Both the position numbers and the translations under genes were made by a program. Shown here piece after piece: positions 1-64,000 of a stretch of 64,000 bases of DNA. This stretch comes from Alkalispirochaeta sp. (GTDB lineage: Bacteria > Spirochaetota > Spirochaetia > DSM-27196 > Alkalispirochaetaceae). Under the pieces are notes generated by a model. The model was not told the DNA's origin. It searched no databases and was given only the letters and a program-made list of their open reading frames with translations. Numbering within the stretch: position 1 is the first letter of the stretch; the number at the start of each line of letters is the position of its first letter. The stretch covers positions 2,560,001 through 2,624,000 of the forward strand of contig OZ271854.1 in assembly GCA_965601925.1 (NCBI GenBank), read 5' to 3'.

Positions 1-79
1 TACGATTCGTCGCGAACCCGCTTTGTTCCTCACATACGGTCCCTGGCGCGATATCTTAGTGCTCTTTATACTTAACGGC

Positions 80-1639
80 GTGAGTATGCGCGAGCGATCG
101 AAACGCATGGTACGCGGACGGGACCGAGAACGAGAGCGCTTGGACGACTTGAAATCATACCGCATCGTCGGAACTCCCGCAGAGCGTGATTTCGACGACA
201 TTGCAGACGTTGCGGCGTCTTTGGCTCATGTCCCGATGGCCTACGTGAGCTTCGTCGATGAAACAAATCTTTGGTTTAAGGCGGCTCACGGCTTTGACGC
301 CGTATCGATGCCGCGTGAGAAGACCTATTGTCAATATGTCGTTCTCGGCGGCCGGCCCGTCGTTATCTCCGATACACGGCTGGATACCGAACACACCCCG
401 GAGTCCGACGAGGGAGGACTTGCCGAGATGATTCGGTTCTATCTCGGCGTGCCGCTCATGTCCAGGCGGGGTCTCGCATTGGGTTCTCTATGCGTCGTCG
501 ATACTCAACCGCGCGATGTTCCCGATGGCCTCGTGGAGCTCATTACCAAGCTTGCGCGTCAAGTCTCGGCGCAGCTCGAGCTTCGTAAGACGAACATGAC
601 CTTGGCTGAGGAGCGCGATACGTTTTCGGTGCTCTTCGAGGCCGCCCCTGCACCGCTCTTGTTAGTTCGCGACGACGTTATCGTTCGTGCAAATCGCGCG
701 TTTACCACGTTGTCGGCCGAGCCGTCGTCGACACAGTTGGAGGCCCGGTCGACGCGCGCCTTCTTTGCAGCGCTCCCGACAGAAGAGGGCACGCCCATCG
801 AGACGAGTGTGACGAGTCGCACCGGCGAGCCGATTCCGGCGCTTGCATATCTCACTCGCCTGTCGAAGGGGGACGATACGTACGACTTGATAGCCTTCAC
901 TGACATTCGTGACAGAAAAGCGAAGGAACACATGCTTCGCTCTCAGCGTGTGAAGGCGGAGAATGCCAATCGAATTAAAGACACGTTTTTGTCCCTTGTT
1001 TCCCACGATTTGAAGTCACCGCTCTCGGGGATCTTCTCCATGCTCGATCTTCTCGCGAAGGAAGGCGATTCTTTTACAAAAGAGGAACGGGACGAAGCCA
1101 TTCGCGAGCTCCGCTCTTCGGTGGCAATTTCGGTTGAGATGATTAACCAACTTCTTAATATCCATCGTCTGCAGAGCGGATATGTGGAGGTCGATTGCAC
1201 CGATGTGGAGGTTCGTACACTCATCGAGCACATCACGCTCAGTCTCAGTAGTCAGATCCGCGAGAAGGCGCTCCATATCGAGCTCGATATCGATCCGTCG
1301 TTGACGGTCTACGCCGACATGAACCTGTTTCGTGAGGCGATCTTCAATCTCGTGAGCAACGCGATCAAGTTCTCTCCCGATGAAGGACATATCTACGTCG
1401 GGGCGGTCGGCGCATCGGTGTGGATCGCCGACGAAGGGGTCGGAGTGCCGGCGGAGGATCGTGAGCACCTATTTCGGCAAGAGATCAAAACCAGCCGTCC
1501 CGGCACACGGGGAGAACCGGGAACGGGGCTCGGTCTGCCGCTCACAGCCGACATTATGAAGGCTCACGGCGGGCGCGTGTTTTTGGATGAAGACTACACG
1601 CCCGGCACGCGTTTCGTACTCGAGCTGCCGGATCGATGA
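80..1639 (+). CDS. GAF-PAS sensor histidine kinase
   Basis: N-terminal GAF (FYLGVPL...GSLCVVD), H-box SHDLKSPL, N-box NLVSNAIKF, D/G boxes DEGVGV and GTGLGL. Start placed at GTG 80, 7 nt after TATACT; ATG 86 is also possible. Confidence 0.9.
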   Translation: MSMRERSKRMVRGRDRERERLDDLKSYRIVGTPAERDFDDIADVAASLAHVPMAYVSFVDETNLWFKAAHGFDAVSMPREKTYCQYVVLGGRPVVISDTRLDTEHTPESDEGGLAEMIRFYLGVPLMSRRGLALGSLCVVDTQPRDVPDGLVELITKLARQVSAQLELRKTNMTLAEERDTFSVLFEAAPAPLLLVRDDVIVRANRAFTTLSAEPSSTQLEARSTRAFFAALPTEEGTPIETSVTSRTGEPIPALAYLTRLSKGDDTYDLIAFTDIRDRKAKEHMLRSQRVKAENANRIKDTFLSLVSHDLKSPLSGIFSMLDLLAKEGDSFTKEERDEAIRELRSSVAISVEMINQLLNIHRLQSGYVEVDCTDVEVRTLIEHITLSLSSQIREKALHIELDIDPSLTVYADMNLFREAIFNLVSNAIKFSPDEGHIYVGAVGASVWIADEGVGVPAEDREHLFRQEIKTSRPGTRGEPGTGLGLPLTADIMKAHGGRVFLDEDYTPGTRFVLELPDR

Positions 1640-1655
1640 GTATACATTCCGCAAT

Positions 1656-1686
1656 AAAAAACCCCCGACGCGTTGTACGCCGGGGG
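1656..1686 (-). terminator. Rho-independent terminator of the PFOR gene, possibly bidirectional
   Basis: Minus strand reads CCCCCGGCG-loop-CGTCGGGGG followed by TTTTTT, between convergent genes. Confidence 0.8.
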
Positions 1687-1743
1687 CTTCTGCATCTCGT
1701 ATCGAGGTGATAGTCCCGACGGCAGTCGACCGTCGGAACGGAA

Positions 1744-4956
<3,213 letters not shown>

Positions 4957-5044
4957 CTGTCTTCCTTTAAAACCAGGATTTTCGCCGTCTATCCCGTCCG
5001 TCGGGGTAAGATGCGAATGATTTGTAGGGAGATTTTTCAACCCC

Positions 5045-5073
5045 ACTATAGCCGCTTTTACCGGATCGTGCAA
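5045..5073 (-). promoter_or_regulatory. sigma70-type promoter of PFOR
   Basis: TTGCAC-17 nt-TATAGT on the minus strand. Confidence 0.6.
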
Positions 5074-5179
5074 GCGTGGACGAGCGCGTTGTTGATTTGT
5101 TGTACCCGATTTCACGATAACGACGAGTGCGGTGAACGCCGACGCCCAAAACGAACGTGAGTCGCGTCGGTCCGACGCG

Positions 5180-6847
5180 TTATTCGTACAGAAGCCTCTG
5201 ATAATCGAGCGTCGCGAAGGCGCGCAGCACGACATCGTCGGAATCGGGCGGGTCGGGCCGGGACGGCTCTTCTCGGCGATCCGTCTTCACGATGTCGTCC
5301 AGACGTCCGGCAAACCCCGCGAGTCCGAACTGCTCCGCCACCGCAGCCTCTCCGGACTCCGGCGATCGGTCAAACGCCGAGTCGAGGCGGCGAAGGAGGT
5401 CGCGATTGAGAGCGGCTACCTGCCGTCGAAAGCCGTCGTCGGCGCGCAAGTCCTTGAGATACGTGTATTGCATATGGGGCATGAGAAACGAGAAGTCGAT
5501 CGTGTCGGCGCTTACCATCTCGTCGACCTCGTGGTGGAGACGTTCAATAACCTCCGTCGAGAGCGATGAGGCGAGTCGGTCTATCCGCTCGGTGTATCGA
5601 AATCGCAGGAGCGCCTGAGGACCCGACAACGACGGACTCGTTGAAGGCACCGCAATACGACGATAGAACGCATGGGGCCACCGTTCATACAACGGCTCTA
5701 TATCGGTCAGAACGTCGAGATGTCGTGCGATCAACGGTTTTGCTTGGAGAAGCGGCGCTATGAACTGATATCCGAACCCCTCCTGCACGGAACTCGAGAT
5801 GATTGCATCCGCGGTCGCCTGCAGCTCGGAGAAGGTGACACCCGCCTCGTCGAGGCTGCCTCCGATGCCCCACAGCCCGGGAATGGTGCCGTCTCGAAAA
5901 GCGTGACGTACCATCTGGGAATAGGCCTTTTCCGCTTGCGAGACGCCGGGAAGCGTCACAATGAGCGACGACGGCTCCTCACCGAGCATTACGATCAGCG
6001 CCGCCTCGAAGATGTTTTTGCGCCGTATCGTTCGCACCGGATAGAGAAACAGTCTATGATCCGGAGAGAAGTAGGCGAACGTTTTGTCGAACGCGTTCGC
6101 GAGTCGCTTCCGGATATGCCTGCGCGATTCCGGTTGTCCGTCGCCTCTCGCATCGGTGGAAACGCGAACCGGGTTGGGAAGATACGTCGCGTGGTCGATT
6201 CCGGCACGTTGCAATACATCTCTATCCCGGGAGTTGATCGTTACGTACGTCAGGTTGGGCCGGTTGGGATACAGGCGCTCGATTCCCGCTTGACGCAGAA
6301 ACCGAAGGTTGCTGTACCGTCCGCACTCGGGGAAGTCATGGATATGAAGGATGATGCGTTGATCCGGCGCCCGCCGCGAGACGGCGATCAGCGCCTTGGT
6401 GAAGGCCGGGTTCTTTCCGAGGTGGTGGTTATGGACCCACCATACGCTATCGGGCCCTCCCCAGCGCTCAAGAAGTGTATCGGCAAGGCGTCGAGACAGG
6501 ATCGCGGCGCCCGCGCTCACGTCCTCGGAACGTACCCGACCTACGGGGCCCGGCGACTCCTCCGACGCGGCGTCACTCCTCTCCGTCGTATCACCGGCGA
6601 CCGTGTCGGATTTTTCCGTGGAGCCCTCGGCAAGTTCGGCGAGGCGTTGACGGGAGGTGTAGCCGATCTCCGGTAACACCTCCACGCGTACGCGTTTGCG
6701 TAGCACGTCGGCGCTCTCCTCGCTGCCGGAGACGACCACAACCGAATCAACGACACGACTGTAGCTGTCTATTGCCTCCGCCATCGCGTCGATGACCCCC
6801 GTCACACCACCCGGAAGAACGTGGTAATGAAACACAACAAGCTGCAC
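5180..6847 (-). CDS. GT-B (GT4-like) glycosyltransferase
   Basis: HYHVLPGGVT N-terminus, YPVRTIRRKN and SSVQEGFG motifs; AAAGGA RBS; divergent from a GH13_18 phosphorylase. Confidence 0.8.
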   Translation of the reverse strand: MQLVVFHYHVLPGGVTGVIDAMAEAIDSYSRVVDSVVVVSGSEESADVLRKRVRVEVLPEIGYTSRQRLAELAEGSTEKSDTVAGDTTERSDAASEESPGPVGRVRSEDVSAGAAILSRRLADTLLERWGGPDSVWWVHNHHLGKNPAFTKALIAVSRRAPDQRIILHIHDFPECGRYSNLRFLRQAGIERLYPNRPNLTYVTINSRDRDVLQRAGIDHATYLPNPVRVSTDARGDGQPESRRHIRKRLANAFDKTFAYFSPDHRLFLYPVRTIRRKNIFEAALIVMLGEEPSSLIVTLPGVSQAEKAYSQMVRHAFRDGTIPGLWGIGGSLDEAGVTFSELQATADAIISSSVQEGFGYQFIAPLLQAKPLIARHLDVLTDIEPLYERWPHAFYRRIAVPSTSPSLSGPQALLRFRYTERIDRLASSLSTEVIERLHHEVDEMVSADTIDFSFLMPHMQYTYLKDLRADDGFRRQVAALNRDLLRRLDSAFDRSPESGEAAVAEQFGLAGFAGRLDDIVKTDRREEPSRPDPPDSDDVVLRAFATLDYQRLLYE

Positions 6848-6962
6848 AGGCCGTCCTTTCAGCTCCGTAAGCCGGAAGAAAGCTCCCGGAAACGCACGGA
6901 GTCGTAAATCGGCGGTCTCGACGAATTGCGGGACACCGCTTCTCTGTCCTATTCTTGTGGCT

Positions 6963-8744
6963 ATGGACGCTGTTGTAAAGCAACTAATAGAGGTGCTCTA
7001 CCCGAACGAGCCGGATGCGGCGGATCGGGTGTTGGAGTTGGTGGAACGGTACAAGCCGACGATCGCCCGGCAACGGGAACGGTTCTCCGACGCCGTCGGT
7101 GATTTTCCGCTCTCTGCCGACGATGCGATCCTCATCACCTATGGGGACACCTTTCGCGGCGACGATGGCAAGCCCTTGGGGTATCTCTTTCGCTTTCTCG
7201 ATGAAGTGTGCGAGGCGACTCTGTCGGGTGTGCACATTCTACCCTTTTCTCCGTACTCTTCCGACGACGGGTTTTCGGTGATTGACTATACGGAGATCAA
7301 CCCGGACCTCGGAACGTGGGACCACATTGAGACGATAGCCGGCGAGTTTCGCCTCATGGCCGATTTAGTGCTGAACCATTGCTCGGCGGAGGGTCCGTGG
7401 TTTCAACGTTTTCTCAAAAACGAGGAGCCCTATAACGAGTACTTTATCAGCGCCGACCCCGACAGCGACTACAGTATGGTCGTGCGTCCCCGCGCGCTAC
7501 CGCTGTTGACTCCGTTCGACACCACCGACGGCGTTAAGCACGTGTGGACGACCTTTAGCGCCGATCAAGTCGATCTCAACTGGAACAACGTGCGAGTAAT
7601 GCTGGAGATGGTGGAGATCTTCCTCTCCTACCTGGCCCACGGTGCACAGGTCGTGCGCCTCGATGCGATAGCCTATCTGTGGAAGGAGATCGGTCACTCG
7701 AGTATCCACCACCCCCACACGCATCGAATGGTGAAGTTGTTTCGCCGCGTCATGGAGCTTGCCGATCCCCACAGCATTCTCATCACCGAGACCAACGTTC
7801 CCCACGCGGAAAACGTCTCGTATTTCGGCGACGGCGACGAGGCGCACATGGTCTACAACTTCTCGTTGCCGCCGTTGCTCCTCGAGGCGGTTACGCGCGG
7901 CGACGCCGGCCACTTGAGCCAGTGGGCGGCGGGTCTCGAAGATCCCGGACCGGGAGCGAGCTACTTCAATTTCTGCGCGAGCCACGACGGCATCGGACTC
8001 ACACCGACGCACGGAATCCTCTCCGACGACGAGCGCGATAAGCTCATCGCCGCCGTGTTGGAACGCGGCGGCCGCGTCTCTTATAAGGCGACGGCATCCG
8101 GGAAGATTCCCTACGAGATGAACGTGAATTACCTCTCGGCCTCGGCGGACCCCAACCTTCCCGACGCTCAACGCGCCCGGATTTTTCTCGTGACGCAAGC
8201 GGTGATGCTCGCCATGGCCGGCGTTCCGGGAATATACGTACATAGTCTGATCGGCTCGCAAAACTGGACGGAGGGTGTCGAGGAGACCGGTATGAACCGG
8301 ACGATCAACCGGGAGAAACTCGATTTCGAGACGATCAAAGCCGAGTTGGAAGATGAGGAAAGCCTGCGTAGCATCGTCTTCACCGGATACAAGCACCTTC
8401 TTCGCGCCAGAGCCGACGAGGCGGCTTTTCATCCCCGTAGTCCGCAGCGAGTCGTCGAGAGCGACCGGCGACTGTTCGTGCTCGCGCGTGGGCCCTATGC
8501 CGAACGGGACGCGCAACACGGCGAGGGGCGCCCGAACGAGCGGGCATCGTCCGGCCACGTGCTCGCCATTCACAATCTCTCCGGCGACATCGTCGAGTTT
8601 CGCGACCGTAGGGATCGCTACCCATGGCGCGACGACGGTGTCGTGCGCGATCTCATCAGCGACGACTTGGTGTATCCCGTCTCGGACGGGGCGCTCTTTT
8701 CACTGGAGTTAGAACCGTATGAGGTGATGTGGCTCCAGTTTTGA
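6963..8744 (+). CDS. GH13_18 sucrose-phosphorylase-family enzyme, likely glucosylglycerate phosphorylase (YcjM-like)
   Basis: GVHILPF, SSDDGF, DLVLNH, WTTFSADQVDLN, RLDA, ITETN, ASHDGIG and YEMN motifs. Confidence 0.85.
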   Translation: MDAVVKQLIEVLYPNEPDAADRVLELVERYKPTIARQRERFSDAVGDFPLSADDAILITYGDTFRGDDGKPLGYLFRFLDEVCEATLSGVHILPFSPYSSDDGFSVIDYTEINPDLGTWDHIETIAGEFRLMADLVLNHCSAEGPWFQRFLKNEEPYNEYFISADPDSDYSMVVRPRALPLLTPFDTTDGVKHVWTTFSADQVDLNWNNVRVMLEMVEIFLSYLAHGAQVVRLDAIAYLWKEIGHSSIHHPHTHRMVKLFRRVMELADPHSILITETNVPHAENVSYFGDGDEAHMVYNFSLPPLLLEAVTRGDAGHLSQWAAGLEDPGPGASYFNFCASHDGIGLTPTHGILSDDERDKLIAAVLERGGRVSYKATASGKIPYEMNVNYLSASADPNLPDAQRARIFLVTQAVMLAMAGVPGIYVHSLIGSQNWTEGVEETGMNRTINREKLDFETIKAELEDEESLRSIVFTGYKHLLRARADEAAFHPRSPQRVVESDRRLFVLARGPYAERDAQHGEGRPNERASSGHVLAIHNLSGDIVEFRDRRDRYPWRDDGVVRDLISDDLVYPVSDGALFSLELEPYEVMWLQF

Positions 8745-8770
8745 TCTCGTCGCGCCGAATGAATCTATAG

Positions 8771-9307
8771 GTGATGCCGGTACATAGAAGCGAGTTTGTA
8801 CACGCCGCCCGCCGCGTGAAGATCGGTGGATTCCGGCGCCGACTACGGATCTCTCTGTCCGTCGCGATGGTGATTGCATGGGCGATCGTACCGGTTGCGG
8901 CGCAGGAACGCGTTGCCGAAGAACCGATGCCTCCCGACGCATTGGAGCCCCCTGCATGGCCGCGTTCCACGCGAGTGTTTCGTTCGCCGGAGCCCTTCTC
9001 ATTGAACGGTTACGACGCGCGGCAGGCGACGGCGATGATCCGTCGCGCTGGTTTGCTCGTTCGCGGCGGCGACACCGCATCGCGGGAAATTATCGTGGTG
9101 GACGCCGTCCGTGCCGTCCGTGGAGAGATCATCGACGAATATCCGCCGCTCCATCGACAACGATGGGACATCCTCCTCAACGGCGCGCCGATCGATTGGG
9201 ACGATACCTACATTGAATACGGCGGGCAGTTGGTGAATCTGCAACTGCTGTTTACCTACCGCAACCAACGACCGGTTCCGCCGGTTCCCTTTGTGCTCGA
9301 TCGATAG
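8771..9307 (+). CDS. Hypothetical secreted protein (start uncertain, possibly GTG 8817)
   Basis: Signal-peptide-like RISLSVAMVIAWAIVPVAA-Q; follows the phosphorylase closely. Confidence 0.6.
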   Translation: MMPVHRSEFVHAARRVKIGGFRRRLRISLSVAMVIAWAIVPVAAQERVAEEPMPPDALEPPAWPRSTRVFRSPEPFSLNGYDARQATAMIRRAGLLVRGGDTASREIIVVDAVRAVRGEIIDEYPPLHRQRWDILLNGAPIDWDDTYIEYGGQLVNLQLLFTYRNQRPVPPVPFVLDR

Positions 9308-9335
9308 ACGTTGCGCAGGTCGCGGCGCCCGAAGT

Positions 9336-11576
9336 CTACCACTGGTACCCGTCACCGCCGACGGTAAAGGCGGGACCCAGAAGCACGTAGGCCAAAGCGC
9401 GGAAGTCTTCATTCATCGAGACTCCGATGTTGAGCTCTCCCAAAATCGTGTTGAATGCAAGGGCGGCTCGCGCTCCGGCAATCGCCTCAAACTCAACGAT
9501 CTCGTCGATATCTTCGGTCCAGATGCGTCCGACGTTACCGCCGATGCGAATGTACGCCTCCTCGCCGATGCCGAGCGGAAGATCGAAGATGGCGATGCGG
9601 AGGTCCGCACCGAGCCCGACGACGTGGTTGCCGCGCAGTTCGTTGTAGTAGTAGCCCTCGAAGATTTCTGCGCCGCCGGTGGAAAACTGCTCGTATTCGG
9701 GTAGCCCGGAGTCGAAGTCGGTGCCCAGTGCGCCGCGAATCTGCACGTTCAGCACGCGACCGAGGGGGATGAAATGTCGCGTCGATATCCCGAAGCGATC
9801 GTTCGCCGACTCTTCTTCGTCGTCATAGCGCCACCGATATCCGATGGTCGTCTCGCCCCCGCGATTCGGAAAGATCGGACGGTCGAGGTCGTCGAAGCGT
9901 AACTGCCCGCTCACCCCGACCCTCAGGGCGTCGATCTCTTCAATTTGATCGACTCCCTGCACGCGATCCAAGGCGAACTGCTCGACGAATCCCGATACGA
10001 CCACCAATGCGCGGCGTAGTGCGGTGAAATCGAATCCCAGCTCGGCGCCGGTCCGGCTCTGTAGATAGAGCGACTCCACCGTTCTTCCGTCGTAGAAGAT
10101 CAGTGGGGGTGCCAATGAGTAGGCGCCGATCGTGGCGCGCAGCGAGGCTATCACTGCGCCCGATACGGTGATACGGGCCTGAGGAACCTCGGTGAGCCAG
10201 ATGTCGGTCTCCAATAGTCCCCGTTCGGTGTTCATGCGGGAGCGGTAATTGAGGTTGAGTATCGAGCGATCGTTAACCTCGCCGTCAAGCGAAGAGCGAA
10301 ACCCGATACCGAGGCGTACCTCCGAATCGAAGGGCCGTTGAATGACGGCGTAGAGCACCACGTCATGCGCTCCGTCCTCGCGGCGAATTAGATCGTAAGA
10401 AACGTATTCGTACGCCCCGCCGTCGTAGAGGGCGTATATCGTCTCGCGGAGCTCCTCCCGGGTGAACCGCCCGTTGCGCAAGACGCGGCGCAACGCCTCG
10501 AGCTCCTCGGTGATGGGGTTCTCGAACGGAAACTCGATGCGCACGTCTCGTATCTGAAGATACTCGTCACGCCGTGAGGTCGGCGGCTCGTCGATCGTCC
10601 GAGGCGATTCCGCCGTCCCGTCGGATACCGTAGCGTCGAGGCGTTCTCTCAGCGCAACCAACTCGTCCCGCATCTCCAGTGCCGCCTGACGTCCCACCTC
10701 TACCAGCTCCAACGCGGAGCCGAAGTCCGTCGTCGTGTACTCCCGAAGATCGGGAGCGATGACGATGTCGGCAAGCTCCAGATTCCGCGAGAGTATCCGA
10801 CGGCGTAGAATCATATTGGACTGATCGGCAATCGTGAAGATATCGCGCAGCTCCTCGATATCGCGATCCGTCGTGATGAGGCTGACGGCGATGGTCGTAT
10901 GCGCGCCGAGATCGACCACGGCGTCGACCGGCAGGTTGTTTACCCAGCCGCCGTCGATCAGATAACGCCCGTCGTAGTACAGGGGCGACACCACTCCCGG
11001 TACGGCCATGCTCGCCCGAACGGCGCTTTTGAGGTCGCCGGACGTAAAGACGATCTCCTCGCCCGATACGAGGTCGGTCGCGACGATAGCAAGGGATCGC
11101 GGCAGATCCCGAAAGTCCTCGACGTCGGCGTGGTCTTCCAGCAGCTCGTCGAGAAACTCCACGACATTCTGCCCCGCCGACAAGCCGGAACGTCCCAACA
11201 ACGCACCGTCTGCAAAGCGGAGAGAGAAGCGATACCGGCGCGTCGATTCTTTGGCGTCGTAGTCGAGATATTCCCGGATAGGCGTATCGAAGAACAGGGC
11301 GTTCCAGTCGACCTCCTCCACGATGCGGAGGAGCTCCTCGACGGTGTATCCCGCGGCGTACAGCGATCCCACGATGCTCCCGATACTCGTGCCGGAGACG
11401 TACTGCGGATCAAAGCCGAGCTCTTCCAAGACGGTTATCACGCCCAAGTGCGCAAACCCGAGCGCCCCGCCGCCGGCCAACGCCAAACCCAGCCCCTCTT
11501 GTGCCGATACCGTAGGCGGATGGCTCGCCGCGGAGAGTGCGAATAGTAGAAAACCTGCGGTTAGAAATCGTTTCAT
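9336..11576 (-). CDS. Patatin-like phospholipase with POTRA/Omp85-type C-terminal barrel (PlpD-like)
   Basis: Signal peptide, GGGALG, GTSIG (GxSxG) and DGG motifs; C-terminal amphipathic beta strands. Confidence 0.85.
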   Translation of the reverse strand: MKRFLTAGFLLFALSAASHPPTVSAQEGLGLALAGGGALGFAHLGVITVLEELGFDPQYVSGTSIGSIVGSLYAAGYTVEELLRIVEEVDWNALFFDTPIREYLDYDAKESTRRYRFSLRFADGALLGRSGLSAGQNVVEFLDELLEDHADVEDFRDLPRSLAIVATDLVSGEEIVFTSGDLKSAVRASMAVPGVVSPLYYDGRYLIDGGWVNNLPVDAVVDLGAHTTIAVSLITTDRDIEELRDIFTIADQSNMILRRRILSRNLELADIVIAPDLREYTTTDFGSALELVEVGRQAALEMRDELVALRERLDATVSDGTAESPRTIDEPPTSRRDEYLQIRDVRIEFPFENPITEELEALRRVLRNGRFTREELRETIYALYDGGAYEYVSYDLIRREDGAHDVVLYAVIQRPFDSEVRLGIGFRSSLDGEVNDRSILNLNYRSRMNTERGLLETDIWLTEVPQARITVSGAVIASLRATIGAYSLAPPLIFYDGRTVESLYLQSRTGAELGFDFTALRRALVVVSGFVEQFALDRVQGVDQIEEIDALRVGVSGQLRFDDLDRPIFPNRGGETTIGYRWRYDDEEESANDRFGISTRHFIPLGRVLNVQIRGALGTDFDSGLPEYEQFSTGGAEIFEGYYYNELRGNHVVGLGADLRIAIFDLPLGIGEEAYIRIGGNVGRIWTEDIDEIVEFEAIAGARAALAFNTILGELNIGVSMNEDFRALAYVLLGPAFTVGGDGYQW

Positions 11577-11870
11577 GGGTGAGGTTCACACACTAATTCG
11601 TCGACGCCGGTGTGGTCAAGGAACGATGTGTTCCAAGCGTATTCGGGTGCGCGCTCACCGACTCGGCGAGGTCTCCGGGAGACCATTCATGTTGCCTCGC
11701 CCCGGCGCACCGACGCGTCTGCGCGGCGCTACGCGTTCGGGTTTCTCCGGCGCGTAGTCCGCCCGGCGCGATCCGGACGAACGATGTGATTGCAAATGAG
11801 AGCACAATCGGCCGCAACGACGCCGGAAACCCGGCCATACGCGAGCGCCAAATGGCGGTGCCGCTCGCGT

Positions 11871-13148
11871 CTACGGACAGCCCAGAGCGGCATCCTCTAC
11901 ACCGTAGAAACTGCGCGCTATGTACCACAGCTTCTTTTCCAAGTTGGTGTAGGAGAAGTATTTCAGGGCGAGATCGTAGTTCACCTCGACCATCTTCTCC
12001 GCGAGGCTCGGGTTATCCAGTACCTCGACGGTGCGCCGGATCGTCTCGTTCGAGACGAAATCGTCCATCTCGACGACACGGAACCCGAGCGGTTTGATGT
12101 CGTGGGAGTAAATCGAATAGTTGTTGACGACGATCGGTTTACGGAAATAGACCGCCTCCAGAAAGGCGTTCCCGAACCCCTCGAAGATCGACGGATACGT
12201 AACGAGATCGGCGTGGGGGTACACATCCTGCAGACTATATATCTTGCGTCCGTCGGAGGTCGTATCGCGTCGATCACCGATAACATCGTCGACGAAGATC
12301 GCTCGGATTCCCAACAACTCGGCGTATTCTTTTACTCGCGTCTGATATTCGTACCCCTCGTCTCCTGAGGCGTGCGAGATTACCAGCGCCGCCTTGCGAC
12401 CCAATCGAGCCACCAACTCGATGGCGTGTTCGATACCCTTCCGCTGGACGACGCGCGTCGGTTGTAAAATGAACAGTTCGTCGTCCGCGACACCTAACGC
12501 CCGGCGTACATCTTCGTTGTATTCGTCCAGCCCCGGGGCCGGCGTCTCGAAGTCCATCACGTTGGGAATGAGCGTGGAGCTGATACCGGTGCGCAGCGCG
12601 AGTTGGTTTTGTCCCGACGTGTTGATAACGACGTGGTGAACGTTGGGCAAGTGCGGTGGGAAGCAACTGTTGAGATAGTCCCACACGCAGTTGACCAGAA
12701 ACCGTTTACGCTCCCAAAAAAAATCGTGGTGGTGAGCGATCGTGTGAGTACCCGTCTCGGCGATGAACTCGGTAATCGCCATTCCCAGCGGTACGTTGAG
12801 CGGAATCGTAACTGCGTTTTCGGGGACGAGAATATCGATGTTGAATCGTTCGGCGAACTCGTACAGCGACGCCTTTATCTTTTCGCGGTGGTCGTGCAAC
12901 GTATGGGTGAGCTCTGCGGGGCGTACGGTGTTGGAGAAGCACGCCCGATAGGTGGAGCGGACATTCGGCTCTTGGAAATGAAAGTACGGCGCAAGCATAC
13001 TGTTGTCTTCCGGCGTATCCAGCTCACCGCCCAGGTAATAACAACTGCACCCGTTTCGCTCGAAGATGTCGGCCCACTTTTTGGTTTCAAGCGAGACCCC
13101 GTCGGTTCCGGCGATCCTGAATGAGACAAAGCCGATACGTTTATTCAT
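11871..13148 (-). CDS. GT4 glycosyltransferase, mannosylglucosylglycerate synthase (MggS)-like
   Basis: GTDGVSLETKKW, HHHDFFWER, QPTRVVQRKGIE and YPSIFEGFGNA motifs. Confidence 0.8.
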   Translation of the reverse strand: MNKRIGFVSFRIAGTDGVSLETKKWADIFERNGCSCYYLGGELDTPEDNSMLAPYFHFQEPNVRSTYRACFSNTVRPAELTHTLHDHREKIKASLYEFAERFNIDILVPENAVTIPLNVPLGMAITEFIAETGTHTIAHHHDFFWERKRFLVNCVWDYLNSCFPPHLPNVHHVVINTSGQNQLALRTGISSTLIPNVMDFETPAPGLDEYNEDVRRALGVADDELFILQPTRVVQRKGIEHAIELVARLGRKAALVISHASGDEGYEYQTRVKEYAELLGIRAIFVDDVIGDRRDTTSDGRKIYSLQDVYPHADLVTYPSIFEGFGNAFLEAVYFRKPIVVNNYSIYSHDIKPLGFRVVEMDDFVSNETIRRTVEVLDNPSLAEKMVEVNYDLALKYFSYTNLEKKLWYIARSFYGVEDAALGCP

Positions 13149-13220
13149 GTAGGAAAGTGTAGGATGGGATCGGTATCCGTGCAACCTTGGGTATCCTCCG
13201 CGTCCCGCCTAAGAATCTAT

Positions 13221-13946
13221 CTAATGAAACTCGCTATACCGCACACCGTCCTGATCGATCTCCCGCAGTAGCGCGAGCTCCTCCTGCGCGGGCGGCGACA
13301 GTTCCGCGCAATCGGCCGTCTCTGCGATGGGAAAGGCGGTGTTGCGGCGTATCTCGTCGCGATTGGAGTAGGGAAACCACCCCGCCAGACGCAGCTCGCC
13401 GTCCTCTACGCGCAACAGCCCCAACGGGGAGACGACCTCGCGGACATTACCGGCCGCGGTGACGAAGTCGCACCGGTCTGGAAAGCTGCGCCGGTCGTGG
13501 CGCGTACGCCATACGATGGTACGGCGGGCGGTGGGGACGATTGCGGCGCTCCCCGCACCTCCCGGGAGCTTGACCTTGGGTGCATCGAAGCGTCCGATAA
13601 CGCTGTTGTTTATGTTCCCTAACCGATCGATCTGCACGCCCCCCAAAAACGCGACGTCCAGCCGCCCGCGCGCCGAGAGGTCGAAGATATCGACGAGGGA
13701 AAAGAACGATTCGCTTCCTTCGAGAAAACGCGGGGAGCATGTTGAGCTGTCCAGCCGGGTGGGGTCGATGTTTACCCCGCCGGCGATGTTGAGATACAGA
13801 AGCGATCGGTTATGCATGCGCCGCGCCAGTGCGATAGCGACCGCCGGCAGAGGACTTGCAAGGCCGTGAAAGACGGTCTGCGCACCCTTGAGAAGCCGCG
13901 CCATCGTCACCGCCATAGCGTCACCCACAGTTGTTGTATCGATCAT
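13221..13946 (-). CDS. CoA-transferase-fold beta subunit (GctB/AibB-like)
   Basis: GLASPLP, FLGGVQIDRLGNIN and KLPGGAG motifs; overlaps the alpha gene. Confidence 0.8.
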   Translation of the reverse strand: MIDTTTVGDAMAVTMARLLKGAQTVFHGLASPLPAVAIALARRMHNRSLLYLNIAGGVNIDPTRLDSSTCSPRFLEGSESFFSLVDIFDLSARGRLDVAFLGGVQIDRLGNINNSVIGRFDAPKVKLPGGAGSAAIVPTARRTIVWRTRHDRRSFPDRCDFVTAAGNVREVVSPLGLLRVEDGELRLAGWFPYSNRDEIRRNTAFPIAETADCAELSPPAQEELALLREIDQDGVRYSEFH

Positions 13947-14752
13947 TGTTCGCCATCCAAGAGACGGGCCAACGACTCCTCGTCGGCCGCCTCGATCAAA
14001 CTCGTTACGCCCTCCTCGTCGATCTCATACTCGCCGTAACAGCTCCCCGGCGCCGCGCCGCGTGGGGCGTGTACTACGGCATTGACCAGTACCGACGGGA
14101 TATCCACGTGATCCACGGGGACGGGAAGATCCGCCGTCTCGACGATATGTTCCGCGGTCAGCACTACCGTCCGCGCCGCGCGGGCCATAATGAGATCCTC
14201 GTTCTTTGAGCCCACGATGACGCCGTTTCCGGTCGTGTCGGCGTACTGGACGTGCATGACGGCCATGTCTGGAACGATGGCGGGTATCACTACGACGTGC
14301 TCCGTCTCGTCGTACGGATCGGCGATACGGCGGAACGATCGCGCCTCCACCAGATCGCTTCCGTCCAATCCGCGTACCGGAAGAAATCCCAGACCGTAGG
14401 ACGCCGCTCGCAGAGCGGCGATCACCGTATAGCAGGCGTGTTCCCGTGCCTTCACCGCGCCGGACTCTACCGCTCTTCGGTAGTGTCGAGCGAGGCCGAA
14501 GCGAGACTCGTATCCCACGAATCCCGCCGACACGTCGGTCACCATTCCCGCGAGGCACAATAGATCGATATCCCACGCTCCGGCGGTCTTGACGATATGG
14601 AGTTTAAGGTCGCCCCGGCGATGGCGCGCCAACGCTCTGATGAAGGAGTGGGGTACACGATGGAGGCTATTGCCGCCGACGGCGAGGGTCCTTGATCCCG
14701 GCTCGAGAAGTGCCGCGGCGCTACGCATGGAAGTGACTCGTGACGACGTCAT
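13943..14752 (-). CDS. CoA-transferase-fold alpha subunit (GctA-like)
   Basis: GGNSLHRVP, ALRAASYGLGFLP, HVQYADTTGN and GAAPGSCYGEY motifs. Confidence 0.85.
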   Translation of the reverse strand: MTSSRVTSMRSAAALLEPGSRTLAVGGNSLHRVPHSFIRALARHRRGDLKLHIVKTAGAWDIDLLCLAGMVTDVSAGFVGYESRFGLARHYRRAVESGAVKAREHACYTVIAALRAASYGLGFLPVRGLDGSDLVEARSFRRIADPYDETEHVVVIPAIVPDMAVMHVQYADTTGNGVIVGSKNEDLIMARAARTVVLTAEHIVETADLPVPVDHVDIPSVLVNAVVHAPRGAAPGSCYGEYEIDEEGVTSLIEAADEESLARLLDGEQ

Positions 14753-14758
14753 GGACGC

Positions 14759-14767
14759 ATTATACCA
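14759..14767 (-). promoter_or_regulatory. Extended -10 promoter (TGGTATAAT), leaderless CoA-transferase-fold operon
   Basis: TG-G-TATAAT ends 6 nt before the ATG at 14752. Confidence 0.7.
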
Positions 14768-14858
14768 CTATTTCGGAAATATATAGTCTTAAACGTGCAT
14801 GTTTTTCGCCATTAACAAGCCGCAAAAGATGATGAATGTGGTTTTGTGTGTTTTTTTG

Positions 14859-14887
14859 TTGACATCAGGTATAACCGGACCTACAAT
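14859..14887 (+). promoter_or_regulatory. sigma70 promoter of the BMC operon
   Basis: TTGACA(14859)-17 nt-TACAAT(14882); GGAGG RBS before 14923. Confidence 0.8.
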
Positions 14888-14922
14888 CACATGCAACGCA
14901 CGTTGGAGGTGCCGGAGGACGC

Positions 14923-15633
14923 ATGGTAGAGCTTTTGACGTACGCCTACTTGGACCGGTTGCAACCGCAATTTACCGCATTCGTCGCGACGATCGCCAAG
15001 GGGTACCTACCCCTTTCGGGGCAGGCGAGCCTTTGGGTCGAGATCCGCCCCGGCATGGATATCAACCGTCTGACCGACATCGCCCTCAAATCCAATGATG
15101 TGCAGCCCGGTATCATGTATGTGGAGCGCGCCGCGGGTGTGCTTGAGTTCCACAGCTACGACCAAGGCGCGGTCACCGAGGCGGGACACGCAATCCTCGC
15201 ATCCCTCGGCATGACGGTCGAAGATCGTCACAAGCCGGAGCTGGTTGGGTTGGAGACGGTGAAGAACGTCACGGACTTTCAGTGTCAGCTTATCAACCGT
15301 ATGCGTCACGGCAACATGATCCTGCCGGGCGAGACGCTGTTGACTATCGAGACGCAGCCGGCTTCCTACGCCGCATTGGCAGCCAACGAGGCGGAGAAGG
15401 CGGCGCGTATCAATATTCTCGAGGTGCGCGCAATCGGCGCCTTCGGGCGTGTCTATATCGGCGGTGAGGAGGGTGAAGTCCTGGCCGCCAAAGATGCGGC
15501 CGAACGCGCCGTCGGCGATATTGCCGGTCAAGGGCGCCTAAAGGAGATCACGAACCATTGGGTAATGGCGGGTAGAGACGATTCAACGGACGGCAAAGGA
15601 GACGCAAGGATATGGCGGATGCACTGGGGATGA
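14923..15633 (+). CDS. BMC shell protein, permuted tandem-domain BMC-T (CcmP/CsoS1D-like, double-stacking class)
   Basis: [40 protein letters not shown] and [10 protein letters not shown] motifs. Confidence 0.92.
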
Positions 15634-15911
15634 TCGAAGCGCAAGGATTTGTCGGCATGGTTGAGGCGGCCGACGCGATGGTCAAAGCCGCTAAGGTGGA
15701 GCTTGTCGGATACGAGAAGACCGGGGGCGGATACGTGACGGCGATCGTGCGCGGAGATGTCGCGGCGGTAAAGGCCGCCACCGAAGCGGGAGCCAAAAGC
15801 GCCGAGCGCGTCGGACGACTGGTGAGCGTTCACGTCATTCCGCGGCCTCACGAGAACGTCGATACGGCGCTCCCTCTGGGGCGTCAGGAACGCGGAAAAG
15901 GCGAGAAGTAA
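15612..15911 (+). CDS. BMC-H hexamer shell protein (PduA/EutM/CcmK family)
   Basis: ALGMIE...[22 protein letters not shown] and HVIPRPH motifs; AAGGA RBS. Confidence 0.97.
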
Positions 15912-15923
15912 GGAGCGTGGACG

Positions 15924-16211
15924 GTGAATCTGGCCCGAGTCGTCGGTACGGTGGTTGCTACGCAAAAGGAACCATCGATGGTCGGGAGTACGTTTCTCGT
16001 CTTGGAGCGCTTGGCTCACGACCTGCAATCTGCCGGCGAGTTCGTCGTTGCCGTTGACGCCGTCGGCGCGGGGGAGTCTGAGGTCGTCCTATACGCCACG
16101 GGTTCGTCGGCGCGGCAAACCGCGGTGACGCGTGATCGACCGGCGGACGCGGTCGTGATGGCGATCGTCGACTCGTTTTCCATCGGCGACCGTACGGTGT
16201 TTAGGAAGTAG
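15924..16211 (+). CDS. BMC-P pentamer vertex protein (EutN/CcmL family)
   Basis: MNLARVVGTVVATQK, AVDAVGAG, GSSAR and DAVVMAIVD motifs. Confidence 0.95.
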   Translation: MNLARVVGTVVATQKEPSMVGSTFLVLERLAHDLQSAGEFVVAVDAVGAGESEVVLYATGSSARQTAVTRDRPADAVVMAIVDSFSIGDRTVFRK

Positions 16212-16221
16212 CGGGGAGAGC

Positions 16222-17685
16222 ATGCTCTTACACGAACGCCATCTTGAACAAATCGTCGAACGGGTCGTCTCTCGCCTGACCGAAGAGGGAGTCGGAAGGT
16301 CCGCCGGACGCGTCGTCGCGAATCGAACGCATGAGGGCGCTTCGTTGCGTGATGTGCCGCATCTCGGCGTCTTTCGTGATATTGAGTCAGCCGTTGCCGC
16401 GGCGCAATCCGCCTCGCGAGAACTCTCTCGGCTACCCCTCGCTCGCCGGGATGAGATCGTCGGCGCGATGCGGCGTACCGCTCTGGATCACCTCGAGCTC
16501 CTCGCCGGGACGGCGCGGGAAGAGACCGGTATGGGTCGCGTCGAAGATAAGGTCGAGAAGAACCGCCTCGTCGCCGAGAAGACGCCGGGTGTCGAGGCGT
16601 TGGCTACCGCCGCGACGACCGGCGATCTCGGGATCACCCTCGATGCGCGCGCTCCGTACGGAGTGATCGGCGCCATCATTCCCAGCACCAATCCGACCGA
16701 GACGGTGATCAACAACGGTATCGGAATGTTCGCCGCCGGGAACGCCGTCGTCTTTAACCCGCATCCCGCCGCGGCGCGGTGCTCTTTGGCGATCATGAGT
16801 ATGCTCAATCGCGCCATCGCCGAGGGCGGCGGGCCGGAGCACTCCTTCGTCGCCGTAGAGGAACCGACGATCGATACTGCCACGGCGATTATGCGCGACC
16901 GGGACGTTCCCTTCTTGGCGGTCACCGGATCCGAGGGCGTCGTTGCCGCGGCCATGCAGAGCGGCAAGAAGGTCGTGGCGGCGGGGCCGGGCAATCCGCC
17001 GGCGGTCGTGGACGAGAGCGCCGACATCTCGAAGGCCGCCCGCGATATTCTGGCCGGTGGCTCCCTCGACAATAACATCATTTGCATCGCCGAGAAGGTC
17101 ACCGTCGTCGTCGAGGCGGTCGCCCGGCAGCTGGTAGAGGAGATGGGGAGGGCCGGTGCGTACTGCGCCTCGGCCAACCAAATTCGGCAGCTGCAGAATG
17201 TGTTGTTCGCCCGCGAGCCCGAGCCCGGGCGTCACACGCCGGTACGTCGCGAGTTCGTCGGGCGCGACGCGCGCGTGCTTTTGGAGGCGATCGGTACGCG
17301 CGTCGACGGCGATCCGCGGCTGATCTTGTGTGAGGTCTCACCGGATCACCCTTTTGCATGGACGGAGATGTTGATGCCGGTGATGCCCATCGTGCGGGTG
17401 CGCGACGTCGGCGAGGCGATAGACTACGCGGTCGCGGTTGAGGGTGGGAATCGACACACCGCGAGTATGCATTCCCGTAATATCGACGTCCTCACTGAAA
17501 TGGGGCGACGAATCGGCTGTTCGGTCTATGTGAAAAACGGCCCCAACTACGCCGGCTTGGGCTTAGGCGGCGAAGGAATCACCTCCTTCACCATCGCCTC
17601 TCGCACCGGCGACGGCCTCACCACCGCTCGGACCTTCTCCCGCGCCCAGCGCTGCGCCCTGGTCGGAAACTACGGCATCGTATGA
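16222..17685 (+). CDS. CoA-acylating aldehyde dehydrogenase (EutE/PduP family) with N-terminal encapsulation peptide
   Basis: PSTNP, FNPHP, AGPGNPP, catalytic Cys in DNNIICIAEK, EMLMP and RHTASMHS motifs; N-terminal LEQIVERVVSRL amphipathic helix. Confidence 0.95.
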   Translation: MLLHERHLEQIVERVVSRLTEEGVGRSAGRVVANRTHEGASLRDVPHLGVFRDIESAVAAAQSASRELSRLPLARRDEIVGAMRRTALDHLELLAGTAREETGMGRVEDKVEKNRLVAEKTPGVEALATAATTGDLGITLDARAPYGVIGAIIPSTNPTETVINNGIGMFAAGNAVVFNPHPAAARCSLAIMSMLNRAIAEGGGPEHSFVAVEEPTIDTATAIMRDRDVPFLAVTGSEGVVAAAMQSGKKVVAAGPGNPPAVVDESADISKAARDILAGGSLDNNIICIAEKVTVVVEAVARQLVEEMGRAGAYCASANQIRQLQNVLFAREPEPGRHTPVRREFVGRDARVLLEAIGTRVDGDPRLILCEVSPDHPFAWTEMLMPVMPIVRVRDVGEAIDYAVAVEGGNRHTASMHSRNIDVLTEMGRRIGCSVYVKNGPNYAGLGLGGEGITSFTIASRTGDGLTTARTFSRAQRCALVGNYGIV

Positions 17686-17692
17686 GGCGCAT

Positions 17693-18274
17693 ATGGCGTA
17701 TCGACTGACCATCGTACCGACGCCCGAGACGTTCGGCGCTCTGGAGTTGACCGGCATCGCCCGTGGATACGCGGTGGTAGATCGGATGCTCAAAAAGGCG
17801 CCAGTACGCCTCTTGGACGCCCGCGCATACTGTCCCGGAAAGTTTTTGATCGCAATATCCGGCGACGTCGCCTCCGTAGAAGAGGCGCTGGGGACCGGTA
17901 GTCGCCACGCCGGCGAGGCGCTCTTCGGTACCCTATGTGTCGCAAACATCAACCCGGGAGTCATTGCAGCGATCAACCGCGAGGCTGCGTGTGAGGTCGA
18001 CGACACGCTCGGTGTTGTGGAGAGTTTTTCCGCGGTATCGATCATCGACGCCGCCGACGGTGCGGTCAAAGAGGCGGACGTCGCGATTCACAGCATCAGT
18101 CTGCTGCAGGGGCTCGGCGGCAAGGCGTTTGCGCTGTTTGCCGGAGAGCTTTCGGAGGTTACCGCGGCGATCGAGGCGGCGCGGCGGCGCATACCCGGCG
18201 ATATGCTCGTGGAGGCTCAGATAATCCCCGAGATTTCGCCGGACGTCGCGCGGTTTCTACCGGGGAGGGAGTGA
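17693..18274 (+). CDS. BMC-T shell protein, PduT-like
   Basis: Two BMC domains: GALELTGIARG...CPGKF and LGVVESFS...IDAADGAVK...GLGGK. Confidence 0.92.
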   Translation: MAYRLTIVPTPETFGALELTGIARGYAVVDRMLKKAPVRLLDARAYCPGKFLIAISGDVASVEEALGTGSRHAGEALFGTLCVANINPGVIAAINREAACEVDDTLGVVESFSAVSIIDAADGAVKEADVAIHSISLLQGLGGKAFALFAGELSEVTAAIEAARRRIPGDMLVEAQIIPEISPDVARFLPGRE

Positions 18275-18275
18275 C

Positions 18276-18545
18276 GTGTTTTTGGGACGGGCGATGGGTG
18301 TCGTTGAGGTTACAGTTGCGTGCGACGGCCTATCGGGGGTGCCGTTGTTGTGGGTGCAGCCAGAACGATCCGACGGCGCGCCGGCCGGCTCCGCAATCGT
18401 GGTCGCCGATTCGACCTACCGTGCCGGTCCGGGAGATCGCGTGTATATCGTCGACGGGCGGGAGGCGACCTTTCCGCTTCCCTCGCCGTTTGTCCCCGTC
18501 GACGCGACGATCGTCGGAATCGTCGACGAAGTGGATTGCCCATGA
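18276..18545 (+). CDS. BMC-P pentamer vertex protein 2
   Basis: MFLGRAMG, VVAD...AGPGDRV and PVDATIVGIVD motifs. Confidence 0.88.
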   Translation: MFLGRAMGVVEVTVACDGLSGVPLLWVQPERSDGAPAGSAIVVADSTYRAGPGDRVYIVDGREATFPLPSPFVPVDATIVGIVDEVDCP

Positions 18546-18817
18546 GATTGGGAGTCGTGCGCGGAACGGTTACCGCGACCGTAAAGCATCCCCATTACGA
18601 CGGTCGGCGGCTCTTGGTGGTCGCGCTGTGCGACCCTGCGGGGAACGCCGCCGGTAAAGAGACTGTGGCCGTCGATACGGTCGAGGCGGGAGTCGGGGAC
18701 CGCGTCTTGGTCCTGAAGGAGGGCAACTCGGCGCGGGCCGTGTTGGGATTGGATAAGCCCGCAGTGCAGGAGATGATTGTGGCGATCGTCGATTATGTGG
18801 AAGTAAGAGGAGCGTAG
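18542..18817 (+). CDS. BMC-P pentamer vertex protein 3
   Basis: ATG 18542 overlaps the previous stop; MRLGVVRGTVTATVKH, AVDTVEAGVGDRV and EGNSAR motifs. Confidence 0.92.
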   Translation: MRLGVVRGTVTATVKHPHYDGRRLLVVALCDPAGNAAGKETVAVDTVEAGVGDRVLVLKEGNSARAVLGLDKPAVQEMIVAIVDYVEVRGA

Positions 18818-18819
18818 CG

Positions 18820-19704
18820 ATGTTTCCTACCGAGTTGGAGGCGCGCAAGGACATTGCCCACTACAGTCGCAAGGTGCACGCCCACGGTTTGGTATCGGCC
18901 ACGGACGGTAACCTTTCCGTGCGTCTCGACGACGAACACGTTTTAATTACTCCATCGAGTATTCGCAAAGAGGATATGACGGTCGAAGCGCCGGTTATCG
19001 TGACGATGGCGGGAGAGTTGGCGTGGGGAGAACGGCGTCCATCGACGGAGGTGAAGGTGCATCTCGAAGCGTATCGCCGCCGAAGGGATATCAAAGCGGT
19101 GATTCACGCCCATCCGCCGAAGGCGATCGCCTTTACCATCGCCGGCGCCTCGCTGGATACGTGCGTGCTCCCAGAGGTGGTGGTGACTCTCGGCGACGTC
19201 CCGATAGCGCCGTACGCGACGCCCAGCACCGACGACCTCCCCGCATCCATGAGCGATCTCATTTGCAATAGCGACGTCGTCATGCTTGCGCGCCACGGAA
19301 GTGTTACGGTGGGACCGACCCTTGCCGACGCATTCAAAAAGTTGGAAAAGCTGGAGCATAACGCGGAGATTCTGATATACGCCCGAGTTCTGGGCGGTGC
19401 GACGCCCTTCTCAACGGAGCAGTTGGAAGAGCTTCAGAATTTGCGAACCTTCTACGGCGTCACGACGACGGTCAATGCATGTTCCCGCAGGACGAATGGA
19501 GAGTCGGTGGCGGCGCCGTGCCGGAAGTACGCGGTGGAGTCCGAGATCCATGCGCCTACATATCGGTCCGATCGTGACGTCTCGACGCCGACCCACGGAT
19601 CGGGCGGCGCACCGATCGGCGTTCAGAGAGATCCCGGTGCGACCGATGTCGAGGTAGACGCCCTGATAGATGAGATCGTCGCGCGCGTGCGTGCTCGACT
19701 CTGA
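18820..19704 (+). CDS. Class II (FucA/Ald2-type, metal-dependent) aldolase with C-terminal encapsulation peptide
   Basis: DGNLSVR, ITPS, PSTEVKVH, HAHPP and RHG motifs; long linker then VDALIDEIVARVRARL. Confidence 0.93.
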   Translation: MFPTELEARKDIAHYSRKVHAHGLVSATDGNLSVRLDDEHVLITPSSIRKEDMTVEAPVIVTMAGELAWGERRPSTEVKVHLEAYRRRRDIKAVIHAHPPKAIAFTIAGASLDTCVLPEVVVTLGDVPIAPYATPSTDDLPASMSDLICNSDVVMLARHGSVTVGPTLADAFKKLEKLEHNAEILIYARVLGGATPFSTEQLEELQNLRTFYGVTTTVNACSRRTNGESVAAPCRKYAVESEIHAPTYRSDRDVSTPTHGSGGAPIGVQRDPGATDVEVDALIDEIVARVRARL

Positions 19705-19736
19705 GATAACGTCCAAGAACGATAAGGAGGAACGTC

Positions 19737-20939
19737 GTGGCGTATAAGACCCTCAACGAACGGACAGCGATCGATTATGTGAGTAAAAAAACGCACCCCT
19801 TCTCCGATACCTCGGCGCTGGCGTGTCGTGAAATAGGCGACGGGAATCTCAACATGGTCTTTCGTGTGTGGGATACCGGTGATTCGCATAAGAGCGTGAT
19901 AATCAAACAGTCGCTCCCCCACGCCCGCATAGACGAGAGTATCGTGGCACCCCTGGATCGGGCGCGTATCGAGAGTGAAATGTTGGTGCTCCACGATCGA
20001 CACTGTCCGGGGCTCGCGCCCAAGATTCACGATTACGACCGCGAGATGTACGCGATCGTCATGGAGGATCTCTCGGATCACGTCGTGCTTCGCAAAGGGT
20101 TGATCAAGGGCGTTGTCTACCCGCGCCTGGCCGATCACATGGGGGAGTTTCTCGCTCGTTCGCTTTTTCTGACATCCGATCTGGGCATGGACCCGCAGGA
20201 AAAGAAGGAGTTACAAAAGCAGTTCATTAATCCAGCGCTGTGCAAAATCACTGAGGATCTCGTCTTCAGCGAGCCGTACTTCGACGCCCCGAACAACAAG
20301 ATCGACCCGGAGATTCGCGAGCGCGTCGAAGAGAATTGGAGCGACGGCGCGCTCAAACGGGAGGTCGCCGTCCTCAAGGAGTCGTTCATGACCCACGCTC
20401 AGGCGCTCATTCACGGAGATCTTCACACCGGGAGTGTTTTCGTCACTACCGAGAGCACCAAGGCGTTCGACCCCGAATTCGGCTTCTTCGGTCCCATGGG
20501 ATTCGATATCGGCGCGATTCTGGGCAACCTCATTTTGAATCACGCGAGCCACATCTGGCACACCGCCGACGAGGCGCAGCGCGCCTCGTACCGCGAGTAT
20601 CTTCTGACCACGTTCAAAGGTATTTGGGAGACCTTCTCGCGCCTCTTTCGAGCGTTGTGGCGCGAGAAGGTGACGACGCCTATGGAGAGTAATCCGCTCT
20701 ATATGGAGAGCTACATGAAACGGCTCTTTGCCGACGCCATCGGCTTCGCGGGGTGTAAGATGACGCGGCGCATCGTCGGTCTTGCTCAAGTTGAAGATAT
20801 CCGGTCCATCGAGGACGCCATGGTGCGTGAGGCGGCGCAGGTCACCGCGCTGAATACGGCGCGGGATTTCATCATGAAGCGGCGGGAGTATCGTTCGATC
20901 GACGAGGTTGTAGAGACAGTGCGCGCCCATCAAGTGTAG
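19737..20939 (+). CDS. mtnK: S-methyl-5-thioribose (5-deoxyribose) kinase
   Basis: EIGDGNLNMVF, KQSLP, NPALCKITEDLVF, LIHGDLHTGS, DPEF and RRIVGLA motifs; AAGGAGG RBS. Confidence 0.93.
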   Translation: MAYKTLNERTAIDYVSKKTHPFSDTSALACREIGDGNLNMVFRVWDTGDSHKSVIIKQSLPHARIDESIVAPLDRARIESEMLVLHDRHCPGLAPKIHDYDREMYAIVMEDLSDHVVLRKGLIKGVVYPRLADHMGEFLARSLFLTSDLGMDPQEKKELQKQFINPALCKITEDLVFSEPYFDAPNNKIDPEIRERVEENWSDGALKREVAVLKESFMTHAQALIHGDLHTGSVFVTTESTKAFDPEFGFFGPMGFDIGAILGNLILNHASHIWHTADEAQRASYREYLLTTFKGIWETFSRLFRALWREKVTTPMESNPLYMESYMKRLFADAIGFAGCKMTRRIVGLAQVEDIRSIEDAMVREAAQVTALNTARDFIMKRREYRSIDEVVETVRAHQV

Positions 20940-20978
20940 CCGGTGTGTTATATTCCCCTACGTAGGAGGATGTGACCG

Positions 20979-21761
20979 ATGCTCGCTGTGGAGAGGCGCC
21001 ATGCTATTTTCGGAATACTTCAGGAGACCGGCAGCGTAACGGTCGTCGAGTTGTCGCGACGGTTCGACGTGAGCGAAGAGACGATCCGACGCGATCTCAC
21101 CAAGATGGAGAGCTCCGGATTGCTGCAAAAGACATACGGCGGCGCGTTTCTCAACAGCGGGATGCACCTGGAAGTTCCCGTGACGATGCGGGAGCACACG
21201 TATGTTGAGGGTAAGAACATCATCGGAACCCTCAGCTCGCAGTTGATACATAACGGCGATACTATTTTTCTCGACGCCAGTACGACCGCGGTTTATATCG
21301 CCGAGAACATCCTCGACAAGAAGAATCTCATCGTGATTACCAATGCGCTAAAAGTCGCCGAAACGTTGGCCCGCGGTCCCGGGATCAAAGTTATCTGCGC
21401 CGGGGGGACGTTGAGATCCCAGTCTCTTACGATGGTCGGCAAGGCCGCGGAGACGGCGATTGCCACCTACTTTGCCGACAAAGCCTTCATCTGTTGTGAC
21501 GGCGTCCATCGTCTGCACGGGGTCACGGACGCCAATGAAAAAGAGGCGGAGATTCGCAAACAGATGATGCGTCAGGCCGAGAGCTCGATCCTGGTGGTCG
21601 ACGCAACCAAGTTCGACAAAACGTCGTTCGTCCATATGGCCGATTTCGGCGCCTTCGACGTGATGGTCACCGACCGCGAGGTATCGTCGGAGTGGAGAAC
21701 GACGTTGGAGGAGCACGATGTCCAGCTCCGATGCGGAGTCGCTCCGAGCGGCGCCGCATGA
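20979..21761 (+). CDS. DeoR/GlpR family transcriptional regulator
   Basis: HTH VSEETIRRDL, TYGGA, IFLDASTT and DATKF motifs. Confidence 0.95.
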   Translation: MLAVERRHAIFGILQETGSVTVVELSRRFDVSEETIRRDLTKMESSGLLQKTYGGAFLNSGMHLEVPVTMREHTYVEGKNIIGTLSSQLIHNGDTIFLDASTTAVYIAENILDKKNLIVITNALKVAETLARGPGIKVICAGGTLRSQSLTMVGKAAETAIATYFADKAFICCDGVHRLHGVTDANEKEAEIRKQMMRQAESSILVVDATKFDKTSFVHMADFGAFDVMVTDREVSSEWRTTLEEHDVQLRCGVAPSGAA

Positions 21762-21967
21762 ACCGTCGATTCGGGGGAGCCGCGTCGTCGTGAACGCTTC
21801 TGGCGACCGAGGCGCGTAAAAAGTCACCACATTCATGTCTTTCTCTCCGATATACGCGCGGCACGGTATCGACGCCCTCTCCGGAATGTGTCGGAAGTGA
21901 CGGCGTTCGATCTATCTCCGTTTTTTCATAGAAAACCACATAAACAGTCATCAAGATAAAAAATCAT

Positions 21968-21996
21968 TTGACATTGCACGATTGTGGGAGCATAAT
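21968..21996 (+). promoter_or_regulatory. sigma70 promoter of the transporter/mtnA operon
   Basis: TTGACA-17 nt-CATAAT. Confidence 0.8.
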
Positions 21997-22081
21997 TCTG
22001 GAAAACCAGCTAAGAAACAACATTAGCTTGGTATAAAACCACAAAATTGGCATATCATATGCCGGGTACAAGGAGGGGAAG

Positions 22082-23149
22082 ATGCAAAGGAGTCTAATTC
22101 TGTTTTTGATTACCGTGCTGGTCGCAGGTACCGGTTTCGTATACGCCGCCGGCCAGGGCGAGTCCGACGAAAACGTGACGAGAATCGAAGGTGCTCCCGC
22201 CCCCTTCGACGGAAGTGCCGGGCGGCAGCTGCATATCGCGCACATCAGCTATTTGGTCGAGGGCGAGTTTATGCAGATGTATCGCGCCGGTCTGGAGGCT
22301 CAGGCACAGGAACTCGGTATGCGCGTTACGGTGCTCGGAAGACAGGGCGACGCGCAGGCGCAGGCCAATTTCGTGAATCAGGCGATCAACCTCGGCGTCG
22401 ACGGCATTGTCATTCAGCACGGGCTCACCGAAACGATGCGGGGCCCCGCCCAGGACGCTTTGGACGCCGGCATTCCCGTGGTCGCGTTCGACGTCGATCT
22501 ACAGAATTCGAATATCCCGCAAGTGGCGCAAAACGACCCGCAACACGGATTGAACGCAATCACTGCGATCGTCGAGGATTTCGGTGGAAACGTCGACATG
22601 GCCTACGTGCGTGTTGCCGGCATTCTGCCCCTCGACAAGCGCGACGGACCGATTCAGGAGATCGTTGCCGCCTATCCGAACGTGAGTATTGTGGCCCAGA
22701 CCGGTACACTCGACTCTCCTATTGCCGTGCGCAATGCCGACCAGGCCCAGGCGGTGCTACGGGCAAACCCGAGTATTCAGGCGTATTTAGCGCCGTACGA
22801 CGAGTTTGCCAAGGGTATCGTTCTTGCTCTGGAGGAGTTGGAGATGACCGACTCGGTGCGGGTGTACAGCATCGATATCTCGACGCAGGACATCGAGATC
22901 ATGACGCAGCCCGGTAGTCCCTGGGTCATGACCTCCGCGGTCAATCCCGCGGAGATGGGGGCCGTGTCGGTGCGCACCCTTGCGCAAGTAATGGCCGGCG
23001 AGGATGTGCCGCGCGATGTTCTGGTGGAGCCCATGATTTTCACCGCCGATATGCTGCGCGAGGCGGGTGTGACGAACATGGAAGAGCTCATGGCGAGTTT
23101 CGCGGCATTTAACGAATCCCCGGCGGCGCGTTCTATTTGGATGCCCTGA
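22082..23149 (+). CDS. Sugar ABC transporter substrate-binding protein (RbsB-like)
   Basis: Signal peptide ending AAGQGE; VDGIVI, GIPVVAFD and DEFAKG motifs; AAGGAGG RBS. Confidence 0.9.
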   Translation: MQRSLILFLITVLVAGTGFVYAAGQGESDENVTRIEGAPAPFDGSAGRQLHIAHISYLVEGEFMQMYRAGLEAQAQELGMRVTVLGRQGDAQAQANFVNQAINLGVDGIVIQHGLTETMRGPAQDALDAGIPVVAFDVDLQNSNIPQVAQNDPQHGLNAITAIVEDFGGNVDMAYVRVAGILPLDKRDGPIQEIVAAYPNVSIVAQTGTLDSPIAVRNADQAQAVLRANPSIQAYLAPYDEFAKGIVLALEELEMTDSVRVYSIDISTQDIEIMTQPGSPWVMTSAVNPAEMGAVSVRTLAQVMAGEDVPRDVLVEPMIFTADMLREAGVTNMEELMASFAAFNESPAARSIWMP

Positions 23150-23267
23150 TAACGAGATCAGATACGATTTTTTCCTCGACGATAGATGCCGCCGTCCCGA
23201 TACGGGGCGACGGCCGAGCCATACTTGCGTATGATCGTGGATACCGATTGCGCGTGCGGAGAGCATT

Positions 23268-24347
23268 ATGCATTATGACGAACGGACGATGACGAATACC
23301 GAAACGATCAAGAGCATCGAGTGGCGTTCAGGAGCACTCTTTCTTCTCGATCAAACGAAGCTGCCTCTATCGGTAGAGGTCGAGGAACAGACGAGCGTCG
23401 AACAGGTATGGGACTCCATCAGGCAGTTGAAGGTACGCGGAGCGCCGGCGATCGGTGTCGCGGGCGCGTACGGTCTGGTCGTCGCGATGCGGGACAAAAC
23501 AAGTCTCGATAGGCCTTCATTTCTCGCGGAACTTCGGCGACAAGCCGCCTATCTGGACTCGTCGCGTCCGACCGCCGTCAACCTTCATTGGGCGTTGACG
23601 CGCTGCGTTCGCGTCGTTGACGCCGTCGAAGGTGGAACGGGCGACGAACTCCTGGCGACGCTCGTCGCCGAGGCGGAAGCGATCCACAAGGAGGATCTGC
23701 TTCTGTGCCGACGCATCGGCGAACGCGGGGAGCATCTCATCCGCGAAGGCGTCGGTATCCTCACCCACTGTAACGCCGGACGGCTCGCGGCCTCCGACTA
23801 CGGGACCGCTACCGCGCCCATGTATCTCGCTCATGAGAAGGGCGTACGGTTTACCGTCTATTCCGACGAGAGTCGGCCGTTGTTGCAGGGCTCGCGACTC
23901 ACCGCGTGGGAGCTGCGGGAGGCCGGAATCGATGTGTATACGATTACCGACAATATGGCCGCCTTTGTAATGCAAAAGGGGTTGATCGACATGGTGATCG
24001 TCGGTACCGATCGCGTGGCGGCCAACGGCGACGTCGCCAATAAAATCGGCACCATGGGCGTGGCGATTCTCGCCAAACACTTCGGTATCCCGTTCTACGT
24101 TGCGAGTCCCGCCTCCACCATCGACCTCAACACGGCTACCGGCGACGATATCGTGATCGAGGAGCGTAGTACGGACGAAGTGACGCACTTCGGCCTTAGA
24201 CGCACCGCTCCCGAAGGTGTCAAGGTACGTAACCCGGCTTTCGACGTGACGCCCGGAGAGTTGGTCACCGCGTTTATCACCGATGCGGGCGTCATCGAAC
24301 CGCCGTACGACGCGAATCTCGCGCGCATGTTCGCGCCGGACGCGTAA
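23268..24347 (+). CDS. mtnA: S-methyl-5-thioribose-1-phosphate isomerase (start may be 23289)
   Basis: LLDQTKLP, VRGAPAIG, SRPTAVNL, LTHCNAG, ESRPLLQGSRLT, NGDVANKIGT and NPAFDVTP motifs. Confidence 0.95.
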   Translation: MHYDERTMTNTETIKSIEWRSGALFLLDQTKLPLSVEVEEQTSVEQVWDSIRQLKVRGAPAIGVAGAYGLVVAMRDKTSLDRPSFLAELRRQAAYLDSSRPTAVNLHWALTRCVRVVDAVEGGTGDELLATLVAEAEAIHKEDLLLCRRIGERGEHLIREGVGILTHCNAGRLAASDYGTATAPMYLAHEKGVRFTVYSDESRPLLQGSRLTAWELREAGIDVYTITDNMAAFVMQKGLIDMVIVGTDRVAANGDVANKIGTMGVAILAKHFGIPFYVASPASTIDLNTATGDDIVIEERSTDEVTHFGLRRTAPEGVKVRNPAFDVTPGELVTAFITDAGVIEPPYDANLARMFAPDA

Positions 24348-24370
24348 CGTCGCGTATCGAGGAGGCGCGT

Positions 24371-25906
24371 GTGGCTCGACCGTCCCCATTGATTGAAGTA
24401 CGAAACATCGGCAAATCCTTCGGTGCGACGCGGGCGCTGGACGATGTTTCGGTGGAGTTCTTTCCCGGCGAGGTCTTGGCGATGGTAGGCGCCAACGGGG
24501 CGGGCAAGTCGACGTTGATAAAGATCATCTGCGGATATCACGTAGACTTCGACGGTGAAATCGTGATCGGGGGTCGGCCGGTACGTTTGGCGACGCCGAA
24601 AGACGCTGCCGACAACGGTGTCGCGACGGTACACCAGATCATCAACCAAGGCGTCGTACAGAGTATGTCGGTGTATGAGAATCTTACGTTGGCCGAGCTG
24701 CTCGCTCCGGGTCAACGTCCCTTCTATGATAGAAATGCGCTTCGCGAGCGCGCGCGAGAGATCGCGCTTTTGATGGGGCTTGAGGTCGATTTGGACGTCG
24801 CGGTGGAGGATTTGAGCCAGTCCGACCGACAACTCATCGCCATCGCTCGCGCCTTGGCGGGAGATCCGAAGCTCCTCATTCTGGACGAGCCGACCAGTTC
24901 ATTATCCGAGAAGGAGTCCGAGCGCCTTTTTGAGATGTTGGAACGGCTCAAGGCGACGGGCGTCTCGATTCTGTACGTCTCGCATCGCCTACACGAAATC
25001 GGGCGTATCGCCGACCGCGTGGTGGTCCTACGAGACGGGACCACCGCGGGAACGCTGACGCGTCCCTTCGACGTCAAGGAGATGGTAACCAGAATGGTCG
25101 GAGAGATTCCCAAGCACCAGCACATGGTACGAAGCAACGGTCGCGACGAGGCGGAGCTCAAGATCGCGTTGCGCGATCTGGTCGTGAGCGAGGGTTCTCC
25201 GCCCGTAAACTTGCGCATCCATCGCGGCGAGATACTCGGCATAACCGGGCTCATCGGAGCGGGGAAAAGCGAGTTGGCCCAGGTGTTGTTCGGGATCAGG
25301 CGGCCCGTTTCCGGCGATATTCTGGTGGATGGACGGCGTATCGCGCCGCGGAGCGTCGCCGAGGCGGTCGCGCGGGGAATCTTCTACGTACCGGAGGATC
25401 GCACCAACAACGCGGTCGTACCTATGTTTACGGTGCGGCAGAATATGACGCTTCCTTTTTTGCGCGTCTTCGACTGGTTGGGAATCATGAAGATCGGCAG
25501 CGAACGCCGGCGGACCCGCGCTATGATCGAGGCGATGGGCATTAAGTGCGACGGCGAAGAGGCTGAAATGGACAGTCTCTCAGGCGGTAATCAACAAAAG
25601 GTCGTCGTGGCGCGGTGGCTTCTGGAGTCCTTCGAACTGGTGATTCTCGACGAGCCCTTTCAGGGCGTCGATGTCCGCTCGCGTCACGATATAGGACGCC
25701 ATCTGAGGGAGCACATCGGCGAACGGGCGGCGATCGTCATCGCGACCGATCTGGACGAGGTTATCGAAGTCGCCGACCGCATCATCGTTATGAACGCCGG
25801 CGCGATTGTCGGAGAGCAGCTCTATGAAAACATCGATCGCGATCAACTTCTCCATTGGGTCTCCCAGGAGGCCCCGCAAGGCGAGCGGGAGGCGCTTGAA
25901 GCATGA
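24371..25906 (+). CDS. Sugar ABC transporter ATP-binding protein with two ABC domains (RbsA-like)
   Basis: GANGAGKST, ILDEPT and LSGGNQQK motifs. Confidence 0.95.
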   Translation: MARPSPLIEVRNIGKSFGATRALDDVSVEFFPGEVLAMVGANGAGKSTLIKIICGYHVDFDGEIVIGGRPVRLATPKDAADNGVATVHQIINQGVVQSMSVYENLTLAELLAPGQRPFYDRNALRERAREIALLMGLEVDLDVAVEDLSQSDRQLIAIARALAGDPKLLILDEPTSSLSEKESERLFEMLERLKATGVSILYVSHRLHEIGRIADRVVVLRDGTTAGTLTRPFDVKEMVTRMVGEIPKHQHMVRSNGRDEAELKIALRDLVVSEGSPPVNLRIHRGEILGITGLIGAGKSELAQVLFGIRRPVSGDILVDGRRIAPRSVAEAVARGIFYVPEDRTNNAVVPMFTVRQNMTLPFLRVFDWLGIMKIGSERRRTRAMIEAMGIKCDGEEAEMDSLSGGNQQKVVVARWLLESFELVILDEPFQGVDVRSRHDIGRHLREHIGERAAIVIATDLDEVIEVADRIIVMNAGAIVGEQLYENIDRDQLLHWVSQEAPQGEREALEA

Positions 25907-26940
25907 GTTCACAAATACATCCAGGGACGGTCGCGGACCGTCGCGCGGTGGACCGCACGGAACGGCTCAAACGGTTTTCCATCCGGTACGGATTTCTCAT
26001 CGTGATGGCGGCGTTGTTCGTGATTTTTGGGATCATACAACCGGTCTTTTGGCGGCCGGGGAACCTCTTTTCGATTCTCCTCGGCGTGACGGTATATGGA
26101 ATTTTAGCCTTGGGAGTGACCTTTCCCCTTGTGATCGACGGACTGGATCTGTCGATCGGCTCGGTCGCGGCGCTGTCGGTGATGATTTCGGCGTATATGA
26201 TGGTCGTTCTGGAGACGAGCGGCCTTGCGGCGATCATTGCGTGCCTAAGCCTGGGCGCGTTTATCGGGTTGATAAACGGTATATTGATCGTCAGGGTCAA
26301 AATACCGGACCTTCTCGCCACGTTGGGTATGATGTTTTTGGTACAGGGTTTGCAGCTCATCCCCTCCGGCGGACGATCGATCGGCCGTGGCGCGGTGCTC
26401 GCCGGCGGCGTGACCGCGCGCGGTGAGTTTGCCGACTACTTTCTCTTTTTGGGGCAGGGTCGCATATTGGGTATCGTACCGACGGCGGTGGCGATTATGC
26501 TCGTGGTTGCCGTCCTCGTATTTGTCGTGCTCTCCCTCACGCGTTGGGGGCGCATCTTTTACGCCATCGGCAGCAACGCCGAGGCGGCGCGGTTGGTCGG
26601 CGCCAAAGTCGATACGTATCGTATCATGGCCTACGTCATCTCCGGTACGATCGCCGCTCTCGGCGGTATCGTGTTGGCTGCGCGGGTGGGGCGGGGTGAT
26701 GTTCAGTCCGGCGGCACGCTCCTGTTGGACGCGGTCGGTTCGGCGCTTATCGGTTTTGCGGTGCTCGGCGTGCGTAAGCCAAACCCATTCGGCACCATCG
26801 TCGGAGCGATTTTCATCGGCATGCTGCTTAATGGGTTGACGATGCTCAACATGCCGTATTTCGTGCAGGACTTCATCAAAGGCGTGGTGTTGGTCGCCGC
26901 ATTGGCCTTCACCTTCGGACTGTCCAAGACCAAGACGTGA
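25903..26940 (+). CDS. Sugar ABC transporter permease (RbsC-like)
   Basis: GLDLSIGS and YAIGSNAEAARLVG motifs; multiple TM helices. Confidence 0.95.
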   Translation: MSSQIHPGTVADRRAVDRTERLKRFSIRYGFLIVMAALFVIFGIIQPVFWRPGNLFSILLGVTVYGILALGVTFPLVIDGLDLSIGSVAALSVMISAYMMVVLETSGLAAIIACLSLGAFIGLINGILIVRVKIPDLLATLGMMFLVQGLQLIPSGGRSIGRGAVLAGGVTARGEFADYFLFLGQGRILGIVPTAVAIMLVVAVLVFVVLSLTRWGRIFYAIGSNAEAARLVGAKVDTYRIMAYVISGTIAALGGIVLAARVGRGDVQSGGTLLLDAVGSALIGFAVLGVRKPNPFGTIVGAIFIGMLLNGLTMLNMPYFVQDFIKGVVLVAALAFTFGLSKTKT

Positions 26941-27343
26941 CCGATCTCCTCGTTCCGGCGAGCGAAGATGTTCGGCGCCGTGGGAATCGGCGCCTCACGA
27001 GTCGATTCAGAGTATCCATCGCTTCGGTCCCCGGTGTGCGCAGGGAAATATCGGTGATCGTTGCGGTATGTTCGCATTGATCGGTATTGATCTCGATGAT
27101 CGTCGCTCCATAGCGCTTCGCCATCGTCGGAAGCATCCCCGCCGGGTACACTTCTCCGATCGTACCGACGACGAGCATGGCATCGGCCGCCCGAGCGGCT
27201 TTTCCTGCGAGCTGCGTCGTCTCAGACGGTATCCCGTCGCCGAAGAAGACGACATCGGGCCGCAACAGCGCTCTCCCTTCGGACCGCGTCGGTGCGCTGT
27301 TTCCGGCCCGGCGGTAGTCGTCGGTCGATACGGATGTTTCCAC
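26909..27343 (-). pseudogene. Truncated Sir2/CobB deacylase (C-terminal half only)
   Basis: LRPDVVFFG, LVVGT-GEVYPA and IIEIN are present; the N-terminal GAGxS, QNxD, HG and Zn-ribbon Cys are absent, with no room upstream. Confidence 0.75.
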
Positions 27344-27354
27344 GATCCTCGCGT

Positions 27355-27900
27355 CTACTTAACCAGTTTCGAGATCTCTTTAAAACGCGCGGTCCCGCTG
27401 ACACGGGTGAGCTCGAAGAGAATCGATTCTACCGAGGTAATCCGCCCCCCCTCGCGTTCGATACGTCGAGCGGCTATCTCGCGATCGTGGCCGTTGCGAC
27501 TCGATGTCGCGTCGAGGACAACGACCGGCTGATATCCGGTCTCCAGGAGGTCGAGCGCCGTCTGGAGTATACATACATGCGCCTCAATACCGGCGAGCAG
27601 TACCGTCTTGCGGCCGAGAGAGGCGAGGCGCGCTCGGAACGTCGTGTCGTCGCAACAACTGAACGACGATTTTATGATCGGCGTTGCGGACTCACCCAAC
27701 GCCTCGGTAATCGACGCCGCGGTGGGCCCGAGTCCCTTTGGATACTGTTCGGTAACCAGAAGCGGCGCCTCCAGAATGCGGGCTCCGCGGATGAGCGTGA
27801 GTATCTTTTCGCGTGTTCTGTCGGCCTCGTCCATATGGACGAGCAGTCGCTCCTGTACGTCGACGATTACGACGGCTGTATTGTCAAGGACGATGCGCAT
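27355..27900 (-). CDS. Isochorismatase-family hydrolase (YcaC/ISOC-like)
   Basis: IVDVQERL, TEQYPKGLG, KSSFSC and GIEAHVC motifs. Confidence 0.9.
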   Translation of the reverse strand: MRIVLDNTAVVIVDVQERLLVHMDEADRTREKILTLIRGARILEAPLLVTEQYPKGLGPTAASITEALGESATPIIKSSFSCCDDTTFRARLASLGRKTVLLAGIEAHVCILQTALDLLETGYQPVVVLDATSSRNGHDREIAARRIEREGGRITSVESILFELTRVSGTARFKEISKLVK

Positions 27901-27905
27901 GTTGT

Positions 27906-27912
27906 TATTATG
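27906..27912. promoter_or_regulatory. Bidirectional overlapping -10 elements
   Basis: TATTAT(+) and CATAAT(-) each end 6 nt from the divergent ATGs at 27918 and 27900. Confidence 0.65.
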
Positions 27913-27917
27913 GCGCA

Positions 27918-29078
27918 ATGCGCACGTTTTTAGAACTGCCCGTATTTCTCACTGAGCCGATTGCACTGGGAGTGGTTACGCTTCCCTTCTCCATTTTTGA
28001 GCTGGTCGCGGGGTTTGTGCTTCCGCTCGTGGGCATCGCCGCGGCGCTTCTTCTCGTCACTGTGCTCTTTCGACGCCTCATCCGGCGTTTTGATATCAAG
28101 GAGGGGACGCAGGACCGGGCGTTGCGCTGGCTGCGTCGCGGCGTGCGGATAAGCTGGCTCATCGCTTTGTTGGGGCTCTCCTCTCGCCTCCTTGGAGCAC
28201 AGCTTGCGCGTTGGATCGCCACGATCTTTCGCGTTCTCAATCAGCCCTTTTTCACCTCCGGCAACACCGCGATATCGGCGGTGACGCTCCTGCTCGTCAT
28301 ACCGGTCTTCTACTTCGCCGGGTGGCTCTCTCGTTTGAGCCGGCGGCTGCTTCAGCAAAACGTGTTCGGACGGTTCAACCTCGACCCGGCGCGCTCCTTC
28401 TCCTTTCTCAACGTCACGCGATTCGTCGTTTTGGGACTGACCATTATCGTCGGCTTGAGCGTGATCGGGATCGATCTCTCGTCTCTTGCCGTGCTGTTCG
28501 GTGTGCTCGGCATCGGTGTCGGCTTCGGCCTGCAAGACGCCGTCGCGAATATGTTTGCCGGCCTCGTCATCATCTTCTCGCGGCCGATCAAAGAGGGGGA
28601 TCGCGTACTCGTCGACGACGTCGAAGGGTCGGTACAACAGATCAAGATTCTCTACACCGTGGTAAATACCGTCACCAACGAGACGATTCTCATTCCCAAT
28701 GCGAAGATCACCGGGAACCCGATGCACAACTACTCCTACGACGACGTTCGCATCGTTATCTGCAACACCGTGCAGGTCGCCTACTCGAGTGACTTGGATC
28801 GTGTCGGCGAGGTGCTCTTGGACGTCGCGCGCCGTAACCCGTGGGCGGTTCCGGGAACGGAGCACCGCTATCAGGTCTGGTCGTTCGACGACTCGGGGAT
28901 TACCGTACGCCTATGCACCTGGATCGCGAATGCGACGGATCGTATTCCCGCATATAGTTGGACGAATCTTGAGATATGGCGGGCGTTTCGCACCGCGAAG
29001 GTCGAGATACCCTTTCCGCAGGTTGATCTCCACGTCAAAAATCGGGGGGACGTGCCCGACGTCCCTACCGACGCATAG
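27918..29078 (+). CDS. MscS-family mechanosensitive channel
   Basis: GVLGIGVGFGLQ, RPIKEGDRV, IPNAK, VAYSSD and IPFPQVDLH motifs. Confidence 0.9.
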   Translation: MRTFLELPVFLTEPIALGVVTLPFSIFELVAGFVLPLVGIAAALLLVTVLFRRLIRRFDIKEGTQDRALRWLRRGVRISWLIALLGLSSRLLGAQLARWIATIFRVLNQPFFTSGNTAISAVTLLLVIPVFYFAGWLSRLSRRLLQQNVFGRFNLDPARSFSFLNVTRFVVLGLTIIVGLSVIGIDLSSLAVLFGVLGIGVGFGLQDAVANMFAGLVIIFSRPIKEGDRVLVDDVEGSVQQIKILYTVVNTVTNETILIPNAKITGNPMHNYSYDDVRIVICNTVQVAYSSDLDRVGEVLLDVARRNPWAVPGTEHRYQVWSFDDSGITVRLCTWIANATDRIPAYSWTNLEIWRAFRTAKVEIPFPQVDLHVKNRGDVPDVPTDA

Positions 29079-29128
29079 CCACGTACTGCACGACCGGATG
29101 TGAGCCGGACTACGGATGCGGCGAATCG

Positions 29129-29593
29129 TCAGGCCGAGATTTCGGCTCCCGATAGTATGCGTTCCACTTTTTCGCCGTTTTTTTCGACGATGCTTTGCAG
29201 CGTGATACTATCGAAGTAACCGAGAATGTGGTCGGAGACCTCTTGCCAGACGGAATAGACGATACACCGGTCCATACGATCGCACGGGTCGACGCCCTCG
29301 GTCGGGTTGCACGTGGTGCATGGGGTGAGATCCAAACCCTCGTCCACCGCAATGAAGATGTCTTTCATCGTGATTGACGACGGATCTTTTTCGAGAACGA
29401 AACCGCCGCCGGGACCGCGCACGGAGCCGATAACACCGGCCTTCTTCAACTTAAAGAAAATCTGTTCCAGAAACTCGGGAGAGATATCTTCTTCGGCCGC
29501 GATCACTTTGATAGGGCGCGGTTTCCCGTTAAACGATATTGCGAGATTCGTGAGGGCGCGCAGTGCATACCGGCCCTTTGTCGTTATCCTCAT
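29129..29593 (-). CDS. Rrf2-family transcriptional regulator with Cys cluster
   Basis: TKGRYALRA, FLEQIF and SVRGPGGGF motifs; CTTC...C....C. Confidence 0.93.
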   Translation of the reverse strand: MRITTKGRYALRALTNLAISFNGKPRPIKVIAAEEDISPEFLEQIFFKLKKAGVIGSVRGPGGGFVLEKDPSSITMKDIFIAVDEGLDLTPCTTCNPTEGVDPCDRMDRCIVYSVWQEVSDHILGYFDSITLQSIVEKNGEKVERILSGAEISA

Positions 29594-29789
29594 GGATTCC
29601 TCCGAATGTGTAGTGCGTGGTGACGCTCAGTATAGAATGAATAACAAAAATGCTCAAGATTTTATTATCAATGCATCGGATATGTCCGTTTTCGTCTTCT
29701 GCATTCGGATGGTGACCGTCGTGGCAAACGCGGGGCCGACCAACTATCATTTATAGCGAGTCACTAATCAAGGCTAAAGCGAGGTACTC

Positions 29790-31412
29790 GTGGTCTCTTT
29801 CATTCGTAACGCCGGGTTCGGTATGCGTATTATTTTTTCGATTATCGTCTTTTTTTTGATCTTTTCGTCGGTAAACGTATGGTATTTCTCGCGCCAACTC
29901 ACGCTCTCGGCCGAGGAGAGTATGGTCGAACGGGCGCGATCGGTCTCCATCGTCGCCGAATCGATTCGAGACTCGGTGGGCGAGTTGTGGGGGAACGGCA
30001 GCGTCGACGGCGATGCGCTCTTTGCGGAGGCGAACGAGGCGTTGGCCGGCGTTCATAGTGCCGAGGAACGTTTGGAAATACTAGAAACCCAGCGCGTGTA
30101 CGACGCGATTCCTATCGTTCGGAGTTGGGAGGCGATCGAACAGAATGCCGAGGAGATCGGTGTCGAGTTCAAGGTTCTGTCACTCAGTGCCCGGAATCCG
30201 CGCAACAGCGCCGACGATACGGAGGCCGAGATTCTCGAGTTGATGCGCGAGGAGGGGGTGAGCGACTTTTGGCGTATCGAACCGCAGACCGATCAGTTGC
30301 GCTATGTTCGACGTATTACCGTGCAAGACAGCTGTCTCGTGTGTCACGGTGTCGGCGATTTCGATCCCGTCGGATTTCCGATGGAGGGCATGGCGATCGG
30401 CGACCAGCGAGGAGGGTTTCAGTTCCTCTTTTCATTGGACGACATGCATCGCCGTGTACGGTCCTCGGTTGCACGGACCCTCGGAATCACCCTCGTTTTG
30501 ATCGTGATCTTGAGCTTCTTCGTCCGTTTTCTCGTCTTTCGCCTCGCCGTCGAGCCGATGCGCAATCTTCGCGGTGCCGCGCAGCGCGTCGCCGAGGGCG
30601 AGTTGAACTTCGATATACCGCCGGCGCGCAATCCCGACGATATCGGACAGCTGCAGGATGCGATTCGGGAGATGATTACGAGGCTACGCGAAGTGGTTTC
30701 CGGCGTGCGAGACGGAGCGGAGTCGGTGGCGAGCCATGGGGTAGAGGTGAGCGGCAGCGCCGGCGCGTTGTCGGACGGAGCCACCACGCAGGCGTCGAGC
30801 TTAGAGGAGATCGCCGCCGCCATGGAGGAGACGGCCGCGAGCGTACACTCGAACGCCGAGAATGCCGCGGAGACCGAACGAATAGCCAACGAGGTCGCGC
30901 GGGAAGCGAAGGAGAGCGGCGAGGCGGTTCAGAATACCGCCGCCGCCATGGAAGAGATCGCTCGTCGTATCGGCATTATCGACGAGATCGCGCGCAATAC
31001 CAACTTGCTCGCTCTCAACGCGGCGATCGAAGCCGCGCGCGCCGGCGAGGCGGGGAAGGGGTTTGCCGTTGTTGCCGACGAAGTTCAGAAGTTGGCCGTG
31101 CGCTCCAAGGAGGCGGCGGCGGAGATCAGCTCCTTATCGAAGGCCAATCTCATCGTCGCCCGCGACGCAGCCACACGCATCCGGGAGAGTCTACCGGAAA
31201 TCGAACGGACGGCGCTGCTCGTATCGCAGATCAGCATCGCAAGCGGTGAGCAGAGTCACGGCGTCGAGGAGATTAATCAGTCTCTCCAGAGTCTGGACCA
31301 CGTCGTACAGCAAAACGCCACCTCGTCCGGCGAGCTGGCCGACACGGCTCGGGAACTCGCCGAGCAGGTGCGGTATCTTCGTGAACGCATCGCCTTCTTC
31401 GACGACGAGTAG
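29790..31412 (+). CDS. Methyl-accepting chemotaxis protein with periplasmic heme-c (DUF3365-like) sensor
   Basis: Two TM helices, RNPRN, CLVCH (CxxCH), HAMP, and [29 protein letters not shown]. Confidence 0.92.
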
Positions 31413-31577
31413 GCCGTGACCGTCCCACGCCGCGCGTATGCCGAGATCTCGTTCATGTGTATTTCTTACCGGTCAGAAATAAACATTTCGTTACAATCGC
31501 CTCCTGCCGTTGTCCGCGCTTTCGAGCGTTACTATATTCCGTCGCACATATCATCTTTGTGTTAGGGGGTTAGCCGA

Positions 31578-31943
31578 GTGGCTACGAACAGAGCTCGAAA
31601 CATCACCGGTTGGATACTGGCGGGAATACTCACCCTTCTCATGACTCTGAGCGCCGTGAGTAAGTTCGCCGGTGCCGCCGAGCCGCTTATCGCGATGGGA
31701 CTCGGAGATAGACTCGTGATGATAGGTATCGGCGAGTTGATAACGGCCGTGTTGTTTTTGATCCCAATGACGCTTCCCGCCGGAGCGTTTCTCCAAAGCG
31801 CATACTGGGGCGGTGCGATTGCCGCTCATATGATCGACGGTACGCCGTTCCTCGGACCGGCGATCTTCCTCGTTCTTGTGTGGGTTATCACGGTAATCCG
31901 ACGGCCGGAAATGTTCGCCGGTCTTCTCCCAAGCAAACGGTAG
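31578..31943 (+). CDS. DoxX-family membrane protein
   Basis: Four TM helices; SAVSK, GIGEL and YWGGAIAAH motifs. Confidence 0.8.
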   Translation: MATNRARNITGWILAGILTLLMTLSAVSKFAGAAEPLIAMGLGDRLVMIGIGELITAVLFLIPMTLPAGAFLQSAYWGGAIAAHMIDGTPFLGPAIFLVLVWVITVIRRPEMFAGLLPSKR

Positions 31944-31987
31944 GGAGGCGGTTGACGCCCGGCCGGAAACGAACCACGGTGTAATGT

Positions 31988-32866
31988 GTGGCGATTGTGG
32001 TGGTGGAGCTCCGCGACGGCCGGCGCACCGAGGTAGATAGTTCGTTCGGCACCCTCGCCGATGCGGGGGCCGAGGAGCCGGAAAACGGCGTCTATCTCGT
32101 CGCTCGTACGTATGAACGCGACAAAGTCCTCGAGTTGGATCGACACTTCGATCGTGTCGAGCGTTCGGCGGCTGAACTCGGGGTCGCGTTGCGGGTACCC
32201 AGGCACCGTCTGCGACGCGAACTCTCCGCTATGTTGGAGACGCTACGCGGCGCCGAGGACGGGACCGTCGACGGTCGGTTTCGCGTTACGGCGGTACTCG
32301 ACGACCGACCGTGGTATCGTCTCTCGGTGGAACGAGCCCACGCGGTTTCCGAGGAGATCATCGCCCGCGGCGCTGAGTGCGCGATAGTGCACGGGCTTAT
32401 ACGCCGCCGAGCGCACGTTAAGAGTACGGCGTGGCTCGCCGGGCGACGTCGTCTATCGGCCGGGGCCGAGTTCCACAACGGAGGCCTCGGGCCGCCTTTC
32501 GAGTATCTACTGGTCGACGCGGGCGGACGTATTTTGGAAGGGGCGAGCTCCAACTTCTACGCCGTCGTGGGAGATACGCTCTACACGGCCGCGGAGGGTA
32601 TGTTGGAAGGCACCGTACGCCGTACCGTTTTGCAGGTCGCGGAGGCGATGGGGCCGGCGCTCACGGTCAAGATGGAACCTATTGCGGAGTCGGATCTCGA
32701 CGATGGGACGGTCGACGAGGCGTTTCTTACGTCCTCAACACGCGGCGTCGTGCCGATCCGCAGTATCGGTCCCCATATACTTGGAGAGCCCGGGCCGTGG
32801 ACCGGGCGCATCGCACAGGCGTACCGGCGTGAGCTTGTCGATCATTTGGAACCCCTGGTTCCGTAG
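31988..32866 (+). CDS. PLP fold-type IV aminotransferase/lyase (IlvE/PabC-like)
   Basis: HFDRVERSA, HVKS, EGASSNF, LEGTVR and EAFLTSSTRG motifs. Confidence 0.85.
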   Translation: MAIVVVELRDGRRTEVDSSFGTLADAGAEEPENGVYLVARTYERDKVLELDRHFDRVERSAAELGVALRVPRHRLRRELSAMLETLRGAEDGTVDGRFRVTAVLDDRPWYRLSVERAHAVSEEIIARGAECAIVHGLIRRRAHVKSTAWLAGRRRLSAGAEFHNGGLGPPFEYLLVDAGGRILEGASSNFYAVVGDTLYTAAEGMLEGTVRRTVLQVAEAMGPALTVKMEPIAESDLDDGTVDEAFLTSSTRGVVPIRSIGPHILGEPGPWTGRIAQAYRRELVDHLEPLVP

Positions 32867-32949
32867 TACGTCGGTCCGCGGGCCGCGTTTCATCGCAACG
32901 TGACAAATCAAGTCTTGTCCGGACGCCTTCACTAAAGTATTATTGCAGC

Positions 32950-34017
32950 GTGAGTTGCTACACTTGTGATATCATCTCCCGTATCGCACCCGGTACGCGC
33001 GCGACGATACATTTCAGCACAATGTTCGATTATTTTGCTGCCGAGGTGGCGACCGTTCTGGAAGACTACGGATTGGATGTGCGTCGCGAGCCGCCGTTTT
33101 TCAGTATCGTCACCGACAATGTCGGAGACACCCTCACGAGACTGTATCTCGACGACCGGTTCTGTCCCTCGGAGAGGAATACGATTAGCCTGGTGGTTCT
33201 CAGCGGGGATGACGCCTTTGATGAGACCACGAGGCAGTTCATGCGGCCCTTGGCGCAGTGGTATCGCATCGTGAGCGGCGCCGATCTTACTGAGATCATT
33301 GGGAAAAGGGCCCTTCGCGTGTTGTTCCAACCGATTATTCGGCTGAAAGAGCGCTCGGTGTTCGGATACGAATGTCTGTCGCAGGGTGTTCACCGCGACG
33401 GTACCGTCGTTCCTCACGGCAGCCTCTACGCGAAGGCCGCCGAACACAGCCTTCTGTTCAATTTGGATCGGGTGATGAGAGAAAACGCGTTGATCGAGGC
33501 GGAGCGGCACGGGGCGGAGGGACACCTATGCGTCGATTTCACGCCCAAGGCGATTTATGATCCCGAGTTTTGTCTCCATACGACGATGGCGGCGATCGAG
33601 TCGACCGCTATCGACCCCACACGAATCGTATTCGAAGTCATGGAATCGGGAACGCTTGAGGATATCGAGCTTGTTGAGCGCATCATCGCGTTCTGTAGGT
33701 CACGCGGACTCAAGATAGCGCTGGACGACGTCGGAGACAGTTATCCGTTGCTTCCGTCCATGGCCCGCCTACGACCGGATATCCTCAAGCTCGACGAGCG
33801 ACTCATTCGCGATATCGACCGCGATGGCGAGAAACAGGCGCGCTTCGCAACCCTCTGCGACCTCGCCCGGGATAACGACATTACTATCCTCGCCGAGGGC
33901 GTCGAGACGGCCGGAGAGATGACCTTCCTCACCGACCACGAGGTCGATTTGGTGCAAGGTTCTTATTTCTCCGAACCGCGGGAAGAGGCGCACTACGACG
34001 TCCCGGCGGGGCGTTAG
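32950..34017 (+). CDS. EAL-domain c-di-GMP phosphodiesterase-like protein
   Basis: FQPI, GYECL, FEVME, LDDVG, KLD, AEGVET and QG motifs. Confidence 0.88.
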   Translation: MSCYTCDIISRIAPGTRATIHFSTMFDYFAAEVATVLEDYGLDVRREPPFFSIVTDNVGDTLTRLYLDDRFCPSERNTISLVVLSGDDAFDETTRQFMRPLAQWYRIVSGADLTEIIGKRALRVLFQPIIRLKERSVFGYECLSQGVHRDGTVVPHGSLYAKAAEHSLLFNLDRVMRENALIEAERHGAEGHLCVDFTPKAIYDPEFCLHTTMAAIESTAIDPTRIVFEVMESGTLEDIELVERIIAFCRSRGLKIALDDVGDSYPLLPSMARLRPDILKLDERLIRDIDRDGEKQARFATLCDLARDNDITILAEGVETAGEMTFLTDHEVDLVQGSYFSEPREEAHYDVPAGR

Positions 34018-34021
34018 CGGG

Positions 34022-34465
34022 TCATCTTCTTGTCCAGGATCTTATCGATTTCGATCTCTTAGGTGAGGAACCGACCGCTCGATGAGACGCTGTTGATAAT
34101 CCCCGGTACCGACGTACGACGTCCCGTCTCTCGCAAGTCGATTTTTATACGAGTGTGAGCGGAATGGCACGTTCCCCGGCGGCGTCGGTGAGTGCGGTGT
34201 TGTTCCCGTAACCGGTACAGGGACGTAGTCCGAGTAGTATACGACGAGCCCGTCGGTGGTCTCGCACCGATCGCTTCGACGTCGTGCTCACACTCCGTCC
34301 GGAGTGCCTTTCGCCGTCTCTGTCCCTTGTAACGGCCGAGACCCAAAAGCAGTTGATGAGCATGTGCCTCGCCGCCTCAACGGGAGGCCGCGAAGCGTCG
34401 GCCGGCACGCACTCGATGATGACCGTGCCGCCAACATCGACCTTTTTGAACCGATAGCCGGCCCG
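34022..34465 (-). pseudogene. Frameshifted remnant of a YoaP-like GNAT acetyltransferase
   Basis: Fragments in different frames: FKKVDVGGTVIIECVPA...INCFWVS / GRYKGQ...ECEHD / GLVVYYSD / GRFLT*E. Confidence 0.6.
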
Positions 34466-34489
34466 TATTGAGGACGGAGGAGCGCTTGA

Positions 34490-35209
34490 TCAATGGTGCG
34501 GTTTCGAAGTTCGCCTCTGCGCGGACGACGTATCGCCGTCGGCCTCCAGACCGGTGACCATGAACAGCTCCGCGAGAATCGTGGCGGTCGCGCCCCATAC
34601 GATATCGTCGCCCGCGAGATAACTCGGCGCCTCCAGTGTGTAGCCGCGGACGTGCACGGTGCGTGTGGCGCGGCTTGTCGCAAGGGTACGCAGCGGCGCG
34701 CGAAGTATTCGCAATACCTCCGAAGGTTGGGGCGAGAGCCGGTCCCAGAAGCTGCATTCGGTCGGCGCGTCGCGCCACGCCACCACCGGGGTAACGAGAA
34801 AGTTGCTCACGTCGATGTAGAGTGGACTCAGCGTGCCCAATACTTCGATTCCGCTTGCCGGGAGTCCGATCTCCTCGCGCGCTTCGCGGAGGGCCGTCGC
34901 CGCGGCGTCACGGTCGCCCGGCTCGTACCGGCCTCCGGGAAGGGAGATCTGAAGTGCGTGCGGCCCTCCGTCGTCCGTACGCTGAATGAGCGGAATCTCC
35001 GGAGTGCCGTCGGTGAACGACGGCACAAGAAGGATGAGAACGGCGCTACACCGGGGCTCGACCCCATGTCGAGGAGAAATGTCGCGCCCGGCAACCCTCG
35101 GCACCATACGACGGTGCGCCCGTTCCCCGGGAAGGGGCGCGCGGAGTATCTCGGCGAGCGCATCGGGACGCAATGTATCTACCGCGTCCGCGTACCGGTT
35201 TTCATCCAT
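34490..35209 (-). CDS. Nudix hydrolase, CoA pyrophosphatase (NudL-like)
   Basis: SAVLILL, QISLPGG-x6-D...ALREAREEIG and IVWGATA motifs; ATG 35209 follows TGGTACGGT. Confidence 0.9.
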   Translation of the reverse strand: MDENRYADAVDTLRPDALAEILRAPLPGERAHRRMVPRVAGRDISPRHGVEPRCSAVLILLVPSFTDGTPEIPLIQRTDDGGPHALQISLPGGRYEPGDRDAAATALREAREEIGLPASGIEVLGTLSPLYIDVSNFLVTPVVAWRDAPTECSFWDRLSPQPSEVLRILRAPLRTLATSRATRTVHVRGYTLEAPSYLAGDDIVWGATATILAELFMVTGLEADGDTSSAQRRTSKPHH

Positions 35210-35297
35210 CGGGAGACCGTACCACGATCGCGGCGGCGACGGCGAGCTTCCACCGCCCGACATGTCGGCACCGCGGCGTCGATGCGTTCGTCCCACC

Positions 35298-36218
35298 TCA
35301 GCGGCCCGTGTGCTTCAAGAAGTCCCCCCGTTGCAACTCCTCAAAGGCTTGGCGCAGTTCCTCTTGCGTATTCATGACGATCGGGCCGTGCCACGCCACC
35401 GGTTCTCGGAGGGGCTCTCCGGATATCAGGAGAAATCGTATGCCCTCTTCTCCCGCGCGAACGCGAATCTCGTCGCCGGTATCGAAGAGTACAAGGGTGC
35501 GATTCTCAGCCGGGTGGGCGGGCATTGCGTCGGTAGTACCGGACTCGTCGACGTACTCGGTCGGAGCGAGGCGCGGCGAGGAGGCGCCGCGAAAGGTGCC
35601 CGATCCGGCAAAGACGTAGGCGAATGCGTTACGGTTGGTCTCTACCCGGATCGTGCGCTCGCGGTGGGGCGGGACCGAAATGTCGAGATATCGCGGGTTG
35701 GCCGCGATTCCCTCGACCGGGCCCACCTTGCCCCAGAACTCTCCGGTCACGACGCGCACTCGCGTTCCATCGTCCTCGGTCACCTCGGGAATTTCGCCGG
35801 CGGGGATGTCCTGGTAGCGCGGGTTCACCATCTTCTTGTCCGCCGGAAGGTTGGCCCACAACTGGAAGCCGTGCATTCGCCCCGCCGTATCGCCCCGGGG
35901 CATCTCCTGATGAACGATGCCGCTTCCGGCGGTCATCCACTGGACGTCCCCGGAACCCAGCGAGCCGCGATTGCCGAGACTGTCGCCGTGCTCGACCGTG
36001 CCTGCCAGGACGTAGGTGATGGTCTCGATACCGCGGTGAGGATGCCAGGGAAAGCCGTTGATGTATCGCGCGGGATCGTCGTTGCGAAAGTCGTCGAACA
36101 GGAGAAAGGGGTCGGTCTCGCTCGAATCGCCGAACCCGAACGCCCTGTGGAGGCTCACCCCGGCTCCTTCGATCGTGGGGCTTGCGCTCACTTGCCGTCT
36201 AACGGGACGCATCGACAT
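35298..36218 (-). CDS. Pirin-family protein
   Basis: DPFLLFD, GFPWHPHRGIETITY, QWMTAGSGIVHQE and GPIVMNT motifs; AAGGAGG RBS. Confidence 0.95.
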   Translation of the reverse strand: MSMRPVRRQVSASPTIEGAGVSLHRAFGFGDSSETDPFLLFDDFRNDDPARYINGFPWHPHRGIETITYVLAGTVEHGDSLGNRGSLGSGDVQWMTAGSGIVHQEMPRGDTAGRMHGFQLWANLPADKKMVNPRYQDIPAGEIPEVTEDDGTRVRVVTGEFWGKVGPVEGIAANPRYLDISVPPHRERTIRVETNRNAFAYVFAGSGTFRGASSPRLAPTEYVDESGTTDAMPAHPAENRTLVLFDTGDEIRVRAGEEGIRFLLISGEPLREPVAWHGPIVMNTQEELRQAFEELQRGDFLKHTGR

Positions 36219-36393
36219 ATGCTCCTCCTTGGAACGCTGGTGCATATCTCGTTCAATGTTGAACTAAAGATCGTAAAATAGTGCGCCGCCGTCAAGCAGA
36301 TACGACCAGATCGTCTGTCATACCATTAGATCCGACAACTATCGCGGGTGAGTGACGTCGGTGCGCGGTTTGTAGAGTATCGGCGCGCCGCCT

Positions 36394-36693
36394 TCAACGG
36401 CGGTAGGACGCGATTACGGTGTAGCCGTCGACCGAGGAGTCGTAGAAGCGCCGCTTCACCTCGATGTATGCTGCATCGCTGAAGAACGATGTGCTCGCTT
36501 CCTCGTCCGAGAAGTATATGGCGAACAGACGGTTCACGGGGTGCGACGACTCGTTGGTGTATGTCCGGCTTACCTCGAAATCGTATCTGAATCCGCCACC
36601 GTATTTCTCAAGGATCGGTCGCATTTCGCGTCGATAGCTCGCATACACTTCGGGGTCGGTAACGTTCATGGCCACGACCATTTCATATGCCAT
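36394..36693 (-). CDS. DUF1330-family protein
   Basis: VTDPEVYASY...ILEKYGG and F.D.AY.EVK pattern; 99 aa. Confidence 0.75.
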   Translation of the reverse strand: MAYEMVVAMNVTDPEVYASYRREMRPILEKYGGGFRYDFEVSRTYTNESSHPVNRLFAIYFSDEEASTSFFSDAAYIEVKRRFYDSSVDGYTVIASYRR

Positions 36694-36758
36694 TATCACT
36701 CCCCTTGGCGGTTTACGGTTCGCTCTTTCTTCACCTAAGCGTGTTTCAAGTATCTCTC

Positions 36759-36949
36759 GGTATTTCCTCCGGAGATACCCGGGACGGCTGCGCACGCTCT
36801 CGCTGTTTCTGGCAAAACAGCTGTCGCATGCTTGCGTTTCGGTATTTCCTCCGGAAATACCCCGGACCGTGGCGATCGCTTTCGCTGTTTCTGTAGAAAC
36901 AGCTGTCGCGATCTGGGGTTTCCGGGTATTTGCTTCGCAAATACCCCGG
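36759..36949. repeat. tRNA-linked tandem repeat, ~82-84 bp unit, ~2.3 copies, five palindromes
   Basis: GGTATTT...A(G/A)ATACC palindromes at 36759, 36841 and 36925 alternate with GCTGTTT...AAACAGC at 36802 and 36884. Confidence 0.85.
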
Positions 36950-37015
36950 ACCCGATTCGAACGGGTGACCTACTGCTTAGGAGGCAGTTGCTCTATCCTG
37001 CTGAGCTACCGGGGC
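36942..37015 (-). tRNA. tRNA-Arg (anticodon CCU)
   Basis: GCCCCGG acceptor stem, TAGCTCAG..GGATAGAGC D-arm, ACTGC-CT CCT AA-GCAGT anticodon arm, GTTCGAATC T-loop; CCA not encoded. Confidence 0.95.
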
Positions 37016-37166
37016 GTTGGTGCCGAGGCGCGTGTACGCACGATCATCTCGGTGGGGGAAGTGTAGGGGGCGTGCCGACGACTGTCAATCTCGCCCGTGA
37101 ATATCGAATTCTCATTACCCAGGTGTTACACTTTAGCTCGTGTTGCGTAGCCTGAGGAGGTTTACG

Positions 37167-38180
37167 ATGAAAAGAAAAGTATGTATTGCAATGGCGGCGA
37201 TCGCCCTTGTCGCGACCGCGCACGTCTCGGCGCAGTCGACGATTAACAGCTTGGAGTCGTTTCGGGACGGGTTCCAGGATTTTTCCGATGAGTTTGCCCG
37301 CTCCCTGCCGATGAACGCCAACATCGGACTCAATTGGTCCGACGCGTATATCGGGCAGCTTTTTCCGATACCTAGTTTCGGTGTCGGCGTTACCACCGGC
37401 GTTACCACCATTCCGTCGTCGGTCTTCGACGATCTCGCCGACGATCTGGGTATCACCGTCTCCGGTGGTATCGACGATCTGCCGTCTATCGGTGTGCCGC
37501 TGCCGGGATACTCCTTCGAGGCGCGCGTGGGCGGAATCGTTTTCCCCTTCGATGTGGGGTTCAAGTTCGGCACGATCGGAGCTATCGATCTCGGAGACGT
37601 CGAGGCGGAGTATACGAACTTCGGTATCGACGTGCGCTACGCCGTGCTGGACGGGGGCATCTTGCCCAAGGTGTCGGTCGGCGTCGGCTATAGCTATTTG
37701 GCGGGGCGCGTGGCCACCCCCCTCGGCGCCGGTACCACGACGATCGAGGGCGTCTCCGACGGTACCGACACCTACAATCTCCAGCTGAGCGACCCGGAGT
37801 TGGAGTTCGACTGGACCTCCAACGTCTTCGACTTCACCGTGCAGGCGAGCAAAAGCTTTCTCGTCGTCGAGCCCCACATCGGTATCGGGGCGGCGATCGG
37901 CGCCTCCTCGACCGACTCCGGGCTTAGCTCCGAGGTCTCCGTCGTCGATGAAAACGGCGATCCGGTCGCCGGCGTATCGGTGAACGATATCGAGTCGATC
38001 TCGGGTGTCGACATCTCGTCGACCGGGGTCAGCCTCGGCAGCGATGTGACGACCTTTTCGGTGCGCGTCTTCGGGGGAACGTCGTTCAACATCACCGTGT
38101 TTCGACTCGACCTCGGCCTCATGTACAACTTCACTTCAGGTTCCATGGGCGGCACGCTCGGCGCGCGCTTCCAGATATAG
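37167..38180 (+). CDS. Putative outer-membrane beta-barrel protein
   Basis: Signal peptide (AHVSA-Q), alternating amphipathic strands, C-terminal GARFQI; GAGGAGG RBS. Confidence 0.7.
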   Translation: MKRKVCIAMAAIALVATAHVSAQSTINSLESFRDGFQDFSDEFARSLPMNANIGLNWSDAYIGQLFPIPSFGVGVTTGVTTIPSSVFDDLADDLGITVSGGIDDLPSIGVPLPGYSFEARVGGIVFPFDVGFKFGTIGAIDLGDVEAEYTNFGIDVRYAVLDGGILPKVSVGVGYSYLAGRVATPLGAGTTTIEGVSDGTDTYNLQLSDPELEFDWTSNVFDFTVQASKSFLVVEPHIGIGAAIGASSTDSGLSSEVSVVDENGDPVAGVSVNDIESISGVDISSTGVSLGSDVTTFSVRVFGGTSFNITVFRLDLGLMYNFTSGSMGGTLGARFQI

Positions 38181-38261
38181 CGCGTTTCATCCTCCGGGGA
38201 GCGTAGCGTCGAGCGCTGCGCTCCCCTTGCCACGCGACGCGCCCGAAGCGACAATACGACC

Positions 38262-38762
38262 ATGATACGGCTTCTCATCACCGGCGGGACATTCGACAAG
38301 CACTACGATGCACTCAAAGGGGAGCTCACCTTCCAACGGACTCACCTTCCCGAGATTCTGGAGACGGTTCGCTGCACCGTGCCGATCGAGCTTGAAATCA
38401 TTCAATTGCTGGACAGTCTGGAGATGGGCGAGGACGATCGAGAGCGGATCGTTGCATCGTGTGAGCGCGCCCGAGAGCGGCATATTCTCATTACCCACGG
38501 CACCGATACCATGACCGTTACCGCCCGCCGGCTGCTCGCCGCCCACGACAAGGGCACGTTGGGCGAGAAGGCGATCGTGTTAACCGGCGCGATGGTGCCG
38601 TTCACCGTCACCGGATCGGACGCCCTCTTTAACCTCGGCGCGGCGATCCTAGCCGTCCAGATGCTCTCGGCAGGTGTGTATATCGTCATGCACGGGCGCC
38701 TCTTTCACGCCGGCTCCGTTACCAAGGATCGCGCCGTCGGACAGTTCGTAGAGACCGCCTAA
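38262..38762 (+). CDS. Short L-asparaginase-like protein (N-terminal catalytic domain only)
   Basis: TGGT, DS, HGTDT, LTGAM and SDALFN motifs. Confidence 0.85.
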   Translation: MIRLLITGGTFDKHYDALKGELTFQRTHLPEILETVRCTVPIELEIIQLLDSLEMGEDDRERIVASCERARERHILITHGTDTMTVTARRLLAAHDKGTLGEKAIVLTGAMVPFTVTGSDALFNLGAAILAVQMLSAGVYIVMHGRLFHAGSVTKDRAVGQFVETA

Positions 38763-38806
38763 CCCGTCACACGTACCACCAATCGAACATTTCCACGTGA
38801 ATCTCC

Positions 38807-38862
38807 TTGACGCGTATCGATTGCTGCGTTATTGTATCAGTGTACTACTTAGATAGTACACT
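38807..38862 (+). promoter_or_regulatory. Promoter with YtrA-type GntR operator
   Basis: TTGACG-17-TATTGT followed by perfect inverted repeat AGTGTACTA-N6-TAGTACACT (38839-38862). Confidence 0.8.
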
Positions 38863-38889
38863 AGTTAAATGAATATGAGGAGGTACGGA

Positions 38890-39750
38890 ATGGTACGATT
38901 GACGGATGTGCATTTTGCCTATCCGAAAAAGAAGCCGCTGTTCGACGCGGTCACGTTCGACGTCCAACGGGGCGGTATCGTCGGACTGCTCGGTAAAAAC
39001 GGCGCCGGCAAAACGACGCTTCTCAAGCTGAGTGCCGGTCTGCTCTTTGCTCAGGACGGTACGGCGACGCTCTTCGACGTCCCTGCCGAGCGTCGCCTCC
39101 CGTCGGTGTTGAGTCGCATCGCCTTTGTGCCGGAACAGTTCGACGTCCCGTCGATACGTATGCGAAGCTACATTCAAAGTCTGGCGGGGTATTATCCGCG
39201 GTTCGACGAGCAGTTTATGGAGCGCTGCCTGCAGCGTTTCGAGATTGTCGGGAGCGAACGGTTGAACGAACTCTCCCACGGCCAGCAGAAGAAGGTCCTG
39301 CTCTCGTTCGCGCTGGCGACCATGGCGGAGTTGGTGATCCTCGACGAGCCGACGAACGGGCTCGATATTCCCTCGAAGCGAATCTTCCGCCAGTTAACCG
39401 CCGAGGCGGCCGGCGACGATCGCGCGGTCATCATCTCCACCCACCAGGTGCGGGATGTCGAGAATCTCATCGATCCGATCGTCGTCCTTGACGACGGAAA
39501 GGTCGTCTTCCAAGCCGGTATGGGGCAGATTCAAGACTCGGTTGAGATGCGACGGTTCGATACCGAGGTGGCCGCCGCTCATGCCGGCGCCTTTGCCATG
39601 GATACGCACCTGGGTAGCTCGATCGCCCTCGTGCGTAGGGACGTCGACGAGGGAGAACCGGTGGGCGGCAATTTGGACCTGGAGTTGCTTTTTCAAGCGG
39701 CCGTCTCCAACCCCGAGGCGCTCGGAAGTGCGTGCGGAGGAGCGGTATGA
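38890..39750 (+). CDS. ABC transporter ATP-binding protein (YtrB/DrrA-like)
   Basis: GKNGAGKTT, LSHGQ, LDEPTNGLD and ISTH motifs; GAGGAGG RBS. Confidence 0.92.
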   Translation: MVRLTDVHFAYPKKKPLFDAVTFDVQRGGIVGLLGKNGAGKTTLLKLSAGLLFAQDGTATLFDVPAERRLPSVLSRIAFVPEQFDVPSIRMRSYIQSLAGYYPRFDEQFMERCLQRFEIVGSERLNELSHGQQKKVLLSFALATMAELVILDEPTNGLDIPSKRIFRQLTAEAAGDDRAVIISTHQVRDVENLIDPIVVLDDGKVVFQAGMGQIQDSVEMRRFDTEVAAAHAGAFAMDTHLGSSIALVRRDVDEGEPVGGNLDLELLFQAAVSNPEALGSACGGAV

Positions 39751-40571
39751 ATCGATTTGTCCATACGGTGCGGCACGAAGGGTCGTTGCAGTTTCGCAAT
39801 ATTCTCATCAGCTCTTCGGCCGTCGCCGGAACGATGATGCTGATCGCGCTCTTGGGGCTGCTGGGCGATGTCGAGGTGGCCAACCTGTGGCCCGGATACC
39901 GGGTAGCTATGCCGATCTTGGGGGTGCTGCTTACCTCCGGAACGTTCAGCGAGTTGCGCTCCCAGGGCCACAAAATCGAGTTCCTGTTGCGGCCGGCCAC
40001 GGTGTGGGAGAAGGTGGCGAGTAAGCTGTTGGTCTCTACCGTTTTTGTGTGGGTCGTGGTGACGCTGGCGTTCGTGCTCGCTTCAACCGTCGCCGCCGTC
40101 GCCTATCTGGTCGTCGCCCGCGGAGCTACCGTGGCGGAAGCCTTCTACGGCGCCTTTGCCGGCGGCCGTTGGTTTGCAGTCGTATGGGAGACCTTTCGGA
40201 GTTATCTCCCGGCGCATGCGATCTTCTTCTTCGGGTCGGCGTACTTTCAGAGGCGCTCGGCGGGACGGACGCTCCTGTCGGTGGTTGCGTGGGTCGGAAG
40301 CTACGCGGTTGCCGCGATCGTGACCGTACGAATCGCCTTCAACCGTTACTTCGGCTACGTCAATATGGATAACTCGGGCCCTCCGCCGCACGGCGAGTGG
40401 GGGTTCGATCTGGAGCTCCACAACGGGTTCGGGAGGAGCGACACGTTGTGGCACGAGGTTCTTCCGTGGTACGTACGCGACCCGGATGCTACGATGGTCG
40501 TCGTTTCGATAATCGTGGTAGCGGCGTTTTGGCTGCTCACCGTGCTCCGGTTGCGTGAGACGGAGGGATAA
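39747..40571 (+). CDS. ABC-2-type permease
   Basis: ~6 TM helices, LLRPATVWEK motif; ATGA overlap with the ATPase. Confidence 0.8.
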   Translation: MNRFVHTVRHEGSLQFRNILISSSAVAGTMMLIALLGLLGDVEVANLWPGYRVAMPILGVLLTSGTFSELRSQGHKIEFLLRPATVWEKVASKLLVSTVFVWVVVTLAFVLASTVAAVAYLVVARGATVAEAFYGAFAGGRWFAVVWETFRSYLPAHAIFFFGSAYFQRRSAGRTLLSVVAWVGSYAVAAIVTVRIAFNRYFGYVNMDNSGPPPHGEWGFDLELHNGFGRSDTLWHEVLPWYVRDPDATMVVVSIIVVAAFWLLTVLRLRETEG

Positions 40572-40572
40572 G

Positions 40573-40944
40573 ATGCGGTTCGACAGCAACCGATCGATCT
40601 ACGAGCAGATTGTAGATTACATCAAAAACCAGATTCTCGTCGGCCACTGGTCGCCGGGAGATCGCCTTCCGTCGGTCCGGGAGCTCGCCGTAGAGCTCGG
40701 CGTCAACCCCAATACCGTGCAACGCAGCTATACGCTGCTTCAAAGCGAGACGGTCGTCTTTAACCAACGCGGCGTCGGGTACTTCGTCGCCGACGACGGA
40801 CCGCATCGCGCCCGCGAGGGGCGACGGCGGCACTTTGAAGCGGAGACGCTTCCGCGCGTGTTCGAGACGATGCACGTCATCGGCTACAGCATGTCCGAGT
40901 TGGAGAGCGCCTGGGAGAAGTGGGAGAAGGGAGCCCAACGATGA
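40573..40944 (+). CDS. GntR-family (YtrA subfamily) regulator
   Basis: IYEQI, LPSVRELA, VNPNTVQRSY and RGVGYFV motifs; short C-terminus. Confidence 0.93.
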   Translation: MRFDSNRSIYEQIVDYIKNQILVGHWSPGDRLPSVRELAVELGVNPNTVQRSYTLLQSETVVFNQRGVGYFVADDGPHRAREGRRRHFEAETLPRVFETMHVIGYSMSELESAWEKWEKGAQR

Positions 40945-41060
40945 AAAAACGCACGAACACGATCCTCGTCGCCCTCTACGGGGCCGGGGCGCTGGTGATG
41001 ATCGCAACCATTCTCGTGATCCGATTTCGTCTCGATCGCGTTATCGAGATAACGGTATAA
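40941..41060 (+). CDS. Small single-TM peptide (39 aa)
   Basis: MKKRTNTILVALYGAGALVMIATILVIRFRLDRVIEITV; ATGA overlap with the gntR stop; lies before the terminator. Confidence 0.55.
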   Translation: MKKRTNTILVALYGAGALVMIATILVIRFRLDRVIEITV

Positions 41061-41066
41061 CATACC

Positions 41067-41093
41067 GGACCGCTCCGACCGGAGCGGTCTTTT
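41067..41093 (+). terminator. Rho-independent terminator
   Basis: GACCGCTCC-GACC-GGAGCGGTC-TTTT. Confidence 0.8.
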
Positions 41094-41184
41094 CATACAA
41101 GACCACAAATCTGCACCATTAGTATATTCTCCCTTGACTCCGTGCTATGATAGCGATCTATTTTATTTTTTAGAGGCAATAAAC

Positions 41185-42843
41185 GTGCGCGTACGGGTAA
41201 AAATTGTTATCGTCGTGTTGCCGCTCCTTTTGGTGACCATCGTGCTCACCGGCGTATCCGCCGTCTTTTCCTCCACGACCGGGATCACGCGGGTGACGCA
41301 GGAGTTTCTCGACTTCAAAGCGGGAGAGCTCCAGAGGCACGCCGAGAGTCAGTGGCGTCTATTGGTAGAGAACAATTTCATCAATCGACCGGATATGGTC
41401 TCCTCCACCCAGGCCGGTATCCTCTCTTTTGCCGAATCGCTCCTCAGGACCGATACGGAAGTGGTGTTTGCGATCGAAGAGGGCGGTGCCTCGGTCGCGT
41501 CGACCGCACCCGTGGAGCCCACCGACGTGGAACGCGAACGGTTGGCCGAGGTGTTCGGCGATCGCGATACGGCGTTGTTGAATCTCACCATCGAGGGAGA
41601 AGAACGGGTAGCCAAAGGATTTTACTTCGCGCCCTTCGACTGGTTCTATCTGGTAACGGAATCTCGCGACGTTTTCTACCGCGACGTAGATCGCATCATT
41701 CGGGAGAGCGTGATCATCCTCGCCGCGGCGCTGTTGGTATCGTTTACCATGCTGTTGATCTTCTCGTCGCAACTGACCCGACCGATTTCGGCAATCGTGG
41801 CCTCCATGCGTCGAATCATCGAATCGAGCGATCTCCACGAGCGGGTCCCGATAGAGTACAAAGACGAAACGGGGGAGTTGGCCCACACGTTCAACATCAT
41901 GCTCGGGGAGTTGGATAAGGCGTACTCGCAGATCAAGAGCTACGCCTATCAGGCGGTACTCGCTCAAAAGAAAGAGACCAAAATTCGTAACATCTTTCAG
42001 AAGTACGTACCGCAAGAGCTGATCGATCGATTCTTTGAGAATCCGGAATCGATGCTCGTCGGAGAAAACAGAGAGCTCGCGATCCTCTTCTCCGATATTC
42101 GCTCGTTTACCACTATCAGTGAGGCGATGCGTCCCGACGATTTGGTCAACAGTCTCAATCGCTACTTTTCGGTGATGGTGGATATTATCATGGCGCGCAA
42201 CGGCGTTATCGATAAGTACATCGGTGACGCGATCATGGCCTTTTTCGGCGCGCCGATACACCACGACGACGACGCGTTTCAGGCGGTGATGGCCGGCCTG
42301 GAGATGTCCGAGGCGCTGGACGACTTCAACCGCAAACAGATCGAACTCGGTAAGCCCGAGTTTCACATCGGCGTGGGGATCAACTACGGCGAGGTGACGG
42401 TGGGTAACATCGGTACCGAGAAGAAAATGGATTACACCGTCATCGGCGACATGGTCAACCTCGCGAGCCGCCTCGAGGGGCTGACCAAGCCCTACCATCA
42501 AAAGCTCATCATCGCCGAGAGCCTGTTCCCTTACGTCGAGTCGCAGTTGGCGTGGCGTCTCTTGGATACCGTCGCCGTAAAGGGCAAGACGACGGGGGTC
42601 CGTATCTATACCGTCGCGCGTCGAGTCAACAAGGTAGAGGAGCGTGCCTGGACGCGGCACAACGAGGCGATGCGTGCGTATTACGATCGCGACTTTGATG
42701 CCGCGATTGAGGGACTCGAGCGTGTGCTGGCCATCTCGCCCGGAGACGCCAACGCGACGATGTTGATCGAACGGTGCCGCCGTTTTCGTGTCGACCCGCC
42801 GCCGGCGGGGTGGGACGGAGTCGAGGTGATGAAGACGAAATGA
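41185..42843 (+). CDS. Membrane-bound class III adenylate/guanylate cyclase (Cache-like, HAMP, C-terminal TPR-like)
   Basis: FSDIRSFT, DKYIGDAIMA, DYTVIGDMVNLASRLE and VKGK motifs; K and D specificity residues suggest ATP. Confidence 0.93.
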   Translation: MRVRVKIVIVVLPLLLVTIVLTGVSAVFSSTTGITRVTQEFLDFKAGELQRHAESQWRLLVENNFINRPDMVSSTQAGILSFAESLLRTDTEVVFAIEEGGASVASTAPVEPTDVERERLAEVFGDRDTALLNLTIEGEERVAKGFYFAPFDWFYLVTESRDVFYRDVDRIIRESVIILAAALLVSFTMLLIFSSQLTRPISAIVASMRRIIESSDLHERVPIEYKDETGELAHTFNIMLGELDKAYSQIKSYAYQAVLAQKKETKIRNIFQKYVPQELIDRFFENPESMLVGENRELAILFSDIRSFTTISEAMRPDDLVNSLNRYFSVMVDIIMARNGVIDKYIGDAIMAFFGAPIHHDDDAFQAVMAGLEMSEALDDFNRKQIELGKPEFHIGVGINYGEVTVGNIGTEKKMDYTVIGDMVNLASRLEGLTKPYHQKLIIAESLFPYVESQLAWRLLDTVAVKGKTTGVRIYTVARRVNKVEERAWTRHNEAMRAYYDRDFDAAIEGLERVLAISPGDANATMLIERCRRFRVDPPPAGWDGVEVMKTK

Positions 42844-44018
42844 GATGTCCTACGGTGGCGCGAAGAGTGGTCGCGAGCGTCTCTCTCGCGATTGTCGCTC
42901 TAACGGGGCTTGCGGGAACGGTGGGCGCGCAGGAGGTCGAGCCGTCGCTGAGCGCCTCTTCAGACGGAGCGCTCGCATTCTCTCACGCGGTGGTGCGGTC
43001 GGGCCGAGCCGTCGAGGTCGGCGCCTTTGACGCGATCGTTGCCGAAGCGCTCGCCCGCTCGCTCTCAGCCAGAGGCCGGGCGGTAACCGTCGACGCCGAT
43101 GCGATTCCCACCGCCGCCACATTGATCTGGGAGTACAGCGTTCTGACGCTCCTGCCGCGTCTGCACGTTTCCGTCTCCGTATATGATCGAAGCAGAGAGA
43201 TCTTAATTGTGAGTAGGGCGGGCCGCAGCGTCGCGAATCTCGCGCTCTACGATTCGGTCGACCGGATCGTCGACCAGGTTATCGGACCGGTCGACCAATA
43301 CCTCGCGTCTCTCGGCCGTGTCGAGGCGGAGATCGGCGTCATACCCCTCGGCGAGCCGTTGGTGACCGCCCCCTTTCTCGACGACGATGGAGAAATCATC
43401 GTGCAACCGGCGGCGCCCATCTCCCTCCCGTCGCAACGAGAGCTGCTCACCAGTCCCGATACGGCGCTTCCGGCACGAGTCGAGCGCGAGGGATTTTACG
43501 GACGTGATATCATCCTCGATCCCGAGGCAACGCCGCCGGCACTCGTCCAAAAACGGCGATTGGGCCTCCAACTCCACTACTCGTTTCCGCGCTTGGCGGG
43601 AGCCGGTTTCGGAGTGCGCTACTACCCCGTGGTCGACCGCCTGTCGACCGCGCTTGAAACCGATCTGTACTTCTCGGCCGCCGGCACCGAATCGCCGTAT
43701 ACGGTCCTCCACGCCGAAGGACGGCTTTTGGCGGGAGTGACCTTTCTTCGCGATCCGGAACAACGGGTGCGTTTCGGTCTTTCCTCCGGTCCCGGGATGA
43801 TCGCCACGATCTTTTTTCAGACCGCGGCTCCGAACTACCTCGATCTCTACTGGAATGTGTTCAATCTGGCCCTCGAGTTTCACATGAATCGGCAAGTGTT
43901 CTTTGTTCGATCCGGATTACTGTATGCGTTCGATACCGACCGCGGCTTTTTTGCCGGCGGCTTGGAGACGGAGAACACGAACCCGCAGCTTTTTGTAGGA
44001 ACGGTGAGGATGTGGTGA
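42840..44018 (+). CDS. Secreted/outer-membrane hypothetical protein with C-terminal beta-strand region
   Basis: ATGA overlap with the cyclase; signal peptide; terminal GTVRMW. Confidence 0.6.
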   Translation: MRCPTVARRVVASVSLAIVALTGLAGTVGAQEVEPSLSASSDGALAFSHAVVRSGRAVEVGAFDAIVAEALARSLSARGRAVTVDADAIPTAATLIWEYSVLTLLPRLHVSVSVYDRSREILIVSRAGRSVANLALYDSVDRIVDQVIGPVDQYLASLGRVEAEIGVIPLGEPLVTAPFLDDDGEIIVQPAAPISLPSQRELLTSPDTALPARVEREGFYGRDIILDPEATPPALVQKRRLGLQLHYSFPRLAGAGFGVRYYPVVDRLSTALETDLYFSAAGTESPYTVLHAEGRLLAGVTFLRDPEQRVRFGLSSGPGMIATIFFQTAAPNYLDLYWNVFNLALEFHMNRQVFFVRSGLLYAFDTDRGFFAGGLETENTNPQLFVGTVRMW

Positions 44019-44986
44019 CGGCGCGACAAACGGCCTCTCTTGCGATCATCACGGCGGTGGCTCTCGTCCTCGCCGGGTGCGATTTTTTCACCACGACACC
44101 GTTTCCGCCGTACCTGTCCTACGTCTCCGCGGAGGTTGATTTCAGCGGAGAGTTGCCGGACTCCATTCGTTCCGTCACGCTGGAAACGACCTTCCCCGAG
44201 CCCGGGGGAGAGCGGTTTTTTTCCGTCTATGTCGAGCCCGACTCAGCGGAGAGCGAAGTGTATGTCTTGGTAGACCAAAGCCTGTCGGTCCGCTTTGTCG
44301 AGACGTCCGATACCGCGCCGCCCTTCGATACGCATTTGTTTGTCACGACCGAGGGGCGAGTTCAAAAGGGGAACGTCGTATACGACCCGACGACCAACGA
44401 GATTCTCAACGCTCCGACCCTCGAAGATCTCTCGGATCCGACGATTCTTGCCGACTCCAGCAAGTATTACGTCCTTTGGTCTAACTCGACCGACGTTGAG
44501 ATCTTCGACTACTCCGACAACTTCGTCGAGGACACGGCGACCGCGCCCAATCCGTCGATCGAAGCGATATCCGACGGCGCATCCATATGGAATCTCGATG
44601 CGGCGTACCGATGGGGAAGCGACGTCGACTCTCCTGAGTTCGCGCTCTTTATGCTGGATGATGAAAATCGACTCTTTCGCGCCGTCGTCGCCCTGGCGGA
44701 CATTTTCTCCCCCACGGAACCGCTGATCGACGCCACCGTGGATCCGGTGCTCCCCGTTCTCGAACTCGATTCCCTTCAGGATACTCCTCAAGGGATACTC
44801 GGCCGAGACGATCAGACGCTCTACCGCGTCGACGAAGCGACCGGAGCGGTGAGAGACTCATTCGACCTGGGCGAGAGCAGACGCACCGACGGCGGGTATC
44901 CGGTCGTCTTTGACCCCGCCGGTGAGTTCTATCTGCTATTCGACGAGGACAACCGGGTCCTCTACAGGGTGGACCCGTGGTGGTAA
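44012..44986 (+). CDS. Acidic lipoprotein, hypothetical
   Basis: Lipobox LAG-C; overlaps neighbouring genes. Confidence 0.7.
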   Translation: MVTARQTASLAIITAVALVLAGCDFFTTTPFPPYLSYVSAEVDFSGELPDSIRSVTLETTFPEPGGERFFSVYVEPDSAESEVYVLVDQSLSVRFVETSDTAPPFDTHLFVTTEGRVQKGNVVYDPTTNEILNAPTLEDLSDPTILADSSKYYVLWSNSTDVEIFDYSDNFVEDTATAPNPSIEAISDGASIWNLDAAYRWGSDVDSPEFALFMLDDENRLFRAVVALADIFSPTEPLIDATVDPVLPVLELDSLQDTPQGILGRDDQTLYRVDEATGAVRDSFDLGESRRTDGGYPVVFDPAGEFYLLFDEDNRVLYRVDPWW

Positions 44987-46398
44987 CGACGCGCGTCTGG
45001 TCCGGGCCGGACGGTCTCGGGTCGATTCTTTCGGGACGGAGGGTACTGCTCGCGGTGGTGATATGGCTCGTTTTAGCCCGTCCCGCAAATATCTTCGCCC
45101 AAGCCGCGGAACGGACGATCGACGGTCTTGCGCCGCGCATCGCCGTGTTTCTGGTCGAGGATTTCGACCCGGCGGTTCCCATTATCGCCGAGTCGGCCCT
45201 GAGTGCCCTCACGGAGGGCGTTCCCGGCTTCTGGTTCACCGTCGAGCACGAGGGCCCCGCCGTCGAGGGGGAGAGCGGTGCGGCTCCTTCGGAGCTACCG
45301 CTCGCAGCGGCACTCCCCGATCCAAGCGAGCTAGGCGCCGCCGTCTGGGAGCAGTACCAGGCGGAGCTCTTACTTATTCTCTCGGTGCGACGTAGCGGCG
45401 GGAACGAATCCGAGGCGGGGCCCGGGGCGTCGGGTAGGCAGCGGCCGCGATACGCCGTCTCGATGGAGGTATATCAAACGTCGTTGCGTGAGGACTTGAG
45501 CGTTCGTCGTCTGACGTCGTTGGACGAGGAGGTTACCGTCGACCCGGCCGGGCGATATCAACGTCCGGAGACGTACGACACGCTGGTCGATGCCCTTGCA
45601 GAAGTGCGCGACCTCGGTATTCCGGCTACCGAGCTTACGATTCGGTCCAATGGGCCGTTCACCTTGTCCGGCGTACCCGCCCATGCGGTCCACACGGCGG
45701 ACGGAGCGGCTCCCACCGGGGACGGCGCGACCGATACGATCTCTTCCGCCGGTTCCGAGTTGACCCTGCAGCTTCGATCGCTCTCTCACTACGAGTTCGT
45801 GCTGAGTCGTCCGGGGCACCGTTCGGAGTCTCTCTCGATTTATGTTGAGCGACTGCCGATCACGGCCGACGTGTACCTTACCGAGTACCCGCGTCACAGC
45901 GTGGGATTCTTTTTGAGGGGGCTCTCGTGGCCCGCCGTCGAGTATACGTGGAGTCCGCGATCGTCGCGATGGATGGTGCACGGTGCGATTACTTCCTTTC
46001 TCGTGGGCATCACCCCCTTGCGTCAAGCGACCCGCGATGACGAGTCGGCCCAGCTGTTCACCAACCACGATCTTGCCGAGGTCGAGATCGGTTGGAATTA
46101 CCTCTTCGGGTCCCGGGATAGCCGTTATCGGTGGACCTCCGGGGCCGCGGTCGCGATGCGGCTGGTGTACGGCAACGTCGATTTCGGTTTCGATCCGATC
46201 ATACCGGCGACGCTGCGCCTGGCCGGCGGCTCCGAATGGGAAATCGCGCCGCGTCTCTCGTTGTCGCAACGCCTCTCGACCGATCTGTTTGTCAGCCCCC
46301 GCAGTTCTTTTGTCAGAGACCAGGTGTGGCTACGGCGGGGAGGAACGATTTTTTGGCAATTTCCGATCTATCGCATCGGTGTGAGGGTGCGCTTATGA
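44977..46398 (+). CDS. Secreted/outer-membrane hypothetical protein (PEGA-like middle, beta-rich C-terminus)
   Basis: Hydrophobic N-terminus; YEFVLSRPGH; terminal YRIGVRVRL. Confidence 0.6.
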   Translation: MVVTTRVWSGPDGLGSILSGRRVLLAVVIWLVLARPANIFAQAAERTIDGLAPRIAVFLVEDFDPAVPIIAESALSALTEGVPGFWFTVEHEGPAVEGESGAAPSELPLAAALPDPSELGAAVWEQYQAELLLILSVRRSGGNESEAGPGASGRQRPRYAVSMEVYQTSLREDLSVRRLTSLDEEVTVDPAGRYQRPETYDTLVDALAEVRDLGIPATELTIRSNGPFTLSGVPAHAVHTADGAAPTGDGATDTISSAGSELTLQLRSLSHYEFVLSRPGHRSESLSIYVERLPITADVYLTEYPRHSVGFFLRGLSWPAVEYTWSPRSSRWMVHGAITSFLVGITPLRQATRDDESAQLFTNHDLAEVEIGWNYLFGSRDSRYRWTSGAAVAMRLVYGNVDFGFDPIIPATLRLAGGSEWEIAPRLSLSQRLSTDLFVSPRSSFVRDQVWLRRGGTIFWQFPIYRIGVRVRL

Positions 46399-47717
46399 AC
46401 ACGATTACTCGCCGCTGCGGCTCGGCCGGTTTGCGTCGCGTATCCGGCGATTGCTTTTCCGGGCGACCACGGCGACGGAGCGGAACCGCTCTACTGGCGA
46501 TATGCCTCGTCGTTATGACGGCGGCTTGCGACCTTACCCTCTATGATGCCGACGCGGTCGAAGGGGCGCGCCGGGCCGCCGATTTACGGCTCGAGTCCGA
46601 GGAGCAATACATCGGTTGGGCGTGGTGGCGTGACGATTCACAGCGCCTCATTCAGCCGCAGGCCTTTTTCCCCGACGGTCTCGCGGAGACGACGGGCTAC
46701 GCGATCTACGAGGACGGGGGCTCATTGCGGATTTGGCGCGTCGACGACGACGGAATTGTTGAGGGAAGCTCGCTGCACTTCTCCTCCGACGACGTCCATG
46801 CCGGGTGGGACGCGTGGTCGGTGCCGCTCGACTCAGCCGTACAGACGGAGTACCTTTCGAACAATCCGGGGGGGCGCGCGGTCCGACCGCCGTTGTTCGT
46901 CGCGACGTGGGACAGCGAACGAGTATCGCTCGTGGTATTTCACTACGACGCCGACCAGCGACAGCTGTCGGCGTACGCGATCGACTTGGAAGCGCTCTTT
47001 GATGAGTTCCTGGGTTCTTCCGATGATTATGCGTTCTACTCGGTCAACGTCGTCGCCTACGGCCCCAACTCGTCGATCGACGGGGGGACTCCGCTGGGAA
47101 CGGTGAGCGGCGCGTACCTTCAAGTCTTGGCTTTGTCCAACGCATCGTTTGTATTGCGAGAGTATTGGTTTCGTGGGACCGCCACCGACTTCGTCACGTG
47201 GGCGTCCGATTCCGACCACGAGCTACTCTCAGCGAACGGAACCTTAGCGGATAAACAGATCATCCCCTTTCCGACCAGGAGCGACGGAGAGAACGCACGG
47301 GGTATTCGTCACGCGACCGATTTTTCCACGCTCAACGGCGTGATGAGTTTCAGGGACGACGATTTTTCCTCGGCGCCGTATCTGGTATACGAGTGGGAGA
47401 CCGACAACGATAGCGACTCCCTGGAGCTCTTATCGTGGAGCGGAGCGATCTCTTCGATCACAATGGGGGGCACGGTTCGGAGTGCCCGTACGGGGATGTT
47501 CGATCAGGTATCCGGAATCGCCGGCGGCCCGGCGGTTGGCACCGAGACGAATGGTCTCTTGTGGTATGCCGGCCAGTATCCGGACGGCGCGGGCAGTCTT
47601 ACCGGGCTCCCCGATCCCTCCGTCGTCTCTCTTCACGACGTCTATACGCAAGTGAGCGTGGTGCGGGGACTCGGAGATGACGCAGTACTCTCCATCGCCG
47701 TGTACAGTACGCGTTAG
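46395..47717 (+). CDS. Acidic lipoprotein, hypothetical
   Basis: ATG overlaps the previous stop; lipobox TAA-C. Confidence 0.6.
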   Translation: MNTITRRCGSAGLRRVSGDCFSGRPRRRSGTALLAICLVVMTAACDLTLYDADAVEGARRAADLRLESEEQYIGWAWWRDDSQRLIQPQAFFPDGLAETTGYAIYEDGGSLRIWRVDDDGIVEGSSLHFSSDDVHAGWDAWSVPLDSAVQTEYLSNNPGGRAVRPPLFVATWDSERVSLVVFHYDADQRQLSAYAIDLEALFDEFLGSSDDYAFYSVNVVAYGPNSSIDGGTPLGTVSGAYLQVLALSNASFVLREYWFRGTATDFVTWASDSDHELLSANGTLADKQIIPFPTRSDGENARGIRHATDFSTLNGVMSFRDDDFSSAPYLVYEWETDNDSDSLELLSWSGAISSITMGGTVRSARTGMFDQVSGIAGGPAVGTETNGLLWYAGQYPDGAGSLTGLPDPSVVSLHDVYTQVSVVRGLGDDAVLSIAVYSTR

Positions 47718-47767
47718 GTGCTGATACGTGCGCGACGGGTGACCGGATAAGCGGACGGTCGCCGGCG

Positions 47768-50032
47768 TCAGTCTTCCAGCTGCCCGACGAGCAGCTCCAA
47801 CTCGTCGAGAAACTCTCCGACCGCCTCGGCTCCGGGCTGCGACGCCAAGGTCCTTCGTGACTCCTCGATGAGGTCTCGCCGTTCGCCGTCCGTCTCGGCA
47901 AAGGCGATATCCACCAGAATGTCGGTGACGTCGAGAAATGCATTCTCTCTTCCGGTGGCGACATACGCGTCCTGATACCGAGTAATCTCCTCGGACATAC
48001 CGGGAAAGAGCTCGCGCACCGACTCGTCGTTCAGGAAACGCTCCAGCGCGAGACGACTATTGAGAAGCTCGACCCGATCGATCGCCGCCGGAGACGAATC
48101 GCGTGCGGCCTCGGCCTCCGATTGAGCCGTCACATCGGCGAGGAAGGTTTGGTAGACCGACTGCGCGCTCGACACATCGGTCTCGATCTCTCGCAATCGT
48201 GTCAGTTCGACCTGCGTTTGGGGATGAACCACGATGCGTTCGGGGTCGTTCTCGCGCGCGATGGCGTCGAGCTGTCCCCGAAGGGTCGCTATCTCGGCGT
48301 TGAGCTCCGCGATACGGTCCTGCGTTTGCAGCTCACGACGCCGCTCCGCGGAGAGATTCTCCTGTGCGTCGGTCAGCGCTTGTTCCGTTTGATCAAACGC
48401 AACGGCGCGCTCGTCTATAGCCTGTTGGAGCGTCGCAATCAAGGCATCCCGTTCGGCTATTTGCGCGTCGAGTGTCGATTGGGTCTCCTCCATCGTCCGG
48501 CGGAGGGTCGTAATCTCCTCGTCTCGTCCCGTTATTTCCGCGCCGAGTTCCTCTTCCAACGCGGCGATCTCGGCGTCGAAATCGGCGTTGCGTTGTGCGG
48601 TCGCCGCGGCAAGTGCCGATACGGAGTTGCGAATACTCGACGCCGCCTCTTGACGAAAGCTGCTCTGCGGGTATTGCCGCAAGACCTGACCGAACTCGTC
48701 TATCGCGGTTAGCCACTCTCCCTCGGCCACCGACGCGCGAGCACTCGCCATCAACGGCTCCGCGGCTTCGTCGATCGCCTCGCGTTCCGCCGCCTCGGCT
48801 TGTCCCGCGCTCGCAACCAAAAAGAGGTGGCTCTCGTCGATCGCCGGTATAACCTCCAACGCTTGACGGTACAGAGTGTTTGCCAGCGCGTCGTCACCGG
48901 CGCCCGCCGCGGCCTGCGCCTGCTCGAACAGCGTCGTAATCTGCTGGATCGTCGAGGCATCGTTGAGTCGTCGGAGCGTCTCCGGGTCGGAAAAGCGCTC
49001 CTCGTAGCTCACCAAACTTTCCAGAGCGCCTACGATGAGGAGATCGACCGTACGTTGCTCCTGCAACGCCGGAATACGTAAGACGGTGTCCTCGTTCAGC
49101 AGAGTGCGAAGGTCCTGCAGGCGTGCCCGTGCCGTCTCGCGCTCTCCCGCATCGATCGCCGCATCGACGGAGGTGAAAAGTCCGCGAATCTGACCGCGTA
49201 CGAGCTCGGCGCGCTCTTGATCTCGGGATAGGCGAGCGAGTTCCGACGCCGCCTCGCTCAACTGCGATTCACGCTCCGCAATGCGCTCTTGGAGCTGGGC
49301 CTCCACCTCTTCGAGGCGTACTTCGCTCTCTCTTACCAGCGCATCCCGCGCCGCGTTGGCCTCCTCCAGGGTACGGCTGAACTGTACCTCCAAGGAGTCG
49401 AGTTCCTCGTTGAGGCGCTCCTGCTCCGCGTTCGCCTCCTGGCGGATCTCCGTGAGACGGTCGGTGAACTCCTGCTCCTGGAGGCGGGTAAACTCGGCAA
49501 GTCGTACCTCGATCTCCTCGTCGCTCAAGTCCAACGCGATGAGGCGCCTGCGCTCCTCCTCGAGTTCCGCCTCGAACTGCCGACGGAGTTGGTCTTCCCG
49601 CTGCGCTATTCGCTCTTCGATATCGGCGGCAAGGGTCGTCCGTTCTTCCCGCAGAGAGGCGAGTTGCGCCTGGATCGCGCCGATTTCCTCCTCTTGTTGG
49701 GCAAGTTGTTGCTCCGTTTCGCGACGAATTTCCTCGATCAAGCGGCTCTCGGCGGTGATCACCGTCTGCCCTGTGCGGCGGAGCTCCTCTTCGTCCCCGG
49801 CAAAAATCTGCGCAAGGAGCCATATGCCGCCGACGAGGACCAGCGCACCGACAATGTTGACGAGGATCGGAAAGATCGAGCCGTTCTTTCGGGGTGCATA
49901 ATCGAATATATCGTCGGTAACCGCGATCTTGTTTTCTCCGGCGACGCGTTCGATCTCCAGGATGATCTCCTGCCGATCCTCCTCGGATATACCTGTCGTC
50001 TGCCCGACGGTTTCTTGTAAGGGGTCTCCCAT
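47768..50032 (-). CDS. Single-TM coiled-coil/TPR protein
   Basis: One TM (IFPILVNIVGALVLVGGIWLL), long E/Q/R-rich heptads, TPR-like YPQS segment; GAGGA RBS. Confidence 0.75.
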   Translation of the reverse strand: MGDPLQETVGQTTGISEEDRQEIILEIERVAGENKIAVTDDIFDYAPRKNGSIFPILVNIVGALVLVGGIWLLAQIFAGDEEELRRTGQTVITAESRLIEEIRRETEQQLAQQEEEIGAIQAQLASLREERTTLAADIEERIAQREDQLRRQFEAELEEERRRLIALDLSDEEIEVRLAEFTRLQEQEFTDRLTEIRQEANAEQERLNEELDSLEVQFSRTLEEANAARDALVRESEVRLEEVEAQLQERIAERESQLSEAASELARLSRDQERAELVRGQIRGLFTSVDAAIDAGERETARARLQDLRTLLNEDTVLRIPALQEQRTVDLLIVGALESLVSYEERFSDPETLRRLNDASTIQQITTLFEQAQAAAGAGDDALANTLYRQALEVIPAIDESHLFLVASAGQAEAAEREAIDEAAEPLMASARASVAEGEWLTAIDEFGQVLRQYPQSSFRQEAASSIRNSVSALAAATAQRNADFDAEIAALEEELGAEITGRDEEITTLRRTMEETQSTLDAQIAERDALIATLQQAIDERAVAFDQTEQALTDAQENLSAERRRELQTQDRIAELNAEIATLRGQLDAIARENDPERIVVHPQTQVELTRLREIETDVSSAQSVYQTFLADVTAQSEAEAARDSSPAAIDRVELLNSRLALERFLNDESVRELFPGMSEEITRYQDAYVATGRENAFLDVTDILVDIAFAETDGERRDLIEESRRTLASQPGAEAVGEFLDELELLVGQLED

Positions 50033-50211
50033 ATGATCCTCGTGAGTACTATCATCCGTGGGTGCAGCGGAAAAAGTCAAGGTTTCCCGACGCCGCCGAT
50101 CGTCCACCGAGTGAAAAGGTGCAAAGTTTTGCCTTCTTGCACCTGATTCTTGATAAAAGACTTGGTATATTTGTGGGGGGGAACCGGATACGTACTCCGG
50201 TATTACATAAA

Positions 50212-52491
50212 GTGTTACGAAGAACAATACTAAGAAGCTTCATAGCAGTCGTCGTGTTCGCGCTTATCGGATGCCCGTCGCCGATGGCTCCCAACGATTC
50301 GGCGGTTCGCTCCTACGACAACGAAGCGCCGGCAGAGCCGGCGGTTTCCGAGAATTTCGTCGATTACTACAACACCGCTCCGCAGTGGTCCTGGAACTCG
50401 TCGGGTGACGGCGATAACGTCTTCCGCTATCGCCTGAACGGCGGTGAGTGGACGGTATTGGACGGCAATATCGAATCGACCACCTATGCACCCCCGGCGC
50501 TGGTCCCGGGACGCTACGTACTGGAAGTGCAAGAACGGGACAGCGCCGGCAACTGGTCGGACGCCGGTCGTTTCGAGACGCTCATTAAGGTGCGGGAGCC
50601 GGAGATCAGGTCCTATCTCAACCCCGGCGGCGCACAGCTACCGACGGTAGCGACGCCCGATATCATCACCGGACCGCCGAGCCCCCCGCAGGTGTTCAAT
50701 AGCCAGGACGGCACCCCCCATTTCGAATGGGATATTCCCGCCGGGCGCGTCCAGTACGGCGTGAACGACGAGGGCCGCACCGTAGAGTACGGCATAGTGC
50801 TCGAGCGTCGTAACGGAGATACGTTCGACACCGTAGAGGCCGTAGAACGTACCGCAAGCACCGGCTATTCGGTCGCGTCGCAGTTATCGGACGGCGAGTA
50901 TCGGTTCGGCGTGTCGACGTGGAGTACCGGGGGAGCGATCTCGGATCCGACGCAGGTTACGTTCATCGTAGATACCACCGCGCCCGGCGCACCGACCGTC
51001 GACGGCCCTTCGGTCGTATCCAACGCCGCCGCGGCTACCTCATTCACCATTACACCCAACTCAGGCGACACGGTGCAGGGTTACGACTGGCGCGTGCTTA
51101 CCGCGGGCGGCGAGGTCGCGACCGCGATCGGTGGCACGCCCCTCTCCGGCACCAACCAGCCCAGTCCGATCAATATTACCCTCTCGGCGGCGTCGTCCGG
51201 ACCCGGTAAAGGCAGCTACACCCTCGAGGTGCGGCAGCGCGACAGCGCCGGAAACGTGGGCGCCGCGGCGACCTTTGCGGTCACGGTCGAAACGATTCCT
51301 ACCATCGTCCTCGTCGGCGCGAACCCGACAAACAGCGTCACACCCCAGTTTCAAATAACGGGAAATGACGACGGCAACTTGCTGAACAATTTCCGTTGGG
51401 TCATCGACGGAGTGCCGACAGGGGCCACATTCTCGTCCCCCGGATCGATGACGGACACGTTCGTCGAAAATATTCCGTCGCAGCCCGACAGCGGCACCTA
51501 CACGATATCGGTAGCGGTACAGCAACAGCGTTCCGGCGGCGGGTTCTCCGATTCGTCGGCGGCCGTGGCGGTCACGATCGATAGAGACCCCCCCATCGCT
51601 CCTTCGATTTCCTCGCAGCCTGCATCGCCCAGCGACGGCCAGGACCTCACTATCCAGATGGCGACCGGCGAGACGGCGGGACAACTCTCATACAGCTTCA
51701 CGCTCGGAAGCGCCTCGTTGAGCGGAGTCACAACCTCGGGATCCTTGACGATCACCGGTTCTACTACCACGCTCGGGCCCTTTACGATCGACGGCGCCGC
51801 GTCTCCGTTCTCCACGATTTCGGTCGATTTTTCTACGACCGACTCCGTCGGAAACGTCGGGGCCAACACAGCGGTGTCGTTCAATGTCGATACCACGCCG
51901 CCGGCGGTGCCGACCGGTCTGGATAGCGCCGATCTCATCGGAAGCGTGCCGAATCAGGAGACGCAAGACACAACGCCCACCTTCACGTGGAACGCCGTTT
52001 CCGAGCCCAACGTGACCTACGAGTACAGTTTGGACGAAGGTGTCACCGCGTATGAGTCGACCGGTGCCTCGACGAGCGTCACCGTTCCGGCCCTCGCGTT
52101 TGGACGGTACGACTTCGTCGTGCGTGCCGTCGACGAGGTAGGGAACGCCTCGCCGCCTACTCCGCCGGTCACCTTCTACGTCGTGGAGCCGGCGACCGGC
52201 GTCATCTCCGTCACCAACCCGACCACTCCGACCTTCAATATTTCGGGGGGTGGAGCAACGCTCAGTCGCGCCGCCTCCGAGTCGTGGACCCTTTCGGTGA
52301 ACCCCGGCGCGGGCGTGACCATAAGCTCATACGAGTGGCGGATAAATGGCGATATGGTCGGTTCCGGAAGCACCCAAGGGGTCGCCGCTAATGACGCCGC
52401 GACGCAGTTGGGGGAGAACACCCTCACCTTGATCGTATGGATCGGCGGCGTTCCATACTCCGACAGTTTCTTTTTCACGGTGGTGAATTGA
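50212..52491 (+). CDS. Large surface lipoprotein with repeated Ig-like/Fn3 modules
   Basis: Lipobox LIG-C; repeated DSAGN/DSVGN/DEVGN and DTT(A/P)P motifs; start uncertain. Confidence 0.75.
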   Translation: MLRRTILRSFIAVVVFALIGCPSPMAPNDSAVRSYDNEAPAEPAVSENFVDYYNTAPQWSWNSSGDGDNVFRYRLNGGEWTVLDGNIESTTYAPPALVPGRYVLEVQERDSAGNWSDAGRFETLIKVREPEIRSYLNPGGAQLPTVATPDIITGPPSPPQVFNSQDGTPHFEWDIPAGRVQYGVNDEGRTVEYGIVLERRNGDTFDTVEAVERTASTGYSVASQLSDGEYRFGVSTWSTGGAISDPTQVTFIVDTTAPGAPTVDGPSVVSNAAAATSFTITPNSGDTVQGYDWRVLTAGGEVATAIGGTPLSGTNQPSPINITLSAASSGPGKGSYTLEVRQRDSAGNVGAAATFAVTVETIPTIVLVGANPTNSVTPQFQITGNDDGNLLNNFRWVIDGVPTGATFSSPGSMTDTFVENIPSQPDSGTYTISVAVQQQRSGGGFSDSSAAVAVTIDRDPPIAPSISSQPASPSDGQDLTIQMATGETAGQLSYSFTLGSASLSGVTTSGSLTITGSTTTLGPFTIDGAASPFSTISVDFSTTDSVGNVGANTAVSFNVDTTPPAVPTGLDSADLIGSVPNQETQDTTPTFTWNAVSEPNVTYEYSLDEGVTAYESTGASTSVTVPALAFGRYDFVVRAVDEVGNASPPTPPVTFYVVEPATGVISVTNPTTPTFNISGGGATLSRAASESWTLSVNPGAGVTISSYEWRINGDMVGSGSTQGVAANDAATQLGENTLTLIVWIGGVPYSDSFFFTVVN

Positions 52492-55400
52492 TGGTACGGA
52501 ACGAGAGAAAACGGACGATTCGCCTCGCGATACTGGTTGGAGCGATTGCGGTTCTGGCGGCGTGTATCAACCCCTTTTCGAGCAGTTCGTCGGGGGACGG
52601 TGGCGGTGAGGCGGCCGCGGGGAACGGCGGCACGCAGCTCGGTTCGCTGGTCATCAATCCCGGCGGCGGGGTCGGAGCGTCGACGGTCGCGCCCGACTTG
52701 GATCTTATCAGCCAAATCTCTACGTACAACGTCACCCTTACCAACGAGTCGCCCGGCGGTGTTGCTCCGATCACCGTCAACGGGTATGTCGTGGGCGATC
52801 CGATCAACGGTATCTTTCCCGGAACATGGGAGCTATCCGTTGCGGGGTTGAACGGGAGCGGCCAAACGATCGCAACCGGAGTTCCGACGAGCGGTAACCC
52901 GATTACCGTCACCGCCGGCGGAACGGCGAACGTAGCGGTGGAGCTTGCCCCGGCGCAGTCGGCCACCGGCGAGTTGGCCGTAACGTTGAGCTGGGGTGCG
53001 GCCTTTGCGCCCGGTATCGATGTCGACCAAGTGTCGGTCACTCTGTATTCGTATACAAACACGGTGGGCGAGACGCTTACCGCTACCGCCTCCAGCACCC
53101 AGTCGTTTACCAACTCGTTGGTGACCACCACCGGGACCGTCGATGTAAACTTCAGTGCACGGACGGTTACCGTCGGCGACACGTCTCTGAACAGCGGGTT
53201 TTACCTCCTGACCATGCAACTCTACGAAGGCACCGGAGCCGGCGCGGTAGAGTACGCTCCGGTGATCGAGGCGGTGCAGATCTACGACTATCTCCAGAGT
53301 ATCAAGTCGATTAACCTTGAGTTGGGGGATTTGACCAACGCGCCCGATGCACCGACGGGACTCGCCGCGACACTTACCGGCGACAATCAGTTTTCACTTT
53401 CGTGGACCGACTCCTCCAACACCGAAGAGGGATTCAACATCTATCTCGGGACGGTCGGGGGAGCACCGGCGGCGACGGTACCGGCCGGTACCGAGTCGGC
53501 ATCGAGCGCCTTGCTCAATTACCTCGGCGACGCCGGCAACGCGCTTACCTACTATGTGACGGCGTACAACCAATACGGCGAGTCGGCGGCGACGAGCAGA
53601 ACGTTTACGGCGATCGGCGGCGGCGGTCCGTACTTCGATACCGGTGTGCACTCCAACTCCGCGGACTGGGCGGCGCCCGGCGACCCGGGCGATCTGGTGT
53701 GGGGCGCCTTCCCGGGCGCGGAGAGTTACGTGGTGCACGTCAGCCAGTCGGCGGCGGACGTGGTTAATCTGAATGCGCCGGTGTCCGGGGCGTTAACGGG
53801 GACGTCCTTCGACCTCGCGGCCGCGGGCCCCTACGGTCCGGGAACGTATTATTGGCTTGTCGAGGCGCGCAACGACAGCACGCAAGGGTCGTTCGCCGAG
53901 CCCATGGAGAGTTTCACGATCCGCAACCGCCTGTACGTCGAGACGAGTGGGGCCAACGGCGCGCCGGGGAGTAACACCCTTCCGCTATCGAGGATTACTG
54001 AGGCGGTAAGCATAGCGGAGTCGGGCGAGACGATCCTCGTCAGTCCCGGGACGTACGACGGACAGCTTACCATCGACAAGACCCTGACGATCGAGGGGTC
54101 GACCGGGAGTCCGCCGATAATCCAGCACACCCTGGGAAGTGGTCTCCTCGCCGAAACGATCGTCCAGACCGCCGGTGACCTCGAACTCAGGGATCTCGAG
54201 GTGAGGGGCCCCGAGTTCTCCCCCCTCGAGCCGAGTAATCAGATCGGCATCGCGGTAGGCGGTACCGCACAATCGATCGCACTCGACAATGTGGACATAT
54301 TCAACACCCAAGGTGATAACGCGTACGGTGTGATCGTGGAAACCGACGCCGCCGTTACCATGCAGAGCGGTTCCATCACCGCGTTTCCTCACGCCTTGCC
54401 GGGTGACGAGGCGTTCGGTATCTACGTTGTTGCAGGCCATACGAGAAACAGCAGCATCGTGGTCAACGGTGTCAATTTTGTTATGCACGATAGCGATTAC
54501 AGGCGGCGGGCGATAGCGGTCGACGCTACGCCGGGGGCGGGTGAGCTTAGCGTCGCCGAGTTCTCCGTGTTTGACCTGGGAATCGCGGATCACAACCTCG
54601 ATCGGAGTTACGCGATCCGTTCCACCATCCCGACGACGGTTCAAGATACGATCATCCGTATGGGGGCGAGCAACGCATTCCTCTCGGCGATCGAGGTTCC
54701 GGGAGGCAGCGCGGTCCGGAACAGCCGCATCGAGATCACCGACGTGGCCGGCGTCGGGGACGAGAGCCACGTCGTGCGGATACCCCCGAGCGGCGCCGGT
54801 ATAGCCGGTATCTACAACAACGTCATGGCGGTGCGTCCCACCGGCGGCGGCAGCTTCGATTTCGTCCAGACCGACCGCCATACGGAGGTAGTACACAATA
54901 CGATGGTCGCCTACGAGGCGAACTCGGATTGGAAGGGCGTCGAGAGAATCGGGGGCGATATCATTGTCATGCGGAATAACATCGTGCAGAGTTTCTCGCC
55001 GAGCTTCGGCCAGGGATTTTTTGCCCCCGTGGCGGGCGGTATGGAGGTGCGCGGAAACGTCTTCTATCGCAACAAGAGCTTTTACTACGGCGGTGCGGTG
55101 TACTCCAACGTGCATGTGTTCAATGTCGGAACACCGAGTTCCATTGACCTGAACGTCGAGACGACGCCGATGCTCGCCTCCGGCGGCAATGTGTTGGGCA
55201 ACCCCTTCGAGTGGCTCCGCACAACGCCCCTTGCCGGGTACAACGTCGTCGCCACCGGCAGCCAGTGGGCTGCGGCGCCGGGAGATATCGACGGCGATCT
55301 GCGCTCGGCACCCACGACCGTCGGAGCCTATGAACTCACCGAGAGCGCGGGCGTGGTCGGTTTGGTTGGCGAGTGGTTGTCCGTCCAACCCACCCCCAGC

Positions 55401-56057
55401 TACGACAGTAGCGGCACGCCCGGAATCGCAGCGAACGGTCTCGGATTGTATCACTCACCGGGTATCAACGTTGTCCCCGGTCGGTACGGAAACGCGGGGG
55501 CTTTGACCGTGAATCGTGTGGTCCTCCAGAACGCCGGAAGCAGTCCCACCGCCACCACCTATCCGGAGCTCGCCACCGCCTCCAACGGCTTCTCGTTTAG
55601 TCTGTGGTTCATGGCACCGGACGCCGTCGCCCTTGCGAATGGGGGAGTTATGTACGAACATAGCGGACCGAATATGCATCTCAGTTTCGTCATGACCGGT
55701 AACGGCGCGTTCACACTCTTTCTCGACGACGGCGTCAACGGATTTGCCAGCGCGGCCTTCAGTACCTCGGCCTTGTTGTCGGCGGGACGGTGGTACCAAC
55801 TCTTTCTCGTCGGCGACGGTGCGGCGGATAGATGGAGTCTGTACATCAGCGAGGAGGGCGACCCGTTCTACGAAGAGTTGTTCCAAGTCGGTATCGCGAA
55901 CTTCGACTTCCCCACCTTTCTCGGAAGTTTGGCGGACACCCAAAACATTATCCGTTGGGGCGGAGCCGGTAGCGCCCTGCGTGTCGACGATATGCGCTAT
56001 TTCAACGTGCCGCTGACCACCGGTGAGATCGATGCGATGATTGAGCACGAGTATTGA
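52491..56057 (+). CDS. Large lipoprotein: Ig/Fn3, parallel beta-helix and C-terminal LamG-like domains
   Basis: Lipobox LAA-C; APTGL...LSWTD..NTEEGFNIY (Fn3); ITEAV...ILVSPGTY (beta-helix start); DIDGDLR...VGAYE; FSFSLW...VDDMRYFNVPLT. Confidence 0.75.
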   Translation: MVRNERKRTIRLAILVGAIAVLAACINPFSSSSSGDGGGEAAAGNGGTQLGSLVINPGGGVGASTVAPDLDLISQISTYNVTLTNESPGGVAPITVNGYVVGDPINGIFPGTWELSVAGLNGSGQTIATGVPTSGNPITVTAGGTANVAVELAPAQSATGELAVTLSWGAAFAPGIDVDQVSVTLYSYTNTVGETLTATASSTQSFTNSLVTTTGTVDVNFSARTVTVGDTSLNSGFYLLTMQLYEGTGAGAVEYAPVIEAVQIYDYLQSIKSINLELGDLTNAPDAPTGLAATLTGDNQFSLSWTDSSNTEEGFNIYLGTVGGAPAATVPAGTESASSALLNYLGDAGNALTYYVTAYNQYGESAATSRTFTAIGGGGPYFDTGVHSNSADWAAPGDPGDLVWGAFPGAESYVVHVSQSAADVVNLNAPVSGALTGTSFDLAAAGPYGPGTYYWLVEARNDSTQGSFAEPMESFTIRNRLYVETSGANGAPGSNTLPLSRITEAVSIAESGETILVSPGTYDGQLTIDKTLTIEGSTGSPPIIQHTLGSGLLAETIVQTAGDLELRDLEVRGPEFSPLEPSNQIGIAVGGTAQSIALDNVDIFNTQGDNAYGVIVETDAAVTMQSGSITAFPHALPGDEAFGIYVVAGHTRNSSIVVNGVNFVMHDSDYRRRAIAVDATPGAGELSVAEFSVFDLGIADHNLDRSYAIRSTIPTTVQDTIIRMGASNAFLSAIEVPGGSAVRNSRIEITDVAGVGDESHVVRIPPSGAGIAGIYNNVMAVRPTGGGSFDFVQTDRHTEVVHNTMVAYEANSDWKGVERIGGDIIVMRNNIVQSFSPSFGQGFFAPVAGGMEVRGNVFYRNKSFYYGGAVYSNVHVFNVGTPSSIDLNVETTPMLASGGNVLGNPFEWLRTTPLAGYNVVATGSQWAAAPGDIDGDLRSAPTTVGAYELTESAGVVGLVGEWLSVQPTPSYDSSGTPGIAANGLGLYHSPGINVVPGRYGNAGALTVNRVVLQNAGSSPTATTYPELATASNGFSFSLWFMAPDAVALANGGVMYEHSGPNMHLSFVMTGNGAFTLFLDDGVNGFASAAFSTSALLSAGRWYQLFLVGDGAADRWSLYISEEGDPFYEELFQVGIANFDFPTFLGSLADTQNIIRWGGAGSALRVDDMRYFNVPLTTGEIDAMIEHEY

Positions 56058-56218
56058 GACCGCAATGAGCCGCCGAGCCGCGGACCGCGAAGGTAGGGCT
56101 CGGCGGTTCGGGTTCCGGCACGGTCACCGTTTTCGCTCGCCCCCGGTAGCCGACGCGCCGGTGAACAAACGGTGTGGCGGAGGAGACGCTCCGCAGCCGC
56201 CGTCGCTATCTTTGTTCT

Positions 56219-57238
56219 ATGAAATATCGACTACTCGGACGCACCGGTTTGTACGTGAGCGAGCTGTGCCTCGGCACCATGACCTTCGGCGGCAAGGGAT
56301 ACTGGGAGGTAATCGGCACCCAAGGGCAGGAGACCGCCGATCGGCTCGTATCGCGGGCGATCGAAGGCGGCATCAACTTCATCGACACCGCCGATACCTA
56401 CTCCGGCGGCGAGTCGGAGACGATTCTCGGCCGCGCCCTCAAGCACCACCAACGCGAGCATCTGGTCATCGCCACCAAGGTTCGCTCGCGCATGGGGGAT
56501 GAGCCGACCAACGTCGGGCTTACGCGCCACCACATCATGAACTCGGTGGAAAACAGCTTGCGACGCCTGGATACCGACTACATCGACCTGTATCAGATTC
56601 ACGGCTACGATCCGGTCACGCCGTTGGCGGAGACGCTTCGCGCCCTGGACGATCTCGTGCGACAAGGCAAAGTACGGTACATCGGCGCCTCCAACCTCGC
56701 CGCGTGGCAGCTGGTCAAAGCGCTCGGTATCAGCGAACGGTTGTCGCTCGCGCGATTCGAATCGATCCAGAGCTACTACACGATCGCCGGGCGCGATCTG
56801 GAGCGCGACGTGATACCCGCGGTGACCGACGCCCAGGTAGGTATTATGGTGTGGAGCCCCCTCGCGGGAGGACTCTTGAGCGGCAAGTTCCGCCGCGGCG
56901 AGGAGGACCCGGAAGGAGCACGTCGTACCACCTTCGACTTTCCGCCGGTCGATCGGGAGCGCGTCTATGACATTTTGGACGTCATGGCGCCGATTGCGAA
57001 GTCCCACGACGTGTCGCCGGCACGAATCGCCCTGGCGTGGCTTCTCCACCAGAGCGCGGTGACCGCGATCGTCATCGGCGCCAAGACGATCGACCATTTG
57101 GAGGACAACCTCGCGGCGACCGACGTAACGCTCACTGCGGACGAGTTGGCCGCGTTGGACGAGGTGAGTGCCCTCGCGCCCGAGTATCCCCACTGGATGA
57201 TCCGGTACCAAGGGGAGAATCGCGCTCCGAAGCAATGA
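56219..57238 (+). CDS. Aldo/keto reductase
   Basis: LGTMTFG, FIDTADTY, IATK, DLYQIH and WSPLAGG motifs. Confidence 0.95.
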   Translation: MKYRLLGRTGLYVSELCLGTMTFGGKGYWEVIGTQGQETADRLVSRAIEGGINFIDTADTYSGGESETILGRALKHHQREHLVIATKVRSRMGDEPTNVGLTRHHIMNSVENSLRRLDTDYIDLYQIHGYDPVTPLAETLRALDDLVRQGKVRYIGASNLAAWQLVKALGISERLSLARFESIQSYYTIAGRDLERDVIPAVTDAQVGIMVWSPLAGGLLSGKFRRGEEDPEGARRTTFDFPPVDRERVYDILDVMAPIAKSHDVSPARIALAWLLHQSAVTAIVIGAKTIDHLEDNLAATDVTLTADELAALDEVSALAPEYPHWMIRYQGENRAPKQ

Positions 57239-57320
57239 CCGGCGCCGTCTTCCGCGCCGATAGACGCTCGAGTACCGCGCGTCTATCGGCGGGAGGCGGG
57301 CTCACCCCTTTCCGGCGGTG

Positions 57321-57968
57321 TTACACCTCTTCGGGATCGAGGACGGTAAACTGAACGTCGGCGAATAGCTCCTCGAGCTCCTCGGGGCCGATCGGTGCGG
57401 CGACGAGCGTATCGTGAGTGGCGTCGGCGAACGTCCCCCCGGAGACGACGACGCTGGATGCATCGCTCTGCCGGGTATAATTCACCTCACCCTCGCGGAC
57501 GCAGATCCAGTCGGTTTGGCCGGGGATGACCCGCTGCACGAAATCCGTACCCCGCACTCCCGCCACCGCCAGAGGTGTGCGGACGAAGAAGCGGTCGGAT
57601 CTCACCGACGAGACGACGGTGCGAACTTTACCGGTGTCGAGCCGAAAGCGGTGCTCGACGTGGTCGTCCGCCTCCTGCATGGACTCGACGGTGAATGTCG
57701 TATCTTCGGCGATGCGCACGATACTTCCCGACGGCTCCAACAGCAACTCGACACCGGTGTTGCCGGTGCGGATCGTCGCGTCCGGCGGCACCAGCACCCC
57801 TATGTCCGGCTCCGGTAGATCGTCGACTCTCCCCACGAGATAGAGAAGCTCCACCTCCGTCACATCGTCGGCGTACACGATCGTCGCGGTCTGCCCGAAG
57901 GCGACATTCGGGACGACGGTACACAACACGGCGGTGACAACCACGGCCGTCAACGTAGTTTTTCTCAT
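57321..57968 (-). CDS. Secreted FecR-domain protein
   Basis: Signal peptide; IRTG, GSIVRI and TPLAVAGVRGTDF motifs. Confidence 0.85.
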   Translation of the reverse strand: MRKTTLTAVVVTAVLCTVVPNVAFGQTATIVYADDVTEVELLYLVGRVDDLPEPDIGVLVPPDATIRTGNTGVELLLEPSGSIVRIAEDTTFTVESMQEADDHVEHRFRLDTGKVRTVVSSVRSDRFFVRTPLAVAGVRGTDFVQRVIPGQTDWICVREGEVNYTRQSDASSVVVSGGTFADATHDTLVAAPIGPEELEELFADVQFTVLDPEEV

Positions 57969-58142
57969 GACACATATCCCCCCTATCGGTATCGGCCGGA
58001 GCGACGCGAAGCGGCGCATCGCAGCCGTGTCTACTATACCGCAGAGTCGATCTTTTATCCGCCGGACCGCACGGTATCGGGAGACGACGGTGTGAGGCAT
58101 TGTTTATTTGCCCGCCGACGGCGAAGGCGTTATTTTGCGTCC

Positions 58143-58877
58143 ATGATTTCCGGTGAAACGAAACGGATTACCGCCGCGCCTGCGGTCGGTGGCAACGGTT
58201 CCGAGAGACGGCGACTCTTCGGCCCCGCGATGATTACGGCGCTCAGTCTTGTGCTCCTCCTCGCCTCGGCGGGCGTGTCGGCAGAGGAGTCCGAAGAGTG
58301 GCTTCTGCGACGCGACGAGGACGGAATCCGCGTCTACGTGCGGTCGGTTCCCGACACGCGCTTTCGCGCCTATCGTGCCGAGATGACCGTCACCACGCGT
58401 ATGCAAACGCTGGCGGCGATCCTCACCGACATAGATGCCGCGAGAGAGTGGATCCATTTTACCGCCGAAGCGGAGCTCGTCCAAGCGATCGACCCCACGA
58501 CGGTCGTCGTACGCTTCTACAGCGATCTGCCGTGGCCGGCCGCGGACCGCGATTCGGTCACGCTCAATCGCGTATCGCAAGACCCCGAGACGCGGGCGGT
58601 GCGTTTCACCATCGATTCGCGCCCCGACGACGCGCCGCAGTCCGAGGATTACATACGAATCCGGGTCATGAACGGATATTGGGAGCTGACCCCCAACGGA
58701 GACGGTTCGATCCACATCGTCTATTCGCTGAGTAGCGACCCCGGCGGGTCGGTTCCGGCGTGGTTGGTCAACGCCAGCATCGTCGAGCAGCCCTACCGTA
58801 CCCTACGCAATCTGCGCCGGATGATAGCCGATCCGCGCTACCGCGATGCAACCTTCCCGGGCATTGTAGAGCCGTAG
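58143..58877 (+). CDS. START-domain lipid-binding protein, exported
   Basis: W..RRDEDGIRVY, LPWPAADRD and DPGGSVPAWLVN motifs. Confidence 0.88.
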   Translation: MISGETKRITAAPAVGGNGSERRRLFGPAMITALSLVLLLASAGVSAEESEEWLLRRDEDGIRVYVRSVPDTRFRAYRAEMTVTTRMQTLAAILTDIDAAREWIHFTAEAELVQAIDPTTVVVRFYSDLPWPAADRDSVTLNRVSQDPETRAVRFTIDSRPDDAPQSEDYIRIRVMNGYWELTPNGDGSIHIVYSLSSDPGGSVPAWLVNASIVEQPYRTLRNLRRMIADPRYRDATFPGIVEP

Positions 58878-58892
58878 CGAACGCGCGCGCTA

Positions 58893-60254
58893 CTACGAGG
58901 CGGGCGCGTCGCGACGTTCCTCCTGCAGGAGTCCGGCCAGTAGAAACGCCGTTTCCATGCTCTGCGTGTAGTTGAGCCGGGGGTCGCACCAACTCTCGTA
59001 GTTTCGGTGCAAGTCGTCGTCGTCGAGCTGCACCGCGCCCCCCGTGCACTCGGTCACCTCGTCGCCGGTAAGTTCGAAGTGGACTCCGCCGACCCGCGAA
59101 CCTTCGGCGCGATGAACGGCAAACGTGCTCCGCAGCTCGGAGAGAATTGCGTCGAACCGCCGCGTCTTCCGACCCGTCGCCGTCGCTACGGTGTTGCCGT
59201 GCATGGGGTCGACCGACCACACCACCGGATGGCCCGCTTTCCGCACCGTCCGAATGAACGGTGGGAGCGCATCCTCCACCCGATCCCGCCCGAGCCGCGT
59301 AATGAGTGTGATGCGTCCCTCCTCGCGATGCGGGTCGAGCGCATCGAGGAGCGATATAAGCTCTTCCGGCGTTCTCTCCGGCGGCACTTTGATGCCGATC
59401 GGGTTGGCGATGCCCCGCAGGTACGCGACGTGCGCCCCGTCGAGCTGGCTCGTGCGCGCTCCCAACCACACGGTATGGGCACTCACATTGTATTGCAGCG
59501 CAGAGCCCGGCTCAGTGCGGGTAAAGGCGTCCTCCCACGGCAGGTGGAGCGCCTCATGGGACGTGTAAAAGCTGACATTTCCGAGCCGTTCCTCATTGAC
59601 GCCGCCGAAACTCTCCATGAAGTGGATCGCGTCGAGAATGCGATCCACCACATCGCGGTATTCGCCCCACTCCCGCGCGCCTCCCATAGAGGCGAGGCGC
59701 CACGCCCCGGGGTGGTGAAGGTCGGCGAATCCGCCGGCGATCATAGCGCGAATGTAGTTGAGCGTGCTCGCGGCATGGAAGTATCCCTCCACGAGGCGCT
59801 CGGGGTCGGGATCGCGGCCGCGGCCGGTCGACGCCCGAGAGGGGCGAAACTCATGCACCGGATCGCCGCGGTAGGTCAGCACCTCCGCCCCGTCGAGCAT
59901 CTCCGTCGCCGTCGAACGCGGCTTGAAGTACTGGCCGGCCATGCGTCCGACGCGCAACACCGGCGTACGCGCGCCCCACGTGAGGACGACGCTCATTTGG
60001 AGGAGAATTTTCAATCGATCGGCGATTCGCCCGGGACGGCAGTCGGCAAATCGTTCGACGCAGTCGCCGCCGTGGAGTACGAACATCTCGCCTCGGGCCG
60101 CCTTTGCAAGGGAGCGTCGCAGCTCGTCGATCTCGCCGGGAAAGACGAGAGGCGGGTACTCTCTGAGGCGCGCCAAGACCGACCGCAATTCGGCGGTGTC
60201 TCGGTAGGGAATCGAATGCGCGGCGGGGCGGTCGGCCCAACTGGTACGATGCAT
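58893..60254 (-). CDS. Class II DAHP synthase
   Basis: PPLVF, GGDC.E.F, GRMAGQYFKPRS, YTSHEAL, DPMHGNT, GVHFELTG and CDPRLN motifs. Confidence 0.95.
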   Translation of the reverse strand: MHRTSWADRPAAHSIPYRDTAELRSVLARLREYPPLVFPGEIDELRRSLAKAARGEMFVLHGGDCVERFADCRPGRIADRLKILLQMSVVLTWGARTPVLRVGRMAGQYFKPRSTATEMLDGAEVLTYRGDPVHEFRPSRASTGRGRDPDPERLVEGYFHAASTLNYIRAMIAGGFADLHHPGAWRLASMGGAREWGEYRDVVDRILDAIHFMESFGGVNEERLGNVSFYTSHEALHLPWEDAFTRTEPGSALQYNVSAHTVWLGARTSQLDGAHVAYLRGIANPIGIKVPPERTPEELISLLDALDPHREEGRITLITRLGRDRVEDALPPFIRTVRKAGHPVVWSVDPMHGNTVATATGRKTRRFDAILSELRSTFAVHRAEGSRVGGVHFELTGDEVTECTGGAVQLDDDDLHRNYESWCDPRLNYTQSMETAFLLAGLLQEERRDAPAS

Positions 60255-60340
60255 GGCGATGAGTCTACAACGCGGGCCCTATCCCTGCGAAGCGACCACG
60301 GCCCTTGTCGGCACGCTCTCATGCTCTTAGTTTTATATAC

Positions 60341-60967
60341 ATGGAACAATTTCCGCTCAGCGAAGCGAAGTGGCTTGAAGGGCTTGCGCCCGCCGACTAT
60401 TTCGGGTCCCTCGCAAACTATCGAAATTTGGTACTGAGTCTCTACCGCGATGTATCCGTCGCCGAGAGCGAAACTCGGCTTTTTGCCTCCGCACTTCCCG
60501 CCTCACCGGACGAGTTTCGTATCGTCGTCGTGACCGAGGACTGGTGCGGCGACAGCGCGGTAACGCTCCCGTATATCGCACGGCTCGCAGACTCGGTCGG
60601 AGTGCCGATGCGCATCTTTCGGCAGAGCGTTCACGAAGATCTGAAGGGCTGGTATACGGATCGCGATACGACGCACATTCCCGCACTATCGGTGTTGCAG
60701 CACATAAGCGGCGAATGGCGGGAGCTGCTGCGGTGGGTCGAGCGTCCCCGCTCGGCGCATGCGCGCTTCGACGCGTGGACCGGAGAACATCCTCGCTTTG
60801 AGGACCTACGGGCGCGGAAGGATGAAGACCGCGCAGCGGCGAAAGAGTACTTCAATCTCTATGCGCGTTTGCTGCGCGAGAGCGCCGGTTGGTATCGGTC
60901 GGGTCTGTGGATCGAGATCGCGCGGGAACTCTCCGAGGGGCTCGTCGAGAGCGTCGCGAAACGGTAG
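60341..60967 (+). CDS. Thioredoxin-like protein (WCGD type)
   Basis: VVTEDWCGDS, IP and WVERP motifs. Confidence 0.75.
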   Translation: MEQFPLSEAKWLEGLAPADYFGSLANYRNLVLSLYRDVSVAESETRLFASALPASPDEFRIVVVTEDWCGDSAVTLPYIARLADSVGVPMRIFRQSVHEDLKGWYTDRDTTHIPALSVLQHISGEWRELLRWVERPRSAHARFDAWTGEHPRFEDLRARKDEDRAAAKEYFNLYARLLRESAGWYRSGLWIEIARELSEGLVESVAKR

Positions 60968-61057
60968 GACGCCGTATCGGTAGCGCAGTACCGGTCCCGT
61001 CGTCCGATAGGCGGGCCGGTTCTGCGGACGCGATCGCCTTTGGCTCTACGCCGCTGG

Positions 61058-61621
61058 TCAGTCGTTGACGCGCTCTACGTAGTCGCCGGTCTCGGTGTTG
61101 ACGCGAATTTTGTCGCCGGCCTTTATGAAAATTGGAACTTGAACCGAGAGTCCGGTATTGACCACCACCGTCTTGGTGGCGCCCGTTACCGTGTCGCCCT
61201 TGACCGCGTCGGGTGCGTCGGTCACTTCGAATACCATCTTCATCGGGATAATGACGTCGATGGGTTCCGACTCCCACATTACGACGCGGTACTGATCGCC
61301 CTCTTTGAGGTAATTGCCTCGTTCCGCCATGACCGAGGCCGAAATCTCGAATTGGTCGTAGGTCTCGACGTCCATGAAGTGGTACGTCTCGCCGTCGGCG
61401 TACAGATACTGTCCGTCGCGATCGTACACGTTGGCCTCTTCCACGTTGTCGCTCGTCTTGATCGTTTCGCGCAGGACCGCGCCGGTCTTAGCGTTCTTGA
61501 GTTTGCAGCGGGTAAAGGCGGCACCCTTTCCGGGGTTGACGAACTCTCGTTCCGCGACGAGATACGGATCCCCTTTGAATATGATGTACATGCCTTTTTC
61601 GATTGCTCCACCTTTTATCAT
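61058..61621 (-). CDS. efp: Elongation factor P
   Basis: PGKG tip motif, VKGDTVTG and VP.FI..GD...VNT..G.Y..R. Confidence 0.96.
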   Translation of the reverse strand: MIKGGAIEKGMYIIFKGDPYLVAEREFVNPGKGAAFTRCKLKNAKTGAVLRETIKTSDNVEEANVYDRDGQYLYADGETYHFMDVETYDQFEISASVMAERGNYLKEGDQYRVVMWESEPIDVIIPMKMVFEVTDAPDAVKGDTVTGATKTVVVNTGLSVQVPIFIKAGDKIRVNTETGDYVERVND

Positions 61622-61766
61622 GATCATTCCTCTCCTGAGTAAACCTAAAGCGTACGGTAGTATTCGGCGCCGGGCCGCAACACGAACCATCGGCACGGCG
61701 TGAAAATCCCATCATAGCGAAAAACGCGGGGAACGTTCACCCGGTTTTGGGGAACACCTTCGGCCT

Positions 61767-62759
61767 TCATGCACCCTTTCGGCGCGGTTTGAAGGTCATC
61801 ACCTCCTCGATGGTCGCCGAACCGGTCAGGTGCATAACCAGGCGATCGACGCCCAACGCGACGCCCGATGAGCGCGGGAGGCGTTGGGCTCCACGAAGAA
61901 ATGTCGGGTCGGTCGGCGGTGCATCCCGATCGCCTCGACGCTTCTCTGCGCTCTGGTGGTCAAAAAAGGCGGCGATCCGCCTCGGATCCGTCTCCTCTCC
62001 AAAGCAGTTGGCAACCTCGACTCCACCCAGGTACAGCTCCCACCGATCGGCCCACGGTGTATCCGGTATCGTACGAGCTAAGGTCGGGACCGCCGCGGGA
62101 TAATCGGTCAAAAAGACCGCCTCGTCGCGCGGCAGGCACGGTTCGACATAGGTGAGAAAGACGCGTTGAAAGAGATCCTCCCACGTCTCCTCCGCGCGGA
62201 CCGTCATCGGGAGCTCCCGTTGCGCAATTCCCTCCGCCAGAACGGCGCGACGCTGCACGTCCGACCCAAGGGCGGCCGACGCCGCTAAATCGATTCCGCA
62301 CCACGTGCGCCACGCCTCGGCCATGGAGATGACCGTCGACGGCTCCCGAACGCCAACCTCCGTGAGAAGCTCCCGCGTCACATCGAGTGACGCCGCTCCG
62401 TCGGCCTCTACGGTGTAGTATTCGAGCATCGTAAACTCGCTCGTATGGTGCGGACCGCATGACTCGCCGTTGCGGAAACTGTGGGCGATCTCGTAGAGAT
62501 TGCCGACCCCGTCGGCGAGGAGCCGTTTGAGGTAGTACTCCGGAGACGGGAGAAGATACAGATCCTCGACGACCGATTGTCCGGTGTGCCGATCGTCGCG
62601 TGCGCGGAATCGCGTGCGGAAGAGATCGATATGCGCCTCGGGGATCGGTGTGGCGCACAGCGCGGGCGTCTCGACGGCGAGGTATCCCCGGGTATCGAAA
62701 AAGGTCCGTATCGTGCGCACGATGCGCGCCCGTTCGGTCAGTCGTTCGATGCGAGTCAT
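61767..62759 (-). CDS. epmA: EF-P lysine (R)-beta-lysine ligase
   Basis: VETP, SPEYYLKRLL, FRNGE, EFTMLE, EVAN and GVALGVDRL motifs; no anticodon domain; adjacent to efp. Confidence 0.92.
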   Translation of the reverse strand: MTRIERLTERARIVRTIRTFFDTRGYLAVETPALCATPIPEAHIDLFRTRFRARDDRHTGQSVVEDLYLLPSPEYYLKRLLADGVGNLYEIAHSFRNGESCGPHHTSEFTMLEYYTVEADGAASLDVTRELLTEVGVREPSTVISMAEAWRTWCGIDLAASAALGSDVQRRAVLAEGIAQRELPMTVRAEETWEDLFQRVFLTYVEPCLPRDEAVFLTDYPAAVPTLARTIPDTPWADRWELYLGGVEVANCFGEETDPRRIAAFFDHQSAEKRRGDRDAPPTDPTFLRGAQRLPRSSGVALGVDRLVMHLTGSATIEEVMTFKPRRKGA

Positions 62760-62818
62760 ACCGCGAGCGTATCCCAAAGAACTGGTACAGAAAACACCGA
62801 ACCGTTATGCTCACCACT

Positions 62819-63022
62819 ATGACCGATGGTCGCGACGGCAATCCACTTCACGATCCGAAAGACGAGCGCTGGAAACACTACCTCAGGGAGTCGTACATGG
62901 ACGATACCTATCACAATCCCGATATCGATGAGCGGCACCTGGAACGTATGGAGGCCGAGTTTTTCGATGCAACCGAGGGTGAACGCTCTCCTTTCGGACG
63001 GCTGGACGAGTTGGAGGAGTAA
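62819..63022 (+). CDS. Small acidic hypothetical protein (67 aa)
   Basis: ATG 7 nt after TATGCT; stop abuts the next ATG; D/E-rich. Confidence 0.55.
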   Translation: MTDGRDGNPLHDPKDERWKHYLRESYMDDTYHNPDIDERHLERMEAEFFDATEGERSPFGRLDELEE

Positions 63023-64000
63023 ATGTATCGGAGCGACGCGGTGGACGGACGATCGGCGGCGGCGGGTGAGCTTGTAACGCCCGATCGGCGGGGAACCGGC
63101 TCGCACAAATGGGATCTGGCGCACGAGGATGAAATACCGATGTGGGTCGCCGACATGGACTACGCCGTATCTCCCTGCATCACCGAGGCGTTGCAGCGAC
63201 GTTTGCAGCATCCGATATTCGGTTACGCCGGGGTCCCGGCGAGCTATCTTGAGTCGATCGCCGCGTGGGAGGTTCAACGCAACGGGTGGGAGATTCCCAC
63301 CGATCGCATGGTCGTCGTTCCCGGTGTCATGCCGGCGATCGCACTCGCAATTCAGGCGCTCACGCAACCGGGGGATCGGATCGTCACCTTTTCGCCGGTA
63401 TATTTCCCGTTTTTTTCCGTGATCGAGAACCTCGGTCGACGGCTGGTTCGTGTTCCCCTCTCGGAAGAGGAGCCCTCCGCCGGAGAGCGGCGATACCACA
63501 TGAATCTCGACGAGGCGGAGCCAGCGCTGCGGGATGCTGCGCTCTTTCTGTTGTGCTCTCCCCACAATCCGGGTGGACGCATCTGGACGGCGGATGAACT
63601 CAACGCGCTCCGCGATCTGGCGAGGGACGCCGAAGTACCCGTGCTCTCCGATGAGATTCATTCGGATCTTACCTTTCCGGGGGCGCGATTCGAGCCGTGG
63701 TTTCGGACCGGCGGAGCCACTCCTCACGACATCGCTCTCATCGCTCCGAGTAAGACGTTCAATATCCCGGGACTGCCCACCGCAACCGCGATTATCCCGG
63801 ACCGTGCGGCCCGTCGCCGCTACTTCCGCGCCCTCGAGGCGCGAAAGCTCAACCTTCCCAACGCGCTTGCCATGACCGCCGCCGAGGCGGCGTATCGCGG
63901 TGCGGCCGAGTGGCTGGAGTCGGTGCGGCGGGCGATACATGACAACTATTGCTTCACTCGCGACGTACTCGCCGGCGAGGCGGGCGTGACGGTGCATGCG
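63023..64000 (+). CDS. MalY/PatB family PLP C-S lyase (partial, runs off the window)
   Basis: SHKWD, MWVADMD, IFGY, CSPHNPGGR, SDEIHSD and APSKTFNIPG motifs. Confidence 0.92.
   Translation, partial: MYRSDAVDGRSAAAGELVTPDRRGTGSHKWDLAHEDEIPMWVADMDYAVSPCITEALQRRLQHPIFGYAGVPASYLESIAAWEVQRNGWEIPTDRMVVVPGVMPAIALAIQALTQPGDRIVTFSPVYFPFFSVIENLGRRLVRVPLSEEEPSAGERRYHMNLDEAEPALRDAALFLLCSPHNPGGRIWTADELNALRDLARDAEVPVLSDEIHSDLTFPGARFEPWFRTGGATPHDIALIAPSKTFNIPGLPTATAIIPDRAARRRYFRALEARKLNLPNALAMTAAEAAYRGAAEWLESVRRAIHDNYCFTRDVLAGEAGVTVHA

Follow-up and report, generated by a model that had tools for sequence, protein, structure and literature searches.

The closest described chemistry is the DHAP shunt for 5-methylthioribose and 5-deoxyribose, which the available portions of two reports attribute to MtnK, MtnA and Ald2 in E. 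coli, with the DeoR-family repressor MtnR, and to the Drd enzymes in B. thuringiensis (PMC10986504, PMC12632272). In the accessible sections of the first, MtnK and MtnA accept two substrates, and in E. coli the aldehydes are ultimately converted to 2-methylthioethanol, ethanol or acetate (PMC10986504). Class II aldolases are promiscuous, so their substrates cannot be fixed from sequence (PMC4207490). Among catalogued bacterial microcompartments (BMCs), SPU2 and SPU3 do not need PTAC (Sutter 2021, PMC8217296), and HO type II and SPU5 have no substrate module described in the parts of the catalogue available (Sutter 2021, PMC8217296). Papers link the PVMlike type to the PVM aldolase (Axen 2014; Sutter 2021), and gut Pvm loci have been placed under fucose/rhamnose (Ravcheev 2019). 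A BMC that breaks down methylthioribose or 5-deoxyribose was not found described in the literature searched.

We analyzed a window of 64,000 nucleotides from Alkalispirochaeta sp., likely a free-living spirochaete. A profile scan of the window recovered, intact and in place, every gene that an initial annotation had listed: six shell genes, a PduP-type aldehyde dehydrogenase (AldDH), a class II aldolase, mtnK, deoR, a sugar ABC importer and mtnA (Table 1). It also bore out, among the genes scanned, the reported absence from the window of diol dehydratase, glycyl-radical enzymes, EutBC, DeoC/RpiB and fucose/rhamnose enzymes. Gaps do not exceed 39 bp throughout the shell genes, aldolase, mtnK and deoR, and mtnK, mtnA, BMC-H (by tblastn) and BMC-Tdp are each present in a single copy in this genome. 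Family assignments for MtnK, MtnA and AldDH exceed model cut-offs, and MtnK has the GDGNLN, HGDLH and DPEF motifs. The first 1.5 kb of the range (13221-14752, minus strand), unmentioned in that annotation, encodes a pair of CoA-transferase-fold subunits.

Table 1. Features of the locus, numbered from the first nucleotide of the window.
Feature	Position	Strand	Model or match
CoA-transferase-fold beta subunit, non-canonical, Ile54 at catalytic Glu position	13221..13946	-	PF01144
CoA-transferase-fold alpha subunit, conserved EHAC motif (Cys107)	13943..14752	-	PF01144
Predicted shell-operon promoter: TGTGGTTT at 14837, TTGACA-17-TACAAT at 14859 just downstream	14837..14887	+	
BMC-Tdp, CcmP-like stacked trimer	14923..15633	+	NF053796, 271 bits, under cut-off 340
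BMC-H hexamer	15612..15911	+	PF00936
BMC-P pentamer 1	15924..16211	+	PF03319
CoA-acylating AldDH, PduP/EutE type	16222..17685	+	PRK15398, 607 bits, above cut-off 403
BMC-Ts, PduT-like, YCPGK motif	17693..18274	+	PF00936 x2; TIGR02526 below cut-off
BMC-P pentamer 2	18276..18545	+	PF03319
BMC-P pentamer 3	18542..18817	+	PF03319
Class II aldolase, predicted 5-(methylthio/deoxy)ribulose-1-phosphate aldolase	18820..19704	+	PF00596
MtnK, methylthioribose/5-deoxyribose kinase	19737..20939	+	TIGR01767, 500, above cut-off 275
DeoR-family regulator	20979..21761	+	PF00455+PF08220
Predicted importer/mtnA promoter: AAACCACA at 21933 and 22036, either side of TTGACA-17-CATAAT (21968)	21933..22043	+	
Sugar-binding protein, predicted for methylthioribose	22082..23149	+	best match 4RY8
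MtnA, methylthioribose-1-phosphate isomerase	23268..24347	+	TIGR00512, 437, above cut-off 279
Sugar ABC ATPase, two domains	24371..25906	+	PF00005 x2
Sugar ABC permease	25903..26940	+	PF02653

The shell set comprises one BMC-H, three BMC-P, one BMC-Ts and one BMC-Tdp at one locus, all intact and 53-95% conserved in full-length relatives. The closest structures to BMC-Tdp are CcmP (5LSR) and HO-5816 (5V74), and the protein is nearer CcmP than CsoS1D. AldDH aligns to 4C3S (E 1.5e-122) across NNIIC and RHTASMH, and Cys288 and His412, which we take to be the catalytic residues, fit the reference motifs. Its N-terminus bears the encapsulation-peptide-like helix that the annotation had described (RHLEQIVERVVSRLTEE; hydrophobic moment 0.64). 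The locus combines BMC-H and BMC-P with an acylating AldDH that has a predicted encapsulation peptide, as expected of a metabolosome. The complete metabolosome core is not present: no PF06130 (PTAC) gene was found in the genome, and the locus has neither PduL nor an alcohol dehydrogenase. Genes for Pta, AckA and an Fe-ADH sit elsewhere in the genome.

By gene content and catalogue text, this shell resembles the SPU2, SPU3 and HO types. With SPU2 and SPU3 (PMC8217296) it shares BMC-H, a BMC-P triplet, a CcmP-like Tdp, a Ts and an AldDH with an N-terminal peptide, and AldDH clusters with the SPU2/SPU3 enzymes (support 84); shell set and AldDH branch therefore both agree, by gene content and tree, with types compared as text. 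SPU3-like loci have the same order, Tdp-H-P-AldDH-Ts-P-P-aldolase, together with RpiB-DeoC, whereas MtnK, MtnA and the importer stand here in place of DeoC (PF01791) and RpiB (PF02502). HO type II and SPU5 have in common with this locus a single H, three P, a Ts, an AldDH with an N-terminal peptide, a PF00596 aldolase and an incomplete core. HO, however, has two Tdp from different clades where this genome has one, and our trees compared loci that hold no HO enzyme sequences; SPU5 is marked by a Ts linked to PduS and a Tdp of CsoS1D type, in contrast to a locus with no PduS and a Tdp nearer CcmP. The PVMlike type (Axen 2014; Sutter 2021) has in common with it a class II aldolase signature and DeoR, but its shell is built differently, from several H and a single P with no Tdp seen; PduL is present together with a CoA-disulfide reductase, and its aldolase and AldDH fall in separate clades. 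The PVMlike marks of PTAC, more H than P and a GRM5-like AldDH are lacking here.

A second shell chassis nevertheless carries the same module in 14 Bacillota loci among the best 80 mtnK loci. These loci, of PVMlike build, have the same importer-mtnK-mtnA-deoR module and the CoA-transferase-fold pair, and by catalogue text the Bacillota form matches the catalogued PVMlike type. Because the shell is close to SPU2/SPU3/HO and the Bacillota form is PVMlike, the novelty lies in the substrate module. We conclude that the locus is a metabolosome variant with a newly predicted substrate on a shell chassis close to catalogued types.

The likeness to the known DHAP shunt lies in the clustering of MtnK and MtnA with a class II aldolase and DeoR, with a nucleosidase (MtnN, over cut-off) encoded elsewhere in the genome. 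The differences are a tailed aldolase of a microcompartment-type clade, the shell, the acylating AldDH, the ABC importer and the CoA-transferase-fold pair. The aldolase, a PF00596 protein, scores under every named-family cut-off, including MtnB (78 against 137), and reaches just 99 of 300 with the halophile ribulose-1-phosphate aldolase model. Its closest structure is 6BTD (E 9e-24), presumably DrdA. It is not a DrdA orthologue, sharing just some 31% identity with enzymes of the DrdA type (reference L329) and grouping in the tree with a separate, microcompartment-type clade; no DrdA orthologue was found in the genome. A joint clade of this aldolase group with the Bacillota aldolase group was rejected (AU p 0.0003). 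A DNA search of E. coli genomes with mtnA, aimed at an Ald2 reference, gave no match.

A linker of some 55 residues separates the aldolase domain from the second encapsulation-peptide-like helix, at the C-terminus (EVDALIDEIVARVRARL). The moment of this helix, 0.31, is not above that of some control termini; the case rests instead on a conserved pattern that co-occurs with shell genes. A tail of 33-94 residues is present in 14/14 shell-linked copies and 0/6 shell-less ones. The shell-less aldolases remain beside mtnA, two copies (L122 and L123) are single-frame aldolase-MtnA fusions, and mtnK or mtnA adjoins 19 of the 20 copies in the subclade. The coupling of BMC, mtnK and mtnA, which the annotation had proposed to survey, is therefore conserved rather than chance or a one-off. 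Consistent with this, mtnK occurs in 9/41 related genomes and lies inside this aldolase locus in eight of them; in L101 an mtnK of another lineage, 39% identical yet above the cut-off, occupies the slot. In the ninth genome (L106) the same importer, mtnA and mtnK accompany a RuBisCO-like protein.

Both the best sequence match and the best fold match of the binding protein are 4RY8, a 5-methylthioribose transporter binding protein (34% identity, E 7e-58). The next sequence matches are 5ULB (3e-33) and one at 8e-16, and the structural Z of 23.5 for 4RY8 is near the following 22.6 and 21.8. Methylthioribose is thus the predicted ligand, an identity of 34% being no proof. The predicted shell and importer promoters have one motif in common. 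Exact TGTGGTTT occurs in 7/9 orthologous shell promoters and exact AAACCACA in 11/12 orthologous importer promoters, counts taken on the promoters from which the motif was derived and in related, non-independent genomes. The window holds three exact AAACCACA sites, all within the two promoters, against 0.53 expected.

The CoA-transferase-fold pair belongs to the system and differs from canonical transferases. The alpha subunit is found in 8/99 genomes of the order, head-to-head with Tdp in all eight. A canonical class I CoA transferase is ruled out by Ile54, which stands where the catalytic Glu54 of glutaconate CoA-transferase is expected. The closest structures to the beta subunit are AibB-type (5MZW/5N03, E 1e-26), with Ile54 aligned to Cys56; LNIxGG is present in 10/10 aligned sequences and the first Glu is residue 76. 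AibA/AibB and IpdAB, the closest structural relatives, which put the CoA-transferase fold to other chemistry, also lack the beta-subunit glutamate, but the pair has Ile rather than Cys or Gly at that position, and alpha Cys107, invariant in 9/9, aligns with the IpdA Glu (6CO6; Ala in 6COJ). Its substrate may be (methylthio)acetyl-CoA.

Taken together, these features make it probable that the microcompartment encloses the aldehyde-making step of a DHAP shunt for 5-methylthioribose/5-deoxyribose, with activities, localisation and regulation predicted from sequence. The ABC system would import a 5-deoxypentose, and the nucleosidase encoded elsewhere may add an internal supply. MtnK and MtnA, neither of which shows a clear encapsulation peptide, would form the ribulose-1-phosphate in the cytosol; this would pass into the shell, probably through the pore of Tdp, and be cleaved by the aldolase to DHAP and (methylthio)acetaldehyde or acetaldehyde, which AldDH would trap as acyl-CoA. 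The pair might then handle (methylthio)acetyl-CoA, the least certain step. Acting at the AAACCACA sites, DeoR would keep both promoters repressed until a phosphate of the pathway builds up. This model, put forward in the initial annotation, ranks best of those considered, its aldolase activity and encapsulation being predictions; it gains support from the aldolase-MtnA fusions, the loss of the tail without a shell, the 4RY8-closest binding protein, the shared promoter motif and a genome in which no alternative route for using the MtnA product was found. Against it we weighed a different kinase in L027, a sister clade without mtnK/mtnA and the solitary mtnA of relatives, as well as the lack of PduL and an alcohol dehydrogenase in the locus, which leaves cofactor recycling unaccounted for.

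The same architecture might instead serve another 5-substituted pentose (5-deoxy, 5-halo or 5-alkylthio ribose, or ribose giving glycolaldehyde), a reading we consider unlikely. The modest identity of the binding protein to 4RY8, and to those of the Bacillota loci (25-32%), would allow it, as would the two substrates that MtnK and MtnA already take in the available portions of PMC10986504. However, MtnK and MtnA exceed equivalog cut-offs, the halophile aldolase model scores low, and RpiB homologues lie elsewhere in the genome. DeoC homologues and a rhamnose-type cluster with its own aldolase-like gene are likewise found outside the window.

That rhamnose-type cluster also bears on a less probable proposal, that a PVM-like fucose/rhamnose or generic sugar-phosphate microcompartment merely adjoins an unrelated methylthioribose salvage module. 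Many loci indeed have the shell-AldDH-aldolase core without mtnK/mtnA. Six Spirochaetales aldolases form a sister clade, five with shell genes in view and four retaining the complete core in unchanged order, and mtnK/mtnA are absent from all six neighbourhoods. L027 has a tail-bearing aldolase adjacent to a pentamer gene, and the genes that come next encode an FGGY kinase and an aldolase of the fructose-bisphosphate type; mtnK was not found in that genome, which has MTAP and an mtnA-like gene elsewhere. Moreover, of 16 further genomes of the genus 15 have mtnA, and in 7/8 such loci examined it is accompanied by neither kinase nor aldolase, so another role for mtnA is possible. Two unrelated neighbours would nonetheless fit poorly with the fusions, the retention of mtnA beside shell-less aldolases, a promoter motif common to the shell and importer operons and a rhamnose-type cluster that owns an aldolase-like gene. 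Nor was a universal methionine salvage route found in this genome (96.7% complete), which yielded no MtnB over cut-off, MtnD or RuBisCO-like protein.

Very improbable is a cytosolic shunt with a shell that is vestigial or holds other cargo (a distant glycyl-radical enzyme or ethanolamine lyase): six relatives do have the aldolase without a shell, PduL and alcohol dehydrogenase are missing from the locus, L026 carries the module on an ethanolamine-type shell and four glycyl-radical-family genes exist in the genome, but the tail is retained exactly where shell genes are, those genes are intact and conserved, EutB was not found in the genome, and the glycyl-radical genes (771-807 aa) lie far from the locus. 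A genome search for diol dehydratase gave no match, and its control likewise gave no signal.

Returning to the enclosed DHAP shunt, we tentatively suggest a broader reading, which is more doubtful than not: a recurrent organelle, on at least two shell chassis, might dismantle methylthioribose fully to DHAP, acetyl-CoA and methanethiol. The Cys107 pair would be an undescribed (methylthio)acetyl-CoA carbon-sulfur lyase, CoA-disulfide reductase would free methanethiol for O-acetylhomoserine sulfhydrylase, and the orphan aldolases of PVMlike, HO and SPU types would be DHAP-shunt enzymes for SAM by-products. MTAP and an mtnA-like gene lie elsewhere in 6/6 of the sister-clade genomes, against MTAP in 7/41 relatives. 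In 59 of the best 80 loci a CoA-disulfide reductase gene is next to the pair, and L313 encodes an O-acetylhomoserine sulfhydrylase with its own encapsulation-peptide-like tail (86% identical copy in L314).

Since the module is present in Bacillota that are cultured and named, experimental tests are within reach. Another lead from the locus is a cysteine enzyme, so far uncharacterised and built on a CoA-transferase fold, through which the route may connect to methanethiol and methionine. If the proposal is true, aldehyde carbon that E. coli largely excretes is predicted to be kept as acyl-CoA, catalogued types of open or assumed function (PVMlike; possibly HO and SPU types with a class II aldolase) would gain a testable job, and by-products of SAM metabolism would be a new substrate class for bacterial microcompartments.

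The initial annotation had listed a shell, an acylating aldehyde dehydrogenase (AldDH), a class II aldolase, mtnK, deoR, a sugar importer and mtnA, and gene calls and profile matches confirmed that all are present and intact. The plus strand carries, in this order and with intergenic gaps of at most 39 bp, BMC-Tdp, BMC-H, BMC-P, AldDH, BMC-Ts, two BMC-P, the aldolase, mtnK and deoR; 320 bp separate deoR from the next block, which holds the genes for the binding protein, MtnA, the ATPase and the permease. Divergent from Tdp lies a pair of genes for CoA-transferase-fold alpha and beta subunits, and the locus has neither PduL nor an alcohol dehydrogenase gene. The genome (5.05 Mb, 96.7% complete) holds a single microcompartment locus, a single mtnK and a single mtnA; a genome search for diol dehydratase gave no match, but its control was equally silent. 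The nearest aldolase matches bear the names Spirochaeta, Alkalispirochaeta or Spirochaetaceae, which makes a free-living spirochaete the likely host. At 236 aa, the Tdp frame, which overlaps BMC-H by 22 bases, is longer than the 205-208 aa of eight relatives, owing either to a stop that comes late or to an error in the sequence.

Around the locus, the end of the permease gene is overlapped by a 144-aa C-terminal fragment of a sirtuin, and an isochorismatase-family gene comes next; neither gene turned up next to related loci. Among the glycosyltransferase-like genes that accompany a GH13 gene, one resembles mannosylglucosylglycerate synthase (245 bits against a cut-off of 640); this set possibly belongs to compatible-solute metabolism and showed no conservation beside related loci. 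Elsewhere in the window, large proteins that appear to be secreted are encoded in a row, mostly without a Pfam match; one of them has Ig-like and Y_Y_Y domains.

Coordinates of features in the window, its genome and related loci
Feature	Sequence	Position	Strand	Remark
pyruvate:ferredoxin oxidoreductase	window	1747-5235	-	
GH13 and glycosyltransferase-like genes	window	5183-8744 and 11871-13184		
BMC-Tdp	window	14923-15633		
sirtuin C-terminal fragment	window	26909-27343	-	
isochorismatase-family gene	window	27355-27918	-	
tRNA gene	window	36942-37015	-	sole Rfam match in the window
large, apparently secreted proteins	window	42774-56054		
MtnN	G000:C1 (window's genome)	2624333-2624992		
joined pentamer-aldolase-mtnK module and shell locus	L026	753-10801		
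O-acetylhomoserine sulfhydrylase-like gene	L313	4770-6152		
O-acetylhomoserine sulfhydrylase-like gene	L314	4694-6076		

Judged from its genes, the locus probably works like the DHAP shunt, in which MtnK, MtnA and a class II aldolase convert 5-methylthioribose or 5-deoxyribose to DHAP plus (methylthio)acetaldehyde or acetaldehyde, with the aldehyde step predicted to take place inside a metabolosome. MtnK and MtnA both exceed equivalog cut-offs. The top match of the binding protein in sequence and fold is 4RY8 (34% identity, E 7e-58), followed by 5ULB (E 3e-33) and others at 8e-16 or weaker, the fold Z-scores of the top rows being almost equal; the 4RY8 record is titled as a 5-methylthioribose transporter binding protein, and we take its bound ligand to be 5-methylthioribose. 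Profile and homology searches of the genome returned no orthologue of DrdA, the Bacillus-type shunt aldolase, and because they also returned no MtnB over cut-off, no MtnD and no RuBisCO-like protein, the MtnA product most simply passes to a class II aldolase. Three other PF00596 genes lie in the genome, all away from the locus, and two of them adjoin what read from their sequences as rhamnose- and arabinose-type genes. An MTA/SAH nucleosidase (MtnN), over its cut-off, is encoded just past the window end, about 40 kb from the locus. The accessible text of Huening 2024 (PMC10986504) describes a DHAP shunt in E. coli; a DNA search with that cluster gave no match. L106 and L107, two related loci, have a gene for a RuBisCO-like protein next to the same importer module, a possible second exit for the ribulose-1-phosphate made by MtnA; a split transketolase also adjoins the module in L107.

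A survey of related genomes and an aldolase tree established that the coupling of shell, aldolase and mtnK/mtnA recurs and is not a one-off. Nine of 41 related genomes have mtnK, which sits in the aldolase locus in eight; in the ninth (L106), the same importer, mtnA and mtnK are paired with the RuBisCO-like protein. The mtnK of L101, 39% identical and over cut-off, is placed elsewhere in its locus. After removal of 16 loci, mostly duplicates, the tree was built from 102 of 311 collected domains; every row that had mtnK/mtnA or reached 52% identity was retained, and the others were thinned by identity. The window's aldolase falls in a 20-copy subclade (support 93), to which three genomes contribute two copies each and in which L117 and L192 are near-identical; mtnK or mtnA adjoins 19 of these copies (L107 counted), and L122 and L123 encode single-frame aldolase-MtnA fusions. 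A tail of 33-94 residues is present in 14 of 14 shell-adjacent copies, with one common helix pattern at the end of all tails inspected, and in none of the six shell-less copies, four of which end at 224-227 aa and two of which are fused to MtnA. These six are scattered over three positions in the subclade. P0042, listed under Alkalispirochaeta alkalica, is likewise an aldolase with a tail. Hydrophobic moment did not discriminate encapsulation peptides.

Several relatives show other arrangements. G010, G015 and G049 hold two aldolase-clade copies apiece, and in G010 a second shell locus lacks both kinase and importer. L281 and L261 carry mtnA-aldolase pairs without a shell, their aldolases nested in the microcompartment-type clade, and an MTAP-like gene adjoins the pair in L281. 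In L026, a shell locus of ethanolamine type (EUT3/SPU6-like) has a pentamer-aldolase-mtnK module joined to it and comes close to the loci that the Sutter 2021 catalogue labels 'related Spirochaetes'.

The predicted promoters of both operons are of the TTGACA-17-TA(C)AAT type and have AAACCACA/TGTGGTTT in common; orthologous promoters have an exact copy in 7 of 9 cases for the shell and 11 of 12 for the importer. All three motif sites in the window (0.53 expected) lie inside these two promoters, a count that is not blind, the motif having been derived from the same promoter regions; 53 sites occur genome-wide, five of them near a TTGACA, of which two are these promoters. In Bacillota and sister-clade loci, AAACCACA had no consistent position. 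The accessible text of PMC12632272 places the E. coli shunt under a DeoR repressor. Chance adjacency of shell and mtnK/mtnA genes is rejected by the synteny, the aldolase-MtnA fusions and the shared promoter motif.

Other findings count against the proposed encapsulated shunt. In L027, the genes after a tail-bearing aldolase encode an FGGY kinase and another aldolase; a search of that genome found no mtnK, and MTAP and an mtnA-like gene lie together away from the locus. None of the six aldolases of the sister clade has mtnK/mtnA nearby, and four have the same full core; two of their six genomes have mtnK, and all six have both MTAP and an mtnA-like gene, compared with MTAP in 7 of 41 relatives. 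SPU3-like loci with RpiB-DeoC use this core gene order too. No mtnK was found in five further microcompartment genomes. mtnA itself was detected in 27 of the 41 relatives and in all but one of 16 other genomes of the genus; among eight of these genomes examined that lack this aldolase, it stands alone in seven. Lone mtnA genes of the genus (L470-L477) share 70-76% identity with that of the window; one is preceded by a 31-residue binding-protein remnant, and another precedes an aldolase of a different lineage, a pattern suggesting that an older cluster has decayed. By tree and sequence comparison the window's aldolase is not a DrdA orthologue, and the missing PduL and alcohol dehydrogenase genes also weigh against the reading. 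The aldolase is not an MtnB dehydratase either, at 78 bits against a cut-off of 137.

A second chassis is found in Bacillota. Shell genes occur in 15 of the best 80 of 584 mtnK loci, one from a spirochaete and 14 from Bacillota, and the CoA-transferase-fold pair is visible in 12 of these 14. Their usual order is importer-mtnK-mtnA-(deoR)-aldolase-AldDH-several H-PduL-P-reductase-pair. The strain carrying L367 is presumably, by synonymy, the catalogue's Bacteroides xylanolyticus, an apparent match; the Bacillota loci match the PVMlike type as described in the accessible part of the catalogue. Named, cultured strains carry L310, L313 and L367. That the organelles of spirochaetes and Bacillota share one origin is rejected for the aldolase, the AU test refusing a single clade for the two groups (p 0.0003, 37 rows, with groups named after the tree was seen). 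In a tree of 48 rows the window's AldDH falls among SPU2/SPU3-like enzymes instead (support 84). A PF01547 binding-protein-like gene with no obvious signal peptide, absent from the window's locus, recurs in both lineages (L024, L025, L026, L028, L106, L107 and many Bacillota loci). Further shell arrangements with the pair are seen in L405, a second spirochaete form with PduS, and in L399, L346, L374 and L404, all but the last also with mtnK/mtnA.

A search of 99 genomes of the order at E 1e-40 detected the alpha subunit of the pair in eight, always head-to-head with Tdp. Since the pair is missing in 4 of 12 shell-linked loci with a visible upstream end (L026, L107, L117 and L192), it is not essential. 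Among the loci of the best 80 of 295 relatives found, short contigs and one doubled contig counted, shell genes lie within 10 kb in 63, mtnK or mtnA in 48, an aldolase in 55 and a CoA-disulfide-reductase-like gene in 59; EHAC, one of two search patterns, is present in 79. Cys107 of the alpha subunit, invariant in nine of nine aligned sequences, aligns with a Glu in 6CO6, which we take to be catalytic in IpdA, and with Ala in 6COJ. In the beta subunit an Ile aligns with AibB Cys56, where true transferases have their catalytic Glu according to the accessible text of PMC7756340 and PMC5380842. An ordinary CoA transferase replacing PduL is ruled out by the missing catalytic Glu, and the Bacillota loci carry PduL and the pair together. 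Because Pta and AckA could take acetyl-CoA, we infer that a dedicated non-canonical acyl-CoA enzyme would fit (methylthio)acetyl-CoA better than acetyl-CoA. The window's locus lacks a CoA-disulfide reductase, a 35%-identical homologue lying elsewhere in the genome, and a sulfhydrylase homologue is likewise encoded away from it. In L313 and L314, an O-acetylhomoserine sulfhydrylase-like gene heads the cluster, its L313 product ending in an encapsulation-peptide-like helix. Shell-free relatives of the cysteine-bearing pair (L412, L420, L428, L430, L436, L453, L463 and L464), several adjoining peptide-type ABC genes or a class II aldolase, show that the family extends beyond this pathway.

Literature searches, with incomplete subscription coverage, found no description of a microcompartment linked to methylthioribose, 5-deoxyribose, the DHAP shunt or methionine salvage, and none of 4RY8. 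The accessible supplements of Sutter 2021 (PMC8217296) contain no 'methylthio' and no PF01008 entry, and its diagrams may show such loci; 'methylthio' is also absent from the accessible main texts of Axen 2014 (PMC4207490) and Ravcheev 2019 (PMC6620236). By the features tested, the locus is outside SPU, HO, PVMlike and the universal salvage pathway. The organelle is of a known kind, with an AldDH on an SPU2/SPU3-like branch. We conclude that, within these searches, the predicted substrate is new for this kind of organelle, and that one of its enzymes is predicted to have a chemistry unlike that of canonical transferases.

Follow-up and report, generated by a model that had tools for sequence, protein, structure and literature searches.

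The 64,000-nucleotide stretch of DNA analysed here (the window) carries, at positions 13221-26940, a whole system consisting of a microcompartment shell, a CoA-acylating aldehyde dehydrogenase (AldDH), a class II aldolase, MtnK, a DeoR-family regulator, an ABC importer, MtnA, and a divergent CoA-transferase-fold pair. From the sequences we propose, with a probability of roughly 0.7, that this locus encodes a DHAP shunt tied to a microcompartment and acting on 5-deoxyribose or methylthioribose; we found no paper describing one. The proposal is based on protein families scoring above their cut-offs, conserved linkage, aldolase-MtnA fusions, the pattern of aldolase tails, co-regulation, and a corresponding locus in Acetoanaerobium. 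In many catalogued microcompartments an aldehyde dehydrogenase is present but the source of the aldehyde is not known; here, the predicted source would be sugar waste of S-adenosylmethionine chemistry. The prediction lends itself to direct testing, since its enzymes are soluble and homologues are recorded under the cultured genera Alkalispirochaeta and Acetoanaerobium.

Gene content and predicted pathway

Eight co-oriented forward-strand genes occupy positions 14923-19704: a CcmP-like BMC-Tdp shell protein (14923-15633), BMC-H (15612-15911), BMC-P pentamer 1 (15924-16211; PF03319), an AldDH of the EutE/PduP type (16222-17685), a PduT-like BMC-Ts (17693-18274), BMC-P pentamers 2 (18276-18545) and 3 (18542-18817), and the class II aldolase, the predicted signature enzyme (18820-19704). 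The order T-H-P-AldDH-T-P-P-aldolase with one BMC-H and three BMC-P, as read in the initial annotation, was thus confirmed. Gaps between these genes range from -22 to 12 nt; the BMC-Tdp, approximately 30 residues longer than in relatives, overlaps the BMC-H start by 22 nt. Searching the genome by tblastn revealed no second shell locus, and there is a single BMC-H copy. The BMC-Ts has a pore-type Cys (in YCPGK), and no PduS was found in the locus.

As the initial annotation had noted, the joined shell blocks are linked to substrate-defining genes: mtnK (19737-20939) starts 32 nt downstream of the aldolase and is followed on the same strand by the DeoR-family regulator (20979-21761; PF00455 + PF08220), the sugar ABC solute-binding protein (22082-23149), MtnA, a 5-methylthioribose-1-P/5-deoxyribose-1-P isomerase (23268-24347; the sole copy in the genome), and the ABC ATPase (24371-25906) and permease (25903-26940). 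MtnK (TIGR01767, 500.5 bits, cut-off 275), MtnA (TIGR00512, 436.9 bits, cut-off 279), and the AldDH (NF011927, 607.5 bits, cut-off 403) all score above the curated NCBIfam cut-offs. The binding protein is the best match in the genome to mtnK-neighbour binding proteins of Sinorhizobium (47%) and Enterobacter (33%). Upstream, on the reverse strand, lie the Gct/AibB-like beta subunit (13221-13946; PF01144) and the alpha subunit (13943-14752) of the CoA-transferase-fold pair.

According to the available text of PMC6079011, PMC10986504, and PMC13474568, a kinase and an isomerase combined with a class II aldolase yield DHAP and an aldehyde. In the proposed route, the ABC system would import a free 5-deoxy-pentose, a waste of S-adenosylmethionine chemistry, and MtnK and MtnA, neither of which carries a targeting tail, would form the ribulose-1-phosphate in the cytosol. 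This would enter the shell, probably via the Tdp pore, where the tailed aldolase would split it into DHAP plus either acetaldehyde or (methylthio)acetaldehyde, so that the toxic aldehyde would be handled within the shell. The tailed AldDH would convert the aldehyde to acyl-CoA, to be handled by the divergent pair through Cys107, and DHAP would exit to glycolysis. The locus showed no alcohol dehydrogenase and a search of the genome found no PTAC (PF06130), so this route accounts for neither NAD+ nor CoA recycling, which speaks against it.

Aldolase, regulation, and recurrence in relatives

Residues E77, H96, H98, and H159 of the aldolase are invariant across 45 homologues, and E77 aligns with Glu76 of DrdA. 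The C-terminus comprises a 70-residue linker and an encapsulation-peptide-like helix, found in all 14 aldolases of the clade that adjoin a shell and in none of four shell-less free copies (224-227 aa). The AldDH has an N-terminal encapsulation-peptide-like helix and Cys288 in an NNIICIAEK motif. Some observations speak against the shunt: the aldolase tail did not stand out by hydrophobic moment (0.26, versus 0.38 for the MtnK C-terminus); the aldolase is placed in a broad microcompartment aldolase group; and in Brevibacillus the aldolase beside mtnA is tailed with no shell gene within 12 kb, two shell loci lying elsewhere. The enzyme is 30-31% identical to Ald2 and DrdA and sits on a branch of its own; it is thus no orthologue of the shunt aldolases that have been characterised.

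The shell operon has a predicted sigma70-like promoter (TTGACA-17-TACAAT, 14859-14887) with a candidate operator, TGTGGTTTT, just upstream (14835-14887 in all, forward strand). A second predicted sigma70-like promoter (21968-21996) is flanked by two inverted candidate operators (21929-22045, forward strand), which are the two best matches in the genome; DeoR would govern both promoters via this common site. The motif was first spotted by eye, and a matrix trained on transporter promoters of relatives scored at least 12 at 7/8 shell promoters of such loci, 1/14 shell promoters used as controls, and 4.3% of AT-rich genome windows. It also scores in two loci without mtnK, which counts against the shunt.

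Among 99 genomes of the order, which are kin and hence give counts that are not independent, the full system recurs in eight, and a close orthologue of the beta subunit is found in exactly these eight. The aldolase clade is present in 15 genomes, mtnK in 14, and both in 10; in all 10 they share a locus and in nine they are directly adjacent. Two genomes (L400, L401) encode aldolase-MtnA fusions with a 67-68% identical aldolase nested in the clade of the window enzyme (98/95), and four further aldolase copies (L126-L129) lie near mtnA with shell genes absent. Two other genomes (G060, G075) have the same shell and a tailed aldolase, with a distant mtnA elsewhere (45-46%) and no mtnK found; in G060 an FGGY kinase follows the aldolase. 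This shell type is thus able to run without the mtnK-mtnA module. Four genomes carry a related mtnK-mtnA-ABC module without such an aldolase, which in three cases lies next to a RuBisCO-like gene, and G015 has both. Both patterns weigh against the shunt. A second binding-protein-like gene (PF01547) is present in most relatives.

In Acetoanaerobium noterae (L420), one locus combines DeoR, a tailed aldolase (41%) on a different branch, AldDH, the CoA-transferase-fold pair (45%), an ABC importer, mtnK, and mtnA with PTAC, a CoA-disulfide reductase adjoining the pair, and a PVM-like shell (four BMC-H with a single BMC-P; no BMC-T seen). The same pathway genes were also found joined to an ethanolamine locus, besides SPU/HO-like and PVM-like shells; with the tail-less and fused aldolases of close kin, these arrangements make up a natural series for studying the recruitment of enzymes into shells.

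Substrate, CoA-transferase-fold pair, and alternative readings

Both sugars probably pass through the system. We lean modestly towards methylthioribose as the sugar for which it was built, because the acetyl-CoA expected from 5-deoxyribose would require no dedicated enzyme. The CoA-transferase-fold pair may strip the methylthio group. Its beta subunit best matches PDB 5N03/5MZW and has Ile54 in place of the catalytic Glu of glutaconate CoA-transferase (aligned to the ESG Glu of 1POI_B via canonical homologues). In the alpha subunit the EHAC motif is conserved, and the codon of Cys107 is an in-frame TGA in 5/8 distant homologues, likely a selenocysteine codon in these relatives. We take the Glu of IpdA at the equivalent column to be catalytic. 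PDB 6CO6 and 6COJ differ at this column as Glu/Ala. A tentative and rather unlikely extension is a methylthioribose organelle with a new sulfur release, in which the shell would make (methylthio)acetyl-CoA, Cys107 (Sec in relatives) would remove the methylthio group to give acetyl-CoA and a methyl disulfide, and a CoA-disulfide reductase, such as the one adjoining the pair in Acetoanaerobium, would reduce this disulfide to methanethiol. If true, MTA waste could be turned into methanethiol independently of oxygen and without a nitrogenase-like reductase; it would also be the first pathway for an uncatalogued Cys/Sec enzyme family, with one substrate common to at least two different shell types.

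The same route might serve another 5-substituted pentose (e.g. a ribose whose C5 bears a halogen or a different thioether), with the shell trapping the matching substituted acetaldehyde. Promiscuity is a feature of MtnK/MtnA-type enzymes and of class II aldolases, the fluoro-ribose of Streptomyces cattleya being a precedent (available text of PMC6079011), and the conserved Cys/Sec pair and PF01547 gene lie outside the shunts as described in the available text. We nevertheless consider this unlikely, as the transporter is the genome's best match to mtnK-side importers of organisms with ordinary methionine-salvage genes and no modifying enzyme was seen in the locus. Even less probable is a division into two jobs, with the shell and aldolase acting on a 6-deoxy-hexose phosphate as in PVM and the mtnK-mtnA-ABC module merely adjacent. 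The position of the aldolase in the microcompartment group outside Ald2/DrdA, the shells of G060 and G075, and the modules lacking the aldolase would fit such a split; the fusions and shell-less copies near mtnA, the promoter motif common to shell and transporter, and the recurrence of the pairing in a Firmicute argue against it, as does the failure to find in the genome any alternative outlet for what MtnA produces. Finally, PF00596 is common to the aldolase and MtnB, the dehydratase of ordinary methionine salvage, which uses the MtnA product (available text of PMC6302742). We give an MtnB identity almost no credence: the protein scores 77.6 (MtnB cut-off 137) and is distant from two MtnB references in trees; a dehydratase supplies no aldehyde to AldDH; and MtnC, MtnD, MtnW, and MtnX had no tblastn match in the 96.7% complete genome (single-protein Bacillus/Enterobacter queries). 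An MtnN-like nucleosidase fragment scored above TIGR01704 and below NF004079.

Relation to the Haliangium shell and to described systems

The initial annotation had likened the locus to the HO microcompartment of Haliangium ochraceum, for which five genomes from one family, that of the Kofleriaceae locus G065, served as proxies. Its claim of a very close BMC-H holds: 79/92 aligned residues (86%) match HO-5815, which together with its tandem fusion gives the top PDB matches, and identity is 83-89% to HO-family, 75-76% to SPU2, and 65-81% to SPU3 hexamers. The separation of T-H-P-AldDH-T from P-P-aldolase in HO, also stated there, was likewise seen in 5/5 proxy genomes; joined HO loci including the aldolase are already catalogued as HO type II (PMC8217296 supplement). 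The general resemblance stands in that the shell belongs to the HO/SPU2/SPU3/SPU5 neighbourhood; however, the order is not HO-specific, and neither the Tdp (CcmP 234 bits, HO-5816 218, 5V76 207) nor the Ts (PduT 115, HO T1 5DIH 75) is closest to HO in PDB. The seven-gene order T-H-P-AldDH-T-P-P occurs in 19/80 loci retrieved via BMC-H, with DeoC upstream in 17 of the 19.

In the aldolase and AldDH comparisons, family proxies stood for HO. The aldolase is placed within a spirochaete clade, separate from that of the HO satellite aldolases (100/99; 33-39% identity to these proxies), and holding them together was rejected (p-AU 0.037, on the same proxies). The AldDH pairs weakly with spirochaete SPU2 as its sister (79/81; 89 in another tree), and joining it to HO type I alone was rejected (p 0.034). 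The Tdp lies outside the HO-main group (97) in a quick tree, with an AU p of 0.17 on HO-5816 orthology. We regard as very unlikely an HO-type organelle whose HO counterparts likewise serve a DHAP shunt, with a phosphorylase and an unlinked mtnA supplying it. It would accord with the near-identical hexamer, a gene set equal to HO type II, an AldDH grouping with all HO-like rows (HO I plus II/SPU5-like) that was not rejected (p 0.18), a Tdp grouping weakly with the HO satellite Tdp (66/74), and mtnA above cut-off in 23/29 HO-like and other shell-bearing genomes and 5/5 HO-family genomes. Yet mtnK exceeded its cut-off in 0/43 HO-like and SPU3-like genomes and 0/5 HO-family genomes, none of the HO-like shell loci examined was found to contain mtnA, and the window genome has one Tdp versus two in 5/5 HO-family genomes. 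In 3/5 of the latter, mtnA adjoins a separate aldolase grouping with E. coli Ald2; all three tree-placed partners are such short enzymes. Thus, contrary to what the initial annotation suggested, the locus likely does not reveal the substrate of the Haliangium model shell; for that shell the result is mainly negative and makes this substrate less likely, although it does provide a hexamer that is near-identical and has a predicted native cargo.

Compared with the DHAP shunts of Bacillus thuringiensis (DrdK-DrdI-DrdA, PMC6079011) and E. coli (MtnK-MtnA-Ald2, PMC10986504), the window has the same clustered kinase, isomerase, class II aldolase, and importer and keeps the catalytic Glu and three His. 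It differs in its tailed, microcompartment-group aldolase and in adding a shell, an acylating AldDH, and the CoA-transferase-fold pair; the available text of these reports does not mention a shell. AibA/AibB and IpdAB, which are non-transferases, similarly have the Gct-family fold without the beta catalytic Glu (AibB has Cys56 in its place; available text of PMC7756340), whereas the window pair has the alpha-subunit Cys107, likely Sec in relatives.

HO types I and II share with the window one BMC-H, three BMC-P, BMC-Ts, a PF00596 aldolase, an AldDH with an N-terminal peptide, and no PTAC, and in type II all are joined (PMC8217296 and supplement). HO is defined by two BMC-Tdp, one at a satellite locus (PMC8217296 supplement); the window has one, a pore-Cys Ts, an aldolase outside the HO clade, a spirochaete-like host, and linked mtnK, mtnA, importer, and DeoR. 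The BMC-P triplet, CcmP-like Tdp, and one Ts are as in SPU2/SPU3: SPU3-like loci have the exact T-H-P-AldDH-T-P-P order, and SPU2 has the CcmP-like Tdp, a Ts with a Cys pore that frequently lacks an accompanying PduS, and the AldDH that comes nearest, if weakly. A tailed PF00596 aldolase occurs in five SPU5 loci (PMC8217296); SPU5 has PduS next to its Cys-pore Ts, whereas the window locus has the pore Cys and no PduS. Unlike these SPU types, the window locus is without DeoC (PF01791) and RpiB (PF02502), homologues of which lie elsewhere in the genome, and its predicted substrate is a 5-deoxy-pentose 1-phosphate rather than 2-deoxyribose 5-phosphate. PVM and PVM-like loci have several BMC-H rather than one, and PTAC; PVM-like loci are expected to use fucose/rhamnose-type substrates (PMC4207490, PMC8217296, PMC8156839). 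The PVM-like locus of A. noterae carries the pathway genes of the window on a different shell.

Gene content of the locus

The eight shell and enzyme genes of the initial annotation (14923-19704) were confirmed at their coordinates, all on one strand with intergenic gaps of -22 to 12 nt, and no second shell locus was found in the genome (5.05 Mb, single contig). The functional system extends beyond these genes, the full locus spanning 13221-26940. Beginning 32 nt 3' of the aldolase, mtnK exceeds the TIGR01767 cut-off and is followed by a DeoR regulator, a second promoter, a sugar binding protein, mtnA (above the TIGR00512 cut-off), an ABC ATPase and a permease. A CoA-transferase-fold pair (beta subunit 13221-13946, alpha subunit 13943-14752, both on the minus strand) diverges from the shell promoter in the opposite orientation. 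The genome holds one copy each of mtnK and mtnA, and the binding protein and permease are its best matches to the mtnK-adjacent importers of Sinorhizobium and Enterobacter. Among named organisms, the aldolase has its nearest homologues in Spirochaetales, Alkalispirochaeta included, which makes a spirochaete of this group the likely host.

The double-pore trimer shell protein (Tdp) is about 30 codons longer than its relatives (205-208 aa), the extra stretch (15540-15633) overlapping the BMC-H start. No frameshift was seen in this tail in the contigs of one sample, which agree with the long reading and are not independent support. Flanking the locus are a Sir2-family C-terminal piece (26909-27343, minus strand; profile positions 133-180 of 180), which overlaps the permease end and looks truncated, and an unrelated upstream block (5180-13184) comprising one gene with a family 1 glycosyltransferase domain, one with an alpha-amylase domain, a patatin-Omp85 fusion and two ORFs that match no Pfam family.

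Relationship to the Haliangium ochraceum microcompartment

The BMC-H had been described as very close to that of the Haliangium ochraceum (HO) microcompartment, and this was borne out, 79 of 92 residues being identical to HO-5815. The two gene blocks, joined here, had been described as separate loci in HO; according to the type descriptions of the 2021 catalogue (PMC8217296), the blocks are already joined in HO type II, and HO carries two Tdp proteins. The order T-H-P-AldDH-T-P-P occurs in 19 of the 80 loci fetched with the BMC-H, with DeoC upstream in 17 of those 19, as in the SPU3 type.

Five genomes from the family of a Kofleriaceae locus (G065) served as HO proxies; the two Tdp proteins found in one genome of this set gave 361 bits to HO-5816 and 299 bits to 5V76. 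The BMC-H is the sole window protein closer to these proxies than to SPU2 or SPU3: Tdp identity is 48-51% to the proxies versus 51-62% to SPU2/SPU3, and that of AldDH is 46-50% versus 45-52%. In an 81-row tree whose bootstrap had not settled, the aldolase was placed in a spirochaete clade separate from the HO clade (100/99), and joining both was rejected (p-AU 0.037). AldDH appeared as a weak sister of SPU2 in a 61-row quick tree, with mixed AU results (0.034 and 0.18), and Tdp held a weak position with a slight lean toward the HO satellite Tdp. The AU tests used reduced sets of 24, 50 and 29 rows under LG+G4. Because identities other than that of BMC-H are no closer to HO, and given these tree results, we place the locus as a probable sister lineage inside the HO/SPU neighbourhood rather than as an established HO member. 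The proposed HO-type identity held for BMC-H, the gene set and the HO/SPU neighbourhood; it did not hold for the aldolase, whose union with HO was rejected. AldDH grouped weakly with SPU2, and the gene order is common to SPU3-like loci.

It had also been suggested that the locus could reveal the native HO substrate, and that HO-type genomes be searched for mtnK and mtnA. Of the 80 loci, 43 were picked as HO-like or SPU3-like for the mtnK search; none of their genomes (one weak match) and none of the five proxies held an mtnK over the cut-off. Conversely, mtnA was present in 23/29 HO-like and other shell-bearing genomes and 5/5 proxies, in no case within the HO-like shell and satellite loci that were inspected. 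In three of the five proxies it adjoins a short aldolase, placed with E. coli Ald2 in the tree (100/94), at a site separate from the shell loci (L236-L238). These organisms seem to have an ordinary DHAP shunt (MtnK or MtnP, MtnA and a class II aldolase) that is independent of the shell. The suggestion is thus probably not borne out: 5-deoxyribose or methylthioribose is unlikely to carry over as the HO substrate.

Predicted pathway and its distribution

The most likely function predicted from gene content is a shell-enclosed DHAP shunt for 5-deoxyribose or methylthioribose. The aldolase probably acts in concert with MtnA. The two are fused (~580 aa) in G574 (L400:565-2388, minus strand), which also has a full shell locus, and in G572 (L401:5344-7131, minus strand), an 89% complete genome in which no BMC domain was found. 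Four shell-less aldolase copies (L126-L129) lie beside or near mtnA, the L126 contig ending 230 nt upstream. The catalytic Glu and three His of the aldolase are invariant in 45 homologues, it scores below the MtnB cut-off, and no MtnC, MtnD, MtnW or MtnX was found in the genome.

These four copies stop at 224-227 residues, and all 14 shell-adjacent copies extend further, through a variable linker into a terminal helix resembling the AldDH N-terminal helix. From the catalogue's descriptions, we infer that both helices are encapsulation peptides; a hydrophobic-moment test did not set these tails apart from ordinary termini. MtnK and MtnA have no tail-like extension. In Brevibacillus laterosporus (L421:9755-12800), mtnA and a tailed aldolase are transcribed away from a divergent DeoR gene; the record has two shell loci at other sites, and targeting in trans is possible there. 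A promoter motif that started from a seed picked by eye in the window, and was trained on the transporter promoters of relatives, marks 7/8 shell promoters in kin genomes that are not independent; the locus copies rank 1st, 2nd and 15th in the genome.

Of 99 genomes from the order, 15 carry an aldolase of this clade and 14 carry mtnK; 10 have both in one locus. The full shell version is found in eight, on one contig each in G000, G017, G019, G024 and G574 and split at contig ends in G004, G007 (mtnA not seen) and G010 (two aldolase copies, 7% contamination). Precisely these eight carry a close orthologue of the CoA-transferase-fold beta subunit. A first metagenome scan gave no further locus of this kind and a second gave one (L256) among 80. 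A 400-genome phylum sample added 14 aldolase matches at 38-50% identity, none of the 10 with fetched flanks having mtnK beside it. A second binding-protein-like gene (PF01547; L111:8811-9947, L112:11048-12265, L120, L123, L125, L420:10035-11213) is shared by most relatives and by Acetoanaerobium, but has no tblastn match in the window's genome. G044 (L123-L124) has its P-P-P-aldolase-mtnK-DeoR-ABC-mtnA module attached to an EutABC ethanolamine locus, and in G015 (L125, L133) a pentamer-aldolase-mtnK module lies apart from one; a two-substrate shell is possible.

Several observations count against the shunt or vary its module. The aldolase is not orthologous to Ald2/DrdA, and G060 (L116, L130) and G075 (L015) combine a shell and tailed aldolase with no mtnK found. 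The G060 genes are followed by an FGGY kinase and a class II FBP aldolase, so the substrate there may differ. Four genomes have a related mtnK module without the aldolase, three of them beside a RuBisCO-like gene (L135, L136 and L403: mtnK-mtnA-ABC-DeoR, with the shell locus elsewhere in those genomes), possibly an isoprenoid-shunt version. For cofactor recycling, no alcohol dehydrogenase was seen in the locus and no PTAC was found in the genome, which encodes acetate kinases elsewhere. In an Anaerolineae locus (L047:6974-11210), BMC-H and BMC-P genes run convergently towards an operon that encodes a permease, MtnK and an aldehyde dehydrogenase of the non-acylating kind.

The CoA-transferase-fold pair and the Acetoanaerobium locus

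In the plasmid collection, the aldolase and the CoA-transferase-fold beta subunit both have their best match in Acetoanaerobium noterae. Its PVM-like locus (L420:4462-20268) contains DeoR, a tailed aldolase, AldDH, four BMC-H, PTAC, BMC-P, a binding-protein-like gene, a CoA-disulfide reductase (over the NF007123 cut-off), the CoA-transferase-fold pair, an ABC importer, mtnK and mtnA.

The best solved relatives of the pair are 5MZW-5N03, which we take to be the AibA/AibB decarboxylase. AibB is described as having Cys in place of the catalytic Glu (PMC7756340); the corresponding beta-subunit position here is Ile54. In the alpha subunit, Cys107 is kept in 8/8 locus copies aligned, in a column marking a Glu/Ala difference between two IpdA entries. 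Of eight homologues taken from 401 sampled genomes of the phylum to which G101 belongs, five (L430-L433, L435) have an in-frame TGA at this codon, and SelA is present in all five TGA genomes, the only ones in which it was looked for. The TGA-bearing alpha subunits are likely a selenoprotein family; 60-nt folds 3' of the codon failed to distinguish TGA from TGC genes as SECIS candidates. Given the conserved Cys column and the in-frame TGA with SelA in relatives, Cys107 is likely catalytic.

The pair would strip the methylthio group from (methylthio)acetyl-CoA, a role proposed because a CoA-disulfide reductase adjoins the pair in Acetoanaerobium and because thiol-dependent methylthio removal has a precedent described for Rhodospirillum (PMC13474568). 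However, the nearest CoA-disulfide reductase homologue in the window's genome (32%) lies outside the locus, and it is an equally open reading that Cys107 instead mediates acyl transfer or hydrolysis. A simple PTAC replacement was dropped, since the pair has no catalytic Glu and occurs together with PTAC in Acetoanaerobium. None of eight Chloroflexota-side homologues lies beside mtnK/mtnA; the pair family is therefore not specific to the pathway. In G019 an RbsD/FucU mutarotase (L113:18083-18649, minus strand) adjoins the pair, as likewise noted in one 5-deoxyribose cluster (described in PMC6079011).

In the literature covered, which leaves out most subscription papers, no publication was found pairing a bacterial microcompartment with 5-deoxyribose, or with methylthioribose plus an aldolase. 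'Methylthio', PF01008 and 'deoxyribose' are absent from the supplements covered of the 2021 catalogue (PMC8217296), whose two larger supplements and locus diagrams fall outside that coverage and may show such loci. The locus represents a conserved and apparently unpublished microcompartment subtype assembled from known parts. With the Acetoanaerobium locus it has the pathway genes in common, whereas the shell and the aldolase branch are different.
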